DNA of 64,000 bases. Origin: a virus. Its lineage: Duplodnaviria; Heunggongvirae; Uroviricota; Caudoviricetes. The stretch lies in IMG/VR virus record IMGVR_UViG_3300033153_011579; one strand, written 5' to 3'. Both the position numbers and the translations under genes were made by a program. Under the pieces are notes generated by a model. The model saw only the letters and a list, made by a program, of their open reading frames with translations, searched no databases and was not told the DNA's origin. Below are positions 1 through 64,000 of the stretch, one piece after another; positions within the stretch are counted from its first letter, which is position 1, and the number at the start of each line of letters is the position of its first letter.

Positions 1-92
1 TCGCGGCGAGGGAGATGGAGCTCGAGCGCATCCGAGATCATTTATACAAGAACAGGGTCGAGGATTTCATCAGGGACGCCAATGGCGACTGA
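1..92 (+). CDS. 3' end of an upstream gene that runs in from outside the window (…MELERIRDHLYKNRVEDFIRDANGD*)
   Basis: Open frame from position 3 to TGA at 90-92; overlaps integrase start as ATGGCGACTGA. Confidence 0.35.
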   Translation, partial: AAREMELERIRDHLYKNRVEDFIRDANGD

Positions 93-969
93 GCAGCTAG
101 CTGCTTTTGAGCGGTTCCTCGAGCGCGGTGCGGCCAGTGGCCGCGCGCTGAGCGCGTCGTCGATCACGACGTACATGAAGGTCGCCAAGCTGATCGTCAA
201 GGCGAAGAAGCCGGAGAAGATTCTGGTCGCCGGGCTGAGCGTTTCTACCAAGACGAAGTACGTGTCTGTGCTGCGGCACTGGGCGGCGTTCACGAAAGAC
301 GCCGAGCTGGCGGAGATGGTGAGCGGCGGACCGCAGCTACAAAAGCTGCTGAAGAACCGTGAGTCGAAACTCCCGCAGAAGATCGAGGCGTTCACCGACG
401 CCGAGGTCGACCGGTTCCTCGAAATCCTGAAGGTGGTCAAGGGTGGCGAGCCGCCGTGGGTGTGGCCGTGTGTGTCGCTCCAGCTTCATCTCGCGCTGCG
501 GGTGAGCGCGGACCTGGCCGGCGTCCGACGGGACGCCGTGGAGAGCGCGCTCGTCACGAAGAAGCTCGCGCTGATGGGAAAGCGAGAGCGGATCGACTTC
601 ATGCCGGCGGGGTTCGTGGCCGAGGAGCTGCAGATGCTTGCCGAGCTCCCAAGCTGGGAGATCGTCGCGGACCTGATGTCGCCGACGACCAGGAAGCTGG
701 GCGAGTACGCCCACCGGCAGAAGGCGTACGAGATGTACGTCAGGGCGATGCAGGTCTTGGGTCCGAAGGCGGGGATCGTCGCGACGAAGACGCATCGGTT
801 TCGCCACTGGGGGATCACGAATTTTATCAAGAAGGTGGCCAAGGGCGACATCAAGCGAGCCCAGAGGTTCGCGCGCCACGCGAGTATCGAGACGACCCTC
901 CTCTACTACAGGACGGTCGACCTCGAGGAGGACGACGCGGCCCTGGCGGAGCTGAAAGGAAGACAATGA
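82..969 (+). CDS. int: Tyrosine recombinase / integrase (XerC/D-like, 295 aa)
   Basis: C-terminal catalytic boxes HRFRHWGIT (H-x-x-R) and ARHASIETTLLYY (catalytic Tyr); N-terminal SAM-like core-binding region. Confidence 0.8.
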   Translation: MATEQLAAFERFLERGAASGRALSASSITTYMKVAKLIVKAKKPEKILVAGLSVSTKTKYVSVLRHWAAFTKDAELAEMVSGGPQLQKLLKNRESKLPQKIEAFTDAEVDRFLEILKVVKGGEPPWVWPCVSLQLHLALRVSADLAGVRRDAVESALVTKKLALMGKRERIDFMPAGFVAEELQMLAELPSWEIVADLMSPTTRKLGEYAHRQKAYEMYVRAMQVLGPKAGIVATKTHRFRHWGITNFIKKVAKGDIKRAQRFARHASIETTLLYYRTVDLEEDDAALAELKGRQ

Positions 970-1139
970 GCGACAACCACATCTACGCCCCGGGGCGCTG
1001 CGTGAGCTGTGCACAGCGACGTTGGGACATCGAAGCCAAGAAGGCGGAGTGCGCGCTGGACCGTCCGGAATTCGATGCCGGTGACGACGGGAAGCGACGC
1101 GAGTGCTGGGAGTCGGGCAACGAGGACGAGGACCGGTAA
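966..1139 (+). CDS. Small Cys-containing protein (57 aa)
   Basis: ATG overlaps int stop (ATGA); SD AAGGAAG upstream; CVSC…C…C pattern. The listed 456..1139 ORF is only real from here. Confidence 0.5.
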   Translation: MSDNHIYAPGRCVSCAQRRWDIEAKKAECALDRPEFDAGDDGKRRECWESGNEDEDR

Positions 1140-1172
1140 GAGAGTGATGAATTCTCTGACACGGAGGGGACG

Positions 1173-1730
1173 ATGAAGGTCGATATTCCAGACAACGTGA
1201 TCGAAAATCTCGTCGACGAAAAGGTCAAACAGAAAATGCGGGAGGTCGGATTCGATCTCGTAAAGTCTCTGAAAGGCTGGTTAGACCAGATCGACACTGT
1301 TGGTGAACTGTCTGCCTGGTCTACGGTGACTTACTATTTCATAGATACTTATCATCGGTTTTTCGAATTGCGGTGGGGGGAGTTTGAGCTGGATGGGCAA
1401 GCCGTCCCTCCTAAAACAGAAGTTGTCTTCGATGCTGGTTTAGACTCTGACGGTTTCGGCTTGGTCAAGCTATCGTCCGGTGAGTATGGATATTCTCAAT
1501 GTGAAAAACCGTGGATTCGTGTGAAGCCGACCGTTCACCGTTACGGCCCCGAAGAGAACCAGGTCGTCCTTGAGTATGACGAGCCGTGGTGTGATGGCAA
1601 GTGCCGGGTTCGCGTCGAAGACGGTGAACATATAACCCTCTGGCAGGAAGAAGAATTTAAAAAAGACTCAGAGGAGTTTGATGAGCTACGACAGGCCTGG
1701 GAGTCGATCATGAAACCGCCGGAAAAGTGA
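1173..1730 (+). CDS. Hypothetical protein (185 aa)
   Basis: Preceded by junction cassette (GTAAGAGAGTGATGAATTCTCTGACACGGAGGGGACG-ATG). Confidence 0.7.
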   Translation: MKVDIPDNVIENLVDEKVKQKMREVGFDLVKSLKGWLDQIDTVGELSAWSTVTYYFIDTYHRFFELRWGEFELDGQAVPPKTEVVFDAGLDSDGFGLVKLSSGEYGYSQCEKPWIRVKPTVHRYGPEENQVVLEYDEPWCDGKCRVRVEDGEHITLWQEEEFKKDSEEFDELRQAWESIMKPPEK

Positions 1731-1769
1731 CTGTAAGGGAATGCGCAATTCTCTGACACGGAGGAGCGG

Positions 1770-2021
1770 ATGAGCTACGGAAGAACACCATACTACATCC
1801 TCAACATGATCAATTCGGACTGTGTTCACTTCTGGTGTGAGCTCGGAGAGGTTCTCGTGCCACAGCGCGCTGTCGACCAGTTTTGTGTCGTCCGCGTGCT
1901 GAACCCAGACGAGCTCATCCATGCTTTTCGCTGGTTCGAGGAACAGCGCCCGGACTGGGAGGACCTCCGCGAAGACTTTGTGGCAGCGCTCCGCAAAATA
2001 GCAGACGAGATAGAACGGTAA
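1770..2021 (+). CDS. Hypothetical protein (83 aa)
   Basis: Cassette 1732-1769 immediately upstream, SD GGAGG 8 nt before ATG. Confidence 0.7.
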   Translation: MSYGRTPYYILNMINSDCVHFWCELGEVLVPQRAVDQFCVVRVLNPDELIHAFRWFEEQRPDWEDLREDFVAALRKIADEIER

Positions 2022-2054
2022 GGGAATGCGGAATTCTCTGACACGGAGGAGACG

Positions 2055-2465
2055 ATGAACAAAGCAACCAAGGCACTCAAGACTCTCCGGGCTGTAAGTC
2101 GACCAGGTAGCCCGACGCGCCAGGCTGCCGTTCTAGGGTTGGCTGAAATTGAGAGGCTACGAAAGCAACGTGACGAAGCTCGACGTGACCACGCTGTTCC
2201 GGGGATGTACGCTCTCGGCTACGCGCTGTTCTACTTCCAGTTCAGTAACCGCGATCACGACTATGGAGATCAGGTCGGCCGCGTCCACGCTCTCTGTGAG
2301 CGCTGGGTGGATCTCCGGGCACGAGAGCACGCCGCGATGCTACAGGAGTTCGACCTCAACGAAGATCCAGACGACAAGAAGTGGGAAGCCTTCCTGCAGG
2401 GGTGGGCTCCAGAGTGGGACAAGCTCCTGGAAGACATCGACGACGAGTGCGAGAACCTGTGCTGA
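2055..2465 (+). CDS. Hypothetical protein (136 aa)
   Basis: Cassette 2018-2054 upstream. Confidence 0.7.
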   Translation: MNKATKALKTLRAVSRPGSPTRQAAVLGLAEIERLRKQRDEARRDHAVPGMYALGYALFYFQFSNRDHDYGDQVGRVHALCERWVDLRAREHAAMLQEFDLNEDPDDKKWEAFLQGWAPEWDKLLEDIDDECENLC

Positions 2466-2508
2466 GGGGCTGTAAGAGAATGCGGATTTTTCTGACACGG
2501 AGGAGTTG

Positions 2509-2712
2509 ATGGAGTATTTCTCGACACTGTTTAACATCATGCTCGGCGCGCTCGGTATCTTGGGACTCCTTGTTGGAGGGGGGATCTTTATTGTGGGCAT
2601 CGCGGCGACTATAGTGGAGGAAAAGGCTAGATTCTTGTTGCTGTGCCCGATTGGATTTTTGGCCGGGTGCAGCGGATTAGCCTGGTTCGTCACGGTGGTG
2701 AAGTATCTGTAA
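2509..2712 (+). CDS. Small membrane protein (67 aa, 2 TM)
   Basis: Cassette 2471-2508; ATG at 2509 (track start 2506 is TTG); hydrophobic GALGILGLLVGGGIFIVGIAATIV. Confidence 0.65.
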   Translation: MEYFSTLFNIMLGALGILGLLVGGGIFIVGIAATIVEEKARFLLLCPIGFLAGCSGLAWFVTVVKYL

Positions 2713-2745
2713 GAGAATGTAGAGTTCTCTGACGAGGAGCGGATT

Positions 2746-3075
2746 ATGACTGTCGAAGAAACAAGCGAAGAGCTGGCGCTGGAGGGACGATCGGTGGTCA
2801 TCGAGGTGACCCGCTTTCCCAAGGGCACATCCCGCGGCCGGGTGACATCGCTCGCCGTCGGCATCGACCCCGAGGTGAAGGAGGGGGACGAGGCCGTCGA
2901 TGTGTCTCCCGCCCTCGTGGTCGACGCGCTGATCTACGCCCTGAAGCTGAACTACGACGCTGAGAGCCAGCACGGATCGGACGAGACCGCCGAGGAGTAC
3001 GTCGAGGACGTGGCGCGGATCCTGCTGTCGCAGATCGAGAACGATGAGCCGAGCTCGCTCAGGAGGGTCCACTGA
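2746..3075 (+). CDS. Hypothetical acidic protein, paralogue copy 1 (109 aa)
   Basis: Cassette upstream; ~90% identical to the 5953..6282 product. Confidence 0.7.
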   Translation: MTVEETSEELALEGRSVVIEVTRFPKGTSRGRVTSLAVGIDPEVKEGDEAVDVSPALVVDALIYALKLNYDAESQHGSDETAEEYVEDVARILLSQIENDEPSSLRRVH

Positions 3076-3088
3076 CACGGAGAAGAAA

Positions 3089-3280
3089 ATGACTATGCTG
3101 ACCGCCTATATCGTTCTGGGGGTGCTCGTGCTGGGAGCTATCGGTACCGGTATCTGGGCCAAGCTCACTGGTGATCCGGTCCCTGTGATTCTTTGCGCCC
3201 TACTGATCGCGGCGGCGGCGGCGCTGTTGAACATCCCGTCGAGCAGGTTCGCCAAGTCCAAGAAGGAGCTCGACCGATGA
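3089..3280 (+). CDS. Small membrane protein (63 aa)
   Basis: Partial cassette CTGACACGGAGAAGAAA-ATG (no inverted repeat); two hydrophobic helices. Confidence 0.6.
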   Translation: MTMLTAYIVLGVLVLGAIGTGIWAKLTGDPVPVILCALLIAAAAALLNIPSSRFAKSKKELDR

Positions 3281-3519
3281 AAAGATTCAAACTTCACCAG
3301 CGAGTCCGCGTGACCGAGGGCGAGCTCGTCGGCCGATTCGGAGCCGTCTGGCGGTGTCGTCGAGCCGATGATGCGGCATGGATCGCGATGGACGAAGACA
3401 TCCCGGAGTCGCTGCGACAGTTTCCAGCAAACGACGCACACGGCCGCGGTAACCACGTGATCCTCTGGCCGGACCAATGCGAGAGGATCACCAAAGCGCC
3501 GAAGCTGAAGGCTGTGTGA
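3277..3519 (+). CDS. Hypothetical protein (80 aa)
   Basis: ATGA overlap with upstream stop; MKRFKLHQRVRVTEGE…. Confidence 0.55.
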   Translation: MKRFKLHQRVRVTEGELVGRFGAVWRCRRADDAAWIAMDEDIPESLRQFPANDAHGRGNHVILWPDQCERITKAPKLKAV

Positions 3520-3851
3520 TGATTCGAAACGGCGACAAACCAGGTGAGCGACGGTTAGCTCTTCCGATCCACTTCCGTGGGCCGACCAGGTGCCTCGGGG
3601 TGGAGGGGACCGTCGATGACGACTACAACGTGGTTCCAGTAGGTCGAGCTCGAGCTTGCGTGCTGAAGGACCTCTGCATCCGCTATCGGGACCGAGAAGA
3701 CTATGGACCGGCGACCCCCTGGTACTCCGAGTGTCCTTACGACTGGCAACGGATGATCTGTACGGAATATCAAACTTCGTGGAGAAATCGAGGGCCGGTG
3801 ATGGACCGTTTGGTAGACATCTACGCCGCGATGCCAGCGAGGGAGAAGTAG
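3519..3851 (+). CDS. Hypothetical protein (110 aa)
   Basis: TGATG overlap with upstream gene; Cys/Trp-containing. Confidence 0.55.
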   Translation: MIRNGDKPGERRLALPIHFRGPTRCLGVEGTVDDDYNVVPVGRARACVLKDLCIRYRDREDYGPATPWYSECPYDWQRMICTEYQTSWRNRGPVMDRLVDIYAAMPAREK

Positions 3852-3853
3852 TC

Positions 3854-4339
3854 TTGGTTGAAATCACACACGACCGCCTCGTGAAAGCTGCAGCTATCTG
3901 GCTCGGCCAGAAGCATCGAGTGGTCTCCACCGAGCTCGTCTGCAGTACCGTCTCAGAGAACGCCGATGCTATCGGATGGGACGGTTACGGCAGGTGCATG
4001 GTCATCGAGTGCAAGGTCAGCCGCTCAGATTTTCTCGCCAACAAGCACAAACCACACGAGATCGTCGGTGACTCCATGGGGAACGAGCGCTGGTTCATGA
4101 CACCACCTGGTCTTGTCGAGCCAAAGGAGTTGCCGCGCAGCCACGGGCTCCTCGAGTACACGCCCAGTGGCCACGGGTCCGGCTACTTCATCCGCAAGGT
4201 CAAGAAAGCTCGGCCGCGGAAGAGGACGGTCGACCGGCTTTGGAACGAGAACCGAACACTGGTCGCCATCGCAGGCCGTGCTCTCGAGGCCGCTTCGAGG
4301 CTCAAGCCGCTCTGGCTCGGTGACGGCGAGGACGAGTAA
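3854..4339 (+). CDS. Putative PD-(D/E)xK-family nuclease-like protein
   Basis: Motif …ADAIGWDGYGRCMVIECKVSRSDF… (D…ExK); probable TTG start at 3854 with SD AGGGAG 8 nt upstream; start uncertain. Confidence 0.4.
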   Translation: MVEITHDRLVKAAAIWLGQKHRVVSTELVCSTVSENADAIGWDGYGRCMVIECKVSRSDFLANKHKPHEIVGDSMGNERWFMTPPGLVEPKELPRSHGLLEYTPSGHGSGYFIRKVKKARPRKRTVDRLWNENRTLVAIAGRALEAASRLKPLWLGDGEDE

Positions 4340-4374
4340 GAGAATGCCGGATTCTATGACACGGAGGAGTGAAG

Positions 4375-4581
4375 ATGGGCGTGCGAACAAAAAAGTTGGC
4401 TGAATGGAAACACGCTGCCATCGAGGCGTTCTACCGACTAGATAGCCTCGTCAATGACAGCGAGTGTGACAACGCAGAGGAACCATACTCCGATTGGCAG
4501 CCGTGCGAGGATGGGTGCAACTACTGTGACGATCGCGAGGCGAGGGACAGGATCGCCCAGCTCATGGCCAAGGACCAATAG
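4375..4581 (+). CDS. Small Cys-rich protein (68 aa)
   Basis: Cassette 4337-4374 upstream; C…C…CNYCD. Confidence 0.65.
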   Translation: MGVRTKKLAEWKHAAIEAFYRLDSLVNDSECDNAEEPYSDWQPCEDGCNYCDDREARDRIAQLMAKDQ

Positions 4582-4620
4582 GCTGTAAGAGAGTGATAGA
4601 TTCTCTGACACGGAGGATAA

Positions 4621-4744
4621 GTGGATCGACGGCAAGTACAAGGAATCCGGCATGGACATCGATGGCAACCTCGACCGCGAAGTTGCGATCTTCCACCTGA
4701 CCGGTAAGGGGCGGGAGGCCGCGAAAAGCGATGAGGAAAAATGA
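4621..4744 (+). pseudogene. Cassette-associated ORF with apparent frame disruption
   Basis: Cassette positions a GTG at 4621, but that frame stops after 28 Arg-rich codons. The +1 frame (…KWIDGKYKESGMDIDGNLDREVAIFHLTGKGREAAKSDEEK*) is protein-like but lacks a start. Confidence 0.3.
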
Positions 4745-4845
4745 AAGAGACAATTGTCGAAATCATGTTTGGGTATCTGTATTTTGCGTTGGGTGGGGGT
4801 GCCGTCGCCTATGTGTGGTGGATGAGTAGCACTTTTGGAGGATGA
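4741..4845 (+). CDS. Small single-TM peptide (34 aa), not in ORF track
   Basis: ATG 4741, MKETIVEIMFGYLYFALGGGAVAYVWWMSSTFGG*; fills an otherwise non-coding gap. Confidence 0.45.
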   Translation: MKETIVEIMFGYLYFALGGGAVAYVWWMSSTFGG

Positions 4846-4846
4846 G

Positions 4847-5050
4847 ATGGACAACCCCGACCTGTACTGCGTGAAGTGCTCGATCGGACTTGGCTTCGGT
4901 CCGCGCGCAACCATCGACAAGAAGGATTACTGCAACGGCTGCGCTGTCTACTTGCTACGCGCCCGCGTGGCCGAACTAGAATCTCAACCGGCGCAGACGA
5001 TGCCTGTCAAACGCACCGTGCGCGAGGCGGTGAACGATGATGTTGATTAG
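4847..5050 (+). CDS. Small Cys-containing protein (67 aa)
   Basis: SD GGAGGA 5 nt upstream; shares a YLLRARVAELE(S/A)Q segment with the 6829..7152 product. Confidence 0.6.
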   Translation: MDNPDLYCVKCSIGLGFGPRATIDKKDYCNGCAVYLLRARVAELESQPAQTMPVKRTVREAVNDDVD

Positions 5051-5339
5051 AGCAATCGGCAGCTCCCTGCTCGCAGTGGCGAGCATGACTATCCGTTGGA
5101 TTGCGGCCGACCTTCTAAGGAGTAAAGGAAAACACATGAGATCAACAACAATAGAAAAGATGTGTCAGGCAGCATCGGTACTCGACCGGGAGAAGTTTGA
5201 TGCTCTCGCCGAAGACCTTTTCGACGAACTGGCGGCTTCTACGACTCGGATGTCAGCAGCTATTCACAATTCGTACTGTCCGAAGTGCCTCGAAAAACAA
5301 CTCATAATCGACGACCTGCGGATCGTCGATCCTGACTGA
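5037..5339 (+). CDS. Hypothetical protein (alternative start 5136)
   Basis: ATGATG overlapping upstream stop; internal ATG 5136 has the better SD (AAAGGAAAA). Confidence 0.4.
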   Translation: MMLIRAIGSSLLAVASMTIRWIAADLLRSKGKHMRSTTIEKMCQAASVLDREKFDALAEDLFDELAASTTRMSAAIHNSYCPKCLEKQLIIDDLRIVDPD

Positions 5340-5418
5340 TGAGGAATGACACGTTCCTTACGAAGAAAACGAATTTTGTAAGAGAACCCCAAGATTCTCT
5401 GACATGGAGGAGATAGTG

Positions 5419-5682
5419 ATGTTCGACGATTGGTCAACTTGGCAACTAGTACTGACCGGTGTCTTCTACTTTTTTCTGTGTATGCTGATCGGATTTCTTG
5501 CCACAGCCGTCCCAGCCTGGGTGCAGCTGTGGAGGGTCAAACAAGAATGTCGGAGTCGGGTAGCTCAAGCCAATCGAAGGTTTGATCTGTCTACTCGTGA
5601 TTTGTGTAAGAGAATGTCGGTTTCTCTGACACGGAGAAGAGAATGGGAACGGAAAAAGATCAAGACAACGTCAGGCACCTGA
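5419..5682 (+). CDS. Small membrane protein (87 aa)
   Basis: Hairpin-B plus cassette-A in tandem upstream (5343-5418); N-terminal TM; ORF reads through the next cassette. Confidence 0.55.
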   Translation: MFDDWSTWQLVLTGVFYFFLCMLIGFLATAVPAWVQLWRVKQECRSRVAQANRRFDLSTRDLCKRMSVSLTRRREWERKKIKTTSGT

Positions 5683-5945
5683 ACCAGGGTGAGCAGGCTT
5701 TTGCCGATCTGATCTCTGTCCTCTCCGACGGGAAGGTCTCCCGCGTCGTGGTGGCCTACTACTGCGAGGAGGACGAGGACGAGGAAGCTGGCTGGTCCTA
5801 CGTCCGGGCCTCGAGACCACCGAGCCCCATCGGTAGCGCCATCGTAGAGGATGTTGGAGCCGCGTCCTTGTTATCCTTGTACGTCAGAGACTGGTACGAC
5901 TCCGCCATGGCGACCGAGACAACCCACGAGGTGCCGCGGAAGTGA
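5643..5945 (+). CDS. Hypothetical acidic protein (100 aa)
   Basis: Cassette 5610-5642 upstream. Confidence 0.6.
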   Translation: MGTEKDQDNVRHLNQGEQAFADLISVLSDGKVSRVVVAYYCEEDEDEEAGWSYVRASRPPSPIGSAIVEDVGAASLLSLYVRDWYDSAMATETTHEVPRK

Positions 5946-5952
5946 GGACAAG

Positions 5953-6282
5953 ATGGCTGTTGAGGAAACAACTGAAGAGCTGGCCCTGGAGGGACGCTCG
6001 GTGGTCATCGAGGTGACCCGCTTTCCCAAGGGCACATCCCGCGGCCGGGTGACATCGCTAGCCGTCGGCATCGAGCCCGACGTGAAGAATGGGGGCGACC
6101 CCGTCGATGTGTCTCCGGCCCTCGTGGTCGACGCGCTGATCTACGCCCTGAAGCTGAACTACGACGCCGAGAGCCAGCACGGGTCAAACGAGACGGCCGA
6201 GGACTACGTCGAGGACGTGGCGCGGATCCTGCTGTCGCAGATCGAGAACGACGAGCCGAGCTCGCTCATGCGGGTTCACTGA
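5953..6282 (+). CDS. Hypothetical acidic protein, paralogue copy 2 (109 aa)
   Basis: SD GAGGA upstream; near-identical to the 2746..3075 product, including the downstream partial cassette. Confidence 0.7.
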   Translation: MAVEETTEELALEGRSVVIEVTRFPKGTSRGRVTSLAVGIEPDVKNGGDPVDVSPALVVDALIYALKLNYDAESQHGSNETAEDYVEDVARILLSQIENDEPSSLMRVH

Positions 6283-6295
6283 CACGGAGGGGAAG

Positions 6296-6493
6296 ATGAG
6301 CCTGTTTTTTACGACGACAATTCGCGAGGATGTTGAGATCGAGGTCGATGTGGAGTGCTCGAGGTGTGGAGCCGCTCTCACGGCAACATCCAGAAGCGAA
6401 CACATCGGCTCCCACGATGAAAACCACCGGCTGGTGATCCACCCGTGCACCACCTGCTACCCGGTTGGCGCGACGGATACCGAGAGCTCGTAA
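6296..6493 (+). CDS. Zn-ribbon small protein (65 aa)
   Basis: Partial cassette CACTGACACGGAGGGGAAG-ATG; CSRCG…CTTC. Confidence 0.6.
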   Translation: MSLFFTTTIREDVEIEVDVECSRCGAALTATSRSEHIGSHDENHRLVIHPCTTCYPVGATDTESS

Positions 6494-6529
6494 GAGAATG
6501 TGCGTTTCTCTGACACGGAGGAGTGGCAA

Positions 6530-6802
6530 ATGAATAAAGAGAAGAAACTCAAGAAGCTCGGGATCCCAGACAAGACCGTAACCTGGGAAGAGTTCAAGGA
6601 ACTCCCGCAAACGCGTGGTGAAGGGATCTCCTTTAAAGCGCAAGGTGTTGGGGACTGGAAGGGTGAGTGGTTCTGGTTTGAGTCGCTAGGGGTGGTTGAG
6701 GTCGACCGCGCCTTGGCCGATGGCGAGGTTATCAGAGGAATGAAGGTCAACGCTGGGAACTGGCACAGGCTTGTTGTCGTTCCTCATAATTTTCCTCGCT
6801 GA
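6530..6802 (+). CDS. Hypothetical protein (90 aa)
   Basis: Cassette 6484-6529 upstream. Confidence 0.6.
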   Translation: MNKEKKLKKLGIPDKTVTWEEFKELPQTRGEGISFKAQGVGDWKGEWFWFESLGVVEVDRALADGEVIRGMKVNAGNWHRLVVVPHNFPR

Positions 6803-6828
6803 CGACCTGTAAGAGAATGGAGCGTTCT

Positions 6829-7152
6829 ATGACAGAGAAAGAGATCAAGCCGAAGATGGTGGATGGCGAGGCGGTGTGTTCTAAAAACTGTCCGCGTTAT
6901 GGGATTGAGCCATGCATGGGGCTTGTTGATTTATCCTCATGCGCCCCCTACTACCGCGCCCGTGTCGCCGAGCTCGAGGCACAGATTTCAAGAATCAGCG
7001 ATACGATCTACCGGGGTGCTCCGCTGTCGTGGGCAAAGGCTGAATTTCACGAGGTCGTGAGCGCCTGGGAGCTGGATCTCTGTATCGCTCTGAACTTATG
7101 CGGCTTCCGCGACGCCCTTGAGCATATTAAGGCGAAGAAAGATTCAGAGTAA
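6829..7152 (+). CDS. Cys-containing protein (107 aa)
   Basis: Degenerate cassette; paralogous segment with the 4847..5050 product. Confidence 0.55.
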   Translation: MTEKEIKPKMVDGEAVCSKNCPRYGIEPCMGLVDLSSCAPYYRARVAELEAQISRISDTIYRGAPLSWAKAEFHEVVSAWELDLCIALNLCGFRDALEHIKAKKDSE

Positions 7153-7185
7153 GAGAATTTTACGTTCTCTGACACGGAGAAAAAG

Positions 7186-7674
7186 ATGAAGACACAAAAA
7201 GAGATTGCAGACCGAGTGAGCAAGTTAGGCAAATCAGACTTCTTCGGGTTCAGGGCAGAGGTACTGATCGGCTACTTGGGTATGGAACTGCTGGTGCCGT
7301 TCTTGAAGGAGGGTGCCCGCAAGCGGTTTGAAGAAGACAAGGAGAATCCCTGGACTGACCCGGTTTTCACAGAAGATGAGGTCAAGAAGGACATGCTCGA
7401 CTATCTCAAATTCGCTTTTGAGAAGTGTTTAGACCACCGTGGTATCTCCGCGAACCGGAGCATCGAGAAACTCGTTGAGTGGGCGTGGATTCTGGGGAGG
7501 GACGACCTGGTGGAGTTCGCAGGAGAGGCAGGCAACTTCCGAAATTACGGTGCGCCGGTTCTAAAGAAATTCGCTGAGGGGTTCGAGATAGAGCTGCCCG
7601 AGGACGAGCGGTTTCACCGAATGGCTCGTGGAGAGCGCTGCGGAGCGGACTACGCTTGCGGTTGTAACGAGTGA
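7186..7674 (+). CDS. Hypothetical protein (162 aa)
   Basis: Cassette 7149-7185 upstream. Confidence 0.7.
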   Translation: MKTQKEIADRVSKLGKSDFFGFRAEVLIGYLGMELLVPFLKEGARKRFEEDKENPWTDPVFTEDEVKKDMLDYLKFAFEKCLDHRGISANRSIEKLVEWAWILGRDDLVEFAGEAGNFRNYGAPVLKKFAEGFEIELPEDERFHRMARGERCGADYACGCNE

Positions 7675-7712
7675 GCTTGTAAGAGAATTTTGCATTCTCT
7701 GACACGGAGAAG

Positions 7713-8054
7713 ATGATGAATCAGGATAGAGTAATCGAAATAGTGAGGGGCTGGCGGTGTCCTCACTGCTTCATGGAGTACGAGAACATTAAGGAAGCCC
7801 AGGAGTGCGATCAGCAGTGCTCCGCCTTCCTCGACGATGCTCCCCCAACTTGTGACTGGTGTGATCAGCCGGGAGAACACGAGAGTCCAGTCGAGGGGCT
7901 ACACTTTCTCATCAACTGTGGGCACTACATGTACGGTATGCATGAGGACGATAGTGGGGACGCTGAGAACGACCGCTACGAGACCGTCCAGCGGTTACGC
8001 GGTGTCGAGGCCCTTCCATGGGAGTACCCAGACGTCGGAGTGAAAGATGAATAA
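7713..8054 (+). CDS. Cys/His-rich putative Zn-binding protein (113 aa)
   Basis: Cassette upstream; CPHC…C…C…CDWCD…. Confidence 0.65.
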   Translation: MMNQDRVIEIVRGWRCPHCFMEYENIKEAQECDQQCSAFLDDAPPTCDWCDQPGEHESPVEGLHFLINCGHYMYGMHEDDSGDAENDRYETVQRLRGVEALPWEYPDVGVKDE

Positions 8055-8376
8055 GCCAGAAGAAGACTTTGGTCTCGTGGTCGAACTTCACGGCCCGCGC
8101 GTGATTCATCGGTGCCGAGACTGTGATCACAGGTTCGGGTCTCCGCCCAGGCATTGGCAATGTAAGGCGCACCCGCGTCACCTGGAAAACCCAGAATATG
8201 CTCTTCATTTGGTCGGAAGAGAGTTGGATGAAAGCGAGCTCACAGACGGATATGGGTTTTGTGACCTCATCCGTGTGGCGACACAGCCGACGTGTCCTGA
8301 GTTCGAGCCGCGTAGACCGGCGAGTGCTGGATTTGTGTCTTGGTGGAGAAGGCTGTTGGCGAAGTTCGGTCTGTAA
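8047..8376 (+). CDS. Zn-finger protein (109 aa)
   Basis: Overlaps upstream gene by 8 nt; CRDCDH…C…. Confidence 0.6.
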   Translation: MNKPEEDFGLVVELHGPRVIHRCRDCDHRFGSPPRHWQCKAHPRHLENPEYALHLVGRELDESELTDGYGFCDLIRVATQPTCPEFEPRRPASAGFVSWWRRLLAKFGL

Positions 8377-8410
8377 GAGAATTTATGATTCTCTGACACG
8401 AGATGGGTAG

Positions 8411-8650
8411 ATGAAGAAGCGAGCAAAACGAGTCGAAAGATTCCATGTGAGGTGTCCCTTTTGTGGCGATCTCGTGGACATCATGACGTCGCTCTCTTGG
8501 TGCTCTGGGTGTTTTGTCGAGTGGTACCGTACACGAGCTTGCAATTACATTTTTGATACCGAGAGGAAGACCGAGAGGTTCGTGTGGGCCAAGGCGGTGC
8601 AGAAGTCCGGAGGCATGCGGATCGCCTCAGCCAACGAGGACGATGAGTAA
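8411..8650 (+). CDS. Zn-ribbon protein (79 aa)
   Basis: Cassette 8376-8410 upstream; CPFCG…CSGC. Confidence 0.65.
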   Translation: MKKRAKRVERFHVRCPFCGDLVDIMTSLSWCSGCFVEWYRTRACNYIFDTERKTERFVWAKAVQKSGGMRIASANEDDE

Positions 8651-8683
8651 GAGAATTCAGGATTCTCTGACACGGAGGATGAG

Positions 8684-9052
8684 ATGTGGAACAGAGTAAT
8701 ATTCGCGGGCTGGATGGTAGTCGCGTTGCTGATCGGGGTCCTATTCGGCGCAGGCCTCTACCAAACCTGGCCGGCTAATCCCGACGTGATCGAGGACACC
8801 GAACCCTCAAGCGGTCGGCCCCTAGAGATCGAGATCTGCTCAGACGCGGCTGACCACTGCAACGATTCGGAGGACTGCGTAGAGGACGTATTCTCGCGGT
8901 GTCTTTACCACCTCGGGACGCCAACAATGTCCGACTGTCACGAAGAGTGCGCAGGGATCATGAAGGAGCTAAGCGACAAGAACGATGCGTGCTGGGATAG
9001 CTTCATGAACTGCCAAGACGTACTCGACGAGGTGTGGCGAGAAGCGCTGTAA
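8684..9052 (+). CDS. Membrane-anchored Cys-rich protein (122 aa)
   Basis: Cassette upstream; N-terminal TM then Cys-rich domain; paralogue of the 32459..32836 (-) product. Confidence 0.65.
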   Translation: MWNRVIFAGWMVVALLIGVLFGAGLYQTWPANPDVIEDTEPSSGRPLEIEICSDAADHCNDSEDCVEDVFSRCLYHLGTPTMSDCHEECAGIMKELSDKNDACWDSFMNCQDVLDEVWREAL

Positions 9053-9091
9053 GAGAATTGAGAATTCTCTGACACGGAAAAGAGGAACTCA

Positions 9092-9349
9092 GTGACTGAC
9101 GACATCATCCAGATTCGAACCGCGCCAGGATGCCGCAAGGAAAAGCCGATGCGGTATCTGGTGTTCCGCATCGAGTGCTACTACCCAGCGGGTGGGTGGG
9201 ACGACCTCGAAGCGACGACCAACGACAAGGAAACCGCAATCGAACTGGCCAAGAAAATTGAGGCTGAATTCAGCAGCGGCGAGGTGATTGACCTCGATAC
9301 TGGGACTCGCCTTTACCCGCCGTGGCGCGGTGACGACGAGGACGAGTAA
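9092..9349 (+). CDS. Hypothetical acidic protein (85 aa, GTG start)
   Basis: Cassette upstream with SD AGAGGA 5 nt before GTG. Confidence 0.55.
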   Translation: MTDDIIQIRTAPGCRKEKPMRYLVFRIECYYPAGGWDDLEATTNDKETAIELAKKIEAEFSSGEVIDLDTGTRLYPPWRGDDEDE

Positions 9350-9382
9350 GAGAATTGGCGATTCTCTGACACGGAGAGGAAG

Positions 9383-9634
9383 ATGACCAGGCTCGAACAG
9401 TACCAAAAACTCCACGAGATCTTCCTCGTGAACAGGTTTTCGGACGTGTTGACCGAGGCTGAAGAAGACGACCTGCTCTACGCCCTGGACGCCGTTTGGT
9501 GGCAGATGACGAGTGCGGAGCACGCCGAAGCGGAGAAGGACACCTGGATGTGGAATCGGGTGCTGCGGGGATGGTTCGCGCACATCGATCCCGCTGGCGG
9601 AACGAACAACCCAGTGATGAAGTGGAGCTTGTAA
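9383..9634 (+). CDS. Hypothetical protein (83 aa)
   Basis: Cassette upstream. Confidence 0.65.
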   Translation: MTRLEQYQKLHEIFLVNRFSDVLTEAEEDDLLYALDAVWWQMTSAEHAEAEKDTWMWNRVLRGWFAHIDPAGGTNNPVMKWSL

Positions 9635-9669
9635 GAGAACTGACAATTCCCTTACACGAGGAGGAGAGG

Positions 9670-9945
9670 ATGAGGCGGAATCGCAGAACAATGGTGGCCA
9701 CAAGCACGATAGGTTCGTGGATGAGCCGAGTGTATAGACTGGAAGCTGAGAACGAAAAGCTTCGTACTGATCTTCTCTTCGCCAAAGCAAAGATTAAGGC
9801 GATCCGGGTACGTATTGAGATGGTCGATGATGGGGAGAGCTGTTACCAGTCACACGACGCGGTACCAGACATTCTCAACATTCTGCGTGGGGGGACGCTT
9901 TGGACAGGAAGTCCACAGTACGCCGCCGTCAAAAAACGCCTGTAA
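9670..9945 (+). CDS. Hypothetical coiled-coil protein (91 aa)
   Basis: Cassette variant (ATTCCCTTACACGAGGAGGAGAGG-ATG); start relocated to ATG 9670. Confidence 0.6.
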   Translation: MRRNRRTMVATSTIGSWMSRVYRLEAENEKLRTDLLFAKAKIKAIRVRIEMVDDGESCYQSHDAVPDILNILRGGTLWTGSPQYAAVKKRL

Positions 9946-9982
9946 GAGAACCGACTGACTCTATTACACGAGGAGATAATAG

Positions 9983-10465
9983 ATGCACGGGCTAGGAAGA
10001 AGAGGAAACCGCCGGAAGAAACGCCTGAAGAAACATCGAGGCCGTACTCCTGCTAGAGTTTCGGCATCCAGCAAGGTCTACAACACTACCTCCAGGACCG
10101 TCGTCAAGACTGCTGCGCCCAGCACCGTCGTCACGTTCGACGACGTAGCTGATCTGGCCGAGGCGACCCTCGACGAGGAGAACGTGACCGCGCTGTTCAT
10201 GCGGTACGACAATAACATCAGGCCAACGCTCTTCTACACTGCCTACGCGGAAACTCCGTCTGGGCGCGTCTTCCTCCAGGCAGTCCATGTACTGTCGAAA
10301 GATGAGATCTACGAGAACCCAAAACACCCGCTGCCCTGTTACAGGGACGGCAAGGACATGAGGTGCCCCTATCCGCAGGAGCACATCATCGACAGGGCCG
10401 TTGAGTACTGGGAGTCCCGAGGGATTGACGTCTACGAGGGCACGGTGGAGATGAAGATTTTGTAA
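9983..10465 (+). CDS. Hypothetical protein (160 aa)
   Basis: Cassette upstream. Confidence 0.65.
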   Translation: MHGLGRRGNRRKKRLKKHRGRTPARVSASSKVYNTTSRTVVKTAAPSTVVTFDDVADLAEATLDEENVTALFMRYDNNIRPTLFYTAYAETPSGRVFLQAVHVLSKDEIYENPKHPLPCYRDGKDMRCPYPQEHIIDRAVEYWESRGIDVYEGTVEMKIL

Positions 10466-10499
10466 GAGAACCTTCTATTCCCTGACATGGAGGATTGAG

Positions 10500-10733
10500 A
10501 TGAAAACGGGAGAACGCGAACTGTTCAAGGTAACCGGACGACCTGGTCGCCGTATCTGGCGCAAACAAGCCGGAGCGCGAGGGTACCGACCCATCTGGAC
10601 CTCCGACTACGTTGAGGAGGTTGACGGGAAGTTCTTCTGCACGATTCGGAGTGAGTCCGAGAACGACCTGCCGATGGAGCAGCACGATAACCTTCAAGAC
10701 GCGCTCGAGTGGTTGATGAGGGATCGGACGTAA
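10500..10733 (+). CDS. Hypothetical protein (77 aa)
   Basis: Cassette upstream. Confidence 0.65.
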   Translation: MKTGERELFKVTGRPGRRIWRKQAGARGYRPIWTSDYVEEVDGKFFCTIRSESENDLPMEQHDNLQDALEWLMRDRT

Positions 10734-10766
10734 GAGAATCAACGATTCTCTGACATGGAGGACAGG

Positions 10767-10961
10767 ATGAAACGCACGCTGTTGACCGAGATCGACTTTG
10801 ACCGTCAGAGCTGTCGGGTCATCGAGGCGGAGATCATCAAGTGCAACACCTGTAAGGGTAGCGGTTGGAAAGAGGTTTCGACGCACCGCGGAAACTACAG
10901 ACGCCGCTGTGCTCAGTGCCACGGCACAGGCAAGGTGCTGGTGGGACCGAAGGTTCGATGA
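10767..10961 (+). CDS. Zn-ribbon protein (64 aa)
   Basis: Cassette upstream; CNTCKGSG…CAQCHGTG. Confidence 0.65.
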   Translation: MKRTLLTEIDFDRQSCRVIEAEIIKCNTCKGSGWKEVSTHRGNYRRRCAQCHGTGKVLVGPKVR

Positions 10962-11002
10962 CTGTAAGAGAACAGACGATTCTCTGACACGAGGAGAGAA
11001 GG

Positions 11003-11254
11003 ATGAATTTCAGTAACGAGCAAATGACAGAGTGGCTGTCGGAGGTTCCGGAAGCTACCAGCGTACGCTGCGTGGCTATCCCTCCGTACATCAGTAAAGA
11101 GATGAAGGAGCGGCCAGTGATTCCGTGGGATCTGCTTACCCGAGAAGTCAACAACAAGATAGGTGATGGTGACCGCGTACTCGGGATTCGTGCTGCGGGG
11201 GCCAACTCCTACGGCAATTACTGGATCATCATTTGGGTTGGCAACAAAGAGTGA
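11003..11254 (+). CDS. Hypothetical protein (83 aa)
   Basis: Cassette upstream. Confidence 0.65.
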   Translation: MNFSNEQMTEWLSEVPEATSVRCVAIPPYISKEMKERPVIPWDLLTREVNNKIGDGDRVLGIRAAGANSYGNYWIIIWVGNKE

Positions 11255-11293
11255 GCTTGTAAGAGAAACTAATATTCTCTGACGGAGGAGAGC

Positions 11294-11527
11294 ATGGACA
11301 ACGATACCAAAAGACTGTGTGGCAACTGCTTCTGGTTTGATCAAGAGCTCTGTCGACGACTGCCACCGCGCATGATTGACCAGGTAGATCTTTATGAAAA
11401 AGATAGTGAGTTCAACACCTGGAATGCCAGTTACGCAGACGACTACACCTCTTGGCCAGTTGTAGAAGAGAAAGCCTGGTGCGGAGAATGGCGATCGAAG
11501 GAAGACGGCTGGCCCGTCGGTAAGTAA
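11294..11527 (+). CDS. Hypothetical protein (77 aa)
   Basis: Cassette upstream. Confidence 0.65.
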   Translation: MDNDTKRLCGNCFWFDQELCRRLPPRMIDQVDLYEKDSEFNTWNASYADDYTSWPVVEEKAWCGEWRSKEDGWPVGK

Positions 11528-11559
11528 GAGAATCAAACATTCTCTGACACGAGGAGAAG

Positions 11560-11673
11560 ATGATGGAAATTCTAATTTTTTGGCTGTGCTTTTGTGGACT
11601 CGGAGCCGTTGGTATATTGGTAGCGTCCTTGGTGATCCTCAGTGAGGAACGTCAACGAAACGGTCGCCAGTAA
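11560..11673 (+). CDS. Small single-TM peptide (37 aa), not in ORF track
   Basis: Cassette 11526-11559 upstream; MMEILIFWLCFCGLGAVGILVASLVILSEERQRNGRQ*. Confidence 0.55.
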   Translation: MMEILIFWLCFCGLGAVGILVASLVILSEERQRNGRQ

Positions 11674-11714
11674 GAGAATCAGCACGTTCCCTGAAAGGAA
11701 GATTGGAGAACAAA

Positions 11715-11927
11715 ATGTCGAAGAACACGGTCACGCAGCACGTTTTGGTTGATTCCCATGTTGAGTGCTTCCCTGAGGAATTCCTCGAAGCACTTCTCGC
11801 AGTTTGTCCGGCTCCCTTGGCACCGGACAGTCTTAAACAACTCCGTGACATAGGGAGAGTCCAGTTGAGCCTCTGGCTTTCCCCGGAGGACTTGAAGCGC
11901 TGGACAGGTAAAGCGCCAGGGGAATGA
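11715..11927 (+). CDS. Hypothetical protein (70 aa)
   Basis: Hybrid A/B motif upstream (GTAAGAGAATCAGCACGTTCCCTG). Confidence 0.55.
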   Translation: MSKNTVTQHVLVDSHVECFPEEFLEALLAVCPAPLAPDSLKQLRDIGRVQLSLWLSPEDLKRWTGKAPGE

Positions 11928-11976
11928 CACTTTCCCTGTGCCTACACAACAACCGCCTAGTGGGGCAAGGAGTAGG

Positions 11977-12330
11977 ATGATGACAGAGCATACATTGACC
12001 GTTGGTGGAAGCGAGGTCGTGGTTTCGAGTAACCCTGTTTCAAGGGACCTTGTCGGCTCGGACCGCAGCTTCGGAGATGAACGCGCGCACCCATGTCCGA
12101 ACTGTAGCAAAAATAGTCTGCGCTACCATTTCCTCGACTACAGGCCTGCGCTGTCGTGGGCCTGCGTCGAGTGTGGCTATGCTGAGCACCCGCCGATTGA
12201 AAAGTTGGTTGCCGATGGGTACTCCCCGCAGAAGGTAGAGGAGGATTGGTCGACCTGCATTTACCCAAAGGAGTGGATGCTTTACTCCCCGCTTGAGCGG
12301 TTAGCGTCACCACAAACACGAAAGGATTAG
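11977..12330 (+). CDS. Zn-ribbon protein (117 aa)
   Basis: Hairpin-B at 11929, SD AAGGAG; CPNC…CVECG. Confidence 0.55.
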   Translation: MMTEHTLTVGGSEVVVSSNPVSRDLVGSDRSFGDERAHPCPNCSKNSLRYHFLDYRPALSWACVECGYAEHPPIEKLVADGYSPQKVEEDWSTCIYPKEWMLYSPLERLASPQTRKD

Positions 12331-12334
12331 AACG

Positions 12335-12685
12335 ATGGGTTTGTTTTCACCACCAGGCCAAGCTCCAGATCTCCGAGAGGCGAAAGATGTTAGAGTTATC
12401 GTCACCCTATGCAAGGACGAAGAACCAGGTGATGGATATGTCCGAACACAGATAACCGCTCTCGATGAACTCGAGGAGGGTGAAGAGGGTTTAAATATTA
12501 ACGGAGACAACGTCTTTGAGGCACTGGTTTACGCGCTGTACCACCACTTTGTAAACGAGCACGAGGTTGGGCATTCTTGTTGCCTTACTCATTTTATCGA
12601 AGAGATCACAGACCTACTGGAGCGTGTCAACGAGACTGACGGAAACGAAAAGGTCAGTCGGAGTTCTGAAGAACACACACATTAA
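12335..12685 (+). CDS. Hypothetical acidic protein (116 aa)
   Basis: SD AAAGGA upstream. Confidence 0.55.
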   Translation: MGLFSPPGQAPDLREAKDVRVIVTLCKDEEPGDGYVRTQITALDELEEGEEGLNINGDNVFEALVYALYHHFVNEHEVGHSCCLTHFIEEITDLLERVNETDGNEKVSRSSEEHTH

Positions 12686-12794
12686 TAAGGGTTATTGCAT
12701 CAGCTGCGGACCGTCGACCCTGTATGAGGAATGACACGTTCCCTGGTGGGAGAACGTCGAACTGGAGTGAGAGGAGTTTGAATGTTTAAAGCAC

Positions 12795-12943
12795 GTCGAG
12801 TTCTCCGAGCGCGCGGTGAGTGTGGACGGGGGCCTGCGTTGGGTTTTTGTGACGAATTCTCCTTAGCAGGCCTTCTACGTGGAGTGCTTCAACCATTCCA
12901 TCGACCTACTCGACCCACTCACCGCGCGCTCGGAGAACTCGAC
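12795..12943. repeat. 28-bp perfect inverted repeat with a 93-bp spacer in a non-coding gap
   Basis: GTCGAGTTCTCCGAGCGCGCGGTGAGTG (12795-12822) and its exact reverse complement at 12916-12943; an inner IR GGCCTGC/GCAGGCC lies in the loop. Confidence 0.85.
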
Positions 12944-12971
12944 GGCACGCAGTCGGGGGAAGGAGAAAAGA

Positions 12972-13181
12972 ATGCGAAAATATCGATTTCAGCACGATGA
13001 GGATGGTGACGTGCTGTGGGTCTACATCGCCGGTAACTCCGCGTACCCAGGGGAGCACCGCTTCGATCCACCAGAAGTTTTGGAGGCCTACATCGGTTAC
13101 CTTCGAGCATGTAAAGGTGATCAACTTGATTCTGATGTAGTTATCGCCTGGAAGGACAGTGCTTGGGGTCCGGATGTCTGA
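12972..13181 (+). CDS. Hypothetical protein (69 aa)
   Basis: SD GGAAGGAGAAAAG upstream; the region 12686-12971 upstream is non-coding and structured. Confidence 0.5.
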   Translation: MRKYRFQHDEDGDVLWVYIAGNSAYPGEHRFDPPEVLEAYIGYLRACKGDQLDSDVVIAWKDSAWGPDV

Positions 13182-13232
13182 TGACACGTTCCCTGGTACC
13201 CCTATGCCCAAACACTAGGCAGGAGGAATGAG

Positions 13233-13412
13233 ATGTCTGAAAAGAAAGCTGTGGTTCAACGTGTTGTCATCCACGAACTCTTGGATGCAGGTGTGGTGGC
13301 GATCGAAGGACGTGATCTTGTGTTCGAGTCCCCCTGGGACAAGGGCTCAGAGGCGATGATTGCTTTGATGAAGAAAGGCCTCGTCAAAGACGTGGTCCGG
13401 GACAGGGAATGA
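13233..13412 (+). CDS. Hypothetical protein (59 aa), not in ORF track
   Basis: Hairpin-B at 13188, SD AGGAGGAATGAG-ATG; MSEKKAVVQRVVIHELLDAGVVAIEGRDLVFESPWDKGSEAMIALMKKGLVKDVVRDRE*. Confidence 0.5.
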   Translation: MSEKKAVVQRVVIHELLDAGVVAIEGRDLVFESPWDKGSEAMIALMKKGLVKDVVRDRE

Positions 13413-13437
13413 CACGTCCCCTGAAAGGAGAAGCCCG

Positions 13438-13713
13438 ATGGGTCAAACAACATCCGACAATCCAGGTGGAGTGAAGTCGCTCTTCGAAGATAACAACTCA
13501 CAAAAAGCTACTGCCTCCACGCTCGCCGGATACCTCGTCGAAGATGGTGCTTGGATGGTATTGCCAGATGGGGACCGCGAGATCACTATTGTGCGGCACA
13601 GAGACTATGGCACGATCATGTATCTCATTGATGGTCCAGGCGAGGATATAAGAAGCGGCGTAGTAAAAACGGTGCGAGAACTCGCTGACGCCATCGCCGT
13701 TGGTGGGGAATGA
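13438..13713 (+). CDS. Hypothetical protein (91 aa)
   Basis: Hairpin-B 13408 plus SD AAAGGAGAAG upstream. Confidence 0.6.
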   Translation: MGQTTSDNPGGVKSLFEDNNSQKATASTLAGYLVEDGAWMVLPDGDREITIVRHRDYGTIMYLIDGPGEDIRSGVVKTVRELADAIAVGGE

Positions 13714-13774
13714 CACGTTCCCTAGGAACTTGAGCTTGTAAGAGAATCTCGCATTCTCTGACACGGAGGAAAAA

Positions 13775-13954
13775 ATGGACGAACACATGAGATATTTAGG
13801 CTGCCTGAAACTACTTGAGGATTGCTCACCTTACGTACCGGAAGAGATTCGTGAGGGTATCGAGATGGCTCACGACGATGCTGTAGAGGCCAGCAACGGG
13901 ACCTTGCGGGCTCGCAGTGTGCTCGATCGACGAGAGATCGAGGTGGTGACGTAA
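13775..13954 (+). CDS. Hypothetical protein (59 aa), not in ORF track
   Basis: Tandem hairpin-B plus cassette-A upstream (13711-13774). Confidence 0.5.
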   Translation: MDEHMRYLGCLKLLEDCSPYVPEEIREGIEMAHDDAVEASNGTLRARSVLDRREIEVVT

Positions 13955-13985
13955 GAGAATCCGCACGTTCTCTTACACGGAGGAA

Positions 13986-14189
13986 ATGATGGGTAAAGAT
14001 GTGAGGACCAAGACATTCGCTATGATGTTTCGGGAGCGCTGCGTGATCATGCGGGATGCTTTCGACCGCCGTGACGTAGAGGGCTTTGCTACTGCTCTCA
14101 AGGACGTTGAGCGCCTGATGCGAGAGCACGCCGAGGGGTGCGGCTGCTCACAATGCCGAGAGACGCTGAAGATCATGAATGAGGTGTAA
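13986..14189 (+). CDS. Cys-containing protein (67 aa)
   Basis: Cassette upstream; CGCSQC. Confidence 0.6.
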   Translation: MMGKDVRTKTFAMMFRERCVIMRDAFDRRDVEGFATALKDVERLMREHAEGCGCSQCRETLKIMNEV

Positions 14190-14223
14190 GAGAATACACA
14201 CGTCCTTTAACACGGAGGAAACG

Positions 14224-14460
14224 ATGAGTACTGTTCTGGATAATGACCAAAAATTGATGGTAATTCTGGCGGTTGTGGTGGCACTCTTCCTGTTAATTTT
14301 GGCTGGTGGGAAGCTTATTGGTGATGTTTTGTCACCCCCAACACCCCAAGAGGACTGTATGAACCAGGCCCAGCAGCTGGACAGCGAGGAGTCTGAGAAA
14401 GAAGCCTACTACAAGTGTCTTGAGTCTTTAGGGCTGGAAGATCCTAAAAAGGCTTTGTAA
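14224..14460 (+). CDS. Small membrane protein (78 aa)
   Basis: Cassette upstream; TM LMVILAVVVALFLLILAGG. Confidence 0.65.
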   Translation: MSTVLDNDQKLMVILAVVVALFLLILAGGKLIGDVLSPPTPQEDCMNQAQQLDSEESEKEAYYKCLESLGLEDPKKAL

Positions 14461-14492
14461 GAGAATCTTCCGTTCTCTGACACGGAGAAGAA

Positions 14493-15164
14493 GTGAAGCT
14501 GAGAAAACCACCAATCCTCTGCTCGATCTGCGGAGACCCAATCGTCACGAAGTGGCGAGACAAGCGAAGGCAGACCTGCGGGTCTCCCGAGTGCCGGGTG
14601 GCGATCCTGCTCGAGCCGCACCTGGGCGACCGGACTCGACCGTACGCCGGCGGAGCTCGCGGGAAGTGGAAAAAAAGCACCAAGCGCGGGTCGGTGGTGC
14701 GCGACCTCGCGAAGTGGGGTATTGGGCTTTCCGAGGAGATCTCCACGAACCTCGCCGACGCGGCCGACCAGGTCTTTAAGAGAACCAAAACCGCGAAGGC
14801 GGTCGGGACGAAGAAGGACGAGCGCGGTGCGGACCACCCGGAGGCCCAGGCTCAGATCTGGGGCTTCCTCGCTCGTAGGAGCGCGCTCATAAAAGTCGTC
14901 AGCAAGGACGACGGCGAGCCCGGGTTGCTCATTCTCAAAACCAAAAGCGAGAGTGTCCCGCACGCCATCCGCCGTCTCCTGAGCATCACCCCGGTCTCCG
15001 AGAACCTGTGCGATGTCTTCATGGCGTGGAGCTGTCCTTGCCCTCAGGACTCTCGAGTGATTTACGAAACGATCGACGACCTGCCCAAGACGGTAGGCTA
15101 TCACGACCCGTGCCCGCGTTGCGGTGCGGCACCACTGGAGGTGAAAAATGTTCCTAAAAAATAG
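14493..15164 (+). CDS. Zn-finger protein (223 aa, GTG start)
   Basis: Cassette upstream; CSICG…CGSPEC …CPRCG. Confidence 0.6.
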   Translation: MKLRKPPILCSICGDPIVTKWRDKRRQTCGSPECRVAILLEPHLGDRTRPYAGGARGKWKKSTKRGSVVRDLAKWGIGLSEEISTNLADAADQVFKRTKTAKAVGTKKDERGADHPEAQAQIWGFLARRSALIKVVSKDDGEPGLLILKTKSESVPHAIRRLLSITPVSENLCDVFMAWSCPCPQDSRVIYETIDDLPKTVGYHDPCPRCGAAPLEVKNVPKK

Positions 15165-15528
15165 CGTGTTCCTTCCCGGGCGAGGCTGGCTACTCGTGAA
15201 GCCACCGGAGTCGGAAGCCGACACAGGAGAGGTCTACACTGTCGACGTGATCGAGCTCGCCGCCGAGGAGAAGTCCGCGTGCCCGCAGTTCCAGGAGGAG
15301 ACAGCGATACGCGGTGCTGGCGGCGCTCCGATGATGACCGTGGACATCGTGCTCCCGAAGCGCTGCTACGTCGGTGACCGGTGGAGCGTACTAAAGGACA
15401 GAGACGCAGTGCGCGAGGTACCCGACCTGGACGGTGCCCTGCTCAAGACCGAGGAGGTGATCGGCTGGGAGTGGGAGGACGACCGTCTCAAGCCGCCTCC
15501 TGGCGTCGTAGAGGACCTGGACTCCTGA
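15148..15528 (+). CDS. Hypothetical protein (126 aa); weak GroES-like N-terminus
   Basis: PGRGWLLVKPPESEADTGEVY loosely resembles the GroES mobile-loop region; speculative. Confidence 0.4.
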   Translation: MFLKNSVFLPGRGWLLVKPPESEADTGEVYTVDVIELAAEEKSACPQFQEETAIRGAGGAPMMTVDIVLPKRCYVGDRWSVLKDRDAVREVPDLDGALLKTEEVIGWEWEDDRLKPPPGVVEDLDS

Positions 15529-16487
15529 TGCCGACCAGAGCACACATCCAGGCGTTGGCCAACGCGAGAGAGGCTCTCGAGCCGTTCAGCCGGTGGCTCG
15601 TCCGCGGGTGCGGGAAGACCGATGGAGAGGCCGACTTCATCATCAGCTTCGTGTGTCGCGCGCTGTGGACTTCCACCGCCGACGACGACGAGGATCCCGA
15701 CCCGCTCGATTGCCTCTCCGAGCCGATGATCACCCGGCCGACATTCAACAAGCTGAAATCGGCCATCCGGCAGTATTACACCTGGCACCTCGTCCGGCAG
15801 TCGTCGCCACCGAGTGAGAAAGAGCGGGCGAGGCGGCAGCTCAGGCGGCTCGAATCCATCTTGCCGTACGGCGGCGTCGGGAGACGAGCCAAACGGGTCG
15901 CGATCGATGCGCTGTCGCAGGCGGATTTAAAAAAGCTCATGGACGGACTGAAAAAATGGCACGCGGAACAAGGACGGCGATGGCCCTGGAGCTACCCGGT
16001 GATCAGCATGTGCCTGAAGATCTCGCCGGCGATCAGAAACTGTCTGGTCTACCTCTCTCGTGAGGAGCTCGTCCTCGCTCTCGCCGACGGGGTGAACAGC
16101 GGGTCGTTCAACCTGTGGGTCCGCCAGAAGAACGTGCCGGTCATGAGGTCGATCCCCATCGGGCTCGTCTGGAAAGAGGCGGACATGCTCGTCGGCTGGC
16201 CCTGGCAATGGGAGACGCTCCAGGACATTATCTCGTCGTCCAACGCGAGCACCCAGAACTCGGTGAACAAGATCAAAGAGATCTCTTTCAAGTACTATCG
16301 CCACGTCCTGGGAGACATCGGCGACCCGAAGACGTTCTTAGCTCGACTTCGGTATGCCACCTGGGTCTGGCTCTTGAAAAAGACGAAAGGCGACTGGCTC
16401 TCCGTCGCGCAGATCGTCGGGAAGTCGGTAAAGATCCTCAGAAGACGGCCGGAGCTGCTCGAGGTCGTGTCGAGGAGGCTGAACTAG
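15528..16487 (+). CDS. Integrase-like protein with a degenerate catalytic box (319 aa)
   Basis: ARLRYATWVWLLKKTKGDWLSVAQIVGKS resembles box II of tyrosine recombinases (LRHTxAT…G.D…LGHS) but lacks the His and Tyr residues. Confidence 0.35.
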   Translation: MPTRAHIQALANAREALEPFSRWLVRGCGKTDGEADFIISFVCRALWTSTADDDEDPDPLDCLSEPMITRPTFNKLKSAIRQYYTWHLVRQSSPPSEKERARRQLRRLESILPYGGVGRRAKRVAIDALSQADLKKLMDGLKKWHAEQGRRWPWSYPVISMCLKISPAIRNCLVYLSREELVLALADGVNSGSFNLWVRQKNVPVMRSIPIGLVWKEADMLVGWPWQWETLQDIISSSNASTQNSVNKIKEISFKYYRHVLGDIGDPKTFLARLRYATWVWLLKKTKGDWLSVAQIVGKSVKILRRRPELLEVVSRRLN

Positions 16488-17191
16488 TCCGATACGCAGC
16501 GAGTGTACTGAGACTCGGTCTTGAGAGACCCCCACACATAGGCCTCGGAGAACAGGACGCCCCAGGCGTACGCCGGGTTGTTCCCGGGCGAGCTCGACCA
16601 GTGGTACGACCAGCACGGACCGACAAGGTCATCCCCCCAGTAGCACCCGTCCGACCCGGGGCCTTCCAATTCGGCGCACGGATCGCAGTCGGGACCCTCC
16701 GCGCACGGATTCGTCAGGCAGTCGGGGTCGGTCACCCCGCAGTCTACCGACGCGCAGCCGACGATGATTCCCGACAGCTCCTGGATCAGCGGGAGTCGCC
16801 AGTCGTCGCCGAGGGCCTCGCAGTAGTCGACCGCGTCGACCCAGAGCATGAGCTCGGTGCTCGGCGGGTTCTCCCAGCAGAGGTCGCCGTCTAGCCAGCA
16901 GGTGGCCGTGTCGGTATCGGTGTCGGTATCGGTGTCGGTGTCGGTATCGATCACTGTTTCCGTATTGGTTTCGGTATCTTGCGTGTCTGTGTCGATCACG
17001 GTGTCCGTGTCGGTGTCCGTATCGGTCTCGGTGTCGGTGTCACCGTCGGTGTCCGTGTCCGTGTCGGTGTCCGAATCGACGTCCGTGTCGGTGTCGCCGG
17101 CGTCCGGCTCCATGAACGGAGCCTCGGTATCGCCGCAGGCCATCACAATTGCGAATATCCAAATATATCTCATCCTACATCTCCTCCCCAT
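16484..17191 (-). CDS. Lipoprotein with (TD)n repeats and a DUF1566/Lcl-like C-terminal Cys-rich domain
   Basis: Lipobox IVMAC-G, about 35 Thr-Asp dipeptide repeats, WRLP..EL motif; strong SD GGGGAGGAG. Confidence 0.6.
   Translation of the reverse strand: MGRRCRMRYIWIFAIVMACGDTEAPFMEPDAGDTDTDVDSDTDTDTDTDGDTDTETDTDTDTDTVIDTDTQDTETNTETVIDTDTDTDTDTDTDTATCWLDGDLCWENPPSTELMLWVDAVDYCEALGDDWRLPLIQELSGIIVGCASVDCGVTDPDCLTNPCAEGPDCDPCAELEGPGSDGCYWGDDLVGPCWSYHWSSSPGNNPAYAWGVLFSEAYVWGSLKTESQYTRCVSD
16890..17110. repeat. Coding microsatellite (GTCGGT/ATCGGT)n encoding the (TD)n tract
   Basis: Hexamer-periodic repeats visible in the sequence; the + strand alternative frame reads VSVSVS. Confidence 0.8.
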
Positions 17192-17420
17192 GCTGCAGAG
17201 CTCTCAGGGCCTCCCCGAGGTCCATGAACTCCTCGACCAGGCTGACGTCACCGTCCTCGCCGCCGGGTGCCCAAAGGTCGTACGTCCGGCTCGTCTTGTC
17301 GAATATCACGAAGTCGTCCGGCTCGACCGCCTCGAACACGCCGTCCTTGACGACCCCGGTCACCCGGTACTTCCGGCCTCTCTCGTGAGGATCGCTACTG
17401 AACCAAAATCCAATTTTCAT
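17175..17420 (-). CDS. Hypothetical protein (81 aa)
   Basis: ORF with protein-like composition; overlaps downstream gene start. Confidence 0.5.
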   Translation of the reverse strand: MKIGFWFSSDPHERGRKYRVTGVVKDGVFEAVEPDDFVIFDKTSRTYDLWAPGGEDGDVSLVEEFMDLGEALRALQHGEEM

Positions 17421-17596
17421 CTCAAACTCCTATGCTCACGGGCTCGAGGGAGAGACAGGCCCCCCGGAGAACGACGACCGAGGCGAAGGCAGAAAGCCGC
17501 TGGTCAGACGGCAACCCCGACCGCTTTACAGGCGACCCGTCACTCCATCCAACCCGTGAGGTACTTCGTACATGTGTGATTTTGCGCTTCGGCATC

Positions 17597-18598
17597 CTAA
17601 AAAGGCGTCTTCCGCTCTGCTGCAGCCCTGATCATACCGTCTATCTCGCTCTTCAGCCACTCTCGCTCTCGCTCGGTCGGCTCCCGCCCCTTCACGCGGC
17701 CCGTGAACCACCCCAAATCGGCCTCCCAGTCGTACTCGTCGGCGAACACCCGGACCACCTGCAGCATCCGGTCTTTTACGTGCGCTCGAGTCAACCTCCC
17801 GCGGGAGATCGGCGCAGGCTTCTCCAGCGTCGCCATCAGCCCGCTAGCGGGTATGTATTCCTCGGACTCGTCCGGCTCGTCCTCTGAGGCCTCGTCGGGC
17901 TCGAGAGGCTCAGAATCGCCCTGAGGGGCGCTAGCGCCCTCTTTACATTGTTCACTAACACTGGAATCGGCGTTGACCGCGTTGATCAGGACAACGTGAT
18001 CGTCCAGCTTGTGCCAGAACGCTTGGACGAGTCCAGAGCACATCGCCTCGTCGAGCTTCTCGTCGTCCTCTTGCAGGCCGGACATCATGACCCGCCGAGT
18101 GTCAGGGTAGGTCGCCTCGATCTCACTCAGCAGACCGAGACCAGACATCCCAGGCATCTCGAAGTCGGTGATGACCACGTCGAACGTCCCGAGCTTGTTG
18201 ATGAGCATGATCGCCTGACTCGCCGAGCTCGCCTGGGTCGTCTCCCAGTCTTTGGGGAGAAGCCGGCAGACCGTCCGCCGCATGATGTCCTCGTCGTCGA
18301 CCACGAGGATGCGCAGGCGTCTCTTCGACGTCCTGGCTTCCGGAGGGTTGGTCCAGGCCCGGCACTCGCGAGCGAGGTTGACGTTCCCAACGCGCTCGGA
18401 GGTCGCGTAGACCGTCTCGATCACGGACTGCCAGAGGCCGCTGCAGGACTCGGGAGGTCCCCAGATCTCCTTCGGCCCAGCTCCCTCGATGGAGCTCAGC
18501 AGCCGGCCCTTGATCGTCGGGTCGAACAGCCCCTCTTTGAGAAACTGCATCGCGACCTCGCGAAGCTCGGGGTCCAGTGGTCGTCTAGATTTTGTCAT
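17597..18598 (-). CDS. Response-regulator receiver (CheY-like) protein with an unknown N-terminal domain and an acidic C-terminal tail
   Basis: ILVVDDEDIM…VVITDFEMPGMSG…RVMMSG receiver signature; motif C immediately upstream of ATG. Confidence 0.7.
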   Translation of the reverse strand: MTKSRRPLDPELREVAMQFLKEGLFDPTIKGRLLSSIEGAGPKEIWGPPESCSGLWQSVIETVYATSERVGNVNLARECRAWTNPPEARTSKRRLRILVVDDEDIMRRTVCRLLPKDWETTQASSASQAIMLINKLGTFDVVITDFEMPGMSGLGLLSEIEATYPDTRRVMMSGLQEDDEKLDEAMCSGLVQAFWHKLDDHVVLINAVNADSSVSEQCKEGASAPQGDSEPLEPDEASEDEPDESEEYIPASGLMATLEKPAPISRGRLTRAHVKDRMLQVVRVFADEYDWEADLGWFTGRVKGREPTEREREWLKSEIDGMIRAAAERKTPF

Positions 18599-18633
18599 TT
18601 CCGCTCTCTTTCTGCCGGAACCACCCGGCTGAT

Positions 18634-18861
18634 TTAGTCGCGCTCGACCGTGACGTCTTCCGCGTCGTAGGTGTGACCGAGGTCTTCCATCTCCATCCCG
18701 ACCTGCTTCTTGAGCTCCTCGTCGCTATCGCTTTGGGTCTGCGACAGGTTCTCGAACGACTCGAGGGCGAGCTGGCCGTCGTCGAGATCGTAACGGACTA
18801 CCCAGCCGCTGTAGTCGTCGGCTTCACCGTCCCAAAGTACTCTGATGTTGCTTGCGATCAT
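18634..18861 (-). CDS. Hypothetical acidic protein (75 aa)
   Basis: Motif C upstream. Confidence 0.6.
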   Translation of the reverse strand: MIASNIRVLWDGEADDYSGWVVRYDLDDGQLALESFENLSQTQSDSDEELKKQVGMEMEDLGHTYDAEDVTVERD

Positions 18862-18903
18862 CTTCCGCTCTCTCTCTGCCGGCGACCAGCCGGCGGTTAT
18901 TCG

Positions 18904-19215
18904 TCAGCTTAAAACCGGCCAGAGCTGGACGTCGAAGATCTCCTCTTGCGTCCTCTGGATGTCTGTGAGGATCTGGTCCTGCTTCGCGAGCGCGGCGTAT
19001 GACTCCTCGTCGCCCTCGGCCTTGTCGGCATCTTCGAACCACGCGCGCCAGTTCTGGTTCGGGGCATCGCCCCACTCGCAGTCGATCGTGATGTCAGGAT
19101 ACAGTCGCGCGATCTCTTCGCCGACTGCCTTGCAGAACCTGTGCATCGACTTCTGGACGTCCATCCCGTCCATGTCGCCCATCGCGTGCTCGTCGATTCT
19201 GATGTGTGCGATCAT
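18904..19215 (-). CDS. Hypothetical protein (103 aa)
   Basis: Start moved to ATG 19215, as motif C ends in …GCGGAAAATGA; track start 19242 lies inside the motif. Confidence 0.55.
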   Translation of the reverse strand: MIAHIRIDEHAMGDMDGMDVQKSMHRFCKAVGEEIARLYPDITIDCEWGDAPNQNWRAWFEDADKAEGDEESYAALAKQDQILTDIQRTQEEIFDVQLWPVLS

Positions 19216-19246
19216 TTTCCGCTCTCTTTCTGCCGGAACCACCCGG

Positions 19247-19420
19247 CTAGTTGTCTTTAGATGCCTTGTTTATATGCGGGTACCACTTCTGCTGCCGAGT
19301 CCACATCTCTAAAACCTCGTCGGATGGTTCCCCGTATATGTCCAAGGAACAATCATTGCACTCGCCTTGCGGACCATATGGCTCTGTCAAACACCCACAC
19401 TCTGGACAACAGTTTTTCAT
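19247..19420 (-). CDS. Small Zn-ribbon protein (57 aa), not in ORF track
   Basis: Motif C upstream; MKNCCPECGCLTEPYGPQGECNDCSLD…. Confidence 0.55.
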   Translation of the reverse strand: MKNCCPECGCLTEPYGPQGECNDCSLDIYGEPSDEVLEMWTRQQKWYPHINKASKDN

Positions 19421-19524
19421 TTTTCCGCTCTCTTTCTGGCCGGAACCACCCGGCTCACCAATTTAGACCCTGCACCCTGCTACATATTCACCACATTCGT
19501 AAGTGGTTGATTTTTCTCACCTTA

Positions 19525-19854
19525 TTAGCTCTTGGCCCGAGGATTCCGGACCTTGGGTTTCCGACCCTGCCGGACGGCTGTCATCCAGGCCTCGAGCTCG
19601 GCGACGAGGGCCTTGCTCTCGCGCAAGGTGTCTCGCTTCATCGGGTTCCCGCGGCTATCCTCTTCCGGGATCCACCGGCCGTACTTGTCCCTGCTGAACA
19701 CGAACCAGAGAGGCCCCCAGTTGAGCGACCTGGACTTCTTCTCGTCGGTCGCCGGCACGTACCCCGATTTTTCGATCTTCCAGTCTGCCGACGGGCAGCC
19801 GATGGACGTGTACTGACCGGCCGCCTTCCTCTTCCATTTGCATGAGTTTTCCAT
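19525..19854 (-). CDS. Hypothetical basic protein (109 aa)
   Basis: ORF, protein-like composition. Confidence 0.5.
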   Translation of the reverse strand: MENSCKWKRKAAGQYTSIGCPSADWKIEKSGYVPATDEKKSRSLNWGPLWFVFSRDKYGRWIPEEDSRGNPMKRDTLRESKALVAELEAWMTAVRQGRKPKVRNPRAKS

Positions 19855-19860
19855 GTCTCT

Positions 19861-20076
19861 TTATACCCTCACTGTGGGGTTGGGTTCCAGTCCAATCATC
19901 GACCGGACGTTCGCCGAAGACCCGAGACGGTCGGCCCAGATCTCCGCAGCGTGGTAGTCGCCGCTCGCGTAGGCAATCTGAAACTGTTTGACCGCTTCCT
20001 CGACCAGGGTGTTGGCCAGCTCGACCGCTTCCTCGTCGTTCTTGGGCTCTATCATCATCGCTTCTTCAAAGGTCAT
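19861..20076 (-). CDS. Hypothetical acidic protein (71 aa)
   Basis: ORF. Confidence 0.5.
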   Translation of the reverse strand: MTFEEAMMIEPKNDEEAVELANTLVEEAVKQFQIAYASGDYHAAEIWADRLGSSANVRSMIGLEPNPTVRV

Positions 20077-20124
20077 CGTTTTCTCCTGGTTGCCGTGCCT
20101 ACCCTGCTGATGCTCTCGACCGCC

Positions 20125-20496
20125 CTAATGTGACAGCCACTCCAACATTTCATCGAATTTTTTTGCCTCGCCGACCCTTGCGACGCCGTCCATATCGTCG
20201 GTGAACAGCCCGTATTTTCCGGTCTTCGGCGACCACATCGCATACCTGTATCCCCCACCGCGGCTGTCGTAGGTCTCGGTCACCACGGACCAGTGGAACC
20301 GTCGGATGCTGTACTCGATCCGACCGTCATCGAAGTGCTTGGCCAAGATGGCTCTGCCGTGCGGGAGATCGACATCTGGTTTCGACTCTCGAGCCTGAAG
20401 GCGGGTCCTGGACGACCCGTCCTTCTTCTTCTTCCACGAGCTGATGCATCCGGCCATCCTCTCTCTATGGGTCTTTCTGGTCTTCCTGCGCTTCAT
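20125..20496 (-). CDS. Hypothetical basic protein
   Basis: ATG at 20496 (track start 20526 is TTG); start uncertain. Confidence 0.4.
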   Translation of the reverse strand: MKRRKTRKTHRERMAGCISSWKKKKDGSSRTRLQARESKPDVDLPHGRAILAKHFDDGRIEYSIRRFHWSVVTETYDSRGGGYRYAMWSPKTGKYGLFTDDMDGVARVGEAKKFDEMLEWLSH

Positions 20497-20608
20497 GCCC
20501 CAGAGGCAATGCAAGCCCGGTGCCAACCAGAAAACTCAATGAAATTACGGGGCGGTCGGCCGGAGAGAGGGGCTGAGGTAAGATCTGTTACCGGGGAGGT
20601 GCGATCGG

Positions 20609-21295
20609 TTACATTCCGGCGATAAAAGCTGGCGGGCCAGCCCGCGCCACCAGGATCGGGCCGATCTTCGATCTCTCCCGCTTCACCTTCCGGGTCCTGA
20701 CCTTGGGGCCGAAGGCCGACGTCTTGCAATTCCCGGCCTGGTAGCAGGAGAGGGTCCCGACCAGGCTCCCGTCGCACTCTTCCTCCTGGCACCTCTTGAG
20801 CTCGTCGGTACCGGCCGAGAGCTGGCCCTCGGACGTCTTCATGTCGTAGCCCTTGGACAGAGCCTTTTTCAGAACCTGCCCGTGGACTTGCATCAGGCCT
20901 TGCTCTCCGTCTTTCCCATCTCGGATCTTTTCGTAAAAGCTCGATTCGTGGTCGACGACGACGGCCACCACGAGCGGGTCGACCCCGCGCTCGTCGGCAA
21001 TCCTGTCGATCATCGCCGCGAGCTTCGGAGCTCGCCGAGCTCTCTTCTGGTTGAGGGTGACCTCGATGCAGGCGTCTCGCCCTGGGCCTTCCTTCCGCTT
21101 CTTGCACGACGCGCTCAGAAAGCGCTTGATATAGTCCTCGACGTGGTCGGCTGTGACGAGTTTTTGGCCTCCCCAGACCGACGGCTCGTCACCAAGACCC
21201 TTCGACTCGGTCGGCCACGGGATCATCCAGATGACGATCACCACGAGGATGGCGATCAGTAAAAATAAAAAGAATCTGCCTCGCTTGTTCAGCAT
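20609..21295 (-). CDS. Lytic transglycosylase (SLT domain) with an N-terminal TM anchor
   Basis: VVDHESSFYEKIRDGKDGEQGLMQV (catalytic ES…GLMQ motif); SD CAGGAGGAC. Confidence 0.7.
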   Translation of the reverse strand: MLNKRGRFFLFLLIAILVVIVIWMIPWPTESKGLGDEPSVWGGQKLVTADHVEDYIKRFLSASCKKRKEGPGRDACIEVTLNQKRARRAPKLAAMIDRIADERGVDPLVVAVVVDHESSFYEKIRDGKDGEQGLMQVHGQVLKKALSKGYDMKTSEGQLSAGTDELKRCQEEECDGSLVGTLSCYQAGNCKTSAFGPKVRTRKVKRERSKIGPILVARAGPPAFIAGM

Positions 21296-21319
21296 CCGGT
21301 CCTCCTGGGTTTGGGTTTA

Positions 21320-21333
21320 GGCCCCGCGGGGCC
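21320..21333. other. 14-bp GC palindrome GGCCCCGCGGGGCC between the SleB-like and SLT genes
   Basis: Perfect palindrome directly upstream of SLT SD; no U-tract. Confidence 0.6.
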
Positions 21334-21366
21334 CCGCTACAGATTGGATATTGGTAAGCTCGAGCA

Positions 21367-22041
21367 TCACTTTTTCTTCGGCTTGATCATGTTGGAATAA
21401 ACCCACTCGCCGACCTTGTATAGCACGTAGCCGAGGCTCAGGCCGAGAAGCAGATCGACCGGAGTGAGATCTCCGTCGAGGTCGACGTCCTTCAGACTCG
21501 GGTCGATGTCGACGACCACCTTCTTGTTAGTCCACCTGATCCCAGAATCCTGTTTGTCGGTCAGGAAGTAGTGCGTCTTGAAAAAATAGCCGGACTCCCT
21601 CGCGGTCTTGTTGGTGGCGAAGTTGACAAACTGCTGGCCGAGCTCCTGCTTGAGGCCGCCCTCGGCGAACATCGTCGCGTACATCCTCGCCGACATCGGT
21701 ATCTGGTCCCAGGTCCAGCCCTGGATCTCCTTGCGTCTCGCGATCCGGGCGGGGGTGCAGTGGTCCGGGTTGGCCTTGCACTTCGCTCCGTTCGGATTGA
21801 GCCAGGCCGGGTTCGTCGGCTGTGAGAATTTCCTGATCAGGCTCTTGAACGACCGCCACTTGTTGCCCCACCGGAAGAACCGCAGGAACATCGTCCACGC
21901 GAGCGCAGAGGCCTCAGCACGACCGAGGTGCTTGCCGTACCCGCCCTCGCCGGCCAGCGCCTTCGCAAGCCACAGGACGTCGTCGTCGGTCAGCGTGTAC
22001 GACTTCGAATTATCCTCGTACCGGTAGACTGCTCGAGCCAT
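21367..22041 (-). CDS. Putative SleB/Hydrolase_2-like cell-wall hydrolase with a C-terminal TM
   Basis: DDDVLWLAKALAGEGG…AEASALAWTMFLRF resembles the SleB family core. Confidence 0.4.
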   Translation of the reverse strand: MARAVYRYEDNSKSYTLTDDDVLWLAKALAGEGGYGKHLGRAEASALAWTMFLRFFRWGNKWRSFKSLIRKFSQPTNPAWLNPNGAKCKANPDHCTPARIARRKEIQGWTWDQIPMSARMYATMFAEGGLKQELGQQFVNFATNKTARESGYFFKTHYFLTDKQDSGIRWTNKKVVVDIDPSLKDVDLDGDLTPVDLLLGLSLGYVLYKVGEWVYSNMIKPKKK

Positions 22042-22192
22042 TTGCTACCTCAAATAGCGGACTGGTCCGCCCACCATGGTCTGAACCCTGGACATTCCAG
22101 GGACGGGTGCTCGTCTCGATGGAGCGCGCAGTTGCCACAAAGGTCTTTCACGATGAAGCTGAGGATCCGCGTGAGGTGGTGGTCGTCCACGA

Positions 22193-22555
22193 CTACTTCC
22201 CCCCGAGGATCCGCTCGATGAACTTCGAGTACGTGGCGGTCTCCTCGCCACCGACCTTCTTGCCGACCATCTTGCCGCCTTTGAAGGCCGCGACGAACGG
22301 AATCGACGTGACCTTGAGCTCGTCCGCCAGGGCGGAGTCCTGCTCGACGTCGACCTCGAGGAACTCCGCGTCATCACGATGCGGACACGCCGCCTTCTGC
22401 AGCTTCGGCCCGGCCTCGATGCAGCTCCCGCAGTTCGGACTGTGGAACTTCACGACCACGGGCTTCTTCGAAGATCGGATCTGCTCCCTTGCCGAGGCCG
22501 AGTTCGACCTCTTCAGAGGCATACAAAATCCCTGGAACTCTTGGTTTAGAGCCAT
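22193..22555 (-). CDS. Thioredoxin-fold protein with a CGSC active site
   Basis: VVVKFHSPNCGSCIE…IPFVAAFKGGKMVGKKVG thioredoxin topology. Confidence 0.65.
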   Translation of the reverse strand: MALNQEFQGFCMPLKRSNSASAREQIRSSKKPVVVKFHSPNCGSCIEAGPKLQKAACPHRDDAEFLEVDVEQDSALADELKVTSIPFVAAFKGGKMVGKKVGGEETATYSKFIERILGGK

Positions 22556-22577
22556 GTATACTCCGCGTGCGACAAGG

Positions 22578-22826
22578 CTATCCTATTGATCTGAACTTGT
22601 CGAGGGCTTCGGTGAGGAGCTCGTCGTACCGATTCATCGCCTTGGCTCGCGCGTTGAACTCGAGCGACGTGAGCTCTGATAGGTCGACGTCTTGCTGCAG
22701 ACCGAGCTCGACCAGGATTCTGACCGCGCCACCGAAGCTCTCGCCGTTTGCCCCGGCGAACTCCATCACCTTGTTGTAGAGATCGCGCGATAGTCGGATG
22801 CCTGTTGGTGCCGTGTCGCTAGCCAT
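22578..22826 (-). CDS. Ribbon-helix-helix (CopG/Arc-like) DNA-binding protein
   Basis: IRLSRDLYNKVMEFAGANGESFGGAVRILVE; start moved to ATG 22826. Confidence 0.5.
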   Translation of the reverse strand: MASDTAPTGIRLSRDLYNKVMEFAGANGESFGGAVRILVELGLQQDVDLSELTSLEFNARAKAMNRYDELLTEALDKFRSIG

Positions 22827-23472
22827 CTTCGTCCACCTTCGTGAAGGTTGTTGCCCAGACCCACGGGTTGACGGCCCAACCGAGCCCGCGGGAGAAGTTG
22901 ATCTGGTCCCACAGTATCGCAAACCAGGCGCGCGGGCTATCGTAACTCTTCTCCCAGTCTGGTGGACAGCCCTCGGCGAGGGCGTCCTCGTCGGTGATGA
23001 CGTCGACCCGCTCGAGCCGGATCTTCTTTATGTCGAGGTCGAGTCTCGAATAGATCCGCTTCATGAACAGCGAGGTGGTCCATGGCCCATCGAATTCCGG
23101 GTCGGTCGCGCGCCAGTAGACGCCAGCTCCACCACCGATACTCCAGTGATAAAAGCATTCTTTGACCCAGTAGTGGTCGCCCGAATCCATCCTCGAATAG
23201 ATCCGGTGGCTGGTCCCTTCGAGACCCCACTCATCGTCGGGGCCGATATACGGGAGGTGCAGGTACGGGCCGCCGTTCCCGGCTGGCGAAGGTCCGCCGT
23301 CGGCGTGTGCGTTGTCCCAATCCCAGAGCTCTCGAGGCTTGAGGTGTTTGTACCACGGGCCGCCATCGAAGTAGGAGTTGATGTTCGTGACGACTCGGCG
23401 CGTCTGCGTCTTCCTGCCGGCGATGATCTGCCTGACCATCTCGTCCTTGAAGAGTATCGGTCGCTCGATCAT
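22819..23472 (-). CDS. ASCH-domain protein
   Basis: MIERPILFKDEMVRQIIAGRKTQTRRV typical ASCH N-terminus; ATGA overlap with upstream gene. Confidence 0.5.
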   Translation of the reverse strand: MIERPILFKDEMVRQIIAGRKTQTRRVVTNINSYFDGGPWYKHLKPRELWDWDNAHADGGPSPAGNGGPYLHLPYIGPDDEWGLEGTSHRIYSRMDSGDHYWVKECFYHWSIGGGAGVYWRATDPEFDGPWTTSLFMKRIYSRLDLDIKKIRLERVDVITDEDALAEGCPPDWEKSYDSPRAWFAILWDQINFSRGLGWAVNPWVWATTFTKVDEDG

Positions 23473-24215
23473 TTTGGAAAATCCTGAGGCCACGGATACT
23501 GCGGGGCCTGCTTGATGAGATTGTCCTTGACAAACACCGGAATATGATGGTCGAGGCACCAGAGACGGATATTCCAGGCCGTCTCTGCCGGGCATTCGAA
23601 CGCGTGCGGCCCAGTCATAGCACCGATTACTACCCAGCCGAGTCCGTCGAGGATCTTCGGGTTGAAGTTCTTCTCGACGAGCGGCTCGAGGCTGATCCAG
23701 TGGATGCCGGCCCTGGTCTCGGCGAGGTCATAGAGGCGATCGTCGGCCTCCCTGTCGTTCGTGGCGCTGACTCCCAGGTGGAGGTTATCGGGCCAGTCGC
23801 CGACGGCGAAGTTCAGCGGCCGCTTCGTCAGCATCAAAAACGTGTGCTGCGGCAGGGCGGTGATGGATTCGAGTATCTTTCGCTGGAGACCGGTCGTGTT
23901 GATCGCCACTTCCTTGGGATCGCCGGTCACTACCCAGCTCTGTGGAGACTCGACGCAGCAGAGGTCGGACATCGACCCGAGGAAGACGCGCTTCGTTTTT
24001 TTAGAACGCGAGAGTTTTGCGAATTCCCTCTCCCAGACGTCCAGGTGGACGGCGGGTGTGAAGGGGGCTAACCCCCTTTGTTTTAATCTCCAGTAAGCTG
24101 TTCCCTTCTTTCCTCCCAGTCTCGCCGCGAAGCGTCGCGCGTAGCAGTATTTACAACCGTTCGTGCAGCCGGTGAACGGGTTTATCGAAATATCGCACCA
24201 TTCGATCTTCGACAT
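23469..24215 (-). CDS. DUF5131 (phage Gp37/Gp68 family) radical-SAM-like protein
   Basis: MSKIEWCDISINPFTGCTNGCKYCYA with a CxxxCxxC cluster; start moved to 24215. Confidence 0.6.
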   Translation of the reverse strand: MSKIEWCDISINPFTGCTNGCKYCYARRFAARLGGKKGTAYWRLKQRGLAPFTPAVHLDVWEREFAKLSRSKKTKRVFLGSMSDLCCVESPQSWVVTGDPKEVAINTTGLQRKILESITALPQHTFLMLTKRPLNFAVGDWPDNLHLGVSATNDREADDRLYDLAETRAGIHWISLEPLVEKNFNPKILDGLGWVVIGAMTGPHAFECPAETAWNIRLWCLDHHIPVFVKDNLIKQAPQYPWPQDFPK

Positions 24216-24217
24216 CG

Positions 24218-24652
24218 CTACAGCCTTTCCACGACGGCCGCCATGAGGTCGATGACGGTGTCTCCGAGGTCGTCGATCTGAGTTTTGATCTTTTTGAATT
24301 TCTTTTTGAACGTGTTCGCCGAATCTTCGATGTAGCCGACCCGCGACTTGAGCCGATCGATTTTCTTCTCGATATTGCGGTCTCGCCTCTTGGAAGTCTC
24401 GTCGGCCCGCATGACCTGCTCTCGAAAATTCTGGTAGGCCGGACAGTCCGCCCAGCACTCCGGGCTCATTTTTTGCGATTGGGCCCGAGCTCTCGCTATG
24501 TCTTCGCCCGTCTTCTGTAGCGCCAGCTCGAGAGCGTGGTACCTCCCGAGCAGTACCGACTGCCACTGGAAGAGGAAGAACGACCGGTTCAGAGGCGGCA
24601 TTTTCTTCCACTCGTCGAGTTGGATCTCGGTCAGGTTGAGTTTGAAATCCAT
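24218..24652 (-). CDS. Coiled-coil protein (144 aa)
   Basis: ORF. Confidence 0.5.
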   Translation of the reverse strand: MDFKLNLTEIQLDEWKKMPPLNRSFFLFQWQSVLLGRYHALELALQKTGEDIARARAQSQKMSPECWADCPAYQNFREQVMRADETSKRRDRNIEKKIDRLKSRVGYIEDSANTFKKKFKKIKTQIDDLGDTVIDLMAAVVERL

Positions 24653-25119
24653 TACAACAACCTCCCTTGACCGTTCCGCTCTTCGTACTTCGCTATGGCC
24701 GCGGTCAGCCGCTGGTTCTCCTCCTCGAGCAGCTCGTTCCGCTCCTCGAGCTCGGCGACGTACGCGAGTAGTTTCTTGCGAGCCATCCTCGCCGGTTTTT
24801 CTGGAACCCTGATCGGTGGCCCGACGACCCAGACGACGGCCGTCCGCTTGGTGGTCGTTTTTCTGGTATTTCCGCTGTCCTTGATCTTCCCAAGGAGTTG
24901 GAGCTCGCGCCGGCGGGGGACCTCGGTGCTCACCGTGATGTCGAGCGCCAGCTGGATCTGCTCGTCGGTGGCCCCGACGTCGCCCATGTAGAGCAGGTGG
25001 CGAAATACCCGGTCGCGGATCGTCGGGGCCTTTTCCGACATCGACTCCGCGGCGTCCAGAGACGTCTCGCTATGAGCCTGGTGCGGGGGCGTCCCGCCGT
25101 ACGGCTGCTCGTGGGTCAT
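24652..25119 (-). CDS. Putative winged-helix DNA-binding protein
   Basis: RDRVFRHLLYMGDVGATDEQIQLALDI; start at 25119 (ATGA overlap). Confidence 0.4.
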   Translation of the reverse strand: MTHEQPYGGTPPHQAHSETSLDAAESMSEKAPTIRDRVFRHLLYMGDVGATDEQIQLALDITVSTEVPRRRELQLLGKIKDSGNTRKTTTKRTAVVWVVGPPIRVPEKPARMARKKLLAYVAELEERNELLEEENQRLTAAIAKYEERNGQGRLL

Positions 25120-25433
25120 GAGGGCTCGCCCTCCTTTTTCTTGAGCACGTCGATCGCCTGGGAGACGTGGCGGAGCCCCTGGTTGCCGCCCTGGGTCAGC
25201 ATGTCGTAGTCGATGTCGCCGTAGTCTTCGAGGCACTTGTAGGCCTGCTCGAGCTCGGCCTTCACCGCGTCGAGCTGCTTGCGGAGAGCTGCTTGTTTGT
25301 CGAGCAACTCTTCGTGGTCATCGATCAGCTTGACGACTCTCTGTTTTGCGATCGGGTGCAGTAGCGCCGTACCGAAGTTGATACCCTTGAACGTGCTCCT
25401 GAGCATGGCGGCGGTGGCTTTGAAGTCAGACAT
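25116..25433 (-). CDS. Hypothetical coiled-coil protein (105 aa)
   Basis: ORF. Confidence 0.5.
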   Translation of the reverse strand: MSDFKATAAMLRSTFKGINFGTALLHPIAKQRVVKLIDDHEELLDKQAALRKQLDAVKAELEQAYKCLEDYGDIDYDMLTQGGNQGLRHVSQAIDVLKKKEGEPS

Positions 25434-26061
25434 CGCGCTTCCCCCACCTCTTCGGCCAGGTCTCGGGATCGTCGGTGCACTTCGGGCAGAGCGCGTAGCC
25501 GTTGTCGTGCAACTCGTCGACTTTGATCACCATGCTGTTGCACCGCGGGCAGACCATGCAGACGACCGTCTGCCCGCTCAACTCGGACGCTGCCTTGCCG
25601 ATGTAGTCGACATGAATAGGGCTCGCTACTTTCTCGGAGAGTTGGCCGAGACCGATGAGTACTTTCTCGTAGGCGTGGTTGTCCCTCTGGTGCTGGCTGG
25701 ACATCACCTGGAGCGTCTGAGCCCGATGCTTCCAGAGGGCGAGCTCGGCCTTGAGCTCTCTGGCTTCCTTTATTTTCACCTGGGACAGCCGGATCATCTC
25801 CTCGAGATCTGTCGCGTGGCTTTTTTCCTCATTGAGGATTCTGACGAGCTTCTTGATCGCTTCGGCCCGAGTCGACCCGGGCGGCCAGAGGGATTCGTCG
25901 GCACCGTTCCCGAGTGCGTCGTCGATCTCGGCGATGGCGGTCTTCTGGGTCTTGTGCTCATCGAAGATGCTCATCAGGTCGGCCTGTAGTTCCTCAAGAG
26001 TCTCCTTCCTGAGATTCTCGTCCTGTAGCCGCTTGATGATGTCTTCCTTGGCCATTACCAT
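25426..26061 (-). CDS. Coiled-coil protein with a C-terminal Zn-ribbon
   Basis: CMVCPRC…CPKC. Confidence 0.5.
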   Translation of the reverse strand: MVMAKEDIIKRLQDENLRKETLEELQADLMSIFDEHKTQKTAIAEIDDALGNGADESLWPPGSTRAEAIKKLVRILNEEKSHATDLEEMIRLSQVKIKEARELKAELALWKHRAQTLQVMSSQHQRDNHAYEKVLIGLGQLSEKVASPIHVDYIGKAASELSGQTVVCMVCPRCNSMVIKVDELHDNGYALCPKCTDDPETWPKRWGKRDV

Positions 26062-26062
26062 C

Positions 26063-26266
26063 TCAATCCTCCCTCGTATATTTGTCTAAGAGCGCCTGCT
26101 GCTCCTTGGTGAGTTCTTCTCCGATCTGGGTCAGCATGACGACGTGCCAGAACTCGCACATCTCCCGCTGGGCGTCGTCGCACATTATTTGGAACTCGTC
26201 GGTGATCGTCTCGCCTTCTTCGAGCGGCGGCGCTTTGATCTCGACGGTCCAGGTGATCTCAGTCAC
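26063..26266 (-). CDS. Small acidic all-alpha protein, possible minimal MazG-like fold
   Basis: LEEGETITDEF…QREMCEFWHVVMLTQIGEELTKEQQALLDKY loosely matches the ExxE…ExxE helices of MazG; weak. Confidence 0.25.
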   Translation of the reverse strand: MTEITWTVEIKAPPLEEGETITDEFQIMCDDAQREMCEFWHVVMLTQIGEELTKEQQALLDKYTRED

Positions 26267-27368
26267 GGATCACCTCGACGATCCCTTTGGCAGTTGGTGA
26301 CAAGCTCGCGAGGACCGCATCGGCTCCGGTGACCTCCCTGATGTGCGCCAGGAACTTTGCGTCGTCGTCCATCTTCAAGATCTCGCCGCCGTCGAAGAAC
26401 CGAAAGTCGTCGTTGATGAGGTCGAGGCACGTGACGGCCAGCTCCGGGGTTTTCGTCATGATGTAGTCGTCTTTGTAGATGGCGTAGCTGAGCAGGTCGA
26501 GATCCAGGAGGGTCTTCCTAAATGTTCCCTGGGGGCCGTCGTCCGGGTTCTGCTCGTGTGGATTGTCCTTGATGTTGCAGGGGACGATGTCGCTCATCGG
26601 ACCTTTCCCATGCCGCGTCTGGTAAGCGCGGGTGACGAGCACGATCTCCGGCTCGTATCCCATCTCGCAAATATTTTTCGACCCGGTGTTCGTCGGAGTG
26701 ACGTATGGAAAAAAACCAAAATTCTGGTCGAGCAGCAGGCCTTGCGACCCTTCCCAGATAACCGTTTCGAACGAATCGATGACCTGCTCGTTCGACATCC
26801 CGATGGCCGCGTTGTGTGTCACCTCGTCGCACGCGACGAAGAAATTTTGGATGATGTAGTCGTCCGGTCTGAAGCCGTAGTATTGATAAAACTGCTCCAT
26901 CTTCATCCGCATTATTCTCGGGTGGAACAGGTCTTCGAACAGCAGGTGATGACCCTCCCGCTCTCTTTTGACGGTCGCGAAGATTCCGACCTCACAGCTG
27001 CCGCCGAAATCGGAATTCCGCTTATTCCACTCGATTTCAAACGGCGTGGTGACCGGGCACCTGTGGTCGACGAGGAGTCGTGGGAAGACTTTTTTCACCA
27101 GCAAGACGTCGAGCTCGTTCATGAGGGCGACGGGGTTGACCGAGCAGTATTTCGACCAGAAGGTCGGGACGCCTCGGAACGACCCGCTACCGAAATGAGA
27201 AAATACGTGAGACCTACCGTCCTCGAGCACCACCTGATGCGCGGCCTGGTGGCCGCCCGAGAACCGCACCACGAGCTCGGCCTTGTTGACGTCACAGAGG
27301 TAGTCGACCAGATGTCCTTTCCCCTCGTCCCCAAAGCCGAGCCCGATGACAGCGATGTGCTTGGTCAC
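26259..27368 (-). CDS. purZ?: Adenylosuccinate-synthetase-family enzyme (PurA homologue; candidate PurZ/PurZ0)
   Basis: N-terminal MTKHIAVIGLGFGDEGKGHLVDYL…VVRFSGGHQAAHQV matches the PurA P-loop and GGHNAGH signatures. It is 369 aa versus about 430 for bacterial PurA. Confidence 0.7.
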   Translation of the reverse strand: MTKHIAVIGLGFGDEGKGHLVDYLCDVNKAELVVRFSGGHQAAHQVVLEDGRSHVFSHFGSGSFRGVPTFWSKYCSVNPVALMNELDVLLVKKVFPRLLVDHRCPVTTPFEIEWNKRNSDFGGSCEVGIFATVKREREGHHLLFEDLFHPRIMRMKMEQFYQYYGFRPDDYIIQNFFVACDEVTHNAAIGMSNEQVIDSFETVIWEGSQGLLLDQNFGFFPYVTPTNTGSKNICEMGYEPEIVLVTRAYQTRHGKGPMSDIVPCNIKDNPHEQNPDDGPQGTFRKTLLDLDLLSYAIYKDDYIMTKTPELAVTCLDLINDDFRFFDGGEILKMDDDAKFLAHIREVTGADAVLASLSPTAKGIVEVIRD

Positions 27369-28219
27369 AGGATCTCCTCGCCGTCGGAGGGATCCGTCGC
27401 GCTGGACCGCCGCGTCGTTTTTCCGTAGTTGGCCAAGATCGTCGAGGCGATCGTCCCGGCGACATCCGTGTGGCGCTGGGCCGGCAGGAGGTCGTCACCG
27501 ATGAGCGCCTTCCACGAGTCGACCGTCTCGGGCTGGCTACCGCGGGCGGTCTCCGAGATGTTGATGTGAAAGACGTGGTACTTCTCACGCGCCGACTCGA
27601 GCAGCTCTCGGGACGTGACGTCCTGGTACTGGCCGGGGCCCATGATCTCCTGCAGGTCGCGGCTTGCTAAGCCGTTGAGGACCGGCTCGTCGCCGATGGT
27701 GAACAGGAAGCCGGGCTTGTTCCTATTTTTAAGGCAGTCGATCGCCGTGTGTCTCGCGGCGAAATACCAGGCGAGCATGTAGCTCTCGCCCTCGTTCCCC
27801 CCGCCGTGGCCTTCGAGGTAGACGTCGGTCAGCCAGCGGTCGAGCAGGTCGTCGCTCGATTCGAACTGCCCGACCTGGAGCGGGGCCTCGTCGCACGTGT
27901 GGTCGCCGATGGCCAGGAACAGGACTTGCGGGTCCTCGACGCCCTTGGCGATTATGGTCTCCATGATCTGCGGCAGCCCCTTCTTCACGAGCTCGTGCGG
28001 GACCGACCCCATCGACCCGGTGACGTCGAGCGCGATGATGATCGCGAGCGAGTTCGGGTGCTCTTCGGAATCGCACGACTCGCGTAGCGTGATCCCGTGG
28101 GGGCTCATGGCGTTGTGGATCGTCCGCTGCTTGAAGATCTGCTCGCGAGGGGCGTGTACGTAATTTAGCGACTCCGACCTCACAGCGCGGGCTGTGCTGT
28201 TGTATGTTCCGCCGCCCAT
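27365..28219 (-). CDS. von Willebrand factor A (vWA) domain protein
   Basis: MIDAS motif LAIIIALDVTGSMGS; start relocated to ATG 28219 with SD GGAGGTGAG. Confidence 0.55.
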   Translation of the reverse strand: MGGGTYNSTARAVRSESLNYVHAPREQIFKQRTIHNAMSPHGITLRESCDSEEHPNSLAIIIALDVTGSMGSVPHELVKKGLPQIMETIIAKGVEDPQVLFLAIGDHTCDEAPLQVGQFESSDDLLDRWLTDVYLEGHGGGNEGESYMLAWYFAARHTAIDCLKNRNKPGFLFTIGDEPVLNGLASRDLQEIMGPGQYQDVTSRELLESAREKYHVFHINISETARGSQPETVDSWKALIGDDLLPAQRHTDVAGTIASTILANYGKTTRRSSATDPSDGEEIL

Positions 28220-28220
28220 C

Positions 28221-28562
28221 TCACTCACCTCCAAACAGGTAGTCGTATCGCTTCTGGGCGATGTCCAGCTTGATCTCGGTGTTCCGGATCTTCACGCCGA
28301 GCTCGACGTCCTTGGCGACGTACTCGTCCGAGTTGAAGTCGCTGGCGAGCACCAGGCTGTCGGCCGAGGTGGGGGACAGGTCGAGCATGTTCTCCTGCTC
28401 CCTCGCCATCTTCCTTATCTGTAATTGCAGGTCTTCGATCCGCCGCTTGTAGATCAGCTCCGTGTCCTCGCCGATAGCCTCGGCTCGGTCGTTGCGGATC
28501 TTCTTGTTGTTGCGCTTCAGTGAAGACAGAAACGCGCCTTCTGTTTTCTCTTCTTCAGTCAT
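28221..28562 (-). CDS. Hypothetical coiled-coil protein (113 aa)
   Basis: ORF. Confidence 0.5.
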   Translation of the reverse strand: MTEEEKTEGAFLSSLKRNNKKIRNDRAEAIGEDTELIYKRRIEDLQLQIRKMAREQENMLDLSPTSADSLVLASDFNSDEYVAKDVELGVKIRNTEIKLDIAQKRYDYLFGGE

Positions 28563-28620
28563 CTTTTCTCTCCCTTACTCGTGTGCCGTTGGCACCTTGG
28601 GGTTTGTTGACTTCTATCGC

Positions 28621-28977
28621 TCATAGCTCGAGCCCTCTCCACCAGTCCGACCTGGTCAGAGCAGGGATGCCTATTTCTTTCATCTTCTTGGTGAGCTGCT
28701 TGTTCATCTGGCCGTTGTTGAGGGGTCTGGAGGTCGAATATCGCTCGGCCGAATCGGCGTGGAAACCGAGAGACGACCGGCCTCTGCCGAGCCGCTCGAT
28801 CATCTTGACGGCGTCCATGTCCCAGCTCTTGTTGTGAACATCCTGGCACTCGAGCACCGCGCGCTGGGCGAGCTCGACGATGCATTTCTTACAAAAATCT
28901 CCCTCGTCGCGCCAGGGGATCATGTGCGAGGGGCGGATGTCGACACCGCAACGCGGGCAGTTTGCCTGCTCAGCCAT
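28621..28977 (-). CDS. Zn-finger protein (118 aa)
   Basis: MAEQANCPRCG…CKKC; SD GAGGAG upstream of ATG 28977. Confidence 0.5.
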   Translation of the reverse strand: MAEQANCPRCGVDIRPSHMIPWRDEGDFCKKCIVELAQRAVLECQDVHNKSWDMDAVKMIERLGRGRSSLGFHADSAERYSTSRPLNNGQMNKQLTKKMKEIGIPALTRSDWWRGLEL

Positions 28978-29164
28978 TTTTTTGTAACTCCTCGTGAGCA
29001 ATCTTCACTCCGCAGCAGACTTCGTAGTATCCGTCGTCGGTAGCGATCTCGGTCAGGCGGTATCCTAACTCTTCCTCTTCCTCGTGGCACGACCCGCAGC
29101 ATCTGGTCTCGAGACCGAATTTTTGTGCCGCTGCCGCACAGCCGCCGAGGTACTTATCAGCCAT
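28970..29164 (-). CDS. Small Cys-rich protein (64 aa)
   Basis: CC.SC…CCG pattern. Confidence 0.4.
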   Translation of the reverse strand: MADKYLGGCAAAAQKFGLETRCCGSCHEEEEELGYRLTEIATDDGYYEVCCGVKIAHEELQKNG

Positions 29165-29477
29165 CGGACTTCTCGGCGTCCGGCTCTGGGAAGTCGTGCT
29201 GAGTACCAACCATGGTGATGGCCACGAACTCGGCGGCTGGACGGTTGTGGAGGGCGCGTGAGGCTTGCACGAACTCCGGCACGATGCGGCCTTTGAAGTT
29301 GTTCAAAACGGTGGTGCAGAGCCCGTTGCCTTTTTCCTCTTGGTTTTCGAAGTTGAACGACGCGACCATGGGGAGCTGGTGCTCATTGCAGATCGCAATG
29401 ATCTTCGTCATCAGCGGGCTGATCTGCTCGTCGTGCACGGCTTCGAGGTCGAAGTGTTCTTGCTCTTCTTTACTCAT
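29157..29477 (-). CDS. Hypothetical acidic protein (106 aa)
   Basis: ORF. Confidence 0.5.
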   Translation of the reverse strand: MSKEEQEHFDLEAVHDEQISPLMTKIIAICNEHQLPMVASFNFENQEEKGNGLCTTVLNNFKGRIVPEFVQASRALHNRPAAEFVAITMVGTQHDFPEPDAEKSDG

Positions 29478-29478
29478 C

Positions 29479-30102
29479 TCAAAAGCTCTTCCTACCGGTC
29501 AGCTTCGTGACCAGTTTTCCAATTTCGTCTGGCGTGGGCGCGTCGGGATCCGCCTCGGTCGACCCGGGCAAGAGGTGGGCGTCCTGCGCCGGCCGCAGAC
29601 TCGGGCACAGCACCTGTGCTGCTCCTGCCGTGAGCCGCCCCTTGTCGACCGCGGCCTTGATGGTTGACTCGCGCGAGCTGACGTCGTGCCCCAGGCTGAC
29701 CAGCCACGCGGGCTTCTCGCTCGAGTCTCGCCGGCTCGCGATCTTCTTCCTGTAGATTTCCAAAAACGCAACGCGGGCCGCCACGCGGTCGGTCATCTGG
29801 CGCACCGCCTCGAACGCCTCGGCGATCTCCTGCGTCCAGACGGTCGTGTCGTGCTCGGAGTGCGGGCAGAGGGCCCAGGCCTCTTGTGGGTCCGGCCAGC
29901 CGGTGTCCACCCGCTCGAGGATCGCAGCGAGGGTGAGACGACGGCTCAACTCCCGCCGGCACCGACGAAGCGCGTGCAGCACGACGTCGTCCGGATACAA
30001 GGACAATTCCTCGACCATCTCGGCTGTCGCCGCCTCGGAGAGCTCGGTCGCGCAGATCTCGGCGGTGACCGCCAAGGCGATCACGAGATTACTCTTCTTC
30101 AT
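29479..30102 (-). CDS. Hypothetical protein downstream of rep (about 207 aa)
   Basis: Start chosen at MKKSNLVIALAV…; start uncertain. Confidence 0.4.
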   Translation of the reverse strand: MKKSNLVIALAVTAEICATELSEAATAEMVEELSLYPDDVVLHALRRCRRELSRRLTLAAILERVDTGWPDPQEAWALCPHSEHDTTVWTQEIAEAFEAVRQMTDRVAARVAFLEIYRKKIASRRDSSEKPAWLVSLGHDVSSRESTIKAAVDKGRLTAGAAQVLCPSLRPAQDAHLLPGSTEADPDAPTPDEIGKLVTKLTGRKSF

Positions 30103-31111
30103 CTTCTTCAGCTTTGTATTTGTCGCGGAGTTTTCTCGCGACGTCCCCCGTGGTCGCCCGGCGGTCCGACGCACGCGCCGCGCCGTCGGTTATCTGTGAC
30201 CCGGTGGCCCACTCGGTCCTCACGGTCTCGGCGTCGACGAGCAGGGTGGGGAGGGCGTGGCCCTTCTTCACGTACCAGCCCTTGTTCATCGAGACGTAGT
30301 GCGCAACGACCTGCTCGGCGTCGGCGGCACCCAGGCGCTCGATGATGCGCCTTATGGCCGTGTTGGCCAGCGCGTTGCGCACAGGCGGAGTGCCGTACCG
30401 GAGCTTATAGGCGGCCGAATAGGCCTCCCAAACTCTCCCTGCTATCACCAGCCTCTCCTCCTTCGGCTTCGCCTTCGGTTTTTTCCTAGCTTCAGGTTTT
30501 TTCTCAACCGGGGTCACGGGCGCTTGCGCGCGTGAAGGATCCGGATCTCTCCCGTCGGGTTCCCCTCCGGGATCCCTTTCTGGATCTGGATCTGCCTCTG
30601 ATCTCTGCCTCTGCTTCTGCCTCTGCCTCTGCATGGCGTTACTATCGTTACTGGGCGTTACAGGGGGGTTACTAGGTGTTACATCAGCGTTACCAAGCGT
30701 TACATCAGCGTTACCATTACCTTTTTCATCCTCTTTTTTCCTCTCCCTGTACCTCCTTACCCTCTCAGCGGTTTTTTCTCGCCTATCGTCCGCCGAGCAC
30801 AGCTGCCGGTACTTCTCGCTGTTCAGCACCTTCCAGCCGCCGTCCACCGGGGCGATCCGCCGGCCCTCGTAATCCGGGGTCCTCGAGTGCTCGTCTGGAC
30901 TCATCAGCCGCTCGAGAGCTTCTTTGCAAAGGTCGAGGTCCACCCGCGCCTCGTGGGAGAGGCCGGGGACGCTCGCGCTCACGATCCCGTCTCTGTCCAT
31001 CAGCGCGAGCATCGTGATCCACACCAACCGGACGTGGTCCTCTTCGCAAACCCAGATCGACGACTGGAGAATCGAACTGTGCAACTTCGTAAAACCTCTG
31101 GTCATGGACAC
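30089..31111 (-). CDS. Putative replication initiator / replisome-organizer-like protein carrying internal iterons
   Basis: N-terminus FTKLHSSILQSSIWVCEEDHVRLVWITMLALMDRDGIV resembles phage replication-initiator N-domains. The basic linker is encoded by the GTTAC iteron array. Confidence 0.5.
   Translation of the reverse strand: MSMTRGFTKLHSSILQSSIWVCEEDHVRLVWITMLALMDRDGIVSASVPGLSHEARVDLDLCKEALERLMSPDEHSRTPDYEGRRIAPVDGGWKVLNSEKYRQLCSADDRREKTAERVRRYRERKKEDEKGNGNADVTLGNADVTPSNPPVTPSNDSNAMQRQRQKQRQRSEADPDPERDPGGEPDGRDPDPSRAQAPVTPVEKKPEARKKPKAKPKEERLVIAGRVWEAYSAAYKLRYGTPPVRNALANTAIRRIIERLGAADAEQVVAHYVSMNKGWYVKKGHALPTLLVDAETVRTEWATGSQITDGAARASDRRATTGDVARKLRDKYKAEEDEEE
30636..30716. repeat. Iteron array: 8 x GTTAC at 9-11 bp spacing inside the rep gene (candidate origin)
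   Basis: GTTAC starts at 30638, 30647, 30657, 30668, 30678, 30689, 30699 and 30710 (mean spacing about 10.3 bp). Flanked by a (CTGCCT)n tract. Confidence 0.7.
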
Positions 31112-31130
31112 CAGTGTCCTTTCTTGAACT

Positions 31131-31382
31131 TCAGCTTTCAGATCCGTAGGTGTCTTTCATGTATTGACGAAGCAACGTCTCGAGCTTCCCGAGCTCCCGC
31201 TTCGACGTCGTTACCGCCGCCGGCCAGTTTGACCAGAACTCCTTTAGCTCCTCGAAGAGCAGCACACTCGCCGGCGACCCCCGGTTCACGATGCGCAGCA
31301 GCACGGTCAAAATTCGCAGGTTTGTTTTCGTCAGCATGGCCTTGAACGCCATCGCCGTATCGATCTTGTCCATGAACCCCAT
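31131..31382 (-). CDS. Hypothetical protein (83 aa)
   Basis: ORF. Confidence 0.45.
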   Translation of the reverse strand: MGFMDKIDTAMAFKAMLTKTNLRILTVLLRIVNRGSPASVLLFEELKEFWSNWPAAVTTSKRELGKLETLLRQYMKDTYGSES

Positions 31383-31390
31383 GCGTCACC

Positions 31391-31651
31391 TCACCCTACC
31401 GGCCGCTTGGATCCGGTATCTCCGTAAATACTGATCGACGGCATGATGATCACCGACCAGTTCTGCCGGTAGTCGATCCCACCATCGCGCCACTTGTACT
31501 GAAAACCCCACGCCACATTCGGGCTGTTGAGCATCTCGGCCTGCATCGACTCGTTGTCGATCAGCGCGGCCATCGTCTGATGCGGCCCGAACCTCCCGAC
31601 CAGCTCGTCGACCAGCGGCTGGAGCTCAGCGTCCTTCGTTGCCAACCCCAT
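31391..31651 (-). CDS. Hypothetical protein (86 aa)
   Basis: ORF. Confidence 0.5.
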   Translation of the reverse strand: MGLATKDAELQPLVDELVGRFGPHQTMAALIDNESMQAEMLNSPNVAWGFQYKWRDGGIDYRQNWSVIIMPSISIYGDTGSKRPVG

Positions 31652-31833
31652 CAGGAGACCTCCCCACCGAGGGTTTTGACCTTGCCCTCGATCAGGATGA
31701 TCCTCTTCGCCTGCTTCTCGTTGACCTTCTTGTACTCGCGGATCGCGGTGTCCCGCTGGTCGACCTGCTCCTTGAGGTTGGCGATCTTCTCGCGCTGGTT
31801 TTTTGCAAGCTTCTCTCTCGTGTTCATCGACAT
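31651..31833 (-). CDS. Small coiled-coil protein (60 aa)
   Basis: Start region GAGGAGGACTGAGATGTCGA duplicated at the next gene. Confidence 0.5.
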   Translation of the reverse strand: MSMNTREKLAKNQREKIANLKEQVDQRDTAIREYKKVNEKQAKRIILIEGKVKTLGGEVS

Positions 31834-31834
31834 C

Positions 31835-32173
31835 TCAGTCCTCCTCTGCGATCCGCTTGGCCACGCACAACTCCTCGGCCTGGCGCAGGGCCTTGGTCAT
31901 CGCCACGGAGTGGTCCAACTTGCCCATCTCCTTTAACGCCTGGATTAGTCCGTACTTCGATTGGGACACGCACACCGCCGCGTGCTTGCACGCCGACAAC
32001 TGGACGTCGAGGTCGTGCATCCCGGCTACCAGGGCCGCCACGTCGTCCTCGAGCGCGTCCACGTCGGCCTTGGCATTTTTTAAAACGTTCATGGTGACAC
32101 CAGCGTAGGTGGCCGAGGCAACCGCCAGCAAGACCATCACCGACAGCGCAACCTGTAAACTCGATCTCGACAT
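31835..32173 (-). CDS. Secreted/periplasmic protein with a signal peptide (112 aa)
   Basis: MSRSSLQVALSVMVLLAVASATYA; identical SD/start context to the 31833 gene. Confidence 0.5.
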   Translation of the reverse strand: MSRSSLQVALSVMVLLAVASATYAGVTMNVLKNAKADVDALEDDVAALVAGMHDLDVQLSACKHAAVCVSQSKYGLIQALKEMGKLDHSVAMTKALRQAEELCVAKRIAEED

Positions 32174-32174
32174 C

Positions 32175-32462
32175 TCAGTCCTCCTCGTTTCCTTTGCTGA
32201 CCGACGGACACCCAATCATGATGAGCTCCGCCCTGATCTCGGCCTTCAACTTGATCTTTCGGAGTAGCTCGCTGAGAGGATCACAGGCTAACCCAATCAA
32301 AAAGCTTTTTTCCGGGTGGTCGACGAGAATTATGGCGAGACCAGAGATCGACTTCAGCGCATGGTCGGCCAGCGGGCCCACCATCGGGTCGTCGGCGATC
32401 ATCGCTAACGCCTCCTCGGTCAACTCCGGTAGGTCCCGTCCCTTGATGTCGTCCAGACTCAT
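32175..32462 (-). CDS. Hypothetical acidic protein (95 aa)
   Basis: ORF. Confidence 0.45.
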   Translation of the reverse strand: MSLDDIKGRDLPELTEEALAMIADDPMVGPLADHALKSISGLAIILVDHPEKSFLIGLACDPLSELLRKIKLKAEIRAELIMIGCPSVSKGNEED

Positions 32463-32836
32463 AGTGAGGCCTCCTCACTTTCTGCGCAGGCCAGCCAGCG
32501 CTCCCACAGGTCGTCGTTCGCTCTCGACAGGTCGCGCACTATCTCCGCGCACTCCTCCCGACACGTCTCGATGGTCGGGGCGGCTGCCGCCTCGATGCAC
32601 AGCCGGAACTCTCGCGAGCGACACTCTTCGGACTGAGTCCTCGAGTAGTCGTGGGCCGAGCCGGGGCAGATCTCGTCGACCACCTCACCACACGTCTTCT
32701 CGATCGGCTCCGGGCAGTCGGTCTCGCACCGAGGAACGAAGAACGTTGCGATGACACAGCCGACCGCGATGCCGATGATCATGAACACGATGGCCAGCGC
32801 GATCATGCCGCCCTCTGTCAGTTTTCCGTCAGCCAT
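32459..32836 (-). CDS. Membrane-anchored Cys-rich protein (125 aa)
   Basis: N-terminal TM plus Cys-rich ectodomain; paralogue of the 8684..9052 product. Confidence 0.55.
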   Translation of the reverse strand: MADGKLTEGGMIALAIVFMIIGIAVGCVIATFFVPRCETDCPEPIEKTCGEVVDEICPGSAHDYSRTQSEECRSREFRLCIEAAAAPTIETCREECAEIVRDLSRANDDLWERWLACAESEEASL

Positions 32837-32839
32837 GAC

Positions 32840-33718
32840 CTACCTCTTGGCCGGCGACACTACAGGAATCGAGCTCCCCTCGCCCGTGGCGATGACCTTG
32901 TCGCCGGGCCCGACGCGTTTATAAAGCGTCTTCTTGGCTTCGATCTCTCGCAGCGCAAGGTACTTGTCGGTGAGCGCGCCCCCCATGATCTTCACGTAGA
33001 CCGCCTCGGACTCCGCCTCGGCCGTCCTGACCGCCTTCATCTTCTCGGCGACCTTCAGCCGGTTGTCGGCCTGGAGCAGCTCCATCGCCTGCTTCGCCTT
33101 CTCCTCGTCGATCTCGATCTCTCGCCGGCGCTTCTTTTCGACGGCCTTGGTGATGACCTCCGGGTAGTCGAAGTTCGAGGTGACGACGCTCACGAGCTGC
33201 ATCGGCGTCCCCTTCAGCGAGGCGTGCAGCTGCTTGTGAATCTCTTTCTGGATCGCGTCCCGGTTTTCTCTGATCTGCGTCGTCGAGTATTTGCTCACGA
33301 TGCCACGCGCGATCGACCGAGCCTCGGGCTTCACGTACACGTTGTACAAGCTCTCGAACCCGAGTGCCGCCGCGTCGTACTCATCCCATCGCTCCATCTT
33401 CGACCCCTGGCGATTCAGGAGCTCCTTGATCGCAGATCCGTCTGCCGAGACCAGCCGCGTCCTCGTCACCAAATTGAACCTGAAGTTCAGGTCGTCCGAG
33501 CACAGGACGCTCATCTTCTCCTCGATGGCGTCCTCCTTCGTGTCGACCAGCTGCATCGAGTCGCGACCCCAGCACCCGTGGTGACCGGGTTGTAACACCT
33601 CGCCCGTCAGCCCTCCCGGGGTCTGTACCATCCCCACCCAGCCCGCAGGAACTACCTCGTTGCAACCGATGACCAAAAACGCCGCCAGGAACATTCCCAA
33701 AACACATGCTGATTTCAT
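32840..33718 (-). CDS. SPFH/Band-7 (stomatin/prohibitin-like) lipoprotein
   Basis: Lipobox LVIGC; SPFH region …KAVEKKRRREIEIDEEKAKQAMELLQADNRLKVAE…; start at 33718 (ATGA overlap, SD AGAGAGG). Confidence 0.6.
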   Translation of the reverse strand: MKSACVLGMFLAAFLVIGCNEVVPAGWVGMVQTPGGLTGEVLQPGHHGCWGRDSMQLVDTKEDAIEEKMSVLCSDDLNFRFNLVTRTRLVSADGSAIKELLNRQGSKMERWDEYDAAALGFESLYNVYVKPEARSIARGIVSKYSTTQIRENRDAIQKEIHKQLHASLKGTPMQLVSVVTSNFDYPEVITKAVEKKRRREIEIDEEKAKQAMELLQADNRLKVAEKMKAVRTAEAESEAVYVKIMGGALTDKYLALREIEAKKTLYKRVGPGDKVIATGEGSSIPVVSPAKR

Positions 33719-34077
33719 TGCCGAGCCTCTCTTTCTTCGGTGGTGAAGTCCACCTTGGAGCCACCGCGAACGCACGCGATGACTTGTTTGAGTTCTGCGA
33801 TCACAAACCGACCGAGACCGATCCTGTCGAGGTCGATGATGAGGGGCGGTGTCGTGTAGCCACGATCGTTGATCCTCACACGGAAGTTAACCCAGTCGCC
33901 GACCTTCACCCTGGTAAACCACCCGCGCACGGCGACCACCTCCCCGCGGAGGGTGTTTGTTTTCTCCGAGAATTTATCTCCGCAGTCGTCGGCGTGGATC
34001 CGCACGATCATCGACTTTCTCGGCATCGACGTGACGATGCCCTTGATGTCCTCCCTCTGAATTTCTCTATCGGCCAT
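33715..34077 (-). CDS. Putative OB-fold NfeD-like partner of the SPFH protein
   Basis: GEVVAVRGWFTRVKVGDWVNFRVRIND beta-rich segment; sits between a membrane protein and the SPFH gene. Confidence 0.35.
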   Translation of the reverse strand: MADREIQREDIKGIVTSMPRKSMIVRIHADDCGDKFSEKTNTLRGEVVAVRGWFTRVKVGDWVNFRVRINDRGYTTPPLIIDLDRIGLGRFVIAELKQVIACVRGGSKVDFTTEEREARQ

Positions 34078-34510
34078 CGTCCCGCTCCTTCGCCCGCTCG
34101 AGCGCGGCTTCGATGTACTCGTTCGCCTGCTGGCGCGCCTCGTCCGGTGGCTCGTCCTGCTGACGAAGATGCTCCGGTTTCTTCGCCTCGCGGTCGGCGG
34201 CGAGCTCCTCGGCCGTTGGCTCGTCTGGTTTTTCGAGGTTGAGCTCGGTGCGCCCCTCCTCGGAGGGAGGCGTGATGTCTGGCGCTATCCCCGCTCCGTG
34301 ACCGAACAGAAGGCCGTGCACGAACAAGCCCTCGATGGTCAGCAACAACGATGCTACGAACAACCACCGGAGCGTCTTCGCGTTCAACACCGGGTAGCCA
34401 GCCTTGATGCGACCCCTGATCCCGAGCGCCAGGAAGAAAGCCGTGATTCCAAACAGGATCGCCACGATGACGATCACCAGCACCTGCATCAGATAGTTCA
34501 GCGAAAGCAT
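34067..34510 (-). CDS. Polytopic membrane protein (147 aa)
   Basis: Three or four hydrophobic helices, acidic C-terminus. Confidence 0.55.
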   Translation of the reverse strand: MLSLNYLMQVLVIVIVAILFGITAFFLALGIRGRIKAGYPVLNAKTLRWLFVASLLLTIEGLFVHGLLFGHGAGIAPDITPPSEEGRTELNLEKPDEPTAEELAADREAKKPEHLRQQDEPPDEARQQANEYIEAALERAKERDDGR

Positions 34511-34520
34511 CAGTTACCTC

Positions 34521-34922
34521 CTATGCCTTGATGATTTTCGAGGTCGGTGCCGAGCCGGCCATCATCACCTGCTCGGCTGCAACCCGGAAGCCGATCTGGA
34601 ACATCTTGGCCGCCTCCACCGGGAAGACGTTGTCGTACGTCGCACCGGTGGCCAGGACGTGCCTCGCAAACTGGTCTCCGCAGATCCGACCGACCAGACC
34701 GATCATGACGTTCTGCTCGAGGCCGCCGCGACACTGGATCCGCATGGTGTCGAAGATCGCATCCTCGATCGCCGGCAGGACGTCTTTCTTGGTGCGGTCG
34801 ATCAGGTTGGGAGTGTCCTTGCCGAGGTAGGAGTTTCCCAGATGCAGGAGGAACACACCCCAGATTTTGGTGAACTCCGTCACCTGCTTTTTGAGGTCTG
34901 CCGGAAAGGTATTAAAAGTCAT
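34521..34922 (-). CDS. Hypothetical protein (133 aa)
   Basis: Start at 34922 (ATGA overlap). Confidence 0.45.
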   Translation of the reverse strand: MTFNTFPADLKKQVTEFTKIWGVFLLHLGNSYLGKDTPNLIDRTKKDVLPAIEDAIFDTMRIQCRGGLEQNVMIGLVGRICGDQFARHVLATGATYDNVFPVEAAKMFQIGFRVAAEQVMMAGSAPTSKIIKA

Positions 34923-35146
34923 CGGGCGTCTCCTTGCCGTCGCGACCTGTCGCGACCCAGCTCCTGGCTGAAGGCGATCGTCCCAGGAATCCACTCCATA
35001 TTTTTGGCGTTCGTTTTTACGATGTTGAAGCAGTCCTGCACGATGCGCGACAGCGACACCTCGTACTTGTCGGCCTGCGCTCGCATCTCATCGAGCAACC
35101 CCTCTGGCAGATAGATCGACTGTTTTCTTTTGTCTAATACGGCCAT
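34919..35146 (-). CDS. Ribbon-helix-helix (CopG-like) regulator
   Basis: KQSIYLPEGLLDEMRAQADKYEVSLSRIVQD; start at ATG 35146. Confidence 0.5.
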   Translation of the reverse strand: MAVLDKRKQSIYLPEGLLDEMRAQADKYEVSLSRIVQDCFNIVKTNAKNMEWIPGTIAFSQELGRDRSRRQGDAR

Positions 35147-35147
35147 G

Positions 35148-35513
35148 TCAGTCACCTCCAAGCTTGAAGAGTGCGTCCATGAACCGCACGCCGGTCGAGA
35201 CGCACTTGAGCACGACCTTCGCTCCGTCCGACGGCAGCGTGTCGACCAGCTCGTCGAGAGCCTTGTAGTTGACACGGCCGGTCGCTGGGTCGAACGCAAT
35301 CTTTACCAGGCGCTCCTGATCCGGGGTCATCCCGGTATGGGTGTTCTTCTCGATGAGCTCGTCGTCTCTGATCGAAAACTCTCGACGAATCTCGGCGAGC
35401 TTCTGGGCCATGCTCGCCACCTCGTTCTCGGCACCCGGAGTCTGACTGTCGACGTGAGCCTTCAGCTTCTGGCAGAGGGCGACCGCCTGCTCTCTATTCA
35501 TCTTCGTCGGCAT
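35148..35513 (-). CDS. Hypothetical protein (121 aa)
   Basis: ORF. Confidence 0.5.
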   Translation of the reverse strand: MPTKMNREQAVALCQKLKAHVDSQTPGAENEVASMAQKLAEIRREFSIRDDELIEKNTHTGMTPDQERLVKIAFDPATGRVNYKALDELVDTLPSDGAKVVLKCVSTGVRFMDALFKLGGD

Positions 35514-35751
35514 CGGCCTCTTCTTCCTCGTCCTCCTCGTCCTTCTCGTCGTCGTCGGCCGGAGCGGAGTCCGAGCTCTCCTCGACGAGGAAGATCAGAG
35601 TCAGCGTGTCCGCCTCGGCGTCCATATGCGGACGCACCGAGCAGTTCTCAGGGATGTCCGAAAATTCTTTCTTCGCCGCGACGATCAGGATGTTGACCAT
35701 CTCTTCGGTGCTGAACTCGACCTCGTTTTGAGATGTTTTTCTACGAATCAT
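35494..35751 (-). CDS. Hypothetical protein with poly-acidic tail
   Basis: Start at internal ATG 35751. Confidence 0.4.
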   Translation of the reverse strand: MIRRKTSQNEVEFSTEEMVNILIVAAKKEFSDIPENCSVRPHMDAEADTLTLIFLVEESSDSAPADDDEKDEEDEEEEADADEDE

Positions 35752-35956
35752 TTTCTGTCTCCTCGGTGATGTCCTCACAGTTTTTCTCGGCCATCTGGCA
35801 GAGAGCACATCTTCTCGCCAACCCGTTTTCCTCGTTCAAGTGAAGCTCGAATAAAAAGCACGACCAGAAGGGAGCGTCGCCACCGCGCCACGGACATTTG
35901 GGGTCGCAGTGCTGCGCTGTCAAGGGGACGATCGGTAGAAGGATCCGCCCCATCAT
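35741..35956 (-). CDS. Small Cys-rich protein (71 aa)
   Basis: MMGRILLPIVPLTAQHCDPKCPW…CALC; ATGATGA overlap. Confidence 0.45.
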   Translation of the reverse strand: MMGRILLPIVPLTAQHCDPKCPWRGGDAPFWSCFLFELHLNEENGLARRCALCQMAEKNCEDITEETENDS

Positions 35957-36152
35957 CAATTGCCCTTGTCCCAGGCGTCCCAGATTTTCTGTGTTTTCTG
36001 AATCACCTCGCCGAGCTCGTCGATGGATTCGATCTCGTCGGGCTCGAGCTGGGACGGCCCGCTGATGAGTTGGAGTTGTGCCAAATGTGCAGCCATCAGG
36101 TTCACGCAGCCGTCGCGAATGAATTTGTTGATCATCGACCGCTTGCTGATCA
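35956..36152 (-). CDS. First gene of the leftward operon (65 aa)
   Basis: SD GAGAGGAAACACC-ATG adjacent to the divergent control region. Confidence 0.45.
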
Positions 36153-36465
36153 TGGTGTTTCCTCTCGCCGCGGAGCCATCTAGCCACACCGTTACCTACA
36201 TGTCAACACAGTGGCAAAAAAACTTAGCACTTGACAGGGTGGGAGAGATGGATACAGTGTGTGCAATGTATTCAGAGGTATCACACTGCACTCGCCACCA
36301 CCACGCAGTTGCTAATAGGTGCTCATATAAAGGATCACCTATTGTTGTAGCACAGGTGTGTGTAGTACGGCATGCTACATGTCCCTACCCACCCCCCCCT
36401 AAAAAACGAAAAAAAACGAGTAGTTTAAAAAAAACGATCACCTCCGGTCACGTTCAAAGGATTTT
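36153..36465. promoter_or_regulatory. Divergent AT-rich control region between the leftward and rightward operons
   Basis: Back-to-back TTGACA boxes (rc at 36203-36208 and + at 36230-36235). Hairpin AATAGGTG-N14-CACCTATT. GTAGCAC/GTAGTAC/GCTAC repeated half-sites. A poly-C/poly-A tract before the 36466 SD. Confidence 0.55.
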
Positions 36466-37026
36466 ATGAAAATGCATGAGCACAATTTCACAGTCCAGTT
36501 GCGCGATAAAGAAGGCGGGGTCCTCGCCGAGGTCATCACCACAGCGACCGCCATGCGCGCTGGTGAGAAAAAACGCCTGCTCGAAGGCGTTCCCGAGCTC
36601 GAGATGAAGCCCCCCGGCAGCCTTTTCGTCGGCGACACCCTCCTGCGAGATCAGGAAGTAGTCGACCACGAGGAAAAATTCGACATCTGGCTCGATGTGA
36701 AAGAGGTGTTCGACAAGGTCGAGGACGACCCCGACCGGCTACCCGGGAAAGTCTGCCACAACTGCTACATCTGGGACCACGCCGAGGGCAAGCGTATTTT
36801 CACGATGCCGACCCACCGGTACGACAACGGGTCCTTTGCGATGTACGAGGAGATCACCAAGGCCGTTTCTGCGAAAAACCACGCGCGGACCTTGACCCCC
36901 GACAACGTCGGCTACTGCTCGAGCCACCTGAAGCTCTGCGCCGAGTCGGGGGTCGCCTGCAAGAACTACGACCCGAAGCCGTGGATCGCTCGATTTCGTA
37001 ACTGGTGGATCAGGGCGTTCAGATAA
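36466..37026 (+). CDS. Hypothetical Cys/His-rich protein, first rightward gene (186 aa)
   Basis: SD AAAGGA; follows the AT-rich control region. Confidence 0.6.
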   Translation: MKMHEHNFTVQLRDKEGGVLAEVITTATAMRAGEKKRLLEGVPELEMKPPGSLFVGDTLLRDQEVVDHEEKFDIWLDVKEVFDKVEDDPDRLPGKVCHNCYIWDHAEGKRIFTMPTHRYDNGSFAMYEEITKAVSAKNHARTLTPDNVGYCSSHLKLCAESGVACKNYDPKPWIARFRNWWIRAFR

Positions 37027-37586
37027 TGACGGACTTCAAAACACGCCGGGGCGACATCCCCGTACGCACCGAGCAGGAGCTGCTCGATGAACACTGGGTC
37101 TGCGCCTTCTGCCACGAAAAAACCCACGGGCCCGACTGCACCCACTGCGGGTCGCCTCGTCAGGACGCCCTGATCGTCGTGCCCGACGGCGAGGTCGGCG
37201 AGGAGCTGATCGAACGTCTTCGCACCAACCGCCGCTGTGGACACTGCGTCTATTTTTCGCACCGCAAAGGCCAGGAAGAGATGAACTCCCCCAGGGAGCA
37301 ACTCTTCCTCAAGCTCATCAAAGAGATGGAGATGCGGGAGGTCGCCGCCAACATGGACTGGAAGCTCGCCGGACTCTGCGAGCAGTGGTCCGGTGGTCAG
37401 GAAGACCTCTTCATCACCTGCGCCAACTCCCCGGCGCGCTGTGCCAAGAAACACCTCGGCGATGTGCCGTACGCCGAGAAAGATCAGAACGTCGAGTGCC
37501 CCGCGTACAAACCCCGCGGTGGCGACGGCAAGGAGATCCGGTCGTATCGCATGGTCAAGAACTCCAGAACGGTGGGGACCGACTGA
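37026..37586 (+). CDS. Zn-binding protein (186 aa)
   Basis: CAFCHEKTHGPDCTHCG, CGHC; TAATG overlap. Confidence 0.55.
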   Translation: MTDFKTRRGDIPVRTEQELLDEHWVCAFCHEKTHGPDCTHCGSPRQDALIVVPDGEVGEELIERLRTNRRCGHCVYFSHRKGQEEMNSPREQLFLKLIKEMEMREVAANMDWKLAGLCEQWSGGQEDLFITCANSPARCAKKHLGDVPYAEKDQNVECPAYKPRGGDGKEIRSYRMVKNSRTVGTD

Positions 37587-37780
37587 TGCCACCCAAATCA
37601 AAGGTCGTGACGTATCCCTGGACGCCGCAAGACGAAGAGCGAATCTCGCGGATCACCCAGGGCCTCGAGAACCACCAGATGAACTTCTTCCCACCTGGAA
37701 AGCTCCCGAGGACGAAGCTCATCTACCTGCTGATCCATCGCGGTATGGAGGCGATCGAAAAGGAGCTCGGTCTTGATTAA
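37586..37780 (+). CDS. Hypothetical protein (64 aa)
   Basis: TGATG overlap; start relocated inside the 37385..37780 ORF. Confidence 0.45.
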   Translation: MPPKSKVVTYPWTPQDEERISRITQGLENHQMNFFPPGKLPRTKLIYLLIHRGMEAIEKELGLD

Positions 37781-38246
37781 TTTGGCATCGCCGCGTCAGG
37801 GTGCTCTGGCCGATCTTCTCTCCACTGGAGAGTTACTCCCGATGGTCCTGGTCGCCCTCGGCCTGGCGATCGTCATCACGTGCACCAGGGCCGGCTACCC
37901 GCTCCGCTTCCTGTGGTGCATGCTCTTCAACTTCCGCTTCACCAGGTGGCTCTGGAACCTCGTGCTCTGCCCTCACTGCTGCTCGTTCTGGACCGGCTTC
38001 GCCGTTGGGTATGCGGTCACGGGTGACTGGATAAAAACCATACAGATCGCCGTCACGGCGTGCGGCGTCATGTACGTGCTCCAGAAGACTTTCTCACGAG
38101 ACCGCATTGTCGCCGCCGACCGTGTCCACGGCGACAGGTGGGTCTTGGATGTTCGCGGCGTAGCGTTTGAACCCCCTGAGGATTTCGAAGAGATCCTCGG
38201 TATAAAAAACGGTTTGAAGGAGACTCCAGATGACGAAGATGGGTAA
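37773..38246 (+). CDS. Polytopic membrane protein (157 aa, probable TTG start)
   Basis: SD AAAAGGAG 7 nt upstream of TTG; three hydrophobic helices. Confidence 0.5.
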   Translation: MINLASPRQGALADLLSTGELLPMVLVALGLAIVITCTRAGYPLRFLWCMLFNFRFTRWLWNLVLCPHCCSFWTGFAVGYAVTGDWIKTIQIAVTACGVMYVLQKTFSRDRIVAADRVHGDRWVLDVRGVAFEPPEDFEEILGIKNGLKETPDDEDG

Positions 38247-40275
38247 ACAACTCGGGGAAGCACTCGAAAAGAGCTTCGACAGAACCATCAGGGATTTCAG
38301 AACCGAGAGCCGGTCCACCGGCACCACGGGCCTCGATGCGCTCGAGCAGCTCGGGAGGGAGTTCGAAACCGTCAGCGTCAACATACATAGGAAAAACGAG
38401 CACGGTAAGTACACCCTGTTCTCTCCACTCGAGGGCGTGGCCGTCGCCGACCTCCTGCAGCAGGGGTACGACGTCTTTTGCAAGAACGAGGGCGGCGAGG
38501 GCGACTACAAGGTGGAGGTTGTCATCCCGGCGAAGGAGCCGGGGAAGCCACCCGTCCGTCGCTGGGAGGGGCCGTTCATCGTGAGCGGCACGCCGCGGCT
38601 CGAGGTCTCCAAGACCGAGATGTCCAAGCAACAGAACAGTTTCGGATTTCCGTTCAACATGATGAGCGGCCTCCCCGCGAACACCGCCGCCGCCGGCAAC
38701 CAGGGAGGAGCTCCCTACGTCCGCGACCTGCTCCAGCAGATGAACAAGTCCTCCGAGAGCCAGAACAACATGGTGCAGCAGATGATGGGCCTCATGATGA
38801 TGAAGGACATGATGCCCGGCGCGGACCAGAAGAAGAACGGCGAGACCGACGCCAATAACCCGGCCGTGCTCGCGCTCCAGACCCAGGTCAGCGAGGTGAC
38901 CCGACGGCTCGACGACGAGCGCCGACGGTCGGAGGACGACCGCCGATCTCGAGATCAGGAAAAGCGTATCGAGGCCGCCGAGCGACGCGCCGAGGAGAAC
39001 CACCGAGAGGTACTCCGCCTGCTCGACAACAACAAGACCACCGAGACCATCGAGCTCATGAAGCTCCAGCGCGACGGCCAGGGCTCCAAGGACGACTCGT
39101 TCCTCAAGCTGATGGCCATGAACCGTGAGGATTCCAACCAGTCCCAGGCGCGGTTCGACGGGCTCATGATGAAGCTGTTCGACAAGCCAGACGGCGTCGA
39201 CCAGAGCTCGAAGGTCATGGGCATGATGATGGAGTCGTCCGTCGCCCAGCTCAACATGATGACCCAGATCGCCGCGAGCGGTCTCGCCGGAGGTTCCGAA
39301 AACCCGTGGATCGACCTCGTCCGCGAAGGGGTCGGCACGGTCAAGGAAGGTTTCAAGGGCGTCCTCGCCATGAAGTACGGCATCGACATGGACGGCGACG
39401 ACGAGGACGGCGAAGATGGCGAAGAGGCCCCGGCCCCCCTCACCCAGCACGTCCCGCCGGCGAAGATCGAAGCGCGGACCGACCCGGAGACCGGAGAGGC
39501 GGTACCGGAAGAAGCACAGACCACCGTCGACCAGCCGGCTCCAGAAGAAGACACCGAGGACGAAATCCCGCAGAGCGCGCTCGACGACGCCGACGAGCTC
39601 AAAAAATACATCCTCACCGACGACGAGCTCACGGGGCTCGCGCAAAACCGGCAGACGCAAAAAATCCTCAAGGCCGTCGAGGAGAAGGACTATCCGCAGG
39701 CCACCGCCCGGATCTTCGAGCGCGTCCGTGGCAAGTCGCCCGTCCACAAGCGCTGGCTCAAAGCCCCCGGCCCGCTCACCGCGCAGATCCTCACGCACTT
39801 CGGGCTCACGCACCACATGTTCGCGATGACCCAGAACCTGATCGACTTCATCGGCCATATGAACGGCGGTGGAAATCCGAACGACTGGTCCGAGAACTAC
39901 AAGCCGGTCAAGGAAAAGAAGGAGAGCAAGATGAAACCCGACAACCCCGCAGCCACCGAGCTGGGCGTGACCATGGGCGAGCGCAAGGAAGGCGAGGACT
40001 ACGACGCGTCGAAGGTTCCCGACGATCCCAAGCTGGCCGAGCTGGCCGAGCAGCAGCGAGCTCTGCGCGAAGAGAAGAACGTGCTCGACCAGATGGAGCA
40101 GATCGAAGAGAACATCGGGTTGCTCAAGGAAGGGAAGATCGACCCGCAGCGCGCGGCGTTCCTGCGCACGGAGAAGAAGCTCCCGGCGTCCGGAGAAGAG
40201 GACGAGGCGCTCAAGGAGATCGCAAAGCTGCGGCACGACATAAAGAAGCAGCAGGCCGAGGAGGGGAGGGCTTAA
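38230..40275 (+). CDS. Large acidic, Met-rich, coiled-coil protein (681 aa)
   Basis: Protein-like composition, Met-rich blocks MMGLMMMKDMMPG and MGMMMESSVAQLNMMTQ, long acidic linker. The antisense 722-aa ORF has artefact composition. Confidence 0.7.
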   Translation: MTKMGKQLGEALEKSFDRTIRDFRTESRSTGTTGLDALEQLGREFETVSVNIHRKNEHGKYTLFSPLEGVAVADLLQQGYDVFCKNEGGEGDYKVEVVIPAKEPGKPPVRRWEGPFIVSGTPRLEVSKTEMSKQQNSFGFPFNMMSGLPANTAAAGNQGGAPYVRDLLQQMNKSSESQNNMVQQMMGLMMMKDMMPGADQKKNGETDANNPAVLALQTQVSEVTRRLDDERRRSEDDRRSRDQEKRIEAAERRAEENHREVLRLLDNNKTTETIELMKLQRDGQGSKDDSFLKLMAMNREDSNQSQARFDGLMMKLFDKPDGVDQSSKVMGMMMESSVAQLNMMTQIAASGLAGGSENPWIDLVREGVGTVKEGFKGVLAMKYGIDMDGDDEDGEDGEEAPAPLTQHVPPAKIEARTDPETGEAVPEEAQTTVDQPAPEEDTEDEIPQSALDDADELKKYILTDDELTGLAQNRQTQKILKAVEEKDYPQATARIFERVRGKSPVHKRWLKAPGPLTAQILTHFGLTHHMFAMTQNLIDFIGHMNGGGNPNDWSENYKPVKEKKESKMKPDNPAATELGVTMGERKEGEDYDASKVPDDPKLAELAEQQRALREEKNVLDQMEQIEENIGLLKEGKIDPQRAAFLRTEKKLPASGEEDEALKEIAKLRHDIKKQQAEEGRA

Positions 40276-40511
40276 TGGTCAACCACCAGGACCTGATGAA
40301 GCAGGCCGAGGCCATCTTCATCTTCTTCGAGCGAGAGGTGGAAAAATACGAGCGCGACCAGGGCGCACAGATGCTGACCGACAAGCCCACCAGAGAGGTG
40401 TGTCGGAAGACGCTGGTCGCCGCCGGGAACTACATCGCGAGAGCTATCGACGACCTCACCAAGATCGACGAGCACGAAGAGCTGCAGAAGAAGCAGCATC
40501 AGGAAGGGTAA
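40275..40511 (+). CDS. Hypothetical protein (78 aa)
   Basis: TAATG overlap; real part of the Arg-rich 39306..40511 ORF. Confidence 0.5.
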   Translation: MVNHQDLMKQAEAIFIFFEREVEKYERDQGAQMLTDKPTREVCRKTLVAAGNYIARAIDDLTKIDEHEELQKKQHQEG

Positions 40512-40512
40512 A

Positions 40513-40872
40513 ATGAAAGTCATCATCCACCCGCTTGGCGAGCGCGTACTCGTCGAGCCGTTCGACCTCGAAGGGGCGACCGCCGCCGGCGTCATCATCC
40601 CGCTCTCCAAGGGCTCCCACAAGCTCGGGAAGATAGTCGCCGTCGGCGACGACCTCGAGCCGTTGTGTGAAGAGACCGAAGCGGAGAGCGAGCTCGACGA
40701 CGACGAGGAGCTCGACCCCGTGAGCTCTTGGGGCCCCCCCCCTGTCGCGGTCGGCGACAGCATCATCTACAACCGCTTCCTCCCGCTCATCCTCCCCACC
40801 GATGATTCGAAAATCGAGAAGCACATGGTTGCGCTCGAGGACATCCAGGGCCGGGTCGAGATCGAAAAGTGA
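40513..40872 (+). CDS. groES-like: GroES-like co-chaperonin (Hsp10 family) with an acidic insert
   Basis: IHPLGERVLVEPFDLEGATAAGVIIPLS…KIVAVGDD…VAVGDSIIYN…IEKHMVALEDI matches the GroES pattern (PLgDRVLV…T.gGI.iP…G.VvAvG). Confidence 0.6.
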   Translation: MKVIIHPLGERVLVEPFDLEGATAAGVIIPLSKGSHKLGKIVAVGDDLEPLCEETEAESELDDDEELDPVSSWGPPPVAVGDSIIYNRFLPLILPTDDSKIEKHMVALEDIQGRVEIEK

Positions 40873-40874
40873 AC

Positions 40875-41207
40875 ATGTTCGAAAAACCGGTGGTCGTCGG
40901 GCCGCTGAGAGAGGAAGAGAAAATGTCAGCAGATAGAACCATCGACGCGGGGAAGGCGCGAGAGGCTGCCAAGGAGATCGGGGGACTCTTCTACGAGACC
41001 AAGGTGCAGACCAAGAAGCAGGCACGTGAGGTCGCACTCAGGATGGCCGATATGCCGATCGACTGGCACGGTATCATCGAGATCGTCGAGGACGGCCTCT
41101 TCGTGCACCACGGCTCACTCGAGACGGTAAAGTTGCTCCAGATTGCCGAGGGTGCCTGGACCGACCAGACGCTGGCCCTCACGTTTGTCGGCAAGCTGTT
41201 CGACTGA
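40875..41207 (+). CDS. Hypothetical protein (110 aa)
   Basis: ATG 40875 just after the GroES-like stop. Confidence 0.5.
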   Translation: MFEKPVVVGPLREEEKMSADRTIDAGKAREAAKEIGGLFYETKVQTKKQAREVALRMADMPIDWHGIIEIVEDGLFVHHGSLETVKLLQIAEGAWTDQTLALTFVGKLFD

Positions 41208-41299
41208 TCCTCAGCGAAAAACACCAATTCACGAAAAAAAAGAAGTCGTCCCAACACCCTGATAATCATGGGCAAACTCCTTAACAAGCCCATGTGTGC

Positions 41300-41348
41300 A
41301 AAAAAACACACTTGACTACAATGTGAGATATAGATTACACCAACACAC
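41300..41348 (+). promoter_or_regulatory. AT-rich intergenic patch with a TTGACT box upstream of the transglutaminase-like gene
   Basis: TTGACTACAATGTGAGATATAGATTACACC; the -10 assignment is ambiguous. Confidence 0.25.
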
Positions 41349-41951
41349 ATGAACCCAGAGGTGCATCGTGGGGTCACGAGCATCAAGCAACGACTCGACC
41401 TGATAGCACAAAGGATCGATGTCAGCGTTCGTAGACCCCAGAAATCCTTAGACGGACGGCAGTTCATGCTCAAGGATTTCACTCACTTCATCGTTCGCGG
41501 TACCCCACAACACGGCCCAGCATCAGAAGAAGAGCCCATCAACGCGGTGTTCAGCTACGTGAAAAACAACATCGAGTACCGCCAGGATCCGACGGGCTAC
41601 GACTACTACATGGGTGCCGGGCGCATCATCAACTCCAAGGCCGGCGACTGCGACGACCTCACCATCATCATCTGCGCGATGCTCGACAGCATCGGCTACC
41701 GCACTGGAGCTCGGGTGATCTCTCCCGACGGGCACCAGTGGCACATCTACTCGCTCGCCGGGGTCGACCCTGCGTTCAACGGGGAGCCCTCGAGAGTCGT
41801 ACCGCTCGACGCTGCCTACGGTGACGAGCCCGGCTGGGAGCCGTCGAACAGATTTCGAAAGTACGAGCAGCAATGCACCTTCTTTAAGGGCAAGGTCGTT
41901 GGCTACAAGGTCGTCCGGGACGGCGGGTCCTGGTTCAATTTTTTCAGGTAG
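41349..41951 (+). CDS. Transglutaminase-like cysteine-protease-fold protein
   Basis: GDCDDLTIIICAMLDSIGYRTGARVI (G.C.D…G.pAR core) followed by His (GHQWHIY) and Asp. Confidence 0.5.
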   Translation: MNPEVHRGVTSIKQRLDLIAQRIDVSVRRPQKSLDGRQFMLKDFTHFIVRGTPQHGPASEEEPINAVFSYVKNNIEYRQDPTGYDYYMGAGRIINSKAGDCDDLTIIICAMLDSIGYRTGARVISPDGHQWHIYSLAGVDPAFNGEPSRVVPLDAAYGDEPGWEPSNRFRKYEQQCTFFKGKVVGYKVVRDGGSWFNFFR

Positions 41952-41961
41952 GAGGGTACCA

Positions 41962-42927
41962 ATGGCCGTCAGGAATCCCAGTCTCGCCGCGCAGAACATG
42001 CCGCCCGAGTTTCGTTTCAAACCGACCAAAATCTATTACGACAAGCCGCCACGGAACACCGTCTACGAGGACGCCCTGGGGTCCGGTGGGAAAGCCCCGA
42101 TCGACCCGCGCCTCCAGCGGCTGCTCGACCCGATCACCTGGAAGTCCGACCGCTCGCCGGTCGCCAACATGCAGCAGAGCGCGCACGGCGTGATCTCGAA
42201 ACTCATCCACGAACACAAGCACTCGCAGACCCCCCGCACCATCATCCGCAAGAACGTCCCGAAGATAACGATCAACACGAGGCACGAAGAGCAGCCCGGA
42301 GCTCGCCAGCCGCTCATGCGCGGCAACCGCACCCCGCAGCAGGTGGCGCGCGGTGTGAAGACCACGCACAGGCCCGTCAGGCCGGGTCCGGACATCAACA
42401 AGATCAACGCCATCCTCGACCCACGGCGTGGCTTCAAGCCCGGGTCGGCCGAGGCGTACCGCAACCTCCTGATGCAGGCCACCCCGGAGTCGGTCGAGCA
42501 GATCGCCGCGAAGGCGGAGCGCGCTGCAGAAAAGCGCGAGGAGCCCACGACGTCCATCGGCAGTCACCAGTTCACCGACGCGGAGCTCCAGGCGGCCCCC
42601 CCCGGTCTGATCAAGGTGATGGTCGACCGCGAACTTCAACGACGCACCAAGAAGAACAAGCCGCGCGTGATGTTCGACCCGAGAGAATCTCGCGGTCTGT
42701 CGACACACGGGCAGTACACCACCATCCCGCGACCTGGTCTCGTCGAGTTCGAGCCCGGGAAGTTCATGCGGCCCGAGCAGCTCGGCATGACGGCAAACGA
42801 AGCGGTGGTCGCGATGGATTCCAACGGTCAGCCGAAGCCGAAGGTCGGCGGCGGGTCGATCCTCCTCGGCCTCGGTGCCGCGGCTCTCGCGATCCTCGGC
42901 CTCTCGATGGTAGTGGGTGGGAGATAG
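41962..42927 (+). CDS. Virion-region protein with a C-terminal TM (321 aa)
   Basis: SD GGTAGGAGGGTACCA-ATG; C-terminus ILLGLGAAALAILGLSMVVGG. Confidence 0.55.
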   Translation: MAVRNPSLAAQNMPPEFRFKPTKIYYDKPPRNTVYEDALGSGGKAPIDPRLQRLLDPITWKSDRSPVANMQQSAHGVISKLIHEHKHSQTPRTIIRKNVPKITINTRHEEQPGARQPLMRGNRTPQQVARGVKTTHRPVRPGPDINKINAILDPRRGFKPGSAEAYRNLLMQATPESVEQIAAKAERAAEKREEPTTSIGSHQFTDAELQAAPPGLIKVMVDRELQRRTKKNKPRVMFDPRESRGLSTHGQYTTIPRPGLVEFEPGKFMRPEQLGMTANEAVVAMDSNGQPKPKVGGGSILLGLGAAALAILGLSMVVGGR

Positions 42928-42928
42928 C

Positions 42929-43279
42929 GTGGGCGACGTCATCACACTGGACGGCCTCGACTCCACGACACTCTCCGGCACGAAGTGCGGGAAGCTCGTG
43001 TCGATCAACGCTCCGATGCTCGGGCAGAGCGTCCAGGTGTGCGAAACTGACGTCAGCCGCATGGCAGGCCTCGCGGGCGTCAAGCGCCGTCCTGGCCGCC
43101 CCAAGAACACCACCGTCAAGAACGGAGCGCGCAAGCCCCGGTTCAAGGGCTGCGGCTCTACCAAGGTAGTGAAGACCAAAAAAGGGAAGAAGATCTGTAA
43201 GTGTGCAGATCGTGGAAACGGGCAGATCCTGCCCCATAAATCCTGTGGGTTGGGAAAGCCCACGAAAAGGAGTCGATGA
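42929..43279 (+). CDS. Basic Cys-containing protein (GTG start)
   Basis: ORF; KR-rich. Confidence 0.4.
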   Translation: MGDVITLDGLDSTTLSGTKCGKLVSINAPMLGQSVQVCETDVSRMAGLAGVKRRPGRPKNTTVKNGARKPRFKGCGSTKVVKTKKGKKICKCADRGNGQILPHKSCGLGKPTKRSR

Positions 43280-43398
43280 TGGCCAGACGGAAGAAGAAGA
43301 AGGGTATCCGCACTGCTTCGGGTCGCTGCCGGTTCGGCAAGGTCAAGAAGGGCCGCCGGAAGGGCGCTTGCCTCAAGTCCAAGCGCGCCCGCAAGTAG
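43276..43398 (+). CDS. Poly-basic peptide (40 aa), not in ORF track
   Basis: SD AAGGAG 4 nt upstream; MMARRKKKKGIRTASGRCRFGKVKKGRRKGACLKSKRARK*. Confidence 0.5.
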   Translation: MMARRKKKKGIRTASGRCRFGKVKKGRRKGACLKSKRARK

Positions 43399-43471
43399 CC
43401 TTCGCCTGCTCTTTTAGCGGGCGGAACACACCGCAGCAGGCGAGTGATCCGCCCTGCGGAAGGAGGAGAAC

Positions 43472-43582
43472 ATGAAGAAGGGTACGTGCAAGCAGAACAA
43501 GAACAAACGCGGAGCCAAATGGGTCTGCCGGTCGAAGAAAACCGGCAGGGTCAAATTCTCCAAAACAAAGCTCTACAAGTGA
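43472..43582 (+). CDS. Poly-basic peptide (36 aa), not in ORF track
   Basis: SD GGAAGGAGGAGAAC-ATG; MKKGTCKQNKNKRGAKWVCRSKKTGRVKFSKTKLYK*. Confidence 0.5.
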   Translation: MKKGTCKQNKNKRGAKWVCRSKKTGRVKFSKTKLYK

Positions 43583-43590
43583 GCTCAACG

Positions 43591-44154
43591 ATGACGGGGT
43601 TTCCCGTCGAGGAGGACCAGAAGATGCGAAAGCGCAGCGATGACGCGGTCTCCGGCAGGGGACCACAGGACGACCAGTTCGTGGAAAAAAACGACGACAC
43701 CGACGTTGGTGCCTACACCATCGAGCCTCTGGCGGGAGTAATGGGCCTCGGGGCCAAAGACTTCCTTCCGCCCGCGGCCGGTGGCCTCGGCTACTTCGTC
43801 GCAACGTGGCTGGTGAACCGCTTCGGCGGGAACATCTCCGGCTACCTGACCCGGTTCGCTCCTCTCGTGGGCGGAGTGCTCGGGGCCTTGCTCAACGGCG
43901 TGGCCTTGCCCTTCGTCGCCAAGGGAAACGGGAAGAAGATGGTGGCGCAAGCCGCCGCCACTTCGCTGACCATGGGGATCATGTCCCAGATCCTCCGCGA
44001 GACCTCTGGCCTCGGAGCAGTCGTCATCGACCGGATCGCAGGAGCCGGTCCGATGGGTGCGCTCCCCGGCCCGACAGTCCACGGCGCAGGGACGATGCCC
44101 AGGCAGATCCGACAGACACTCGACAAGAGCGTCTATGGAAACTCGTGGGGCTAG
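43591..44154 (+). CDS. Gly/Ala-rich putative virion protein (187 aa)
   Basis: ORF, hydrophobic Gly-rich core. Confidence 0.5.
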   Translation: MTGFPVEEDQKMRKRSDDAVSGRGPQDDQFVEKNDDTDVGAYTIEPLAGVMGLGAKDFLPPAAGGLGYFVATWLVNRFGGNISGYLTRFAPLVGGVLGALLNGVALPFVAKGNGKKMVAQAAATSLTMGIMSQILRETSGLGAVVIDRIAGAGPMGALPGPTVHGAGTMPRQIRQTLDKSVYGNSWG

Positions 44155-44218
44155 GCCCCGCAAAACCCGTTAGGTCGATCGCTGAAAAGCACGCCTGACA
44201 CAGAGGAGAAAACAAGCC

Positions 44219-44929
44219 ATGGCCGTCAACACAATCGAATTGCCTTCGGGCGAGATCTTCACCATCGCCGATTGGGGCGATTTCCCGCTGTACTCGCGCG
44301 CCCAGATCGCTCCCGGCAACGCGCAGGACGTGATTGTTTTCAATTACGTCGAAGCCCAGCCGATCCCGGGCGGCGGTGTCGCCGCGGCGCTGTCAACGCT
44401 GATTGACAGCAATCTCGAGCAGGACTCCGCACTGCCCATCGACGAGCAGATGATCGTCTTCTCCGTCCAGATCCGTTTCGACGAAGCGGACTCGGATGCA
44501 GCCGGCCTGGTGACGCAGGCGGACAGCGGTGCAGAGGGCATGATCAAGTGGCTCAACATCACGCACAACACGTATTTCGAGCTGACGGTGACGAGCCAGA
44601 AGCCTCGGGTACAGGGCGTGATCACCGAGTTCCCGATCGGTGGTGGGTTGTACTGGCAGCAGTCCCGTGACACCGGCGCGACCGTGGCCGGCTACACGCC
44701 GACGCCGATGCCGTACGACAACAACGTGGCCTACGAGGTCATCAACGGGTTCCCGACCGCCGAAGCGGCTCGCCGCCTCGCGCTGCCGGTCCACATCCCG
44801 ACGATGCAGACCTTCAAGGGCCGCTTCCGGTGGCCGCGTGGTGCGCTGCCCGCCGGCGGTATCAGCCCGGTGACGGACTTCGGTCTGACCGTGTTCCTCT
44901 ACGGACCGCGTCAGCGCCAGGTCGACTAG
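44219..44929 (+). CDS. Putative virion structural protein (236 aa)
   Basis: SD GAGGAGAAAACAAGCC-ATG; beta-rich composition. Confidence 0.55.
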   Translation: MAVNTIELPSGEIFTIADWGDFPLYSRAQIAPGNAQDVIVFNYVEAQPIPGGGVAAALSTLIDSNLEQDSALPIDEQMIVFSVQIRFDEADSDAAGLVTQADSGAEGMIKWLNITHNTYFELTVTSQKPRVQGVITEFPIGGGLYWQQSRDTGATVAGYTPTPMPYDNNVAYEVINGFPTAEAARRLALPVHIPTMQTFKGRFRWPRGALPAGGISPVTDFGLTVFLYGPRQRQVD

Positions 44930-45008
44930 CCGAGCGATCCTACCTATTCACCACTCCCCGAGCCGACCGGCTCGGGGAGTTCCGAGGTGGTAGGATCAGG
45001 AGGCTGGT

Positions 45009-45911
45009 ATGACGGAAAAATTCTTCTCCCCGCGCTGGTTGCACCAGTCCGTAGAGATCGGTGCCACCAGCCACCGGCCAGTTCCCTCGGCGTTCTTCGC
45101 GAACAACGAGGTTTGGAATTGGCATCTGGTGTATCTCGCGATCGTCGGCACTGCCGCGCTCGACGAGGCGGGGAACTACTCGCACGCGCTGGGCGGCGTG
45201 GCCAGGCGCTTGCGCCTGAATATCGGCATGTCGCAGATGGGCGACATCAACGTCGTGCCGTCCAACGGTCACGCGATGTTCGGTCCTAACGAGTCGTACC
45301 TCGTGCACTCGAACGACTTGAACATCGGCGCGGCCCTGCGGTTCGACCCGAAGTATCCTTACCAGCTTCCTCCCGACACGGGCATCGCCGCGCGCGTCAG
45401 GAACGACAACCTGACCTACAACATCGACAACCTCGGCTGTTTGTTCATGGGGTTCGACGAGCCGGCAGGGTTCGGCGAAGGCCCGCGCAACCCGGTCCAC
45501 ATCGGAGCTCGCGCGATCGAGGAGCTGCAGCCCGGCGGCGACTTCACGTTCGACGACGCCGATTTGTTCAACGACGGAGAGCACCCGGCGACCTTGACCG
45601 ACATGGTTTTACAAGGGTTCGCTCTCAATGAGCAGAATGTTTCGAACAACACATGGGACCAGGTCTCCTGGCTCCTGAACCCGAGCACCGGGCCCGAGTG
45701 GATGCCGAACGACCAGCCGATCCCGGTCGGCTGCCTCTGCCCGTTCAACCGCGGCATCCTCGACGCTAACGACGTCGGACCTCGAGCGTACGTCTTCCCG
45801 GAAGAGACGATCATGAAGCCGCGCCAGCGGATCTCGATCGAAGCGTTCAACTACTCGGCGTCGGAGCAGATCTTCGAAGTCTGCCTGTTCGGATATTTGG
45901 AGGTGGCATGA
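45009..45911 (+). CDS. Putative virion structural protein (300 aa)
   Basis: ORF, SD AGGAGG. Confidence 0.6.
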   Translation: MTEKFFSPRWLHQSVEIGATSHRPVPSAFFANNEVWNWHLVYLAIVGTAALDEAGNYSHALGGVARRLRLNIGMSQMGDINVVPSNGHAMFGPNESYLVHSNDLNIGAALRFDPKYPYQLPPDTGIAARVRNDNLTYNIDNLGCLFMGFDEPAGFGEGPRNPVHIGARAIEELQPGGDFTFDDADLFNDGEHPATLTDMVLQGFALNEQNVSNNTWDQVSWLLNPSTGPEWMPNDQPIPVGCLCPFNRGILDANDVGPRAYVFPEETIMKPRQRISIEAFNYSASEQIFEVCLFGYLEVA

Positions 45912-46738
45912 TGAAGAACTACCTCCCGTTCGCAGTGCGCGAAATCCGGACGTCCGCAGGGGTCAACTGGGCCGGCGGCATCCCGCCGACGCAGAGCGCG
46001 GTCCAGGTCGTCTCGCTCGACGTGGGTTTTGGCGAGAAGGTGATCTTGCAAGACCTGAACGTCTACGCCTACACCGGCGGCGAGGCCGAGCCGTCGACCC
46101 AGCTGCTGATGCGCGTCGGCTACCTCGGCAAGGGATACCTCACCGAGCGCCGGCTGCCCGCCGGACTGTTCATCAACAAGTCCCGCCCGGCGGTACCGGT
46201 CTGGGAGTTCATCAGGCCGTACATCCTCTACCCGAACCAGCAGCTGCGAGCTCGGGTGGCGACGGCCCGGAACGTCTTCGGGAGCCAGGGCCTGATGTTC
46301 AGCGGCGTGAGGCTCAAGGACAACCGTCCTTGCATGCTGTACGACACGACGGAGAACGTGATCGCCGCCGGCGGTGGCGCGGGGTTCGTCGATACCAGCT
46401 TGCGCTGCCCGGGAGACTCCCCGGTCGCGTTGCACTCGGTGTCGATCGCCGACTGGGACTTCACGAAGACCGCCAACACCTCGGTGGTGCAGATCTGGAG
46501 CCCGCACGGTAGGGAGTGGTTCCAGGTGTCGCCGTTCGCCGGGCCGCCCCCGGCAGCCGACCAGAAGTGGATCGACCCCCCCGTCGACATGCTGTCGCTC
46601 GAGGAGTTCCGCGGCTGGAGCATCGGATCAGGCCAGACGTTCCTGGTCGAGTTCGAAAACACCGGACCCGACAACTTCAACGTCATGGTGACCTTACGGG
46701 GCTCCGTGGAGGTCGATGAGGAGGACCGTCATGGTTGA
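45908..46738 (+). CDS. Putative virion structural protein (276 aa)
   Basis: ORF with ATGA overlap. Confidence 0.6.
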   Translation: MMKNYLPFAVREIRTSAGVNWAGGIPPTQSAVQVVSLDVGFGEKVILQDLNVYAYTGGEAEPSTQLLMRVGYLGKGYLTERRLPAGLFINKSRPAVPVWEFIRPYILYPNQQLRARVATARNVFGSQGLMFSGVRLKDNRPCMLYDTTENVIAAGGGAGFVDTSLRCPGDSPVALHSVSIADWDFTKTANTSVVQIWSPHGREWFQVSPFAGPPPAADQKWIDPPVDMLSLEEFRGWSIGSGQTFLVEFENTGPDNFNVMVTLRGSVEVDEEDRHG

Positions 46739-47660
46739 TCTCGCACAGAGTGAGATGTACAAGACCATCCCCCTCGGCGACGACGTCGCGCGGGAGTTCC
46801 CCTGGTGGCGCGAGGGTCAGACCACCTTCGCGACCGGCGTCGCGTACCGCGAGCAGCGGTTTGTGTTCGGGCCGAACAGCGCGCCCTTGCGCTCCGACCG
46901 CGAGATCCCGATCGACATCACCGAGATCCGGATGATCCTCGATACGACCACCGAGCGCGAGCAGGCGGGAGAGCAGAACACGACGGTTCAGATTTTTCAC
47001 TCGAAGTACGACATCATCAACAGATGGCAGCCGGTGCTGAGCGTCAACACCCTGTGTAACCGGGGGTTCGGTGGCGATACCGCGTCCGCCATGTTCAAGC
47101 TGCCCGCTCCGTACTTCCTGCAGCGCGGCCAGGCGTTCAAGATGGAGCTCGTCCCGCTGACGGCGACCATGGCGAACAGGACGATCGACGTCTGCCTACG
47201 AGGCTGGGACCCGTTCAACAAGTTCCCATGCGTCATGTCCAAGCAGATCGCCCTGGGCGCGGCCAACGCCAAGGTCGACCTCGTGTTCGACGAGAACCGT
47301 GACGCCGCCATGCGCAGCATGTGGATCCGGGACATCACGTTCGGGTTCAGCGAGGTGAACGCCGCGGCAGCGCCGAGGTCGATCACCGACCATATCCGCG
47401 TGCGGTTCCATCCGGGGATGGGCCCGAAGTGGACCGACGATATGACGATTGGCACGAGGTTGTCAGGCCTCGTGCACGACGACAGCTACGTCTCGGCGGT
47501 CGGAGCATATCGGCCGACCACGAGGTTCGTTCCCAAAGCTCCAATCGTCCTGCGGCCCCGAGAGGTGTTGACGATCAAGGTGAGGAACGAGGTGGCCATC
47601 GCCTCCGGGCCTCACACCTGGTACTGCTGGGTGATCGGTACGCAGAAGGGAAGGTACTAG
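46731..47660 (+). CDS. Putative virion structural protein (309 aa)
   Basis: SD GGAGGACCGTC-ATG. Confidence 0.6.
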   Translation: MVDLAQSEMYKTIPLGDDVAREFPWWREGQTTFATGVAYREQRFVFGPNSAPLRSDREIPIDITEIRMILDTTTEREQAGEQNTTVQIFHSKYDIINRWQPVLSVNTLCNRGFGGDTASAMFKLPAPYFLQRGQAFKMELVPLTATMANRTIDVCLRGWDPFNKFPCVMSKQIALGAANAKVDLVFDENRDAAMRSMWIRDITFGFSEVNAAAAPRSITDHIRVRFHPGMGPKWTDDMTIGTRLSGLVHDDSYVSAVGAYRPTTRFVPKAPIVLRPREVLTIKVRNEVAIASGPHTWYCWVIGTQKGRY

Positions 47661-47945
47661 ATGCTGAAGGGCATTCCGCTGCGCGCCATCGCCACCGTCA
47701 TCGCCGGGCCGTTCCCCTCCGCGACCACAGTCGAGGTGGTGTCGACCACGATGTACGACGACCACCGGGAGGGGTCGATGTGCTGGGTCAGCGACGAGGG
47801 GGCAGCCAACTGCCGTGTTGGGCACGGCTTCCCGCTCGAGCCGGGCACCAAGGTCGAGGTCGAGCTCGCCTCCGGCCAGGAGTTGTACGCGATCACGCAG
47901 TCGATCGCTCGGCTCGGAGTTTCGGTAAAGGGAACGCGATGGTGA
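47661..47945 (+). CDS. Hypothetical protein (94 aa)
   Basis: ORF. Confidence 0.5.
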   Translation: MLKGIPLRAIATVIAGPFPSATTVEVVSTTMYDDHREGSMCWVSDEGAANCRVGHGFPLEPGTKVEVELASGQELYAITQSIARLGVSVKGTRW

Positions 47946-48112
47946 GAAAAAAGAAACTGTCGGCCGCGCAGAAGATGAAGCTCGCCATGCTCAACAAGGT
48001 GTTCGACATGGCGGACGCGTTCGTCAAGGGCGCGGGAGCTCCGCGCAAGAAGGCCACTAGTGGCCACCTCGCCGGCGGCGTGGCCCCAGCCCCGTGCGGG
48101 AAGTGCGACTGA
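47939..48112 (+). CDS. Small basic protein (57 aa), not in ORF track
   Basis: MVRKKKLSAAQKMKLAMLNKVFDMADAFVKG…; contains the GGCCACTAGTGGCC palindrome. Confidence 0.45.
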   Translation: MVRKKKLSAAQKMKLAMLNKVFDMADAFVKGAGAPRKKATSGHLAGGVAPAPCGKCD

Positions 48113-49047
48113 TGGAAGAAACGCCACAATTCCTCGACTGGAACAAGCCGATCCCGGTGGGGGTCTGGCGCGTGGCGATGTTCGTGTTCAACGACCGGGT
48201 GATGCAGGGCTATGGCGACGAGTATGTCGCCAACTACATCACGTACTGGGGGGCGAGGGTCGGTCTCGACGTCTCGAAAAACCATATCGTCAAGGGCGCG
48301 TACAAGGTTCAACTCGGCGCGGACCCAGCAACCCCGTGGTTCGTGTACGTGAGGAACACCGTGAAGGGCCTCACGTCGGTGGAAGTCTTCAAGACGACGA
48401 AGATGCTGGTGTGGTTCTTCGAGCAAGCCACCGAGGGCTGGATGGCCAACTACCTCGAGACGGCCCAGGGGCATCTCGGTGCGGGCATCAGGCAAGCCAA
48501 CCCACCGCAGTGGGCGACCTCCGATTCGTTTCTGCTCGCCGAGCGCTGGTACGGCGTGGCCACCATCTGGAAAGACGTCGCGCCCAACCCGAACTTGATA
48601 GAGGACAAGCTCCAAAAAATGGGGCTCGACATCTGGAGCGGTCCGGGGGGCGTCGTCTACAAGGACGACAATCCACGGGTCATGATCCTGTCGCTCTACA
48701 CGGGCGATAAGCCCCGGCGGGTGGGGGACATCCAAAAGGCGATTGGTGCCAAGGCTCTCGTCGTCGACCTCAACCATTTTGAAAAGAACTACACGAAGGA
48801 CAAGTCGGACAAGATCTACGAGGCGTCCGGGGCGATGCTCGAGACGATTGGCGATATGGCGGTTGGGATCTCCGAAGGTCTCGAGAACGCCACCGACCTC
48901 GTACCCACGGTGTTCGACATCCTCGGCTGGATCGCGAAGTGGGGACCGTTCATCGCGGTCGGCGCGGTCGCGCTCTACTTCGGCCCTCGGGTGCTGACGG
49001 CAGCCAAGAAGAGCCGAGGCGAGTGGAAGAAGGCGAGGGCGGCATGA
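48112..49047 (+). CDS. Virion-region protein with a C-terminal TM (311 aa)
   Basis: TGATG overlap; C-terminus GWIAKWGPFIAVGAVALYFG plus basic tail. Confidence 0.55.
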   Translation: MEETPQFLDWNKPIPVGVWRVAMFVFNDRVMQGYGDEYVANYITYWGARVGLDVSKNHIVKGAYKVQLGADPATPWFVYVRNTVKGLTSVEVFKTTKMLVWFFEQATEGWMANYLETAQGHLGAGIRQANPPQWATSDSFLLAERWYGVATIWKDVAPNPNLIEDKLQKMGLDIWSGPGGVVYKDDNPRVMILSLYTGDKPRRVGDIQKAIGAKALVVDLNHFEKNYTKDKSDKIYEASGAMLETIGDMAVGISEGLENATDLVPTVFDILGWIAKWGPFIAVGAVALYFGPRVLTAAKKSRGEWKKARAA

Positions 49048-49364
49048 CGAGCAAGCAAAAGATCATCGCGGGAGTCGCCGCGGGAGCCGCCGCCGCCCTG
49101 ATCACCGGTCTCGTCATCTGGCGCTCCCGGAAGAGGCTCGCGCTCGCCGCTCTTAAATACGAAGTCGATCCTTTATATAAGGCCCCCGCCGGCCTCAAGA
49201 CGCTGAAGCTCAGGAGCGTGCCGAAAGCCGCGGTGGTGGCCGTTAGAAAAATACACGGCAAGTTCAAGCTGCACCAGGCGTTCAGGGACACCGACGCCAT
49301 GTACTTGGTAGAAATCCACGAGGGGTTCGACCCGCTCGTGTTTCGAGTGAGGAGAAAGACATGA
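49044..49364 (+). CDS. N-terminally anchored small membrane protein (106 aa)
   Basis: IIAGVAAGAAAALITGLVIW TM; ATGA overlap. Confidence 0.5.
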   Translation: MTSKQKIIAGVAAGAAAALITGLVIWRSRKRLALAALKYEVDPLYKAPAGLKTLKLRSVPKAAVVAVRKIHGKFKLHQAFRDTDAMYLVEIHEGFDPLVFRVRRKT

Positions 49365-50419
49365 GAGGCAATCCCTACGATTGGATCAACCAGACTCGCG
49401 AGCACAAGGTGTTCGGAACTCGGCACTACCCGCTGATCGCCGGGCTCGCTGGGAAGTCCAACGGCTACCCGGCGTTCGCCATGCAGGTCCAGAGCCTGCC
49501 TGGTCTGCAGCGCAACCAGTACATCCGCGAGTGGCGGCAGTGGTTCGGGCGGCACGGCAAGAGCTGGGAGAAGATGGGCTGCCTCAAGGAAAACCGTCTC
49601 GGCCAGTACACCGACCGCTACAGGTGGACCGAGTGGAAGCCGGGCCTCGGTGCCTTCGGGTCGTTCGATACGAGCGTCGGGATGGGCTGGACCGCGATGG
49701 GGAACCCCGGCGCGAACTTCATCCCCAAGACGAACGTCATCCCGATCCCGGGGTACCCCGGCTGGGTACGCCAGATCGGCATGCTGAAGTACGACAAGGT
49801 CGGCGACGCGTGGCCCTGGTGTCTCGTGTACGCCAAGACCGACGGCTCGCAGTACGTCTGGTACTACAAGTACTCGGCGTCTCAGCCTCCGTTCCCCGGA
49901 GTCCCGCAGCCGACCGGCGGTGGCGACGACATCGGCACCGCGATCCCGAGCTCGACGAAGGCCGCGGTCACCGCGCTCCAGAAGGCGCTCAACCTCGCCG
50001 ACGCCAGGGACTCGCACAACAGGAAGCTGAACGAGGACGGCAACATCGGGCCCGACACGTGCTACGCGGCGTACCAGTTCAAGTCGGAGATGGGGCTCGG
50101 TACCGGAGCTGGGCTGCCCGCGGAGTTCTGGCTCTACCTCGGCCTGCCCGAGTCGTACGTCAAGTACAAGAACATCTGCTCGGCCTACTCGAGTGGAACG
50201 GAACCGAAAAAAACGACCAAACAACCGGGGCCGCTACCGGAGGAAGAGACTCCCGACCCGACGGTCAAGGCGGGCGACGCACCGCTCTCGATCTCGAAGG
50301 CGGGCCTCGGTGGCAAGAAGATGCTCCTGCTCGGCGGGGCCCTCCTGTTCGGGGGGCTCGTCGTGCTCGGTCGTAAGAAGAAGAAGCGCGGAAAACGCTC
50401 CAAGAAGAGGAGAAAATAA
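49361..50419 (+). CDS. Putative cell-wall hydrolase with a peptidoglycan-binding domain and C-terminal TM plus poly-basic tail
   Basis: PG_binding_1-like TAIPSSTKAAVTALQKALNLADARDSHNRKLNEDGNIGPDTCYAAYQFKSEMGL; C-terminus LLLGGALLFGGLVVLGRKKKKRGKRSKKRRK. Confidence 0.5.
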   Translation: MRGNPYDWINQTREHKVFGTRHYPLIAGLAGKSNGYPAFAMQVQSLPGLQRNQYIREWRQWFGRHGKSWEKMGCLKENRLGQYTDRYRWTEWKPGLGAFGSFDTSVGMGWTAMGNPGANFIPKTNVIPIPGYPGWVRQIGMLKYDKVGDAWPWCLVYAKTDGSQYVWYYKYSASQPPFPGVPQPTGGGDDIGTAIPSSTKAAVTALQKALNLADARDSHNRKLNEDGNIGPDTCYAAYQFKSEMGLGTGAGLPAEFWLYLGLPESYVKYKNICSAYSSGTEPKKTTKQPGPLPEEETPDPTVKAGDAPLSISKAGLGGKKMLLLGGALLFGGLVVLGRKKKKRGKRSKKRRK

Positions 50420-50988
50420 TGCCGTCCAAGAAGAGCAAGAAGAAGCGCGGGAAGAAAAAAGGGAGTCCGCTCCCACTCGTGATCGCCGCGGCGGCCATCG
50501 GTCTCGCCCTCTTCTTCGTGAGCAAGAAGGGGTCCGCCGGAGTGCCCAAGGACATCCCCAAGGGGAAGGGTCCCGGGAAGGCACCTCCCGCAGGAGCGCC
50601 GGCCAGCGCGCGCCCAGCTCCCGAGCTCACCGCGGCTCCGGACCCCGTGCCGACGGGAGAAGCGATCGACGACGCGCCGGCACCGACCAGTTCCGGCGAC
50701 ACCGGGCCGAGCGACCCGCTGAAGGCGGCCGGCTGGAAATGGGGCTTCATGGGATCTGTCGACCCCGACGAGGCATGGTCCGTCGGCGAGGTCATCAGCC
50801 CTTCACAGCTGCCGTTTGGTGCGGACAACCTGATCCAGGTGAGCCCGCTCGACACGGTCGAGGTGGCCTACTACCTCGCGTCGCAGGAGATGCTGACGCC
50901 TGGCTACTACGTGGTCGGGCAGATCAACTCGGAGGGCTTCTCCTTCGAGCCGCCCTTCTGGGGCATCATCCACGTCTGGCAGGAGTAG
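50419..50988 (+). CDS. Membrane-anchored Pro/Ala-rich protein (189 aa)
   Basis: N-terminal KKKRGKKKG plus TM. Confidence 0.5.
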   Translation: MPSKKSKKKRGKKKGSPLPLVIAAAAIGLALFFVSKKGSAGVPKDIPKGKGPGKAPPAGAPASARPAPELTAAPDPVPTGEAIDDAPAPTSSGDTGPSDPLKAAGWKWGFMGSVDPDEAWSVGEVISPSQLPFGADNLIQVSPLDTVEVAYYLASQEMLTPGYYVVGQINSEGFSFEPPFWGIIHVWQE

Positions 50989-50994
50989 GGAAAG

Positions 50995-51648
50995 ATGCCG
51001 TCGCCGCACAGCTATTACAGCTACCTGAAGATCTACAACGGGTCTGTGGGAGAATCGCCGCGCAAGGGGGCTTTTTACATCCCCAAGCATGGCGAGGCAC
51101 TCACGAGGATCGCCAAGCAGGCGTACGGGTTCGTGACCAGTACGCTCGCCGGCGTCCAGATGATCAACAGATCAGCATGGAATCGCAATGCGGCGAAGCA
51201 GGGTGCGTTCAAGTATCGCGTGACGTCGACTTCTTGCAAGTCGAAGATGGCCAACCCGGACAACGCGCTCACTACCCAGGGCTACAACAAGGGGGCCTGG
51301 CTCGCGCTGTGCCCGCCTTACCCGCTGTTCTGGATCCCGGCGAAGGCGGGCCAGATGCCGGAAGACCTCGCGCCTCCGGACGCCCCCCCCGGTCCCCCCG
51401 GAGCGACCTTCAAGGCACCGCCGAAGTCGCGTGGTGGAAGAGTGACGACGAAGAAGAGAGCCGGGGTCAAGACCACCAGGCAATCGCCCGGTCCGGGGAC
51501 GCAGTCGCCCTACTACCAGGGCCAGGGGACGTCGGGCTCGAGGAAGACGGCTCTCGCCGGCGTCGGGTCGCCGTGGATGCTGCTCGCCCTCGCGTTGCTC
51601 GCAGCCGGAGGATACGTATGGTACAGGCGGCGGAACAAGAAGAAGTAG
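50995..51648 (+). CDS. Protein with C-terminal TM and basic tail (217 aa)
   Basis: …WMLLALALLAAGGYVWYRRRNKKK. Confidence 0.5.
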   Translation: MPSPHSYYSYLKIYNGSVGESPRKGAFYIPKHGEALTRIAKQAYGFVTSTLAGVQMINRSAWNRNAAKQGAFKYRVTSTSCKSKMANPDNALTTQGYNKGAWLALCPPYPLFWIPAKAGQMPEDLAPPDAPPGPPGATFKAPPKSRGGRVTTKKRAGVKTTRQSPGPGTQSPYYQGQGTSGSRKTALAGVGSPWMLLALALLAAGGYVWYRRRNKKK

Positions 51649-51753
51649 AGACCAAGCGGTGCTCGATCTTCAAACCCTTCTCTGACCCTGTTTTTTCAAA
51701 GACAGTAACAGTCGTCCTTTGCCCTCGATGCGGGGCGACACCAGAGGTGATGC

Positions 51754-53571
51754 ATGGGTAACGAAAAGGGGCAGGAGCCCAAAACCCCTTCGAAGAGGAA
51801 GATGAACGACCGGAGGGTGACGCAGGCCCAGGTCGGCGTCGAGCAGCCGACCGACCGCGACGAGGGTTGGGACGTCTCGAAATTCCGGCAGATCATCTTT
51901 TCGATGCACCCGGTCGACCCGGACATCGACGACGTGGGTGCCGTCGGCTGGATCGCGTACGTCAAGGTCTGGCGCTTCAAGCTCGCCAACCGCTGGGGTA
52001 CCGGCAGCTCGGGAGGACAGTGGTACGCCGAGGACGAGCTCATCATCTCGATGGACGGCGATGTCGCGAACGGCGGCCCGATGGAGTACCAGCTGCCGAC
52101 GTGGAACGCCGAGAAGATGTTCTTCCAAGTGGTGCTCTCCGAGGGCGGTCCCGATACGTGGCAAGCCGCGCAGACCATCTCCGGGCTCGTCCCGCAGTCG
52201 TGCGAGTGCGAAGCGGACGTCGGCAGTATCGGTGGCGGCGGTGGGTCCGGTGGAATCGTCGTCTCGAACCTGTTCGATCTGATGGCCCACAACGACTACA
52301 CGTACAGCTCGCTTCGTGGCGATTTCGTCGCCACCAGGATTGCCGCGAACTCCATCCTGGTCAGCGGGCTCGACTTCGCGGTCGAAGAGCGGCAGATCCT
52401 GGCGATCGGCCTCAAGCGCTCGGGGACAACGTCCAGAACGCGCATGTGGTATCGCGACGACACCCTGCGTGTCGACTACACGCCAGGAACCTCGCTCATC
52501 GTGCACGCTGGCTTCACCAGCGACGCCCTGGACGAGGTGATCGTCTTCCTCGAGGGACCGTCCAAGGTGGACGACCCCACGAACCGAGCTCGACGCAACA
52601 AGACCGTCAACCCCGACCCGAAGCATGTCGCGACCGACGGGATTTTTCTCGACATCACGAAAGCCGAGCAGGCCGACGACGATTATTTCCCGTTCATGAT
52701 GAACCAGGACGGCTACCACTGGCTGTCGACGATGATCACCCTGACCGAGGACACCGTCGTGACGCTCGAGGCGACAAACGACCTCGCAGCGGACGGTGCC
52801 GAGGAATGGTACGACGTCACCGAGGAGGTGCTCGGCGTCGCCTCGGTCACCACGGCGAACGACGACCAGGCCTTCCCACCGCAGTGCTGGGTCGGCTGGC
52901 GACGGATGCGCTGGGTGGTCGGTGAGACCGGCTCTGGCGGTACCTGCAAGCTCTACATGCTGAGATCGGCCTATGGCAACCACTGGGTGCCCGTCGCCCG
53001 TGAGGGCCTCCCAGCGCTCCATGGCGGCCTCCCGGTGATGGGCGAAGCTCGAGCTGTCCAGGCCCCGGCCATCGCCGCGCTGTCCGCTGGGAAGTTCGTC
53101 ACGAACCTCTTCAAGGAGCTCGTCGGAGCAGCCTTCGACTGGGCCGTCGGAGCAGACCGCGGAGAAGAGGTCGACCCCGTCGACACGCGGGACTACACGA
53201 ACGTCATGGCCGAAGTCACCGGCCAAGGGGATGGTGATTTTTACTACTACCTCGACATGGCCCACTTCACAAAAGTGGGCATCCAGATCGAGAACGTCGA
53301 TGGAATAGCCGGCGACAACACCTACACGATCCATGGCTCGGAGCAGGACGACGGTACTGCACCGAACGCCGTTATCTACCAGGACATCACGCAGTTCGGG
53401 TGTGACAACATGAGAGCAGCCAACGCCGCGAACTACACGGCGGACGTCCTGTTGCAACTGAACGCCGCCGGGCTCTCGTACAAGTGGATCATGGTTCATG
53501 TCGAGCGCGCCAATGATGGCGCAAACACCGACGGCGAGTGGACCATCCTCGCCCGTCCGCTCTACCACTAG
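51754..53571 (+). CDS. Large putative spike/receptor-binding protein (605 aa)
   Basis: Largest late ORF, Gly-rich linker SIGGGGGSGGIV, beta-rich; no NTPase motif. Confidence 0.6.
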   Translation: MGNEKGQEPKTPSKRKMNDRRVTQAQVGVEQPTDRDEGWDVSKFRQIIFSMHPVDPDIDDVGAVGWIAYVKVWRFKLANRWGTGSSGGQWYAEDELIISMDGDVANGGPMEYQLPTWNAEKMFFQVVLSEGGPDTWQAAQTISGLVPQSCECEADVGSIGGGGGSGGIVVSNLFDLMAHNDYTYSSLRGDFVATRIAANSILVSGLDFAVEERQILAIGLKRSGTTSRTRMWYRDDTLRVDYTPGTSLIVHAGFTSDALDEVIVFLEGPSKVDDPTNRARRNKTVNPDPKHVATDGIFLDITKAEQADDDYFPFMMNQDGYHWLSTMITLTEDTVVTLEATNDLAADGAEEWYDVTEEVLGVASVTTANDDQAFPPQCWVGWRRMRWVVGETGSGGTCKLYMLRSAYGNHWVPVAREGLPALHGGLPVMGEARAVQAPAIAALSAGKFVTNLFKELVGAAFDWAVGADRGEEVDPVDTRDYTNVMAEVTGQGDGDFYYYLDMAHFTKVGIQIENVDGIAGDNTYTIHGSEQDDGTAPNAVIYQDITQFGCDNMRAANAANYTADVLLQLNAAGLSYKWIMVHVERANDGANTDGEWTILARPLYH

Positions 53572-53582
53572 GAGATTTTCAC

Positions 53583-53858
53583 GTGGGAATAGACATCAAA
53601 GCAGAACTCAGCAAGCTGGCGCTCGCCAACCTGGTCGATATTCCGCAATCTTCCGGAAAACCCCCAGGGGTGCCGGACATCACCAAAGCCAAGGCGCTCG
53701 CCGTTCTCAACAAGCTCCGCGAGATCGCCAAGCACAACGGCTACCGTGGGATCGCCAAGGCCGAAAAAATCCCCGAAAAATGGGTCAGGAAGCTCGACCT
53801 GCTGCGCAAGGAAGTCATCGCCGAGAAGCAACCCAAAGAGATCGAGGATCTCGAATAG
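53583..53858 (+). CDS. Hypothetical protein (91 aa, GTG start)
   Basis: SD GGAGA 7 nt upstream of GTG. Confidence 0.45.
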   Translation: MGIDIKAELSKLALANLVDIPQSSGKPPGVPDITKAKALAVLNKLREIAKHNGYRGIAKAEKIPEKWVRKLDLLRKEVIAEKQPKEIEDLE

Positions 53859-54467
53859 ATGCCCGCGTACTTCCACATCATCGACCCTAACGGCCACATC
53901 GTACGGATCGATGCGTCGACCCACGCCCAAACCACGATCGAGTACGAGCACCACGAAATCCATGGCTCCAGCTCGTTCACCTGCTGGTACGAGCAAGAGG
54001 TCTCGGACGATGGCGACCAATCGATCATCGCCTTCAAGACTCCCGCTGGAGCCAAGTGGGGCCACCTCACGTTTGCCGCCTCAGCCTCGCAGCCGGCGGA
54101 GGCCTGGATCCTCGAAGCCCCCGACGTCGTCGACAACACAGGAGCGCCGCTCGCAATCTGGAACAGAAACCGGGCCATCATCCTACCCAGCATAATGATC
54201 GACACCTCCCAGAACCCGGACGTCGTCGACCAGGCCACCTTCTTCACCGAGGTGACGATGGGTAACGTCACGGCTGGCGACGAGATCGACCACCAGCACC
54301 TCGAAGCGGGTCGGGGACCCCGTGCGATCGGCGGAGTATCCCGAGGCTCTCAGGAGTGGATACTCAAGCCCGAGGTCCACTATGCATTCATCGTCGAGTC
54401 CCTGAACGACGACACCAACGTCCACAACCTCCAGGTCAACTGGTACGAGCATACGGATAGAAACTGA
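53859..54467 (+). CDS. Hypothetical beta-rich protein (202 aa)
   Basis: ORF. Confidence 0.55.
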   Translation: MPAYFHIIDPNGHIVRIDASTHAQTTIEYEHHEIHGSSSFTCWYEQEVSDDGDQSIIAFKTPAGAKWGHLTFAASASQPAEAWILEAPDVVDNTGAPLAIWNRNRAIILPSIMIDTSQNPDVVDQATFFTEVTMGNVTAGDEIDHQHLEAGRGPRAIGGVSRGSQEWILKPEVHYAFIVESLNDDTNVHNLQVNWYEHTDRN

Positions 54468-55105
54468 TGAGCCGCCTTCTCCCACACGACGTTACCGCCG
54501 AAGACAGAATGCGCCGCTGTTTTTTTGGTACGCGGTTCCGTCGGCCGGGAGATGAAGTCGAGAAACAGGGTGTGATCAGCGGTGCGCCTGTTATCAATCG
54601 AGGTGCGACGTTCGATGGCGTGAACGACTACATCACCTACGGGTTGTGGGGGCAGTTCACCGATAAGGACCCCGTCTCGTTTCACTGCTTGTTCTACCCC
54701 AATATAGTCCCATCCGGCGCAATGACTGAGTTTCCGTTTTTTGATACGCCCGATGCTTCGTTGAACTACGCTTGCAGGTTGACAACGACTGGCACATTCC
54801 AGTTTCGTGTCGGCAACGTATCACTCATCAACATAGCTGTCGGGGTGTACTCCGCGCTGTGGAATAATGGCGGCCGAAACTTGGTGACACTGTCCTCAAC
54901 TAGCGGGGCGAGTGACATCATGTTCAACGGAACCGTGCTCGCTGCGGCTGTTGATACAGCTTGGACCCCGACGGTTGTCACTTCATTGGCCATTGGTCGG
55001 AGATCGGGTGCGCGATTCAACGGACGTATGGAGTCTCTCCACCTCTTCAACAGTCTCCTCAGCGAAGAAGACCACCAGGCGATCTGGGCTGGGGGAGGTG
55101 CCTGA
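54467..55105 (+). CDS. ConA/LamG-like domain protein, paralogue 1
   Basis: C-terminal NGRMESLHLFNSLLSEEDHQAIW typical of the LamG C-terminus. Confidence 0.5.
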   Translation: MSRLLPHDVTAEDRMRRCFFGTRFRRPGDEVEKQGVISGAPVINRGATFDGVNDYITYGLWGQFTDKDPVSFHCLFYPNIVPSGAMTEFPFFDTPDASLNYACRLTTTGTFQFRVGNVSLINIAVGVYSALWNNGGRNLVTLSSTSGASDIMFNGTVLAAAVDTAWTPTVVTSLAIGRRSGARFNGRMESLHLFNSLLSEEDHQAIWAGGGA

Positions 55106-55794
55106 TGGGCCTCTATAACTGGCGCAACAAGCTCCTCCTGGACCTGCCGATGTTGATGCGGGACCACGACCCCGGCAACACCCTGTCGGTCAACAGAGGG
55201 CGTGCGGGAGCGGCCCTCGATGCAACATGGACCGCTGGAGTCACTGCACCGACGAAGCTCGGATACCGGAGGGGGTACTCGTTCGATGGTGCCGACATTA
55301 TGTTGGTTGCGGATGATGCGTCAATCCGATTCGGTACTGGTGATTTCACTGTATTATCAACTTTTGGCACTACGCAGAGTGCGAATCCTGCCAGGACTAT
55401 CGTAGCGAAAGGCACTGTCGGCGTTGATGAGTGGTTGTTTTATCGCTTTGCCGCTGGAGGTATTCAAAGTATTAGATTTTACGGTGACGGTGGTGCACTC
55501 AACGTAACAGCTGTTTGGACTGGGCGGCATCAGGGCGTCAACACAGGCGTGTTTGTGCGTAGCGGTGATGACGGGTTTCTCTACATCGGAGGGCAGCAAG
55601 TAGCGACACAAGCAGGCATCGCAGCGGTTGATCTGAGCACGACAAAAGATGCTTCAATTGGATCTGCTAATGAGGGTGGTGAACGTTACTGGGTCGACGA
55701 CATCTACCACGTCGGCATGGCCAACTTCGCGCTGAGCCCCCATCAGGTCGCCCAGTACCACAGCACGATGATGCGGAGGCTCCATGCGCTTTGA
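55105..55794 (+). CDS. ConA/LamG-like domain protein, paralogue 2
   Basis: …DDIYHVGMANFALSPHQVAQYH; TGATG overlap. Confidence 0.5.
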   Translation: MGLYNWRNKLLLDLPMLMRDHDPGNTLSVNRGRAGAALDATWTAGVTAPTKLGYRRGYSFDGADIMLVADDASIRFGTGDFTVLSTFGTTQSANPARTIVAKGTVGVDEWLFYRFAAGGIQSIRFYGDGGALNVTAVWTGRHQGVNTGVFVRSGDDGFLYIGGQQVATQAGIAAVDLSTTKDASIGSANEGGERYWVDDIYHVGMANFALSPHQVAQYHSTMMRRLHAL

Positions 55795-55875
55795 CTTGCA
55801 AAGTAGTAGCGACATGAGGAGCTACCGGTCAGTCCCCGCAGGGGACAAGACTATCGGAACACCCGAGGTGTTACG

Positions 55876-56532
55876 ATGAGCTTCCTCCAGCAGTCGATCC
55901 GGGACCAGTCACTCGTCGAGTGGGTCGACCTGCGTCGTTGGAACGCCAACTTCAACGACCTCTCCGGTCAAGGGGCCGTCGGGACGCCCTCCGACGTCTG
56001 GTACGGTGGTGGTGGAGTGCAGTTCGCCAACGACGACGGCTACATCAGCGTGCCTGACGTCGCCGCACACCGAAACGACGCCCTGTCGATCGTAGTCGTC
56101 GGTGAGTTCGACAGGCTCGAGCGTCCCGCCGCCAACCCAGGATTCCTGCTCACCAGGATGGACGGCGGTGGAAACATCGAGTGGCAGTTCGGGATCGACG
56201 ACACTCCGCAACTGTTCTTCGTCGATACCAACGCGTCGGCGACAGTCACAAGAGCAGTCGACTACCGCGGCATGCGCTCGCTTGGGCTGACCACCACGAA
56301 TGGCGGTACGCCGATTGGTTACGGTCAAGGGCTCTCGCTCGGTAATTTCTCCGGTGCGGCAGACGTCGATGCAAACGTCGATATGCTGCTGTACCTCGGG
56401 AACAACGACGACTTCGACCGGTCGATGCTCAACCCCATGCACGCCGCCCTGCTCTTCAATCGACCTCTCGACGAAGAAGAGATGGCCGTCCTCCACGGCG
56501 AGCTCATGGCGCTCCCCGGAGGTGAGCACTGA
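55876..56532 (+). CDS. ConA/LamG-like domain protein, paralogue 3
   Basis: …LFNRPLDEEEMAVLHGEL. Confidence 0.5.
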   Translation: MSFLQQSIRDQSLVEWVDLRRWNANFNDLSGQGAVGTPSDVWYGGGGVQFANDDGYISVPDVAAHRNDALSIVVVGEFDRLERPAANPGFLLTRMDGGGNIEWQFGIDDTPQLFFVDTNASATVTRAVDYRGMRSLGLTTTNGGTPIGYGQGLSLGNFSGAADVDANVDMLLYLGNNDDFDRSMLNPMHAALLFNRPLDEEEMAVLHGELMALPGGEH

Positions 56533-57872
56533 TGCCGCGTGCATACGCCACACGACGAGTTCTCCTCGTGCCCGACCTCGCCGACCCCGCCCTCTACGGA
56601 GCGTGGACCATGGTGCCACGAGGTGGCCTCCTTGTTGACCACACTCCCCAAGGGAACGACGGCGTCCCAGGCGCGTCTTCCGGAGTCGAGCACACAATCC
56701 TCGGCCCGATGCGGAGGTATTGGCCGAATAGCGGAGCTGGCGGGTCCGTGATCGGTGCTCCTGGAGACTTCGCTCTGGGCGATCTGACATGCTGCTTTTG
56801 GACGCGGATGGATATTGGAGCTGCGCCTGATGCCTATGGGTTTGGCTACCGATTGAACAACAACGATCAGTGGTGGCTTCGCGTTCGTGCTGGGTTGGTC
56901 TCTATTTTCGACGACATCGATAATGCTGGAGCAAATCTGTACCAGACACTGGTTCAGGCGGGCAGGCTGGTTCACGTTGTTGGTGTGATGGATAATCTTG
57001 AAAATCTTCTGTACCTTGACAACGTCTTGGTGGGCTCGGGCACCTTTGCCTCTGACAACTGGGCGAGTTTTGCTGGGCAGTTGTATCACGGTGCGAGGAC
57101 CACTGGCGCTGATCCAGTTCAAGGCATCGTCTCACCCGCTCTCGTCCACAACGCAGCCAAGGACCAGGCCTGGGTCACCAAGGACTACATGAAGGGCGCT
57201 TCGGCCGTCCAGTTCAAAACCGACTGGGGCGTCAAACAGAGCGTCGGGAACGAAGTCGCCAACGCTCGCGTCGGCCACAATAGCTCGCCCTTCGAGATCG
57301 TCAGCGGTACCTGGCAGATGACCATGGACACCATCGACGGTGTCGACGTCAAGGTGATGGAGTGTATCGCTGCTGGAGTGGTCGGGATGCCGACCTCGCT
57401 GTTCGAGGCGACCCCAACCGAGGCGGCATTTGGGACGTGGGAGTGGTGGTTGACCAAGGTCGACGGCAGTTCACCTTATGTGATGTTCGCTGGATCTGAC
57501 CTTGCTGCTATAGCCGGTGGGACACAGAGCGGATACGACATTATTATCAACTCTGCCGAGCGTGTCTTTTTTCAAGAGTGTGCTGCTGGTGCTCCGGTAA
57601 GCTCTTGGTGGACTGACATCGATTATGTGACACCCGGATCATGGAACAAGTTCAGAGTCACTAGGAGATATGACGGCCAGTTCACCGTATACATGGATGA
57701 CGTTTTAATCAACGCGACTGGCGGTGTGGAGTCTAACCCCTTCACCGATCTGACCACCACGACAGCCAACTACGTCGTGCTCGAATTCGACGCCGGAGAT
57801 AAATTTGGGTATGCCGACCGTCGCGGCTCACACAGTTTCGTAAAATACCTCGGGGTCATCCCCCCAGGGTAG
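56532..57872 (+). CDS. ConA/LamG-like domain protein, paralogue 4 (446 aa)
   Basis: Jelly-roll-like composition, tandem with paralogues. Confidence 0.5.
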   Translation: MPRAYATRRVLLVPDLADPALYGAWTMVPRGGLLVDHTPQGNDGVPGASSGVEHTILGPMRRYWPNSGAGGSVIGAPGDFALGDLTCCFWTRMDIGAAPDAYGFGYRLNNNDQWWLRVRAGLVSIFDDIDNAGANLYQTLVQAGRLVHVVGVMDNLENLLYLDNVLVGSGTFASDNWASFAGQLYHGARTTGADPVQGIVSPALVHNAAKDQAWVTKDYMKGASAVQFKTDWGVKQSVGNEVANARVGHNSSPFEIVSGTWQMTMDTIDGVDVKVMECIAAGVVGMPTSLFEATPTEAAFGTWEWWLTKVDGSSPYVMFAGSDLAAIAGGTQSGYDIIINSAERVFFQECAAGAPVSSWWTDIDYVTPGSWNKFRVTRRYDGQFTVYMDDVLINATGGVESNPFTDLTTTTANYVVLEFDAGDKFGYADRRGSHSFVKYLGVIPPG

Positions 57873-57884
57873 GAGGATAGAAGG

Positions 57885-58640
57885 ATGGGCAACCAGTATT
57901 ACGGACGATCGTGGAACGAGCTGATGGAGCTCTGCACGGCCGAGTATCGGTTCTACCGAAACTCGCAGCGGAACTTCCGCCCGGCGAACATCGGTGCGGG
58001 AACCGGTGTCGCCGACATGGGCGAGTACCTGATCGACGCCGACAACGTGCCCAAGCAGTCGGTGTGTCTCGGGATGCCGGCCTTCTGTGTCGACTACCCC
58101 ACGGCCCACTTCAACTTCCCCCAGAACTTCGACGATACGATGGGGGCCGAGGACGCCTTTACCCTGGAGTACCTCGGTGTCGTCCAGGACCGCCTGATAC
58201 CAGATAGGTACATGGCCCTGGTCGGCGAAGATGGCGCGGCGACTCCCTACGTCGGGATCCGCGATGACAACCTGGTCGAGATGGATTTCGGCACGCAGCA
58301 GGTCTCGAACGGTCTCTGCGAGTGGTGGAAAGACGGTCTGATCCACTTCGTCGTCTCTCGGGCGGCTGGTGCAGCGCCCGAAACGGAAATTTACATCAAC
58401 GGAGTGCGGATCGACTTCGTCAGTCGTCTGGCTGGCGCGGGGGCCTTCACCGACGCCGCCGGCCAGATCTTCAACCACGCCGACAACAACGGAGACCAGC
58501 ACCCGTGGTGGGGTCACCACTTCATGCTCCGGCAATATTCGGCGGCGTTGAGGAAGTCCGAGGTCATCGAGATGTTCCAGGACGCGCAGCGCCTGATCCC
58601 GCATCACCTGATGCACATCCCGGTCGACTCGGCGGAGTAA
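57885..58640 (+). CDS. ConA/LamG-like domain protein, paralogue 5
   Basis: …RQYSAALRKSEVIEMFQDAQRLIP. Confidence 0.5.
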   Translation: MGNQYYGRSWNELMELCTAEYRFYRNSQRNFRPANIGAGTGVADMGEYLIDADNVPKQSVCLGMPAFCVDYPTAHFNFPQNFDDTMGAEDAFTLEYLGVVQDRLIPDRYMALVGEDGAATPYVGIRDDNLVEMDFGTQQVSNGLCEWWKDGLIHFVVSRAAGAAPETEIYINGVRIDFVSRLAGAGAFTDAAGQIFNHADNNGDQHPWWGHHFMLRQYSAALRKSEVIEMFQDAQRLIPHHLMHIPVDSAE

Positions 58641-58663
58641 GAACGAAGCGGTAGGAGGATAAC

Positions 58664-59158
58664 GTGGGAGACAGCGACACACTGATCGAGATCGCCAAGA
58701 GCCTGGGAGAGGTCAATGGCTCGATGGCCGGCGTCCATCGCGAGATGAAAGGTGTTCGTGGAGAGGTTCGAGAGCTGCGGGACGAGGTCAAGGAGATGCC
58801 CGACCAGTGGAGGGCGGAAGCTGCGGACATCGTCGAAAACTGCAGAGAGCGACGGGACGAGCTCGCCGAGGCGAAAGAGCGTGGGGAGTCCACCGCGGTC
58901 ACAAACCTCGCCAAGGAACAGGCAAGATCTCGGAGGCCGTCCACGCCTCCCCGGAAGCGCGACAGTTGGATCGACAGCGTCGTCAAGACGGCGATGAAGC
59001 CGGTCATCACTACGCTGGTGGTGGTCTGCATGGCCGCCGGCGCGGGGTTCGCCGTGTCCCACTGTAGCAACGGCAAAACGGTCGAGCCGGCTGATCTGAA
59101 GGCGCTCGAGGATAATTTGCTCGAGCGGTTCAAGAAGGTGAACGGAGGCGAGCGATGA
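58664..59158 (+). CDS. Coiled-coil protein with C-terminal TM (GTG start)
   Basis: SD GGTAGGAGGATAAC-GTG. Confidence 0.5.
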   Translation: MGDSDTLIEIAKSLGEVNGSMAGVHREMKGVRGEVRELRDEVKEMPDQWRAEAADIVENCRERRDELAEAKERGESTAVTNLAKEQARSRRPSTPPRKRDSWIDSVVKTAMKPVITTLVVVCMAAGAGFAVSHCSNGKTVEPADLKALEDNLLERFKKVNGGER

Positions 59159-59682
59159 GTAACCTCGACCCAGCTCTGTGCAAGTGGGAGCTGGTCAAGA
59201 AGTGGGACTATCAAGACGTCACCATGGAGCGGGCCTTTGCAGAAGGCGGCGGCCTGGTGGTCGGTGGCAAGCTCCGGGGCCACGCTGCTTCGGGATTCGT
59301 CCTGAGCGACCTCGGCGTCCCCTCTGAGCTGATCGACGAGATGGCCGATAAGTTCGGGAAGACGTGGGAGGTCCTCCTGTTCGTGACGTCTCCCCATCCG
59401 GTGGGTGCCGGGAACTTCACGCTTGCCGAAGAGGTGTATGCCCTGTGGGCCTACAAGGCGACCTGGCCGCCGCCGATGCACTCGTCGCTGGACTACGTCC
59501 CCGACGCGGTGCTGAGGAACGCGCGGCTGTTCAAGCTGCAGTGCCCGACGGAGGCCGCGCCCTGGCTCCAGAAGAAGAAAGAGCATTCGATGAAGCCCCG
59601 GAGCTCTATCTGGGTTCCCGTAATTGGCGGTTTTTGCCTGGTGGGAACCTGGTTGCTCGCGCGAAAAAGGAAGAAGCGGTGA
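59155..59682 (+). CDS. Protein with C-terminal TM and basic tail (175 aa)
   Basis: …IWVPVIGGFCLVGTWLLARKRKKR. Confidence 0.5.
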   Translation: MSNLDPALCKWELVKKWDYQDVTMERAFAEGGGLVVGGKLRGHAASGFVLSDLGVPSELIDEMADKFGKTWEVLLFVTSPHPVGAGNFTLAEEVYALWAYKATWPPPMHSSLDYVPDAVLRNARLFKLQCPTEAAPWLQKKKEHSMKPRSSIWVPVIGGFCLVGTWLLARKRKKR

Positions 59683-59712
59683 GCCACCGCTGGCAATATA
59701 GGAGGCCCACTG

Positions 59713-61014
59713 GTGGGTGACTGGGACAAAAAGTGCCGCGATCCTAAAACTGCAAAACTGGCTAGCCAGTGTGCGCGGCGTGGGTACCTGTCCGATAACA
59801 TAGGCGGCCTAGGCCGCTTCGGGACGGTGAAGACGTACGCCGCGCCAGAGCGAGGGCCTCTGGAGCGCGTGAAGTCCGCTGAGAACATGGGGCCGACCCG
59901 GTCTCAGCTGTTCACATGGACGACGAAGGTCCACGCGCCGAGCTGGAGCTTGCCCGCGGTTGGCACCTGTCCGGGGGCGTGTGGAGTCGACAAGAAGTCC
60001 ATCAGAGACACGAAGAAAATACCGAAAAAATGCCTCGGGTGCTACGCGTACAACGCGGGGAAGTACGGGACCGAAGAGGTGAAGAACGCTCAGCACCGGC
60101 GGTGGGCGTGGTTCGATTCTCAGCCCAAGAAGGAAGTCGTCAAGGGGTTGGTCGAGGCGATCAAGGTCTCCGGGCGAGACGATTGCACGACCAGCCGCGC
60201 GAAGAAGTCCGACCCGTGGACGTGCAAGAAGGACGAGGGCGGCCGGAAGGTATGCGCTCGCGAGGATCCGGTGACGTGCAAGACGACGGTGAGCGGGCTG
60301 CCGACACACTTCCGACTATTCGACTCGGGAGATTTCCACGACGCGAGAGCGGTATGGATCTGGCGGAGCGTCGCGAGAAAACTCCCGGACATCAAGTTCT
60401 GGGCTCCGACGACCGCGTGGATCGACCACAAGTACGAGCATCCCGAGGACAAGCAGAAGGAGGTCGACCTCCACCTCGAGCTCGGCCGGCTCGCGAAGAT
60501 GAAGAACGTTACTCTGCGGCCGAGCGCGTTGAGTCTCGACCGCGCAGCTCCCGACGTCGAGATCGGCGGCCGGAAGGTCGCGGGGAGCGGGATCGTCTCG
60601 TGGGAGGCGATGAAGACGACGGCCAAATGTCCGTGGGAGGACAAGCCGACGAAAAACAAGTGCAAGCGCACGTACCGGCACCTGCCGCAGGCGAAGACGC
60701 TGTCGGGCAAACCGGTCATTTACGACCCGGACGACGATTCGACCAGGCCGGAGAAGGTAAAGGTCAACGGGAAGGTCCACCGGCTCTGTCCGGGTGACTG
60801 TGCGAAGTGCATGGCGTGCTGGAACAAGCGAGAGCGGGTGGTGTACGTGCAGCACGGTCCTGACGCGAAGGCGAAGGAAAGGATGCTCGAGCGGGGCGAG
60901 GACATGCTCGAGTACATGGAATTGCTGTTCCCGCAATACGCGGACCTCGGGCCGGACAGTGCGGACCACCCGGCGCAACGGTTTTTGGCGGCACAGCGAA
61001 AGAAGGCCCACTAG
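59713..61014 (+). CDS. Cys-rich basic protein (433 aa, GTG start inside a CCCACTGGTGGG element)
   Basis: SD ATAGGAGG; multiple CxxC pairs; the stop TAG lies inside the CCCACTAGTGGG palindrome. Confidence 0.55.
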   Translation: MGDWDKKCRDPKTAKLASQCARRGYLSDNIGGLGRFGTVKTYAAPERGPLERVKSAENMGPTRSQLFTWTTKVHAPSWSLPAVGTCPGACGVDKKSIRDTKKIPKKCLGCYAYNAGKYGTEEVKNAQHRRWAWFDSQPKKEVVKGLVEAIKVSGRDDCTTSRAKKSDPWTCKKDEGGRKVCAREDPVTCKTTVSGLPTHFRLFDSGDFHDARAVWIWRSVARKLPDIKFWAPTTAWIDHKYEHPEDKQKEVDLHLELGRLAKMKNVTLRPSALSLDRAAPDVEIGGRKVAGSGIVSWEAMKTTAKCPWEDKPTKNKCKRTYRHLPQAKTLSGKPVIYDPDDDSTRPEKVKVNGKVHRLCPGDCAKCMACWNKRERVVYVQHGPDAKAKERMLERGEDMLEYMELLFPQYADLGPDSADHPAQRFLAAQRKKAH

Positions 61015-61039
61015 TGGGCTATTTTAAAGGAGGGCACTA

Positions 61040-61303
61040 GTGGCCAAACGAAGACCATGCAAAGGAGTAAGCGTCCGGCACGAGTTCAGCGGGCCGGTCG
61101 TCAGCAAAGGATATTCCACGGCGGAGGTAAGGTTCAAGAATGTAGGAAGGGACTTCCGAAACGAATTCGAGATCAAGTGCAAATATACCGACCCCAAGTC
61201 AAAAGTGAAAAAGTTAGTTGAGCGCATCAAGGTAGATGCGCAGCAAGAGGCAACCGACCGCGCCTGTGCACTGGTCAAGAGTCGTTGTAAGCGGAAGAAA
61301 TAA
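61040..61303 (+). CDS. Small basic protein (87 aa, GTG start inside a CACTAGTG element)
   Basis: SD AAAGGAGGG. Confidence 0.5.
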   Translation: MAKRRPCKGVSVRHEFSGPVVSKGYSTAEVRFKNVGRDFRNEFEIKCKYTDPKSKVKKLVERIKVDAQQEATDRACALVKSRCKRKK

Positions 61304-61304
61304 G

Positions 61305-61946
61305 ATGCCCAAGAGTCCAGGACCAGCGACGTTGTTCATGCTGCTGACGGGTGGAGCTTTGCTCCTGGCCGGCGCGGTCCGCGCATTCTCCGGTGAGCAA
61401 AAAAGCCCACTAGTGGGCCCGAGGTATGTGGTGGCGGTGGGCGACTCTCTGACGGCGAACGGGTCGTATTGTCGGACGCTCGAGCGGATGCTTCCTGTCG
61501 GGTCGAGGGTGGACTGCGTCGGGTACGTTGGCGAGGGGGCGCAGGCGATCTCCACGAAGGTAGGGAAGGCGATCCTCGCCGGAGCAGACGACGTGATCGT
61601 GTTGGCCGGCGTGAACGACCTGGCGTCGGGTCGCGGGGTGCAGGGGACGGTCTCCGGGCTCGACAAGATTTACCAGAAGGGGAGGGCATCGGGCGCGCGG
61701 GTGATCGCAGTCCACCTGACTCCGTGGGCGGGGCATTCGAAAGGGTCGCAGCTACAGACCGAGACGTGGAAGGTGAACGCGTGGATGGCGAAATACCCAT
61801 CGGTCGAGATGGTGGTCGAGACGCAGGAGCTCGGTGATGCCGGCGTCCTCTACCCGGAGTACGGAGCTGGCGACGGGTTACATCTGAGCGAGGCGGGCCA
61901 GGACAAGCTGGCGGAGATCATCTTTAGCCAGGTGTACGGAGGATAG
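61305..61946 (+). CDS. SGNH/GDSL-family hydrolase with N-terminal signal/TM
   Basis: Blocks VAVGDSLT, GVNDL, DGLHLSEAG. Confidence 0.6.
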   Translation: MPKSPGPATLFMLLTGGALLLAGAVRAFSGEQKSPLVGPRYVVAVGDSLTANGSYCRTLERMLPVGSRVDCVGYVGEGAQAISTKVGKAILAGADDVIVLAGVNDLASGRGVQGTVSGLDKIYQKGRASGARVIAVHLTPWAGHSKGSQLQTETWKVNAWMAKYPSVEMVVETQELGDAGVLYPEYGAGDGLHLSEAGQDKLAEIIFSQVYGG

Positions 61947-61948
61947 GG

Positions 61949-62260
61949 ATGAAGAAGGGCACGAAGAAGGTTCTCATCGGCGGCGCGATCCTCGGCGGCC
62001 TCGTGCTGGCGGCGTTGTTCATCCGAGATCGGTTGCTCACGGCCGGGCCGGGGAAGTCATTTAAGGAAGAGCTCAAGCTGGCCTGGATCAAGGGATACAA
62101 CAAGGGTTGGAAGGAATACGGCAAGGGGGTGGAAAGCTACCCTCCTTACGATTACGGCGAGGATGATTTGCACACCGCGTGGTCGCTTGGTTACAGTCTC
62201 GGTCGTATGGACAAGGGAACAGATAAGGATCACAGTTATAAGAAAAACCCGTATGCGTGA
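61949..62260 (+). CDS. N-terminally anchored membrane protein (103 aa)
   Basis: MKKGTKKVLIGGAILGGLVLAALFI. Confidence 0.5.
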   Translation: MKKGTKKVLIGGAILGGLVLAALFIRDRLLTAGPGKSFKEELKLAWIKGYNKGWKEYGKGVESYPPYDYGEDDLHTAWSLGYSLGRMDKGTDKDHSYKKNPYA

Positions 62261-62302
62261 CAGAAAAAGCTCTTAAATTACAGGGGCAGCACTTTGCTGC
62301 TC

Positions 62303-62347
62303 TTGACAAGACAAAGGATCGTCTAATAAGCTCGCCCTCAGGGCGAG
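62303..62347 (+). promoter_or_regulatory. Candidate sigma70-like promoter (TTGACA-15-TAATAA) followed by a GC hairpin CTCGCCC-TCA-GGGCGAG
   Basis: Perfect -35 at 62303-62308, TAATAA at 62324-62329, hairpin 62331-62347 followed by TTCTAG; lies between the 62260 stop and the 62381 start. Confidence 0.35.
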
Positions 62348-62380
62348 TTCTAGAGTGGGATAGCTCACAAGGAGGAGACG

Positions 62381-62725
62381 GTGTTCAACCCAGGTGTTTA
62401 CGGAAGTTCTTCGGTACCCGGTCTCGGCGTTCTCGGGATGTCTGGGTTCGACTACGAAAAGTTGATCGGCGAGGGCAAGAAGGCGCTCGACAACATCAAC
62501 AAGGGGAACGTGAAGATTCCGACCGAGAAAGAGCTCCAGGAGATGGTGTCGAAGCCGACGAAAGACCTCGCCGAGGAGATCGGCGGCCAGCTGGCGAAGG
62601 AGCATGGCACGGCGACGGGAAAAGCCGCCGCCGGCGAGCTCTGGACCAAGGCGAAACCGTTTGCGATCGGGGCACTTGTTCTCGTCGGCGGCATCCTGGT
62701 CGTGATGGCCGCGAGGAAAAAGTAG
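62381..62725 (+). CDS. Protein with C-terminal TM (114 aa)
   Basis: SD AAGGAGGAGACG; …AIGALVLVGGILVVMAARKK. Confidence 0.5.
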   Translation: MFNPGVYGSSSVPGLGVLGMSGFDYEKLIGEGKKALDNINKGNVKIPTEKELQEMVSKPTKDLAEEIGGQLAKEHGTATGKAAAGELWTKAKPFAIGALVLVGGILVVMAARKK

Positions 62726-62726
62726 C

Positions 62727-62999
62727 ATGGCCCGCAAGCCCAAATACGGTCTACGGAAATCGCTCGAGTCGAAGCGCAGCACGTACGACCACGAGTTTCG
62801 AGCTCGGCAGTCGTGCGAGAATCCATGCCGCACGTATTTCAACAAGCTCGAGGCGGCGGTCGACCGCGGGAACACCAAAGTGGCCGAGTTTCACGCGAGC
62901 CGGTACTGGAGCTGCGTGTGGAGTTGCATGGATACGAGAGTCCCCAAGAAACTGAAGCGAACGCGTATCGCCGCGAAGATCAAGAAGCGGAGGAGATAG
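62727..62999 (+). CDS. Basic Cys-containing protein (90 aa)
   Basis: ORF. Confidence 0.5.
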   Translation: MARKPKYGLRKSLESKRSTYDHEFRARQSCENPCRTYFNKLEAAVDRGNTKVAEFHASRYWSCVWSCMDTRVPKKLKRTRIAAKIKKRRR

Positions 63000-63446
63000 A
63001 TGGGCTACACGCACTACTGGGAGATCAAACAAAATCTCACAGCCTCGGAGTGGATGAAGATCCAGCAGAAGGCGCGCGCGTTGATCAAAAAAGCGCGAGC
63101 CAAGGGGATCTGTGTGGCCGGTGGCGCGGGGGAAGGTTCTCCTGAGGTGAGCTCCAAGGAGATCTGGCTCAACGGCTGCGCGAAGAAGAAGTGGAAGCAC
63201 AAGTACGCGTACCCGGGAGCTGACCAGGCCCACGAGACGTTCAGCTTCAAGCCGAAAAAGCGGGAGTTCGATTTCTGCAAGACGGCGGAAAAACCCTACG
63301 ATGCGCTCGTGGTGTCCATCCTGAACGAGGCGAGGAAGATCGCCCCAAAGAAGATCCGAGTCAGCTCCGACGGTGGCGACGAGGCTATCAAAACCGTGCT
63401 CAAGGGACTCGGACTTCTACCGGCCAAGAAGCGGAGGAGAAGGTAA
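63000..63446 (+). CDS. Basic protein (148 aa)
   Basis: ORF; KR-rich C-terminus. Confidence 0.5.
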   Translation: MGYTHYWEIKQNLTASEWMKIQQKARALIKKARAKGICVAGGAGEGSPEVSSKEIWLNGCAKKKWKHKYAYPGADQAHETFSFKPKKREFDFCKTAEKPYDALVVSILNEARKIAPKKIRVSSDGGDEAIKTVLKGLGLLPAKKRRRR

Positions 63447-63802
63447 TGAAGAAGGGTACCAAGAAGACACTCGGAGCCGGCCTCCTGCTCACCTCGGTCA
63501 TCCTGGGCGTCGTCCTCTACAAGAGGTCGAAGCAGCCGAGCACGTCTGGTCTCGCGGCGCTCTCGCCGAACCAGGCGAAGCAAGCGCGGCTCGTCCGCCA
63601 GTTCGCAAAGCGGATGGGACGCGACCTGACGCCGAAGCCGGTGGTCGTCGAGAAAGTTCTGCCAAACGGCATGACGCAGTCGTTCGCCAGAAAATACGTC
63701 GGCTGGTTGAACGACCGGAGCGCGCAACGCGGGACGAAGTATACCCACAAACACATCAGCCCGAGCAGCCTGGCGCTGCCCGTCGACCAGGCAGTGAGGT
63801 AA
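63446..63802 (+). CDS. N-terminally anchored membrane protein (118 aa)
   Basis: MKKGTKKTLGAGLLLTSVILGVVLY; same MKKGTKK leader as the 61949 gene. Confidence 0.5.
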   Translation: MKKGTKKTLGAGLLLTSVILGVVLYKRSKQPSTSGLAALSPNQAKQARLVRQFAKRMGRDLTPKPVVVEKVLPNGMTQSFARKYVGWLNDRSAQRGTKYTHKHISPSSLALPVDQAVR

Positions 63803-63806
63803 ACAG

Positions 63807-64000
63807 ATGCTCAACTTTTCACTCGGCGCAGGGTTCTCTCCTCGAGGTGCGGTAGCGGTGATCGACAAGTGGATCCAGGGAGTCGGAGTTCAGGCGAACG
63901 CGCGGATCGACGGGACGCCGGTACCGCACATCCTCATCCGGAGGCTGTCGCATCGGTTCGGTGCCGGCGCGTTCCGGATCCACCAGGGCCACCTCTGGGT
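63807..64000 (+). CDS. Hypothetical protein, truncated by the window end
   Basis: SD GTGAGGTAAACAG-ATG; open to the window end. Confidence 0.4.
   Translation, partial: MLNFSLGAGFSPRGAVAVIDKWIQGVGVQANARIDGTPVPHILIRRLSHRFGAGAFRIHQGHLW

What the first reader, a model, noticed from the sequence alone, without database searches (positions are those of the whole stretch)
5343..13729. Second hairpin family (GGGAA-TGACACG-TTCCC) sharing the TGACACG heptamer with cassette A
- Seven copies cluster at 11.7-13.7 kb plus one at 5.3 kb.
- TGACACG is the hairpin loop here, whereas in cassette A it lies 3' of the stem.
- Two loci (5343-5418, 13711-13774) carry B then A in tandem, and one (11674) is an A/B hybrid.
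- This suggests TGACACG is the recognised element, for protein binding or RNA processing, and the stems are interchangeable scaffolds. Alternatively two regulatory classes (temporal switch) exist.
Basis: seen in the sequence. Interest (0 to 1): 0.7.

Follow-up and report, generated by a model that had tools for sequence, protein, structure and literature searches.

The report
One stop–hairpin–start cassette, two versions
The "second hairpin family" is a variant of one repeated ~40-base linker that sits between almost every small gene of a 13-kb accessory-gene array in a novel phage-like element. It carries the stop codon, a palindrome and the ribosome-binding site, much like the unexplained ESAS/SAS repeats of mycobacteriophages and the PeSL cassettes of T4-like phages.

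Summary
The enrichment is real. TGACACG occurs 25 times on the + strand of 1.1-14.6 kb (1.6 expected) and once in the other 49 kb (4.1 expected).

A and B are not two scaffolds around one recognised heptamer. Both use the same palindrome, G(A/G)GAAT-N5-6-(A/G)TTC(T/C)C.
- **A (29 copies):** the left arm holds the upstream stop (G-TAA-GAGAAT). The right arm runs on into TGACA, then CG, GGAGG and the next ATG, typically 36 nt after the TAA.
- **B (5 full copies, 1 half, 1 A/B hybrid, not 7+1):** the arms enclose GACAC. Its ATGA is a stop/start overlap opening a 7-21 codon mini-ORF, which usually ends at the next start.

A related contig keeps the cassette but mostly with TTACACG. Other relatives have no array. 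All carry the palindrome beside the -35 of the early promoter.

My best reading is an mRNA-level stop-hairpin-SD linker whose right arm can alternatively pair with the SD, doubling as a recombination junction for ORFan shuffling. This is inferred, and no covariation proves the fold. A DNA-binding regulator ("stoperator"-like) or recombinase-site role is not excluded.

It is a new variant of a known kind (ESAS/SAS, PeSL) with function untested.

The parts
82..969 (+). Tyrosine recombinase (integrase), left flank of the array
   Evidence: Pfam Phage_integrase, weak. Weak NCBIfam XerA/XerC-like hits. Homologues of 58-62% identity in relatives.
966..1139 (+). 57-aa Cys-rich ORF that ends in the TAA of the first cassette
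   Evidence: Shared only with L089, the only other contig with an array.
1133..1172 (+). A cassette (TAA 1137; spacer TGATGAA)
   Evidence: CM 47.2 bits. The TAA is the upstream stop.
1730..1769 (+). A cassette (TAA 1734; left arm GGGAAT)
   Evidence: CM 49.8 bits. The upstream stop is a TGA 6 nt before, in frame.
2015..2054 (+). A cassette (TAA 2019; left arm GGGAAT)
   Evidence: CM 48.9 bits. The TAA is the stop.
2469..2508 (+). A cassette (TAA 2473)
   Evidence: CM 47.0 bits.
2706..2742 (+). A cassette, heptamer shortened (TGACGAGGAG)
   Evidence: CM 31.7 bits; not in the training set.
3073..3088 (+). TGACACG-GAGAAG module without hairpin; its TGA is the stop of ORF 2746-3075
4333..4372 (+). 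A cassette (TAA 4337)
   Evidence: CM 47.3 bits.
4582..4621 (+). A cassette (TAA 4586)
   Evidence: CM 50.0 bits.
5342..5358 (+). B palindrome AGGAA-TGACACG-TTCCT (both arms changed relative to GGGAA/TTCCC)
5346..5381 (+). Mini-ORF MTRSLRRKRIL, from the ATGA of B to the TAA of the next A cassette
5375..5415 (+). A cassette (TAA 5379; heptamer TGACATG; 8-nt spacing)
   Evidence: CM 49.5 bits.
5603..5642 (+). A cassette (TAA 5607)
   Evidence: CM 51.4 bits.
6280..6295 (+). TGACACG-GAGGGG module without hairpin; its TGA is the stop of ORF 5953-6282 (paralogue of 2746-3075)
6487..6526 (+). A cassette (TAA 6491)
   Evidence: CM 50.5 bits.
6806..6843 (+). A cassette variant. The heptamer position reads TATGACAG, and its ATG (6829) is the predicted start of the 107-aa ORF 6829-7152.
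   Evidence: CM 31.4 bits.
7146..7185 (+). A cassette (TAA 7150)
   Evidence: CM 49.8 bits.
7676..7715 (+). A cassette, extended form TGAGCTTGTAAGAG (stops in three frames)
   Evidence: CM 54.2 bits.
8370..8409 (+). A cassette (TAA 8374)
   Evidence: CM 41.2 bits.
8644..8683 (+). A cassette (TAA 8648)
   Evidence: CM 51.1 bits.
9046..9085 (+). A cassette (TAA 9050)
   Evidence: CM 51.7 bits.
9343..9382 (+). A cassette (TAA 9347)
   Evidence: CM 51.5 bits.
9628..9667 (+). A cassette with TTCCC arm and TTACACG. It is 95% identical over 44 nt to L089 11049-11092.
9939..9979 (+). A cassette, degenerate right arm (CTCTA-TTACACG)
   Evidence: CM 26.5 bits.
10459..10498 (+). A cassette (TTCCC arm, TGACATG)
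   Evidence: CM 45.4 bits.
10727..10766 (+). A cassette (TGACATG; spacer TCAACGA, identical to that of L089 10415)
10961..11000 (+). A cassette (TAA 10965)
   Evidence: CM 43.0 bits.
11256..11292 (+). A cassette, extended form TGAGCTTGTAAG, heptamer shortened (TGACGG)
   Evidence: CM 22.9 bits.
11521..11560 (+). A cassette (TAA 11525)
   Evidence: CM 45.3 bits.
11667..11706 (+). A/B hybrid: TAAGAGAAT-CAGCACG-TTCCC, no heptamer after it
   Evidence: CM 21.7 bits.
11920..11936 (+). B palindrome GGGAA-TGACACT-TTCCC; its TGA is the stop of ORF 11715-11927
11924..11980 (+). Mini-ORF (18 codons) whose TGA overlaps the ATG of ORF 11977-12330 (ATGA)
12727..12743 (+). B palindrome AGGAA-TGACACG-TTCCC
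12731..12781 (+). Mini-ORF (16 codons) ending TGA immediately before ATG 12782
13177..13193 (+). Half B: TGATGACACGTTCCC. Right arm only. Upstream stop TGA 13179-13181 overlaps ATG 13181.
13181..13231 (+). Mini-ORF (16 codons) ending 1 nt before ATG 13233
13405..13421 (+). B palindrome GGGAA-TGACACG-TCCCC; its TGA is the stop of ORF 13233-13412
13409..13474 (+). Mini-ORF (21 codons). The exception: it overlaps the start of ORF 13438-13713 out of frame.
13706..13722 (+). B palindrome GGGAA-TGACACG-TTCCC (exact); its TGA is the stop of ORF 13438-13713
13710..13733 (+). Mini-ORF MTRSLGT ending at the TGA of the extended A cassette
13735..13774 (+). A cassette (TAA 13739), tandem with B 13706
   Evidence: CM 54.9 bits.
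13948..13988 (+). A cassette with TTACACG. Its spacer TCCGCACG is identical to that of L089 12292.
14183..14223 (+). A cassette, right arm TCCTT, TAACACG
   Evidence: CM 40.3 bits.
14454..14493 (+). Last A cassette (TAA 14458)
   Evidence: CM 54.2 bits.
14493..16487 (+). Conserved gene trio (223, 126 and 338 aa), the right flank of the array. In relatives without an array it lies just downstream of the integrase (abutting it in L099/L100, 0-5 short ORFs between in the others).

Best explanation
A and B are two versions of one portable intercistronic cassette. It punctuates a hyperplastic array of about 45 small ORFan genes (1.1-14.5 kb), between an integrase and a conserved gene trio, in a novel temperate phage-like element. 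One relative is binned as Planctomycetota.

The core is the palindrome G(A/G)GAAT-N5-6-(A/G)TTC(T/C)C.

- **Version A:** c-TG-TAA-GAGAAT / N5 / ATTCTC-TGACA / CG / GGAGG / N3-5 / ATG. The upstream ORF stops at the foot of the left arm. The Shine-Dalgarno (SD) begins 2 nt after the right arm.
- **Version B:** the arms GGGAAT/GTTCCC enclose GACAC, so the heptamer lies in the middle. Its ATGA is a stop/start overlap that opens a short bridging ORF (MTRSL...). That ORF ends at the next gene's start, or at the stop of a following A cassette.

Inferred mechanism, on the polycistronic mRNA:
1. The palindrome folds (H1) between the stop and the SD.
2. The pyrimidine right arm can instead pair with the SD (H2: UUCUCUG-ACA-CGGAGGA).
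3. Each junction is therefore a weak two-state element. It insulates or gates the ribosome-binding site and ties initiation to termination at the preceding ORF.

The ~40 nt are the only sequence shared by otherwise unrelated ORFans, so the cassettes also serve as crossover points for gene gain and loss.

TGACACG is not a free-standing recognition site. It is the overlap of the arm end (TGACA), a stop codon or ATGA, and a 2-nt link to the SD.
For: Shown:
- **Copy number and location.** A covariance model finds 29 A copies, all on the + strand and all within 1133-14493, and nothing else in 64 kb.
- **Same arms in A and B**.
- **Stop codon placement.** 19 of 29 upstream ORFs stop at the cassette TAA. 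21 of 26 are in its frame (binomial 9e-7). None is translated through the hairpin. The TAA-to-ATG distance is typically 36 nt, range 33-44 with one exception (the 6810 variant, 19 nt).
- **Alternative folds.** H1 and H2 are both compatible with the sequences, at 84.5% and 90.5% of cells paired. They are near iso-energetic, at -5.3 and -4.2 kcal/mol on average. P(SD unpaired) ranges 0.04-0.99.
- **B mini-ORFs.** They end at the next start in 3 of 4 stand-alone copies, and at the A cassette's stop in both tandems. At 6829 the same ATGACA is the predicted start of a 107-aa ORF.
- **Comparative data.** The array has 0 copies in L091, L094, L099 and L101-103, one degenerate copy in L092, 6 in L089, and 29 A + 5 B in the window. 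All sit between the same flanking genes.
- **Similarity confined to cassettes.** Window-L089 DNA similarity is limited to the cassettes, at <=44 nt and up to 95%.
- **Not promoters, not a known RNA.** There are no sigma-70-like promoters or terminators at the cassettes and no Rfam family.

Inferred: the fold, the switch, the coupling, and recombination at the cassettes.
Against: - **No covariation.** Neither H1 nor H2 exceeds shuffles (413/500 and 109/500 shuffles reach the observed score). The pairing could simply follow from conserved sequence.
- **Mismatch spectrum.** In the five core pairs, RNA-incompatible A.C mismatches (11) are at least as common as G.U (7).
- **A DNA-level copy.** The same palindrome lies just upstream of the -35 of the predicted early promoter in six related contigs. 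Five of those copies sit in a divergent intergenic region; the sixth (L096, the window's own phage) lies downstream of the same-strand sigma gene and could be transcribed. An mRNA role is unlikely there, which points to DNA-level recognition.
- **Sequence conservation.** Arm sequence, not only structure, is conserved. Spacers are conserved between window and L089: 4 of 6 are within one edit, reached by 0 of 5000 shuffles. A simple hairpin does not require either.
- **Direction of the switch.** A ribosome sitting on the TAA would favour H2, which closes the SD. The sign of any coupling is therefore unclear.
- **Gene calls.** The ORF calls are my own SD-based heuristic.
Confidence: 0.42

Rival explanations
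1. DNA-level control. The palindrome is the binding site of a phage or host regulator that acts at the early promoter and at about 35 intergenic sites inside the operon. This would be operator plus 'stoperator'-like road-blocks, silencing the ORFan array in lysogeny. The stop codon and SD sit next to it only because the intergenic space is minimal and the unit spread by duplication.
For: - The palindrome abuts the -35 (TTGACA/TTGACC) of the conserved predicted early promoter in six contigs, at a fixed distance from the right arm.
- In the window's own phage that copy reads AGGGAAT-CCCCT-ATTCTCT, which has the same arms as cassettes 1734 and 2019.
- The commonest cassette right arm matches each phage's own promoter copy: TTCTC in the window, TTCCC in L089.
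- Arm sequence is conserved.
- A.C and G.T mismatches are equally common.
- The element carries an integrase, so it is probably temperate.
- There is a precedent in Cluster A mycobacteriophage stoperators, which lie in short intergenic regions or overlap start/stop codons (PMC9283540; PMC3203893 contrasts them with SAS).
Against: - Half-site spacing varies from 6 to 8 nt, both at promoters and in cassettes. That is awkward for a rigid dimer.
- The promoter region has a better operator candidate. The iteron TTTCCCGTG occurs 3-5 times upstream and once inside the -35/-10 spacer.
- The model does not explain the frame bias of upstream stops (9e-7), the absence of read-through, the fixed 36-nt stop-to-start distance, or the B mini-ORFs.
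- No copies occur in the other operons of the window.
Confidence: 0.25
2. TGACACG is itself the recognised element (for a protein or RNA-processing factor), displayed either in a loop (B) or 3' of a stem (A), and the stems are interchangeable scaffolds.
For: - The heptamer is 15-fold enriched and strand-specific.
- It occurs with the SD but without any hairpin at 3073, 6280 and L091 8691.
- Four of the five full B copies plus the half copy carry exactly TGACACG as the spacer (11920 reads TGACACT), whereas A spacers vary.
- In both A (H2) and B it can form the same UG-ACA-CG apex.
Against: - The heptamer is less conserved than the arms. It is exact in 18 of 29 window A copies and in 1 of 6 L089 copies, with TTACACG, TGACATG, TAACACG and shortened forms elsewhere.
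- The stems are the same in A and B.
- In A, TGACA mirrors TGTAA as part of the arm, and the TTAC variants make the palindrome perfect (pair 8-29 is A-U in 6 copies and unpaired in 24).
- H2 drops to 5 of 7 pairs in 4 of 6 L089 cassettes.
Confidence: 0.1
3. mRNA processing or stability. The hairpins are 3'-end protective or endonuclease-recognition structures. They would cut the long early transcript into stable monocistronic units, as the T7 RNase III sites and REP elements do, or as Cas6-like cleavage at the 3' foot of the stem would. Each mRNA would then begin at UGACACG-GGAGG.
For: - There is a hairpin at the 3' end of nearly every ORF, and a conserved sequence immediately 3' of the stem.
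- A B-like palindrome follows the stop of a minus-strand gene in L089 (5851-5869).
- No internal promoters are predicted across 14 kb.
Against: - The stems are short (5-11 bp, -3 to -10 kcal/mol). That is too short for RNase III.
- No nuclease candidate was identified.
- There is no covariation.
- The promoter-proximal copy is unexplained.
Confidence: 0.1
4. Site-specific recombination sites. The palindromes are core-type sites (5-7-bp arms and a 6-8-bp central region) for the adjacent tyrosine recombinase, which would make the array an integron-like gene-capture locus.
For: - The architecture and the 6-8-nt central region match tyrosine-recombinase core sites.
- The array starts one small gene after the integrase.
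- The promoter-proximal copy is flanked by direct and inverted 9-mers on both sides, resembling attP arm-type sites.
- Spacer identities are conserved between phages although the neighbouring genes differ.
- Array size is 0, 1, 6 and 29+ between the same flanking genes.
Against: - Relatives with an integrase about 60% identical have no array.
- The integrase is not IntI-like: NCBIfam gives 26 bits against a cutoff of 220.
- The spacers differ between almost all copies, so most pairs could not recombine.
- The cassette carries translation signals at fixed spacing, which attC sites do not.
- No excised circles or population variants were seen. The three JGI samples are 99.9% identical.
Confidence: 0.08
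5. The cassettes are promoters, either host sigma-70 type or recognised by the phage's own sigma factor, with TGACA acting as a -35.
For: - cTGACA matches TTGACA at 5 of 6 positions.
- The hairpin-plus-TGACA arrangement parallels the hairpin-plus-TTGACA of the early promoter.
- A sigma-70-family gene lies just upstream of that promoter.
Against: - There is no -10. The start codon lies 15-17 nt after TGACA, and nothing at the -10 position is conserved.
- The promoter scan finds 4 sites in 17 kb against 5.6 expected, none at a hairpin-bearing cassette; one uses the CTGACA of the hairpin-less module at 3073 as its -35.
- L089 has cassettes, but no sigma gene in the part of it that I could see.
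Confidence: 0.03

Closest known systems
Start-associated sequences and extended SAS (SAS/ESAS) of Cluster K mycobacteriophages (Pope et al. 2011, PMC3203893; survey 2025, PMC12699233)
   Same: - A conserved asymmetric motif containing an SD-like core lies a few nt before the start codons of non-structural genes.
- In about half the cases it is preceded by imperfect inverted repeats with a variable spacer.
- The repeats also occur alone, or the motif occurs alone.
- All copies have one orientation and are restricted to the non-structural part of a temperate phage genome.
- The element is conserved across related phages in front of unrelated genes.
- The function is still untested.
   Different: - Different sequences: GGGATAGGAGCCC with 17-bp repeats, against T(G/T)ACACG-GGAGG with 5-11-bp arms.
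- A different host phylum.
- Here the left arm contains the upstream stop codon.
- Copy density is far higher, at 35 in 13 kb.
- The stop-to-start spacing is fixed at about 36 nt.
- The same palindrome sits at the early promoter.
PeSL cassettes (promoter-early stem-loops) of T4-type phages (Arbiol et al. 2010, PMC2839356; Comeau et al. 2014, PMC4122927)
   Same: - Short conserved composite expression cassettes with a stem-loop flank ORFans in hyperplastic regions.
- They are the only similarity between otherwise different genes.
- They are associated with insertion, deletion and replacement of ORFans between relatives.
- One PeSL subclass has the stem-loop just upstream of the -35, like this lineage's early promoter.
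   Different: - PeSLs contain a full sigma-70 promoter, and their stem-loops terminate transcription. The array cassettes here have no -10 and no U-tract.
- Here the cassette carries a stop codon and an SD, which are translation signals.
- Recombination at the cassettes is inferred here, not shown. I have no mini-circle data.
Stoperators of Cluster A mycobacteriophages (L5, Bxb1; PMC9283540, PMC6550527)
   Same: - The motif is present at the early promoter and also at many short intergenic sites or sites overlapping stop/start codons.
- The phage is temperate.
   Different: - Stoperators are 13-bp asymmetric sites bound by a monomeric repressor, and they are spread over the whole genome.
- Here the site is a palindrome with variable spacing and is confined to one array.
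- Binding is untested here.
Integron attC cassette arrays
   Same: - Tandem promoterless small ORFs in one orientation.
- Each ORF is followed by an imperfect palindrome at or over its stop codon.
- A tyrosine recombinase lies next to the array.
- Array length varies between relatives.
   Different: - There is no IntI-type integrase and no R''/L''-L'/R' boxes or GTTRRRY.
- The sites are 17-27 bp, against 55-140 bp for attC.
- The SD is part of the repeat.
- Relatives with a closely related (~60% identical) integrase lack arrays.
SD-sequestering hairpins in translationally coupled operons (general mechanism; my own knowledge)
   Same: An anti-SD-like pyrimidine tract can pair with the SD of the downstream cistron, and an alternative pairing frees it.
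   Different: - Here the competitor arm lies downstream of the stop codon. A terminating ribosome would therefore favour the closed state rather than the open one.
- The element is repeated 29 times with conserved sequence.

Membership tests
SAS/ESAS (Cluster K mycobacteriophages) | 13-bp motif GGGATAGGAGCCC (<=2 mismatches) 3-8 bp upstream of start codons | tested here: not met
   The motif here is T(G/T)ACA(C/T)G-GGAGG. It shares only the SD-like core. The definition is from PMC3203893 and PMC12699233.
SAS/ESAS (Cluster K mycobacteriophages) | Imperfect 17-bp inverted repeats with a 4-13-bp spacer immediately upstream of a subset of the motifs | tested here: inconclusive
   The architecture is analogous, with 5-11-bp arms and a 5-8-nt spacer, but the sequence is unrelated and the arms are shorter.
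SAS/ESAS (Cluster K mycobacteriophages) | One orientation; restricted to non-structural genes; conserved in front of unrelated gene families | tested here: met
   All 29 A copies and 5 B copies are on the + strand in the ORFan array. L089 shares the cassettes but not the flanking genes.
PeSL (T4-type phages) | Contains a consensus sigma-70 early promoter (-35, -10, AT-rich upstream region) | tested here: not met
   There is no -10 and no promoter-like site at any hairpin-bearing cassette; the one cassette-linked hit lies at the hairpin-less module at 3073. Only the single early-promoter copy outside the window (L096 4220-4275) has this layout.
PeSL (T4-type phages) | Stem-loop that terminates or attenuates transcription | not testable with these tools
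   A hairpin is possible, but no U-tract follows it. The terminator-like scan finds none on the + strand at the cassettes; two weak minus-strand matches (13960-13981, 14469-14486) overlap cassettes 13952 and 14458.
PeSL (T4-type phages) | Flanks ORFans in hyperplastic regions and marks indel or replacement boundaries between relatives | tested here: met
   Arrays of 0, 1, 6 and 29+ cassettes lie between the same flanking genes. Similarity to L089 is limited to the cassettes.
Stoperators (Cluster A mycobacteriophages) | The same motif at the early lytic promoter and at many intergenic sites | tested here: met
   The palindrome lies next to the -35 in six contigs and in 34 intergenic sites of the window.
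Stoperators (Cluster A mycobacteriophages) | 13-14-bp asymmetric site, orientation-dependent, bound by the immunity repressor, blocks elongation | tested here: not met
   The site is a palindrome with 6-8-nt spacing. Binding and road-block activity cannot be tested here.
Integron (attC array + IntI) | IntI-type integrase | tested here: not met
   NCBIfam 'tyrosine recombinase/integron integrase' scores 26.1 bits against a cutoff of 220. The Pfam Phage_integrase hit is weak.
Integron (attC array + IntI) | attC sites of 55-140 bp with R''/L''...L'/R' boxes (RYYYAAC / GTTRRRY) | tested here: not met
   The repeats are 17-27-bp palindromes without these boxes. The attC definition is from my own knowledge.
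Intrinsic (Rho-independent) terminators | GC-rich stem followed by a U-tract | tested here: not met
   The stems are A/U-rich, and CG-GGAGG or CCCTGG follows them. One search lists no + strand terminator at a cassette.
Any Rfam family | Match at the gathering threshold | tested here: not met
   There are 0 matches in the 64 kb.

The most novel reading that the evidence does not exclude
The array is a phage-borne, integron-like gene-capture locus. The palindromes (5-7-bp arms, 6-8-bp centre) would be core-type sites for the adjacent tyrosine recombinase. The promoter-proximal copy with its flanking 9-mer repeats would be the primary att site. The conserved spacers would be crossover identities that decide which cassettes can be exchanged. 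Each captured ORFan would be delivered ready-made with a stop codon and a ribosome-binding site.
Probability: 0.08. Interest if true: 0.85.

Novelty: new variant of a known kind. Interest (0 to 1): 0.55.

Why it matters
Conserved repeats at gene junctions of phage accessory regions (ESAS/SAS, PeSL) are known, but mostly unexplained or documented in only a few lineages.

This is an unusually clean and dense example: 35 copies in 13 kb, in an unrelated and barely sampled phage lineage. Its parts can be read directly:
- a stop codon in the left arm;
- an anti-SD-like right arm;
- the SD and the start at fixed distances;
- a variant with a stop/start overlap and a bridging mini-ORF.

That makes a specific, testable proposal for how such cassettes could work, as portable translational junctions. 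It also suggests how ORFan arrays grow (0 to 6 to 29+ cassettes between the same flanking genes). The presence of the same palindrome at the early promoter offers a sharp DNA-versus-RNA experiment.

If the mechanism holds, the cassette would also be a compact natural 'insulated RBS linker' for synthetic operons.

Tried and rejected
**Close relatives in public collections**
- Megablast of 1-15 kb and 30-50 kb, and tblastn of the 681-aa ORF, against 50,697 phage records found nothing.
- The search for related loci in IMG/VR found nothing.
- Exact and degenerate cassette patterns were searched in viral, metagenome and GTDB contigs. Only single chance hits appeared, none with a TAA or SD context.

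**Strain variation at cassettes**
- The JGI contigs of the same phage are 99.9% identical and have no indels.

**Promoter reading**
- Rejected. There is no -10, and the consensus scan finds nothing at any hairpin-bearing cassette; its one nearby hit uses the CTGACA of the hairpin-less module at 3073.
- A sigma-54 reading was considered from memory. TGACACG resembles the TGGCACG -24 element, but the GG/GC invariants and the TTGC at -12 are absent.
- ECF-type GGAAT-N18-GTT was also checked by eye and not found.

**Terminator reading**
- Rejected, because there is no U-tract.

**Known RNA families and tRNAs**
- None found.

**Covariation tests of H1 and H2**
- Uninformative. The columns hardly vary, and neither structure exceeds shuffles.

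**Extended SD / 16S complementarity of ACACG**
- Considered from my own knowledge of the 16S 3' tail. Only GGAGG pairs.

**The 338-aa flank protein as a second recombinase**
- A profile search against PDB sequences gave no hit, so this is left open.

**A cassette-specific factor**
- The 57-aa Cys-rich ORF is shared only by the two array-bearing contigs. With n=2, this is not evidence.

**Function of array genes**
- Ten array or flank ORFs have no Pfam family at a significant level.

Full report

TGACACG occurs 27 times in the window, against 11.2 +/- 3.3 in dinucleotide shuffles, and no shuffle reaches 27.
- 25 of the 26 + strand hits lie between 1157 and 14484.
- Under a first-order model the array (1101-14600) should hold 1.6 + strand copies and holds 25.
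- The remaining 49 kb should hold 4.1 and holds 1.
The motif is enriched, strand-specific and junction-specific.

GGGAATGACACGTTCCC with up to 3 mismatches gives 5 sites against 0.24 expected: 5342, 11920, 12727, 13405 and 13706.
- There is also a half copy at 13177-13193 with the right arm only.
- There is a hybrid at 11671-11691, TAAGAGAAT-CAGCACG-TTCCC.
- The count is therefore 4 full + 1 half + 1 hybrid in 11.7-13.7 kb, plus 5342. It is not 'seven plus one'.
- The two B-then-A tandems are as described.

**2. Anatomy of cassette A**

A relaxed pattern finds 29 + strand copies. A covariance model built from 24 window and 6 L089 copies finds the same 29, at 21.7-54.9 bits, all within 1133-14493. 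The model's best hit elsewhere in the window has E = 0.45.

The consensus is c-TG-TAA-GAGAAT-N5-ATTCTC-TGACACG-GAGGAG-N3-5-ATG.
(c)TGTAAGAGAAT pairs with ATTCTCTGACA over 11 positions, with one A.G mismatch.
- The first five bases of the heptamer are therefore the outer end of the right arm. The mismatched G is what makes it TGA rather than TTA.
- By my own SD-based gene calls, 19 of 29 upstream ORFs stop at the cassette's TAA.
- Two more have an in-frame TGA 6 nt before it, and five stop 7-10 nt before it.
- None is translated through the hairpin.
- 21 of 26 being in the TAA frame has binomial P = 9e-7.
- Many of these proteins end in Leu or Val (CTG/TTG/GTG before the TAA).
- The next start codon follows the TAA by 36 nt in most cases; the range is 33-44 nt, apart from the 6810 variant (19 nt).
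- Some copies have the extended form TGAGCTTGTAAGAG...TCTGACACG, which closes all three frames.

**3. Anatomy of B, and its relation to A**

B is GGGAAT-GACAC-GTTCCC. These are the same arms as A (GAGAAT...ATTCTC) with one transition on each side, and the same 7-nt distance between GRGAA and TTCYC.

All four arm combinations exist at the variable pair: A-T 26, G-C 11, G.T 3 and A.C 6, counted over 46 copies including promoter copies.

Several A copies in the same part of the array have loops ending in CACG before GTTCTC (11671, 13952, 14187), so B grades into A.

B is not followed by an attached SD. Instead, its A-TGA-CACG contains an ATGA.
- The TGA is the stop of the upstream ORF at 11925, 13410 and 13711. 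At 13179 there is a TGATG overlap instead.
- The ATG opens a mini-ORF (MTRSL..., 7-21 codons).
- At 11978 that mini-ORF ends on an ATGA overlap with the next start. At 12779 it ends as TGA-ATG. At 13229 it ends 1 nt before the ATG.
- In the two tandems it ends at the stop codons of the following A cassette (TAA 5379, TGA 13731).
- 13405 is the exception.
- This was noticed post hoc. I estimate, roughly and without formal computation, a few per cent chance per locus.
- At 6829 the same ATGACA, in a mutated A cassette (TATGACAG), is the predicted start of a 107-aa ORF.

**4. Context**

The window belongs to a novel phage-like element.
- It has no nucleotide or structural-protein relatives among 50,697 phage records or in IMG/VR.
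- Its 681-aa ORF has only four other clusters among 5.8 billion proteins.
- Genes on 1-16.5 kb are on the + strand: an integrase, about 45 ORFans without Pfam families, then a trio of 223, 126 and 338 aa.
- Genes on 16.5-36 kb are on the - strand. They include a PurA/PurZ-like enzyme, DUF5131, thioredoxin and a response-regulator domain protein.
- Genes on 36.4-64 kb are on the + strand.

Relatives were reached through the integrase (58-62% identity) and the 223-aa protein.
- In L091, L092/93, L094/95, L099/100 and L101-103 the trio lies just downstream of the integrase: directly abutting it in L099/L100 and L102, with zero to five short ORFs between in the others. None has an array.
- L092 has one degenerate cassette elsewhere (3395).
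- L089 has six cassettes between the integrase plus 57-aa ORF and the trio.
- The array is thus a hyperplastic zone, with 0, 6 and 29 A + 5 B cassettes.
- L099 is on an 81-kb contig binned as Planctomycetota. The window's own contig is 82 kb.

**5. What the relatives say about the heptamer**

- In L089 the forms are TTACACG (3), TTACATA (1), TGACATG (1) and TGACACG (1).
- In the window 18 of 29 A copies are exact.
- TTAC turns the A.G mismatch into A-T, making the palindrome perfect. It also removes the UG...CG apex of H2.
- The arms and ACACG-GGAGG are therefore more conserved than 'TGACACG'.
- Conversely, TGACACG-GGAGG occurs without any hairpin directly before start codons at 3073 and 6280 (paralogous genes) and at L091 8691.
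- There are thus two separable modules: a palindrome, and a start-associated T(G/T)ACA(C/T)G-GGAGG.
- This is the same logic as ESAS and SAS in Cluster K mycobacteriophages (PMC3203893).

**6. DNA similarity between window and L089**

- Similarity in the array is confined to the cassettes, at <=44 nt and up to 95%.
- Protein searches link only one or two of the array ORFs.
- Four of six L089 spacers have a window counterpart within one edit, reached by 0 of 5000 shuffles.
- In the window, spacer types form three blocks: GAATG at 1.1-6.8 kb, GAATT at 7.1-9.3 kb, and GAATC/GAAC at 9.6-14.5 kb. That is 5 runs, reached by 0 of 20,000 shuffles.
- Cassettes therefore have conserved identities and spread or homogenise locally.

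**7. RNA-level reading**

- As RNA, the palindrome folds (H1). B folds as a 7-bp stem with an ACA triloop.
- The right arm plus heptamer can alternatively pair with the SD (H2: UUCUCUG-ACA-CGGAGGA).
- H1 and H2 exclude each other and are near iso-energetic, at -5.3 and -4.2 kcal/mol on average in the window and -5.2 and -4.0 in L089.
- The predicted probability that the SD is unpaired ranges from 0.04 to 0.99, with a mean of 0.57.
- With the left arm covered by a ribosome on the TAA, the remainder folds into H2 in most copies.
- Both structures are compatible with the alignment, at 84.5% and 90.5% of cells paired. Neither shows covariation beyond shuffles (413/500 and 109/500).
- In the core pairs, A.C mismatches (11) are not rarer than G.U (7).
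- The fold is therefore plausible but unproven.
- The stop-frame bias, the absence of read-through, the fixed spacing and the mini-ORFs are the main arguments that the element works in translation.

**8. DNA-level evidence**

The same palindrome lies immediately upstream of the -35 of a conserved sigma-70-like promoter: TTGACA, a 17-bp spacer whose last bases include the TG of an extended -10, then TAnnnT (TTGACA-N14-TGnTAnnnT). This promoter heads the operon.

| Contig | Sequence |
|---|---|
| L091, from 2149 | AGGGAATGTGAATTCCCT-A-TTGACA |
| L092, from 121 | AGGGAATGCGAATTCCCT |
| L094, from 79 | AGGGAATGTTAATATTCCCT |
| L089, from 7277 | AGGGAAACCAGTATTCCCT |
| L099, from 4765 | AGGGAATAGTCAATTCCCT |
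| L096 4220-4240 (the window's own phage, 1.2 kb left of the window) | AGGGAATCCCCTATTCTCT-AGC-TTGACC...TGcTATAT |

- In five of the six contigs this copy sits in a divergent intergenic region. In L096, the window's own phage, it lies downstream of the + strand sigma-70-family gene (3433-4107) and could be transcribed with it.
- It lies next to 9-mer iterons (TTTCCCGTG; 3-5 upstream, one in the promoter spacer) and a TGTRYACA-A-TGTRYACA repeat.
- An mRNA role there is unlikely. The arms' sequence conservation, and the match between each phage's promoter right arm and its commonest cassette right arm (TTCTC against TTCCC), fit a trans-acting factor.
- Against a rigid dimeric DNA binder, the half-site distance varies from 6 to 8 nt, both at promoters and in cassettes.
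- The same architecture (short inverted arms and a 6-8-bp centre) is what tyrosine recombinases use. This keeps an integron-like reading alive at low probability.

**9. Rejected readings**

- **Promoters:** there is no -10, and the scan found 4 sites against 5.6 expected. None lies at a hairpin-bearing cassette; one (3072-3099) uses the CTGACA of the hairpin-less TGACACG module at 3073 as its -35.
- **Intrinsic terminators:** there is no U-tract.
- **Known RNA families:** none.
- **Chance:** excluded.

**10. Verdict**

This is one family of stop-palindrome-start cassettes with a B variant. It is not two scaffolds displaying one recognised heptamer. It works like ESAS/SAS in layout and like PeSLs in genomic role, but it is a member of neither: the sequence differs, there is no promoter, and translation signals are built in. 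Stoperator-like control remains a serious rival because of the promoter-proximal copy.

I rate the RNA/translation-junction mechanism at about 0.4, the DNA-regulator mechanism at about 0.25, and the others lower. I rate the structural statement (one family, portable junction of a hyperplastic ORFan array) much higher, at about 0.85.

Noticed in passing
L096 4108-4296 (same phage, 1.1-1.3 kb left of window position 1); also L089 7130-7340, L091 2040-2230, L092 1-200, L094 1-160, L099 4650-4870: A conserved early regulatory region. It holds 3-5 direct or inverted iterons TTTCCCGTG plus one inside the promoter spacer, a double palindrome TGTRYACA-A-TGTRYACA, the AGGGAAT...ATTCYCT palindrome, and then TTGACA-N14-TGnTAnnnT. 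It could be an operator cluster, an origin or an attP.
   Followed up: partly
L096 3433-4107 (just outside the window, same phage): A sigma-70-family gene (Pfam Sigma70_r2 + r4) lies immediately upstream of the early promoter. It is absent at this position in the relatives.
   Followed up: no
window 26259-27368 (-): An adenylosuccinate-synthetase homologue. The Pfam hit is 1e-39. The NCBIfam PurZ hit is only 38.7 bits against a cutoff of 300. It is 33-35% identical to 'PurA-like / 2-aminooxy adenylosuccinate synthetase' genes of Rhizobium phages and Cluster C mycobacteriophages. This hints at modified purine metabolism.
   Followed up: partly
L089 9849-10232: The relative encodes a ribosomal protein S12 homologue (Pfam Ribosom_S12_S23), one small ORF (78 aa, 9634-9870) downstream of its integrase and upstream of its cassette array.
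   Followed up: no
L089 5851-5869 and 5869-7059 (-): An AcrVA2-like gene. A B-like palindrome (GGGGAATGTTGAGTTCCCC) directly follows its stop codon on the minus strand, and TACTTGACC follows that on the plus strand.
   Followed up: no
window 2746-3075 and 5953-6282: These are two 109-aa paralogues, 90% identical. They are the only detectable duplication in the array. Both end in the TGA of a hairpin-less TGACACG-SD. A homologue in L091 (6741-7067) lies upstream of the integrase.
   Followed up: partly
window 966-1139: A 57-aa Cys-rich (zinc-ribbon-like) ORF lies directly before the first cassette. Its only homologue is at the same position in L089, the only other array-bearing contig.
   Followed up: partly
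window 1137-14458: The first bases of the cassette spacers form three contiguous blocks: GAATG, GAATT and GAATC/GAAC. This suggests block-wise origin or local homogenisation of cassettes. The array is also the lowest-GC part of the window (0.525-0.588, against about 0.58-0.64 elsewhere).
   Followed up: partly
window 9092-9349; L092 2676-2864: A small ORF with a precomputed Pfam Phage_T4_Y07C hit lies inside the array in the window. In L092 it lies upstream of the integrase. This is an example of an ORFan at different positions in relatives.
   Followed up: no
window 36150-36470: A divergent intergenic region lies between the minus- and plus-strand modules. It has long C and A runs (CCCCCCCCTAAAAAACGAAAAAAAACG...AAAAAAAACG) and TTGACA-like hexamers. 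I did not analyse it.
   Followed up: no
L099 3754-4430: A roughly 700-bp non-coding stretch upstream of the relative's early region. It is built of degenerate ~60-bp repeats, each ending in CATGC.
   Followed up: no

What the first reader, a model, noticed from the sequence alone, without database searches (positions are those of the whole stretch)
12686..12971. Non-coding island with a 28-bp perfect long-range inverted repeat
- A 286-bp gap in an otherwise gene-dense array contains a motif-B hairpin.
- It also holds two exact 28-nt inverted arms separated by 93 nt, with a nested 7-bp IR in the loop.
- Such a long perfect stem is unlikely by chance. It could be a structured ncRNA, a cruciform or secondary origin, a recombination site (attP-like; though int is 12 kb away) or a strong attenuator.
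Basis: seen in the sequence. Interest (0 to 1): 0.65.

Follow-up and report, generated by a model that had tools for sequence, protein, structure and literature searches.

The report
Hairpin-forming insertion splitting a phage gene
A perfect 29-bp inverted repeat in a phage early-gene array is real and far beyond chance, and it looks most like a single small transposon-like insertion that split a tiny gene rather than a purpose-built regulatory RNA, origin or attachment site.

Summary
The arms are 12794-12822 and 12916-12944: 29 nt (not 28), 100% complementary, 93 nt apart. In 100 shuffles the longest such repeat averaged 13 nt (maximum 16).

The window is an orphan bacteriophage from JGI metagenomes. 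Its early genes are separated by stereotyped hairpin cassettes: about 25 copies of motif A and 5 of motif B.

Against that regular pattern the 286-bp "island" breaks down into five parts:
- a probably frameshift-truncated 3' end of the upstream gene;
- a normal motif-B cassette with a Shine-Dalgarno (SD) ribosome-binding site and ATG at 12782;
- four codons;
- a 151-bp unit bounded by the perfect repeats and flanked by a 3-bp direct repeat (GCA/GCA);
- 27 nt that read in frame into the gene at 12972.

Deleting the unit (151 or 154 nt) fuses ATG 12782 in frame to that gene. Best reading (about 0.45): a MITE-like foldback insertion. In the early transcript it would form a 29-bp dsRNA stem, a likely RNase III target.

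The main weakness is that no second copy, parent IS or empty site was found in any searchable collection, so MITE membership fails the copy-number test. No terminator, promoter, origin, attP or Rfam features were found. The only relatives are at least 99.95% identical, so covariation cannot be tested. Interest is modest.

The parts
12335..12685 (+). Upstream early gene (116 aa, no homologues). It ends at TAA just after an (AC)4 run (12673-12680). It is probably truncated by a frameshift.
   Evidence: Called by JGI on the identical contig. Adding one AC extends it to the TGA inside motif B at 12732-12734, giving the C-terminus ...HTHINKGYCISCGPSTLYEE with a CxxC motif. In the other four motif-B copies the upstream gene stops at the motif's TGA or at the codon directly before it.
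12726..12781 (+). Canonical motif-B intercistronic cassette: GAGGAATGACACGTTCCCTGG hairpin, about 30 nt, then SD GAGGAG (12771-12776).
   Evidence: The 17-nt core is identical to the copy at 13181-13197. Motif B has 5 copies against 0.18 expected. The distance from motif to ATG is 50 nt here, against 51 nt at 13182 and 52-55 nt at 11925.
12782..12793 (+). ATG plus three codons (MFKA). Inferred to be the original start of the downstream gene, now cut off by the insertion.
   Evidence: SD 5 nt upstream, at the canonical distance from motif B. As it stands the ORF from this ATG (12782-13000, 72 aa, pI 10.7) runs out of frame into the next gene and has no Pfam match or homologue.
12791..12793 (.). 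Left copy of the 3-bp direct repeat GCA (putative target-site duplication).
   Evidence: Read directly from the sequence. The chance of a 3-nt match is 1/64.
12794..12822 (.). Left arm of the 29-nt perfect inverted repeat (putative terminal inverted repeat).
12823..12915 (+). 93-nt interior. It contains hairpin 12828-12837/12866-12875 (10 bp, 2 G-U), a T5 run at 12844-12848, and hairpin 12879-12886/12894-12901 (8 bp, 2 G-U).
   Evidence: Fold of the + strand: -32.6 kcal/mol, z = -2.3. Fold of the - strand: z = -0.2. T-runs listed.
12916..12944 (.). Right arm of the 29-nt perfect inverted repeat.
12945..12947 (.). Right copy of the direct repeat GCA.
12945..12971 (+). 27 nt in frame with the downstream gene (ARSRGKEKR). 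Inferred to be former N-terminal coding sequence. It now also carries the SD AGGAG (12961-12965) for ATG 12972.
   Evidence: In-silico excision of 151 or 154 nt gives an uninterrupted 82- or 81-aa ORF from ATG 12782 to the stop at 13181.
12972..13181 (+). Downstream small early gene (69 aa, pI 4.5), still expressible from its own SD+ATG.
   Evidence: Translation. No homologue in 5.8 billion clusters or 1.84 billion representatives, apart from one short repeat-motif match.

Best explanation
The 'non-coding island' is not a designed intergenic region. It is the scar of two lesions in a very regular array of small phage early genes.

**The main lesion.** A 151-bp foldback unit (12794-12944) is bounded by perfect 29-bp terminal inverted repeats and flanked by a 3-bp duplication (GCA). 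It sits four codons after the start (ATG 12782) of a small gene. Its architecture is that of a miniature inverted-repeat transposable element (MITE): a short, non-coding DNA mobilised in trans by a transposase that makes a staggered cut, which is filled in to give the duplication. The insertion separates the original start from the body of the gene. The body can still be translated from an internal SD+ATG at 12972 as a 69-aa protein.

**The second lesion.** The neighbouring upstream gene seems to have lost its last 17 codons through a slip in an (AC)4 run. That loss creates the first 47 nt of the gap.

**Consequence at the RNA level.** All genes here are on the + strand and closely packed, so the unit is presumably transcribed within the early polycistronic mRNA. 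There its arms would form a 29-bp perfect dsRNA helix. That length is a substrate for bacterial RNase III, as shown for Neisseria Correia elements. Cleavage would uncouple the upstream and downstream halves of the message.

**Shown:** the repeat, its boundaries, the flanking GCA repeat, the cassette architecture, restoration of the frame on excision, and the predicted fold.

**Inferred:** that it arrived by transposition, that it is transcribed, and that it is cleaved.
For: 1. The 29/29 repeat is far beyond chance, and the boundary is sharp.
2. GCA lies directly outside both arms.
3. The early array is extremely regular. Motif A (gTAAGAGAAT-N6-ATTCTCTGACACGGAGGA-N-ATG) occurs about 25 times on the + strand between 2474 and 14459. 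Motif B occurs 5 times. Motif B at 12732 is followed at the canonical 50 nt by SD+ATG (12782), so a gene is expected to start there.
4. The ORF from that ATG enters the left arm after 4 codons. As it stands it is a 72-aa, pI 10.7, homologue-free product that overlaps the next gene out of frame.
5. Deleting exactly the repeat-bounded unit, with or without one GCA, gives an open in-frame fusion to the 12972 gene. Deleting a single 29-nt arm would not (161 nt is not a multiple of 3).
6. The size, repeat length, lack of coding capacity and long-hairpin transcript all match bacterial MITEs as reviewed in PMC2229807. MITEs do occur in phage genomes, though rarely (PMC11602168).
7. No terminator-, promoter-, origin- or Rfam-type feature offers a competing function.
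8. The arms are 69% G+C and the whole unit 60%, against 53-55% in the flanks. This is only weakly suggestive of foreign origin.
Against: - **No second copy was found anywhere.** The searches covered:
  - the window and a further 15 kb of the phage;
  - IMG/VR;
  - 185,579 species-representative genomes, where 50 single-site chance hits to a 20-mer all lacked a second arm;
  - JGI metagenome contigs, with 5 single-site chance hits;
  - plasmids and phages by blastn;
  - translations of the unit against 5.8 billion protein clusters.
- **No transposase** was found among 105 ORFs.
- **No empty site** could be found, because the phage has no diverged relatives.
- **Limits of those searches:** the collection scans need exact 19-23-mers (two exact 14-mers). 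The metagenome collection evidently does not include the source samples.
- **Individually weak arguments:** a 3-bp flanking repeat (1/64) and an in-frame excision (1/3).
- **Atypical features:** the unit is G+C-rich and lacks the TA ends typical of many bacterial MITEs.
- **Hint of RNA-level selection:** the interior folds better than shuffles on the + strand only (z = -2.3).
- **Own start signal:** the strong SD+ATG at 12972 allows that gene always to have started there.
Confidence: 0.45

Rival explanations
1. It is a selected cis-acting RNA element of the early polycistronic transcript. The 29-bp helix is an RNase III processing site, like the T7 early-mRNA sites or the stems that flank rRNA. 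Cleavage would separate or stabilise mRNA segments, or release the roughly 95-nt three-hairpin interior as a small RNA.
For: - Very stable fold on the sense strand (-104.8 kcal/mol, z = -8).
- The interior forms two hairpins that depend on four G-U pairs and fold better than shuffles only on the + strand (z = -2.3 against -0.2).
- The site lies between two ribosome-binding sites in a one-directional gene array that already uses hairpin cassettes between genes.
Against: - No Rfam family, only sub-threshold generic miRNA-hairpin models.
- No relatives, so no covariation.
- A flawless 29-bp stem with no G-U pair or mismatch is what a young DNA repeat looks like, not an old RNA helix.
- It does not explain the flanking GCA repeat, the stranded canonical SD+ATG four codons upstream, or the restoration of frame on excision.
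- A z of -2.3 was reached by 5 of 200 shuffles, so it is weak.
- This rival is compatible with secondary co-option of an insertion.
Confidence: 0.22
2. It arose locally by inverted duplication or template switching during replication, including 'correction' of a pre-existing imperfect palindrome. On this view it was never mobile and has no dedicated function.
For: - It is a singleton in every collection searched.
- No transposase in the phage.
- Perfect arms imply a recent DNA-level event.
- The adjacent gene also carries a slippage-type lesion, which suggests a decaying, weakly selected region.
Against: - Removing one 29-nt arm does not restore the frame, whereas removing the whole 151-nt unit does.
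- The direct GCA repeat at both ends is what staggered-cut insertion predicts, not template switching.
- No donor sequence for the arm or interior exists elsewhere in about 79 kb of the phage. The best match is a 22/25 chance-level hit at 28855-28879.
Confidence: 0.12
3. It is an inverton: a 93-bp segment flipped by a site-specific recombinase acting on the 29-bp repeats, switching expression of the downstream early genes. For example, the T5 run at 12844-12848 would face the transcript in only one orientation.
For: - Perfect repeats of 10-40 bp flanking a short segment upstream of a gene are the defining geometry of invertons (general knowledge).
- Recombination keeps such repeats identical.
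- A T5 run lies on the + strand inside the segment, and T5+ runs are three-fold rarer than A5+ runs on this strand (8 against 24 in 17 kb).
- The phage encodes a tyrosine recombinase.
Against: - No invertase or second recombinase nearby, only the weak integrase match 12 kb away.
- No promoter-like or terminator-like site on either strand of the segment.
- Both available contigs have the same orientation.
- Inversion cannot fuse ATG 12782 to the downstream gene (same length, wrong frame) and yields no better gene model.
- 93 bp is very short for synapsis.
Confidence: 0.07
4. It is a DNA-level replication or integration site: a secondary origin or cruciform, or an attP-like recombination site.
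For: Only the existence of a long dyad symmetry.
Against: - 60% G+C, with no A+T-rich unwinding stretch, iterons or other direct repeats.
- The 93-nt spacer disfavours cruciform extrusion.
- It is 12 kb from int and has no tRNA-like core.
- The arm sequence is not found in any bacterial genome in a way that would suggest an attB.
Confidence: 0.04

Closest known systems
Bacterial MITEs in general, and the Correia/NEMIS elements of Neisseria in particular
   Same: - About 150 bp, like the 155-bp Correia form.
- Terminal inverted repeats of about 24-26 bp there, 29 bp here.
- Short flanking duplication and no coding capacity.
- Co-transcribed with neighbouring genes into a long hairpin. For Correia elements that hairpin is bound and cut by RNase III and alters expression of adjacent genes (PMC2229807, PMC2649163).
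   Different: - Correia elements are present in tens to hundreds of copies and duplicate TA. They show no sequence similarity to this unit, which is a singleton everywhere searched, duplicates GCA and is 60% G+C.
- No parent IS or transposase is known here.
MITEs in viral genomes (vMITEs; Nadal-Molero et al. 2024, PMC11602168)
   Same: A short element bounded by terminal inverted repeats and a target-site duplication, inside a phage genome. Such elements are documented but rare: 671 viral sequences, 0.01% of those surveyed.
   Different: vMITEs were defined by MITE-Tracker, which to my knowledge requires several copies, or by at least 95% identity to a cellular MITE. This unit meets neither criterion in the data available to me.
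RNase III processing hairpins in phage early polycistronic mRNAs (T7 R0.3-R1.3, lambda sib)
   Same: An intercistronic hairpin with two or more helical turns inside an early operon. The predicted outcome is mRNA cleavage and uncoupling (my own knowledge of the T7 and lambda literature).
   Different: The T7 and lambda sites are compact, imperfect hairpins with small loops, and they are conserved among relatives. Here the helix is perfect, encloses 93 nt and shows the hallmarks of an insertion.
Invertons (invertible promoters and intragenic inversions)
   Same: Perfect short inverted repeats flanking a segment of about 100 bp just upstream of, or at the 5' end of, a gene.
   Different: No nearby invertase, no promoter in the segment, one orientation only in two assemblies, and no alternative reading frame created.

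Membership tests
MITE (miniature inverted-repeat transposable element) | Small (about 50-800 bp, typically under 200 bp in bacteria) with no transposase or other convincing ORF | tested here: met
   The unit is 151 bp. ORFs crossing it have no Pfam match and no homologue in any frame.
MITE (miniature inverted-repeat transposable element) | Terminal inverted repeats | tested here: met
   29 nt, 100% complementary, with a sharp boundary.
MITE (miniature inverted-repeat transposable element) | Target-site duplication directly flanking the repeats | tested here: inconclusive
   GCA at 12791-12793 and 12945-12947. A 3-nt match has a 1/64 chance expectation. It is not the TA typical of many bacterial MITEs (PMC2229807).
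MITE (miniature inverted-repeat transposable element) | Several copies with different flanks in one or more genomes | tested here: not met
   Singleton in the window and a further 15 kb of the phage, IMG/VR, GTDB species genomes, JGI metagenome contigs, plasmids and phages and protein space. The collection scans needed exact 19-23-mers (two exact 14-mers), and the source samples and host genome may not be in these collections.
MITE (miniature inverted-repeat transposable element) | Cognate autonomous IS or transposase with matching ends | tested here: not met
   No transposase family among 105 ORFs of the window. No locus carried the arm next to a second arm. ISfinder could not be consulted.
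MITE (miniature inverted-repeat transposable element) | An empty site in a related genome or allele | not testable with these tools
   The only other contigs of this phage are at least 99.95% identical and carry the unit. The flanking proteins have no relatives.
Correia/NEMIS element | TA duplication, conserved 24-26-bp Correia repeat sequence, Neisseria host | tested here: not met
   The flanks are GCA, and blastn found no similarity in phage or plasmid collections. The resemblance is in architecture only.
RNase III processing site | About 20 bp or more of uninterrupted dsRNA in a transcribed region | tested here: met
   A predicted 29-bp perfect helix in the sense-strand RNA. Transcription is inferred from the one-directional gene array.
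RNase III processing site | Staggered cleavage in vivo or in vitro | not testable with these tools
   Needs RNA end-mapping or an enzyme assay.
Intrinsic terminator or attenuator | G+C-rich hairpin followed directly by a T-run | tested here: not met
   No terminator-like site on either strand within 12686-12971. The sequence after the right arm is GCACGCAGTCGGGGG.
Inverton | Inverted repeats flanking a short invertible segment | tested here: met
Inverton | Both orientations present in the population; recombinase; promoter or coding switch in the segment | tested here: inconclusive
   Two contigs show the same orientation. There is no invertase, only a distant integrase. There is no promoter-like site, and inversion creates no gene fusion. 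Reads were not available.
attP | Next to int; core shared with a host attB (often a tRNA 3' end) | tested here: not met
   int is at 82-969, 12 kb away. No tRNA-like sequence. Arm matches in genomes are single chance hits in unrelated taxa.
Replication origin | A+T-rich unwinding element with iterons or initiator boxes | tested here: not met
   G+C is 0.60 for the unit and 0.55 for its interior. No direct-repeat family in the region.
Any Rfam RNA family | Score at or above the family's gathering threshold | tested here: not met
   No hit at the gathering threshold. The best sub-threshold hit is mir-2576 at 29 bits against a threshold of 83.
Retron msr-msd | a1/a2 inverted repeats enclosing the ncRNA, directly upstream of a reverse transcriptase | tested here: not met
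   No RVT family among 105 ORFs. The downstream genes encode 59-91 aa.

The most novel reading that the evidence does not exclude
The insertion might be tolerated because ribosomes hop over it. The duplicated GCA is exactly codon 4 of the ORF that starts at 12782. The second GCA (12945-12947) is in frame with the downstream gene. The 29-bp helix places the two GCA codons side by side at its base. A peptidyl-tRNA(Ala) taking off at the first GCA and landing on the second would bypass 151 nt and make the intact 81-aa protein. That would be a bacterial-phage analogue of T4 gene 60 bypassing and of the mobile 'byp' elements of yeast mitochondria, over a gap three times longer than any known. A milder version is that the unit has been co-opted as an RNase III-excised small RNA.
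Probability: 0.03. Interest if true: 0.85.

Novelty: new member of a known kind. Interest (0 to 1): 0.3.

Why it matters
**If the insertion reading is right**
- This is a clean, very recent example of a MITE-like element landing inside a phage early gene. A 2024 survey found such elements in only about 0.01% of viral sequences (PMC11602168).
- The element would then be a molecular tag. Finding its siblings in a bacterial genome from the same samples would name the host of a phage that otherwise has almost no database relatives.
- It would also show how a perfect 29-bp dsRNA helix can be dropped into a polycistronic early mRNA and tolerated.

**If the RNA reading is right instead**
- It would be an unusually long processing stem enclosing a small structured RNA in a novel phage.

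**Either way**
- The feature is a single-locus curiosity rather than a new class of system.
- The roughly 30 stereotyped hairpin cassettes around it are arguably the more interesting biology of this region.

Tried and rejected
**Readings considered and dropped**
- *Haloarchaeal virus.* I first assumed this (acidic local proteins, a TTTAAA 'TATA box', an ORB-type origin). I dropped it because the proteome is not halophile-like (median pI 5.7, D+E 14% against K+R 12.4%). Adjacent contigs of the same phage also encode a sigma-70-family protein, an SLT lytic transglycosylase and a response regulator, so the host is a bacterium.
- *Real gene in the gap.* ORF 12782-13000 (72 aa) has pI 10.7, no Pfam match and no homologue, and overlaps the next gene out of frame. 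The in-frame upstream extension of the 12972 gene (GTG 12879, 100 aa) gained no support from an exhaustive HMMER search. The only hit is a 21-residue repeat motif matching residues 4-24 of the 69-aa protein.
- *CRISPR repeat or mini-array.* The arm is 29 nt, but the copies are inverted, and no genome holds the arm in tandem.
- *Retron.* No reverse transcriptase.
- *Group I intron.* 151 nt is too small, there is no U at the 5' splice site, and there is no Rfam hit.
- *Link to the phage's own hairpin motifs or a third arm copy.* The arms share GGAGAAC/GTTCTCC with motifs A and B, and partial 'third copies' lie at 12704-12717 and 12750-12763. The words involved are common in the window (CGTCGA 76 times, GGAGAAC 11 times), so this is at chance level.
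- *22/25 match to the arm at 28855-28879.* It lies inside a coding region with E = 0.13, so I treat it as chance.

**Searches for relatives that found nothing**
- Flanking proteins in IMG/VR.
- Motif A as a search key in IMG/VR, which gave 3 unrelated contigs.
- megablast, blastn and tblastn against phages and plasmids.
- A 319-aa neighbouring protein against 5.8 billion clusters, which returned only itself.
- The JGI sample numbers in the literature.
Full report
**1. The observation**

The inverted repeat is real. Its arms are 12794-12822 (CGTCGAGTTCTCCGAGCGCGCGGTGAGTG) and 12916-12944.

The repeat ends sharply, because A12793 faces G12945. Allowing 3 mismatches, the arm occurs nowhere else in the window. 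No other inverted repeat of comparable quality exists within 600 nt anywhere in the 64 kb.

In 100 first-order shuffles of the window, the longest perfect inverted repeat with arms no more than 700 nt apart averaged 13.1 nt (sd 1.05, maximum 16), against 29 observed. As RNA, the region folds at -104.8 kcal/mol (z = -8.0) on the + strand and z = -8.2 on the - strand.

The nested 7-bp repeat (12831-12837 / 12866-12872) and the motif-B hairpin (about 12726-12760) are also present. The same sequence appears base for base in a second JGI contig (Ga0366832_1008060, 18.8 kb). That contig differs from the window at 8 positions in 16.4 kb, so an assembly artefact is unlikely.

**2. What the window is**

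The window has no tRNA and no Rfam family. It has no nucleotide match in the phage collection, and a tblastn of its 605-aa protein there found nothing.

It belongs to an 82,351-bp JGI metagenome contig. Near-identical pieces occur in samples 3300033141, 3300033143 and 3300033148.

I first took it for a haloarchaeal virus because the local proteins are acidic. That was wrong:
- The proteome is ordinary (median pI 5.7).
- Contigs overlapping the window encode a sigma-70-family protein, an SLT lytic transglycosylase, a response-regulator domain, thioredoxin and DUF5131.

It is therefore a bacteriophage, or prophage, of an unidentified bacterium of about 60% G+C. It carries a weak tyrosine-integrase match at 82-969. 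Pfam found no transposase, invertase, reverse transcriptase or RNase III among 105 ORFs.

**3. The surroundings are extremely regular, and that is the key**

From about 2.4 to 14.5 kb, all genes are small and on the + strand.

Nearly every junction carries the same cassette, motif A: gTAAGAGAAT-N6-ATTCTCTGACACGGAGGA-N5-8-ATG. It comprises the stop codon of the upstream gene, a 7-bp hairpin, an SD ribosome-binding site and the next start. A strict pattern finds 12 copies where none is expected. The core finds about 25 intergenic copies, all on the + strand.

Between 11.9 and 13.8 kb, a variant called motif B (GGGAATGACACGTTCCCTG) takes over. It has 5 copies against 0.18 expected. At four of these copies the upstream gene stops at the motif's TGA or at the codon directly before it. 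At three of the five copies, including the one at 12732, the next SD+ATG follows 50-55 nt later; at 13410 it follows at 28 nt, and at 13711 at 64 nt with a motif-A cassette in between.

**4. Anatomy of the 'island' against that pattern**

*(a) 12686-12734.* The upstream gene (12335-12685) stops at TAA just after an (AC)4 run at 12673-12680. This is 47 nt before the TGA of motif B, where it 'should' stop. Adding one AC extends it exactly to that TGA. The extension adds ...INKGYCISCGPSTLYEE, a CxxC motif that complements an HSCC...H motif earlier in the protein. This looks like a slippage frameshift.

*(b) 12726-12781.* This is a normal motif-B cassette. Its 17-nt core is identical to the copy at 13181. 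It ends with SD GAGGAG and ATG 12782 at the canonical 50 nt.

*(c) 12782-12793.* These are four codons (MFKA).

*(d) 12794-12944.* This is the 151-bp repeat-bounded unit. GCA lies directly outside each arm (12791-12793 and 12945-12947).

*(e) 12945-12971.* These 27 nt are open and in frame with the 69-aa gene that starts at 12972, which has its own SD (AGGAG, 12961-12965).

Left as it is, the ORF from ATG 12782 is a 72-aa, pI 10.7 product. It has no Pfam match and no homologue, and it ends 28 nt inside the next gene in another frame.

Deleting the unit gives one uninterrupted ORF, whether 151 nt or 154 nt (with one GCA) is removed: MFKA(A)RSRGKEKRMRKYRFQHDEDGDV.... Removing only one arm would not restore the frame.

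With these two simple edits the 286-bp gap disappears, and the locus looks like every other junction in the array.

**5. Best explanation**

The unit has the architecture of a MITE: small, non-coding, with terminal inverted repeats, a short flanking duplication and a long-hairpin transcript (features as reviewed in PMC2229807). MITEs are documented in phage genomes but are rare (PMC11602168).

I therefore read it as a recent insertion that split a small early gene four codons after its start. 'Recent' follows from the flawless arms. The body of the gene remains translatable from ATG 12972.

The region is almost certainly transcribed as part of a rightward polycistronic early message. This is inferred from gene orientation and packing. 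The arms would then form a 29-bp perfect dsRNA helix, a plausible RNase III substrate, as shown experimentally for Neisseria Correia elements (PMC2649163, PMC2229807). Transposition, transcription and cleavage are all inferred, not shown.

**6. What speaks against it**

I could find no second copy, no parent IS and no empty site. The searches were:
- a 23-mer of the arm, a two-ended 14+14-mer pattern and a 19-mer of the interior in IMG/VR, with 0 hits;
- the outer 20-mer in 185,579 species-representative genomes, giving 50 single-site hits in unrelated high-G+C taxa, none with a second arm or extension beyond 24 nt;
- the outer 22-mer in JGI metagenome contigs, giving 5 single-site hits in unrelated contigs, none with a second arm;
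- blastn against plasmids and phages, with nothing below E of about 0.04;
- a six-frame translation of the unit against 5.8 billion protein clusters, with nothing;
- another 15 kb of the same phage, with nothing.

The copy-number criterion for MITE membership is therefore not met in the accessible data.

These searches have limits. The collection scans require exact words. The metagenome collection did not even return the source contig. The phage is an orphan whose host may be unsampled.

The supporting arguments are individually modest: a 3-nt flanking repeat (1/64) and an in-frame excision (1/3). The stranded canonical SD+ATG is the strongest of them. I put the insertion reading at about 0.45.

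**7. Rivals**

*A selected RNA element (about 0.22).* This would be an RNase III processing stem, perhaps releasing the 93-nt interior. It is supported by the interior folding better than shuffles on the + strand only (z = -2.3 against -0.2, owing to four G-U pairs). It does not explain the GCA repeat, the stranded start or the frame restoration. A mismatch-free 29-bp stem is atypical of an old RNA helix. Co-option of an insertion would reconcile the two readings.

*Local inverted duplication or template switching (about 0.12).* This fits the singleton status. It does not fit the flanking direct repeat or the whole-unit frame restoration.

*An inverton (about 0.07).* This fits the geometry and would keep the arms identical. 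However:
- there is no nearby recombinase;
- there is no promoter- or terminator-like site on either strand;
- both contigs show the same orientation;
- inversion creates no useful reading frame.

*Origin, cruciform or attP (about 0.04).* These lack every defining feature that could be tested.

About 0.1 remains for something not considered.

**8. Comparison with known systems, and novelty**

The unit works like, and looks like, a Correia-type MITE. It shares no sequence, target or copy number with that family, and it fails the multi-copy test. I file it as 'MITE-like, membership unproven'. No Rfam family applies. Retron, CRISPR-repeat and group I intron readings were rejected.

On novelty it would be a new, so far singleton, member of a known kind.

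The most novel reading not excluded is translational bypassing across the hairpin. The duplicated GCA is exactly codon 4 of the upstream ORF. Its twin is in frame with the downstream gene and sits beside it at the base of the helix. I give this about 3%, for three reasons:
- no stop codon follows the take-off codon;
- the nascent peptide would be only 4 residues long;
- the gap is three times longer than any known bypass.

**9. Verdict**

The feature is real and statistically exceptional. The most economical account is an insertion scar in a decaying pair of accessory early genes, not a dedicated origin, attachment site or attenuator. Interest is modest (0.3).

The decisive data are the raw reads and unbinned contigs of the source metagenomes. 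They could show empty-site or inverted alleles and sibling copies. RNA end-mapping is the other decisive experiment.

Noticed in passing
window 2474-14459, + strand (for example 7151, 8649, 9348, 13740, 14459): About 25 copies of a stereotyped intercistronic cassette, gTAAGAGAAT-N6-ATTCTCTGACACGGAGGA-N5-8-ATG. It comprises the upstream stop codon, a 7-bp hairpin and an SD site, and lies between almost every pair of small early genes, always on the + strand. A strict pattern gives 12 copies where 0 are expected. It could be an operator ('stoperator'-like), an RNA-binding or processing site, or a recombination cassette for gene shuffling like the T4 PeSL elements. It may be more interesting than the finding itself.
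   Followed up: partly
window 11925, 12732, 13182, 13410, 13711 (+ strand): Motif B (GGGAATGACACGTTCCCTG) replaces motif A in a sub-module of the array (11.9-13.8 kb). It is a short hairpin; at four of the five copies the upstream gene stops at the TGA in its loop or at the codon just before it. This suggests a block acquired from a related phage that uses a variant cassette.
   Followed up: partly
window 12673-12734: Gene 12335-12685 ends right after an (AC)4 run. One extra AC would extend it to the TGA inside motif B and add a CxxC-containing tail (INKGYCISCGPSTLYEE). This is probably a slippage frameshift (a pseudogene or a polymorphism) and is shared by both available contigs.
   Followed up: partly
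window 11560-11673 (+ strand): An uncalled 37-codon ORF, MMEILIFWLCFCGLGAVGILVASLVILSEERQRNGRQ, flanked by motif-A cassettes. It is a likely small membrane peptide that fills what looks like another gap in the JGI gene calls.
   Followed up: no
window 2746-3092 and 5953-6299: Two 347-bp segments are 91.6% identical, a paralogous small-gene duplication within the early array. This is consistent with cassette-mediated shuffling.
   Followed up: no
window 26259-27368 (- strand): A PurA/PurZ-like adenylosuccinate synthetase (PHROG 1211, E = 1e-51; Pfam Adenylsucc_synt, E = 1e-39; 33-35% identical to homologues in Rhizobium and Mycobacterium phages). No MazG- or HD-type partner appeared in the Pfam scan, so a 2-aminoadenine genome is not indicated, but it was not examined further.
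   Followed up: no
window 61005-61025, 61399-61419 and 48045-48072: CTAG-centred perfect palindromes (GGCCCACTAGTGGGCC followed by a T-run, or preceded by an A-run). They look like bidirectional terminators in the late/structural region.
   Followed up: no
window 44925-45008: A 41-nt imperfect (73%) palindrome with a 2-nt centre, exactly filling the gap between genes 44219-44929 and 45009-45911.
   Followed up: no
L062 3433-4107 (5.4 kb upstream of the window start, same phage): The phage encodes its own sigma-70-family (r2/r4) factor a few genes upstream of the integrase. This was the clue that the host is bacterial.
   Followed up: no
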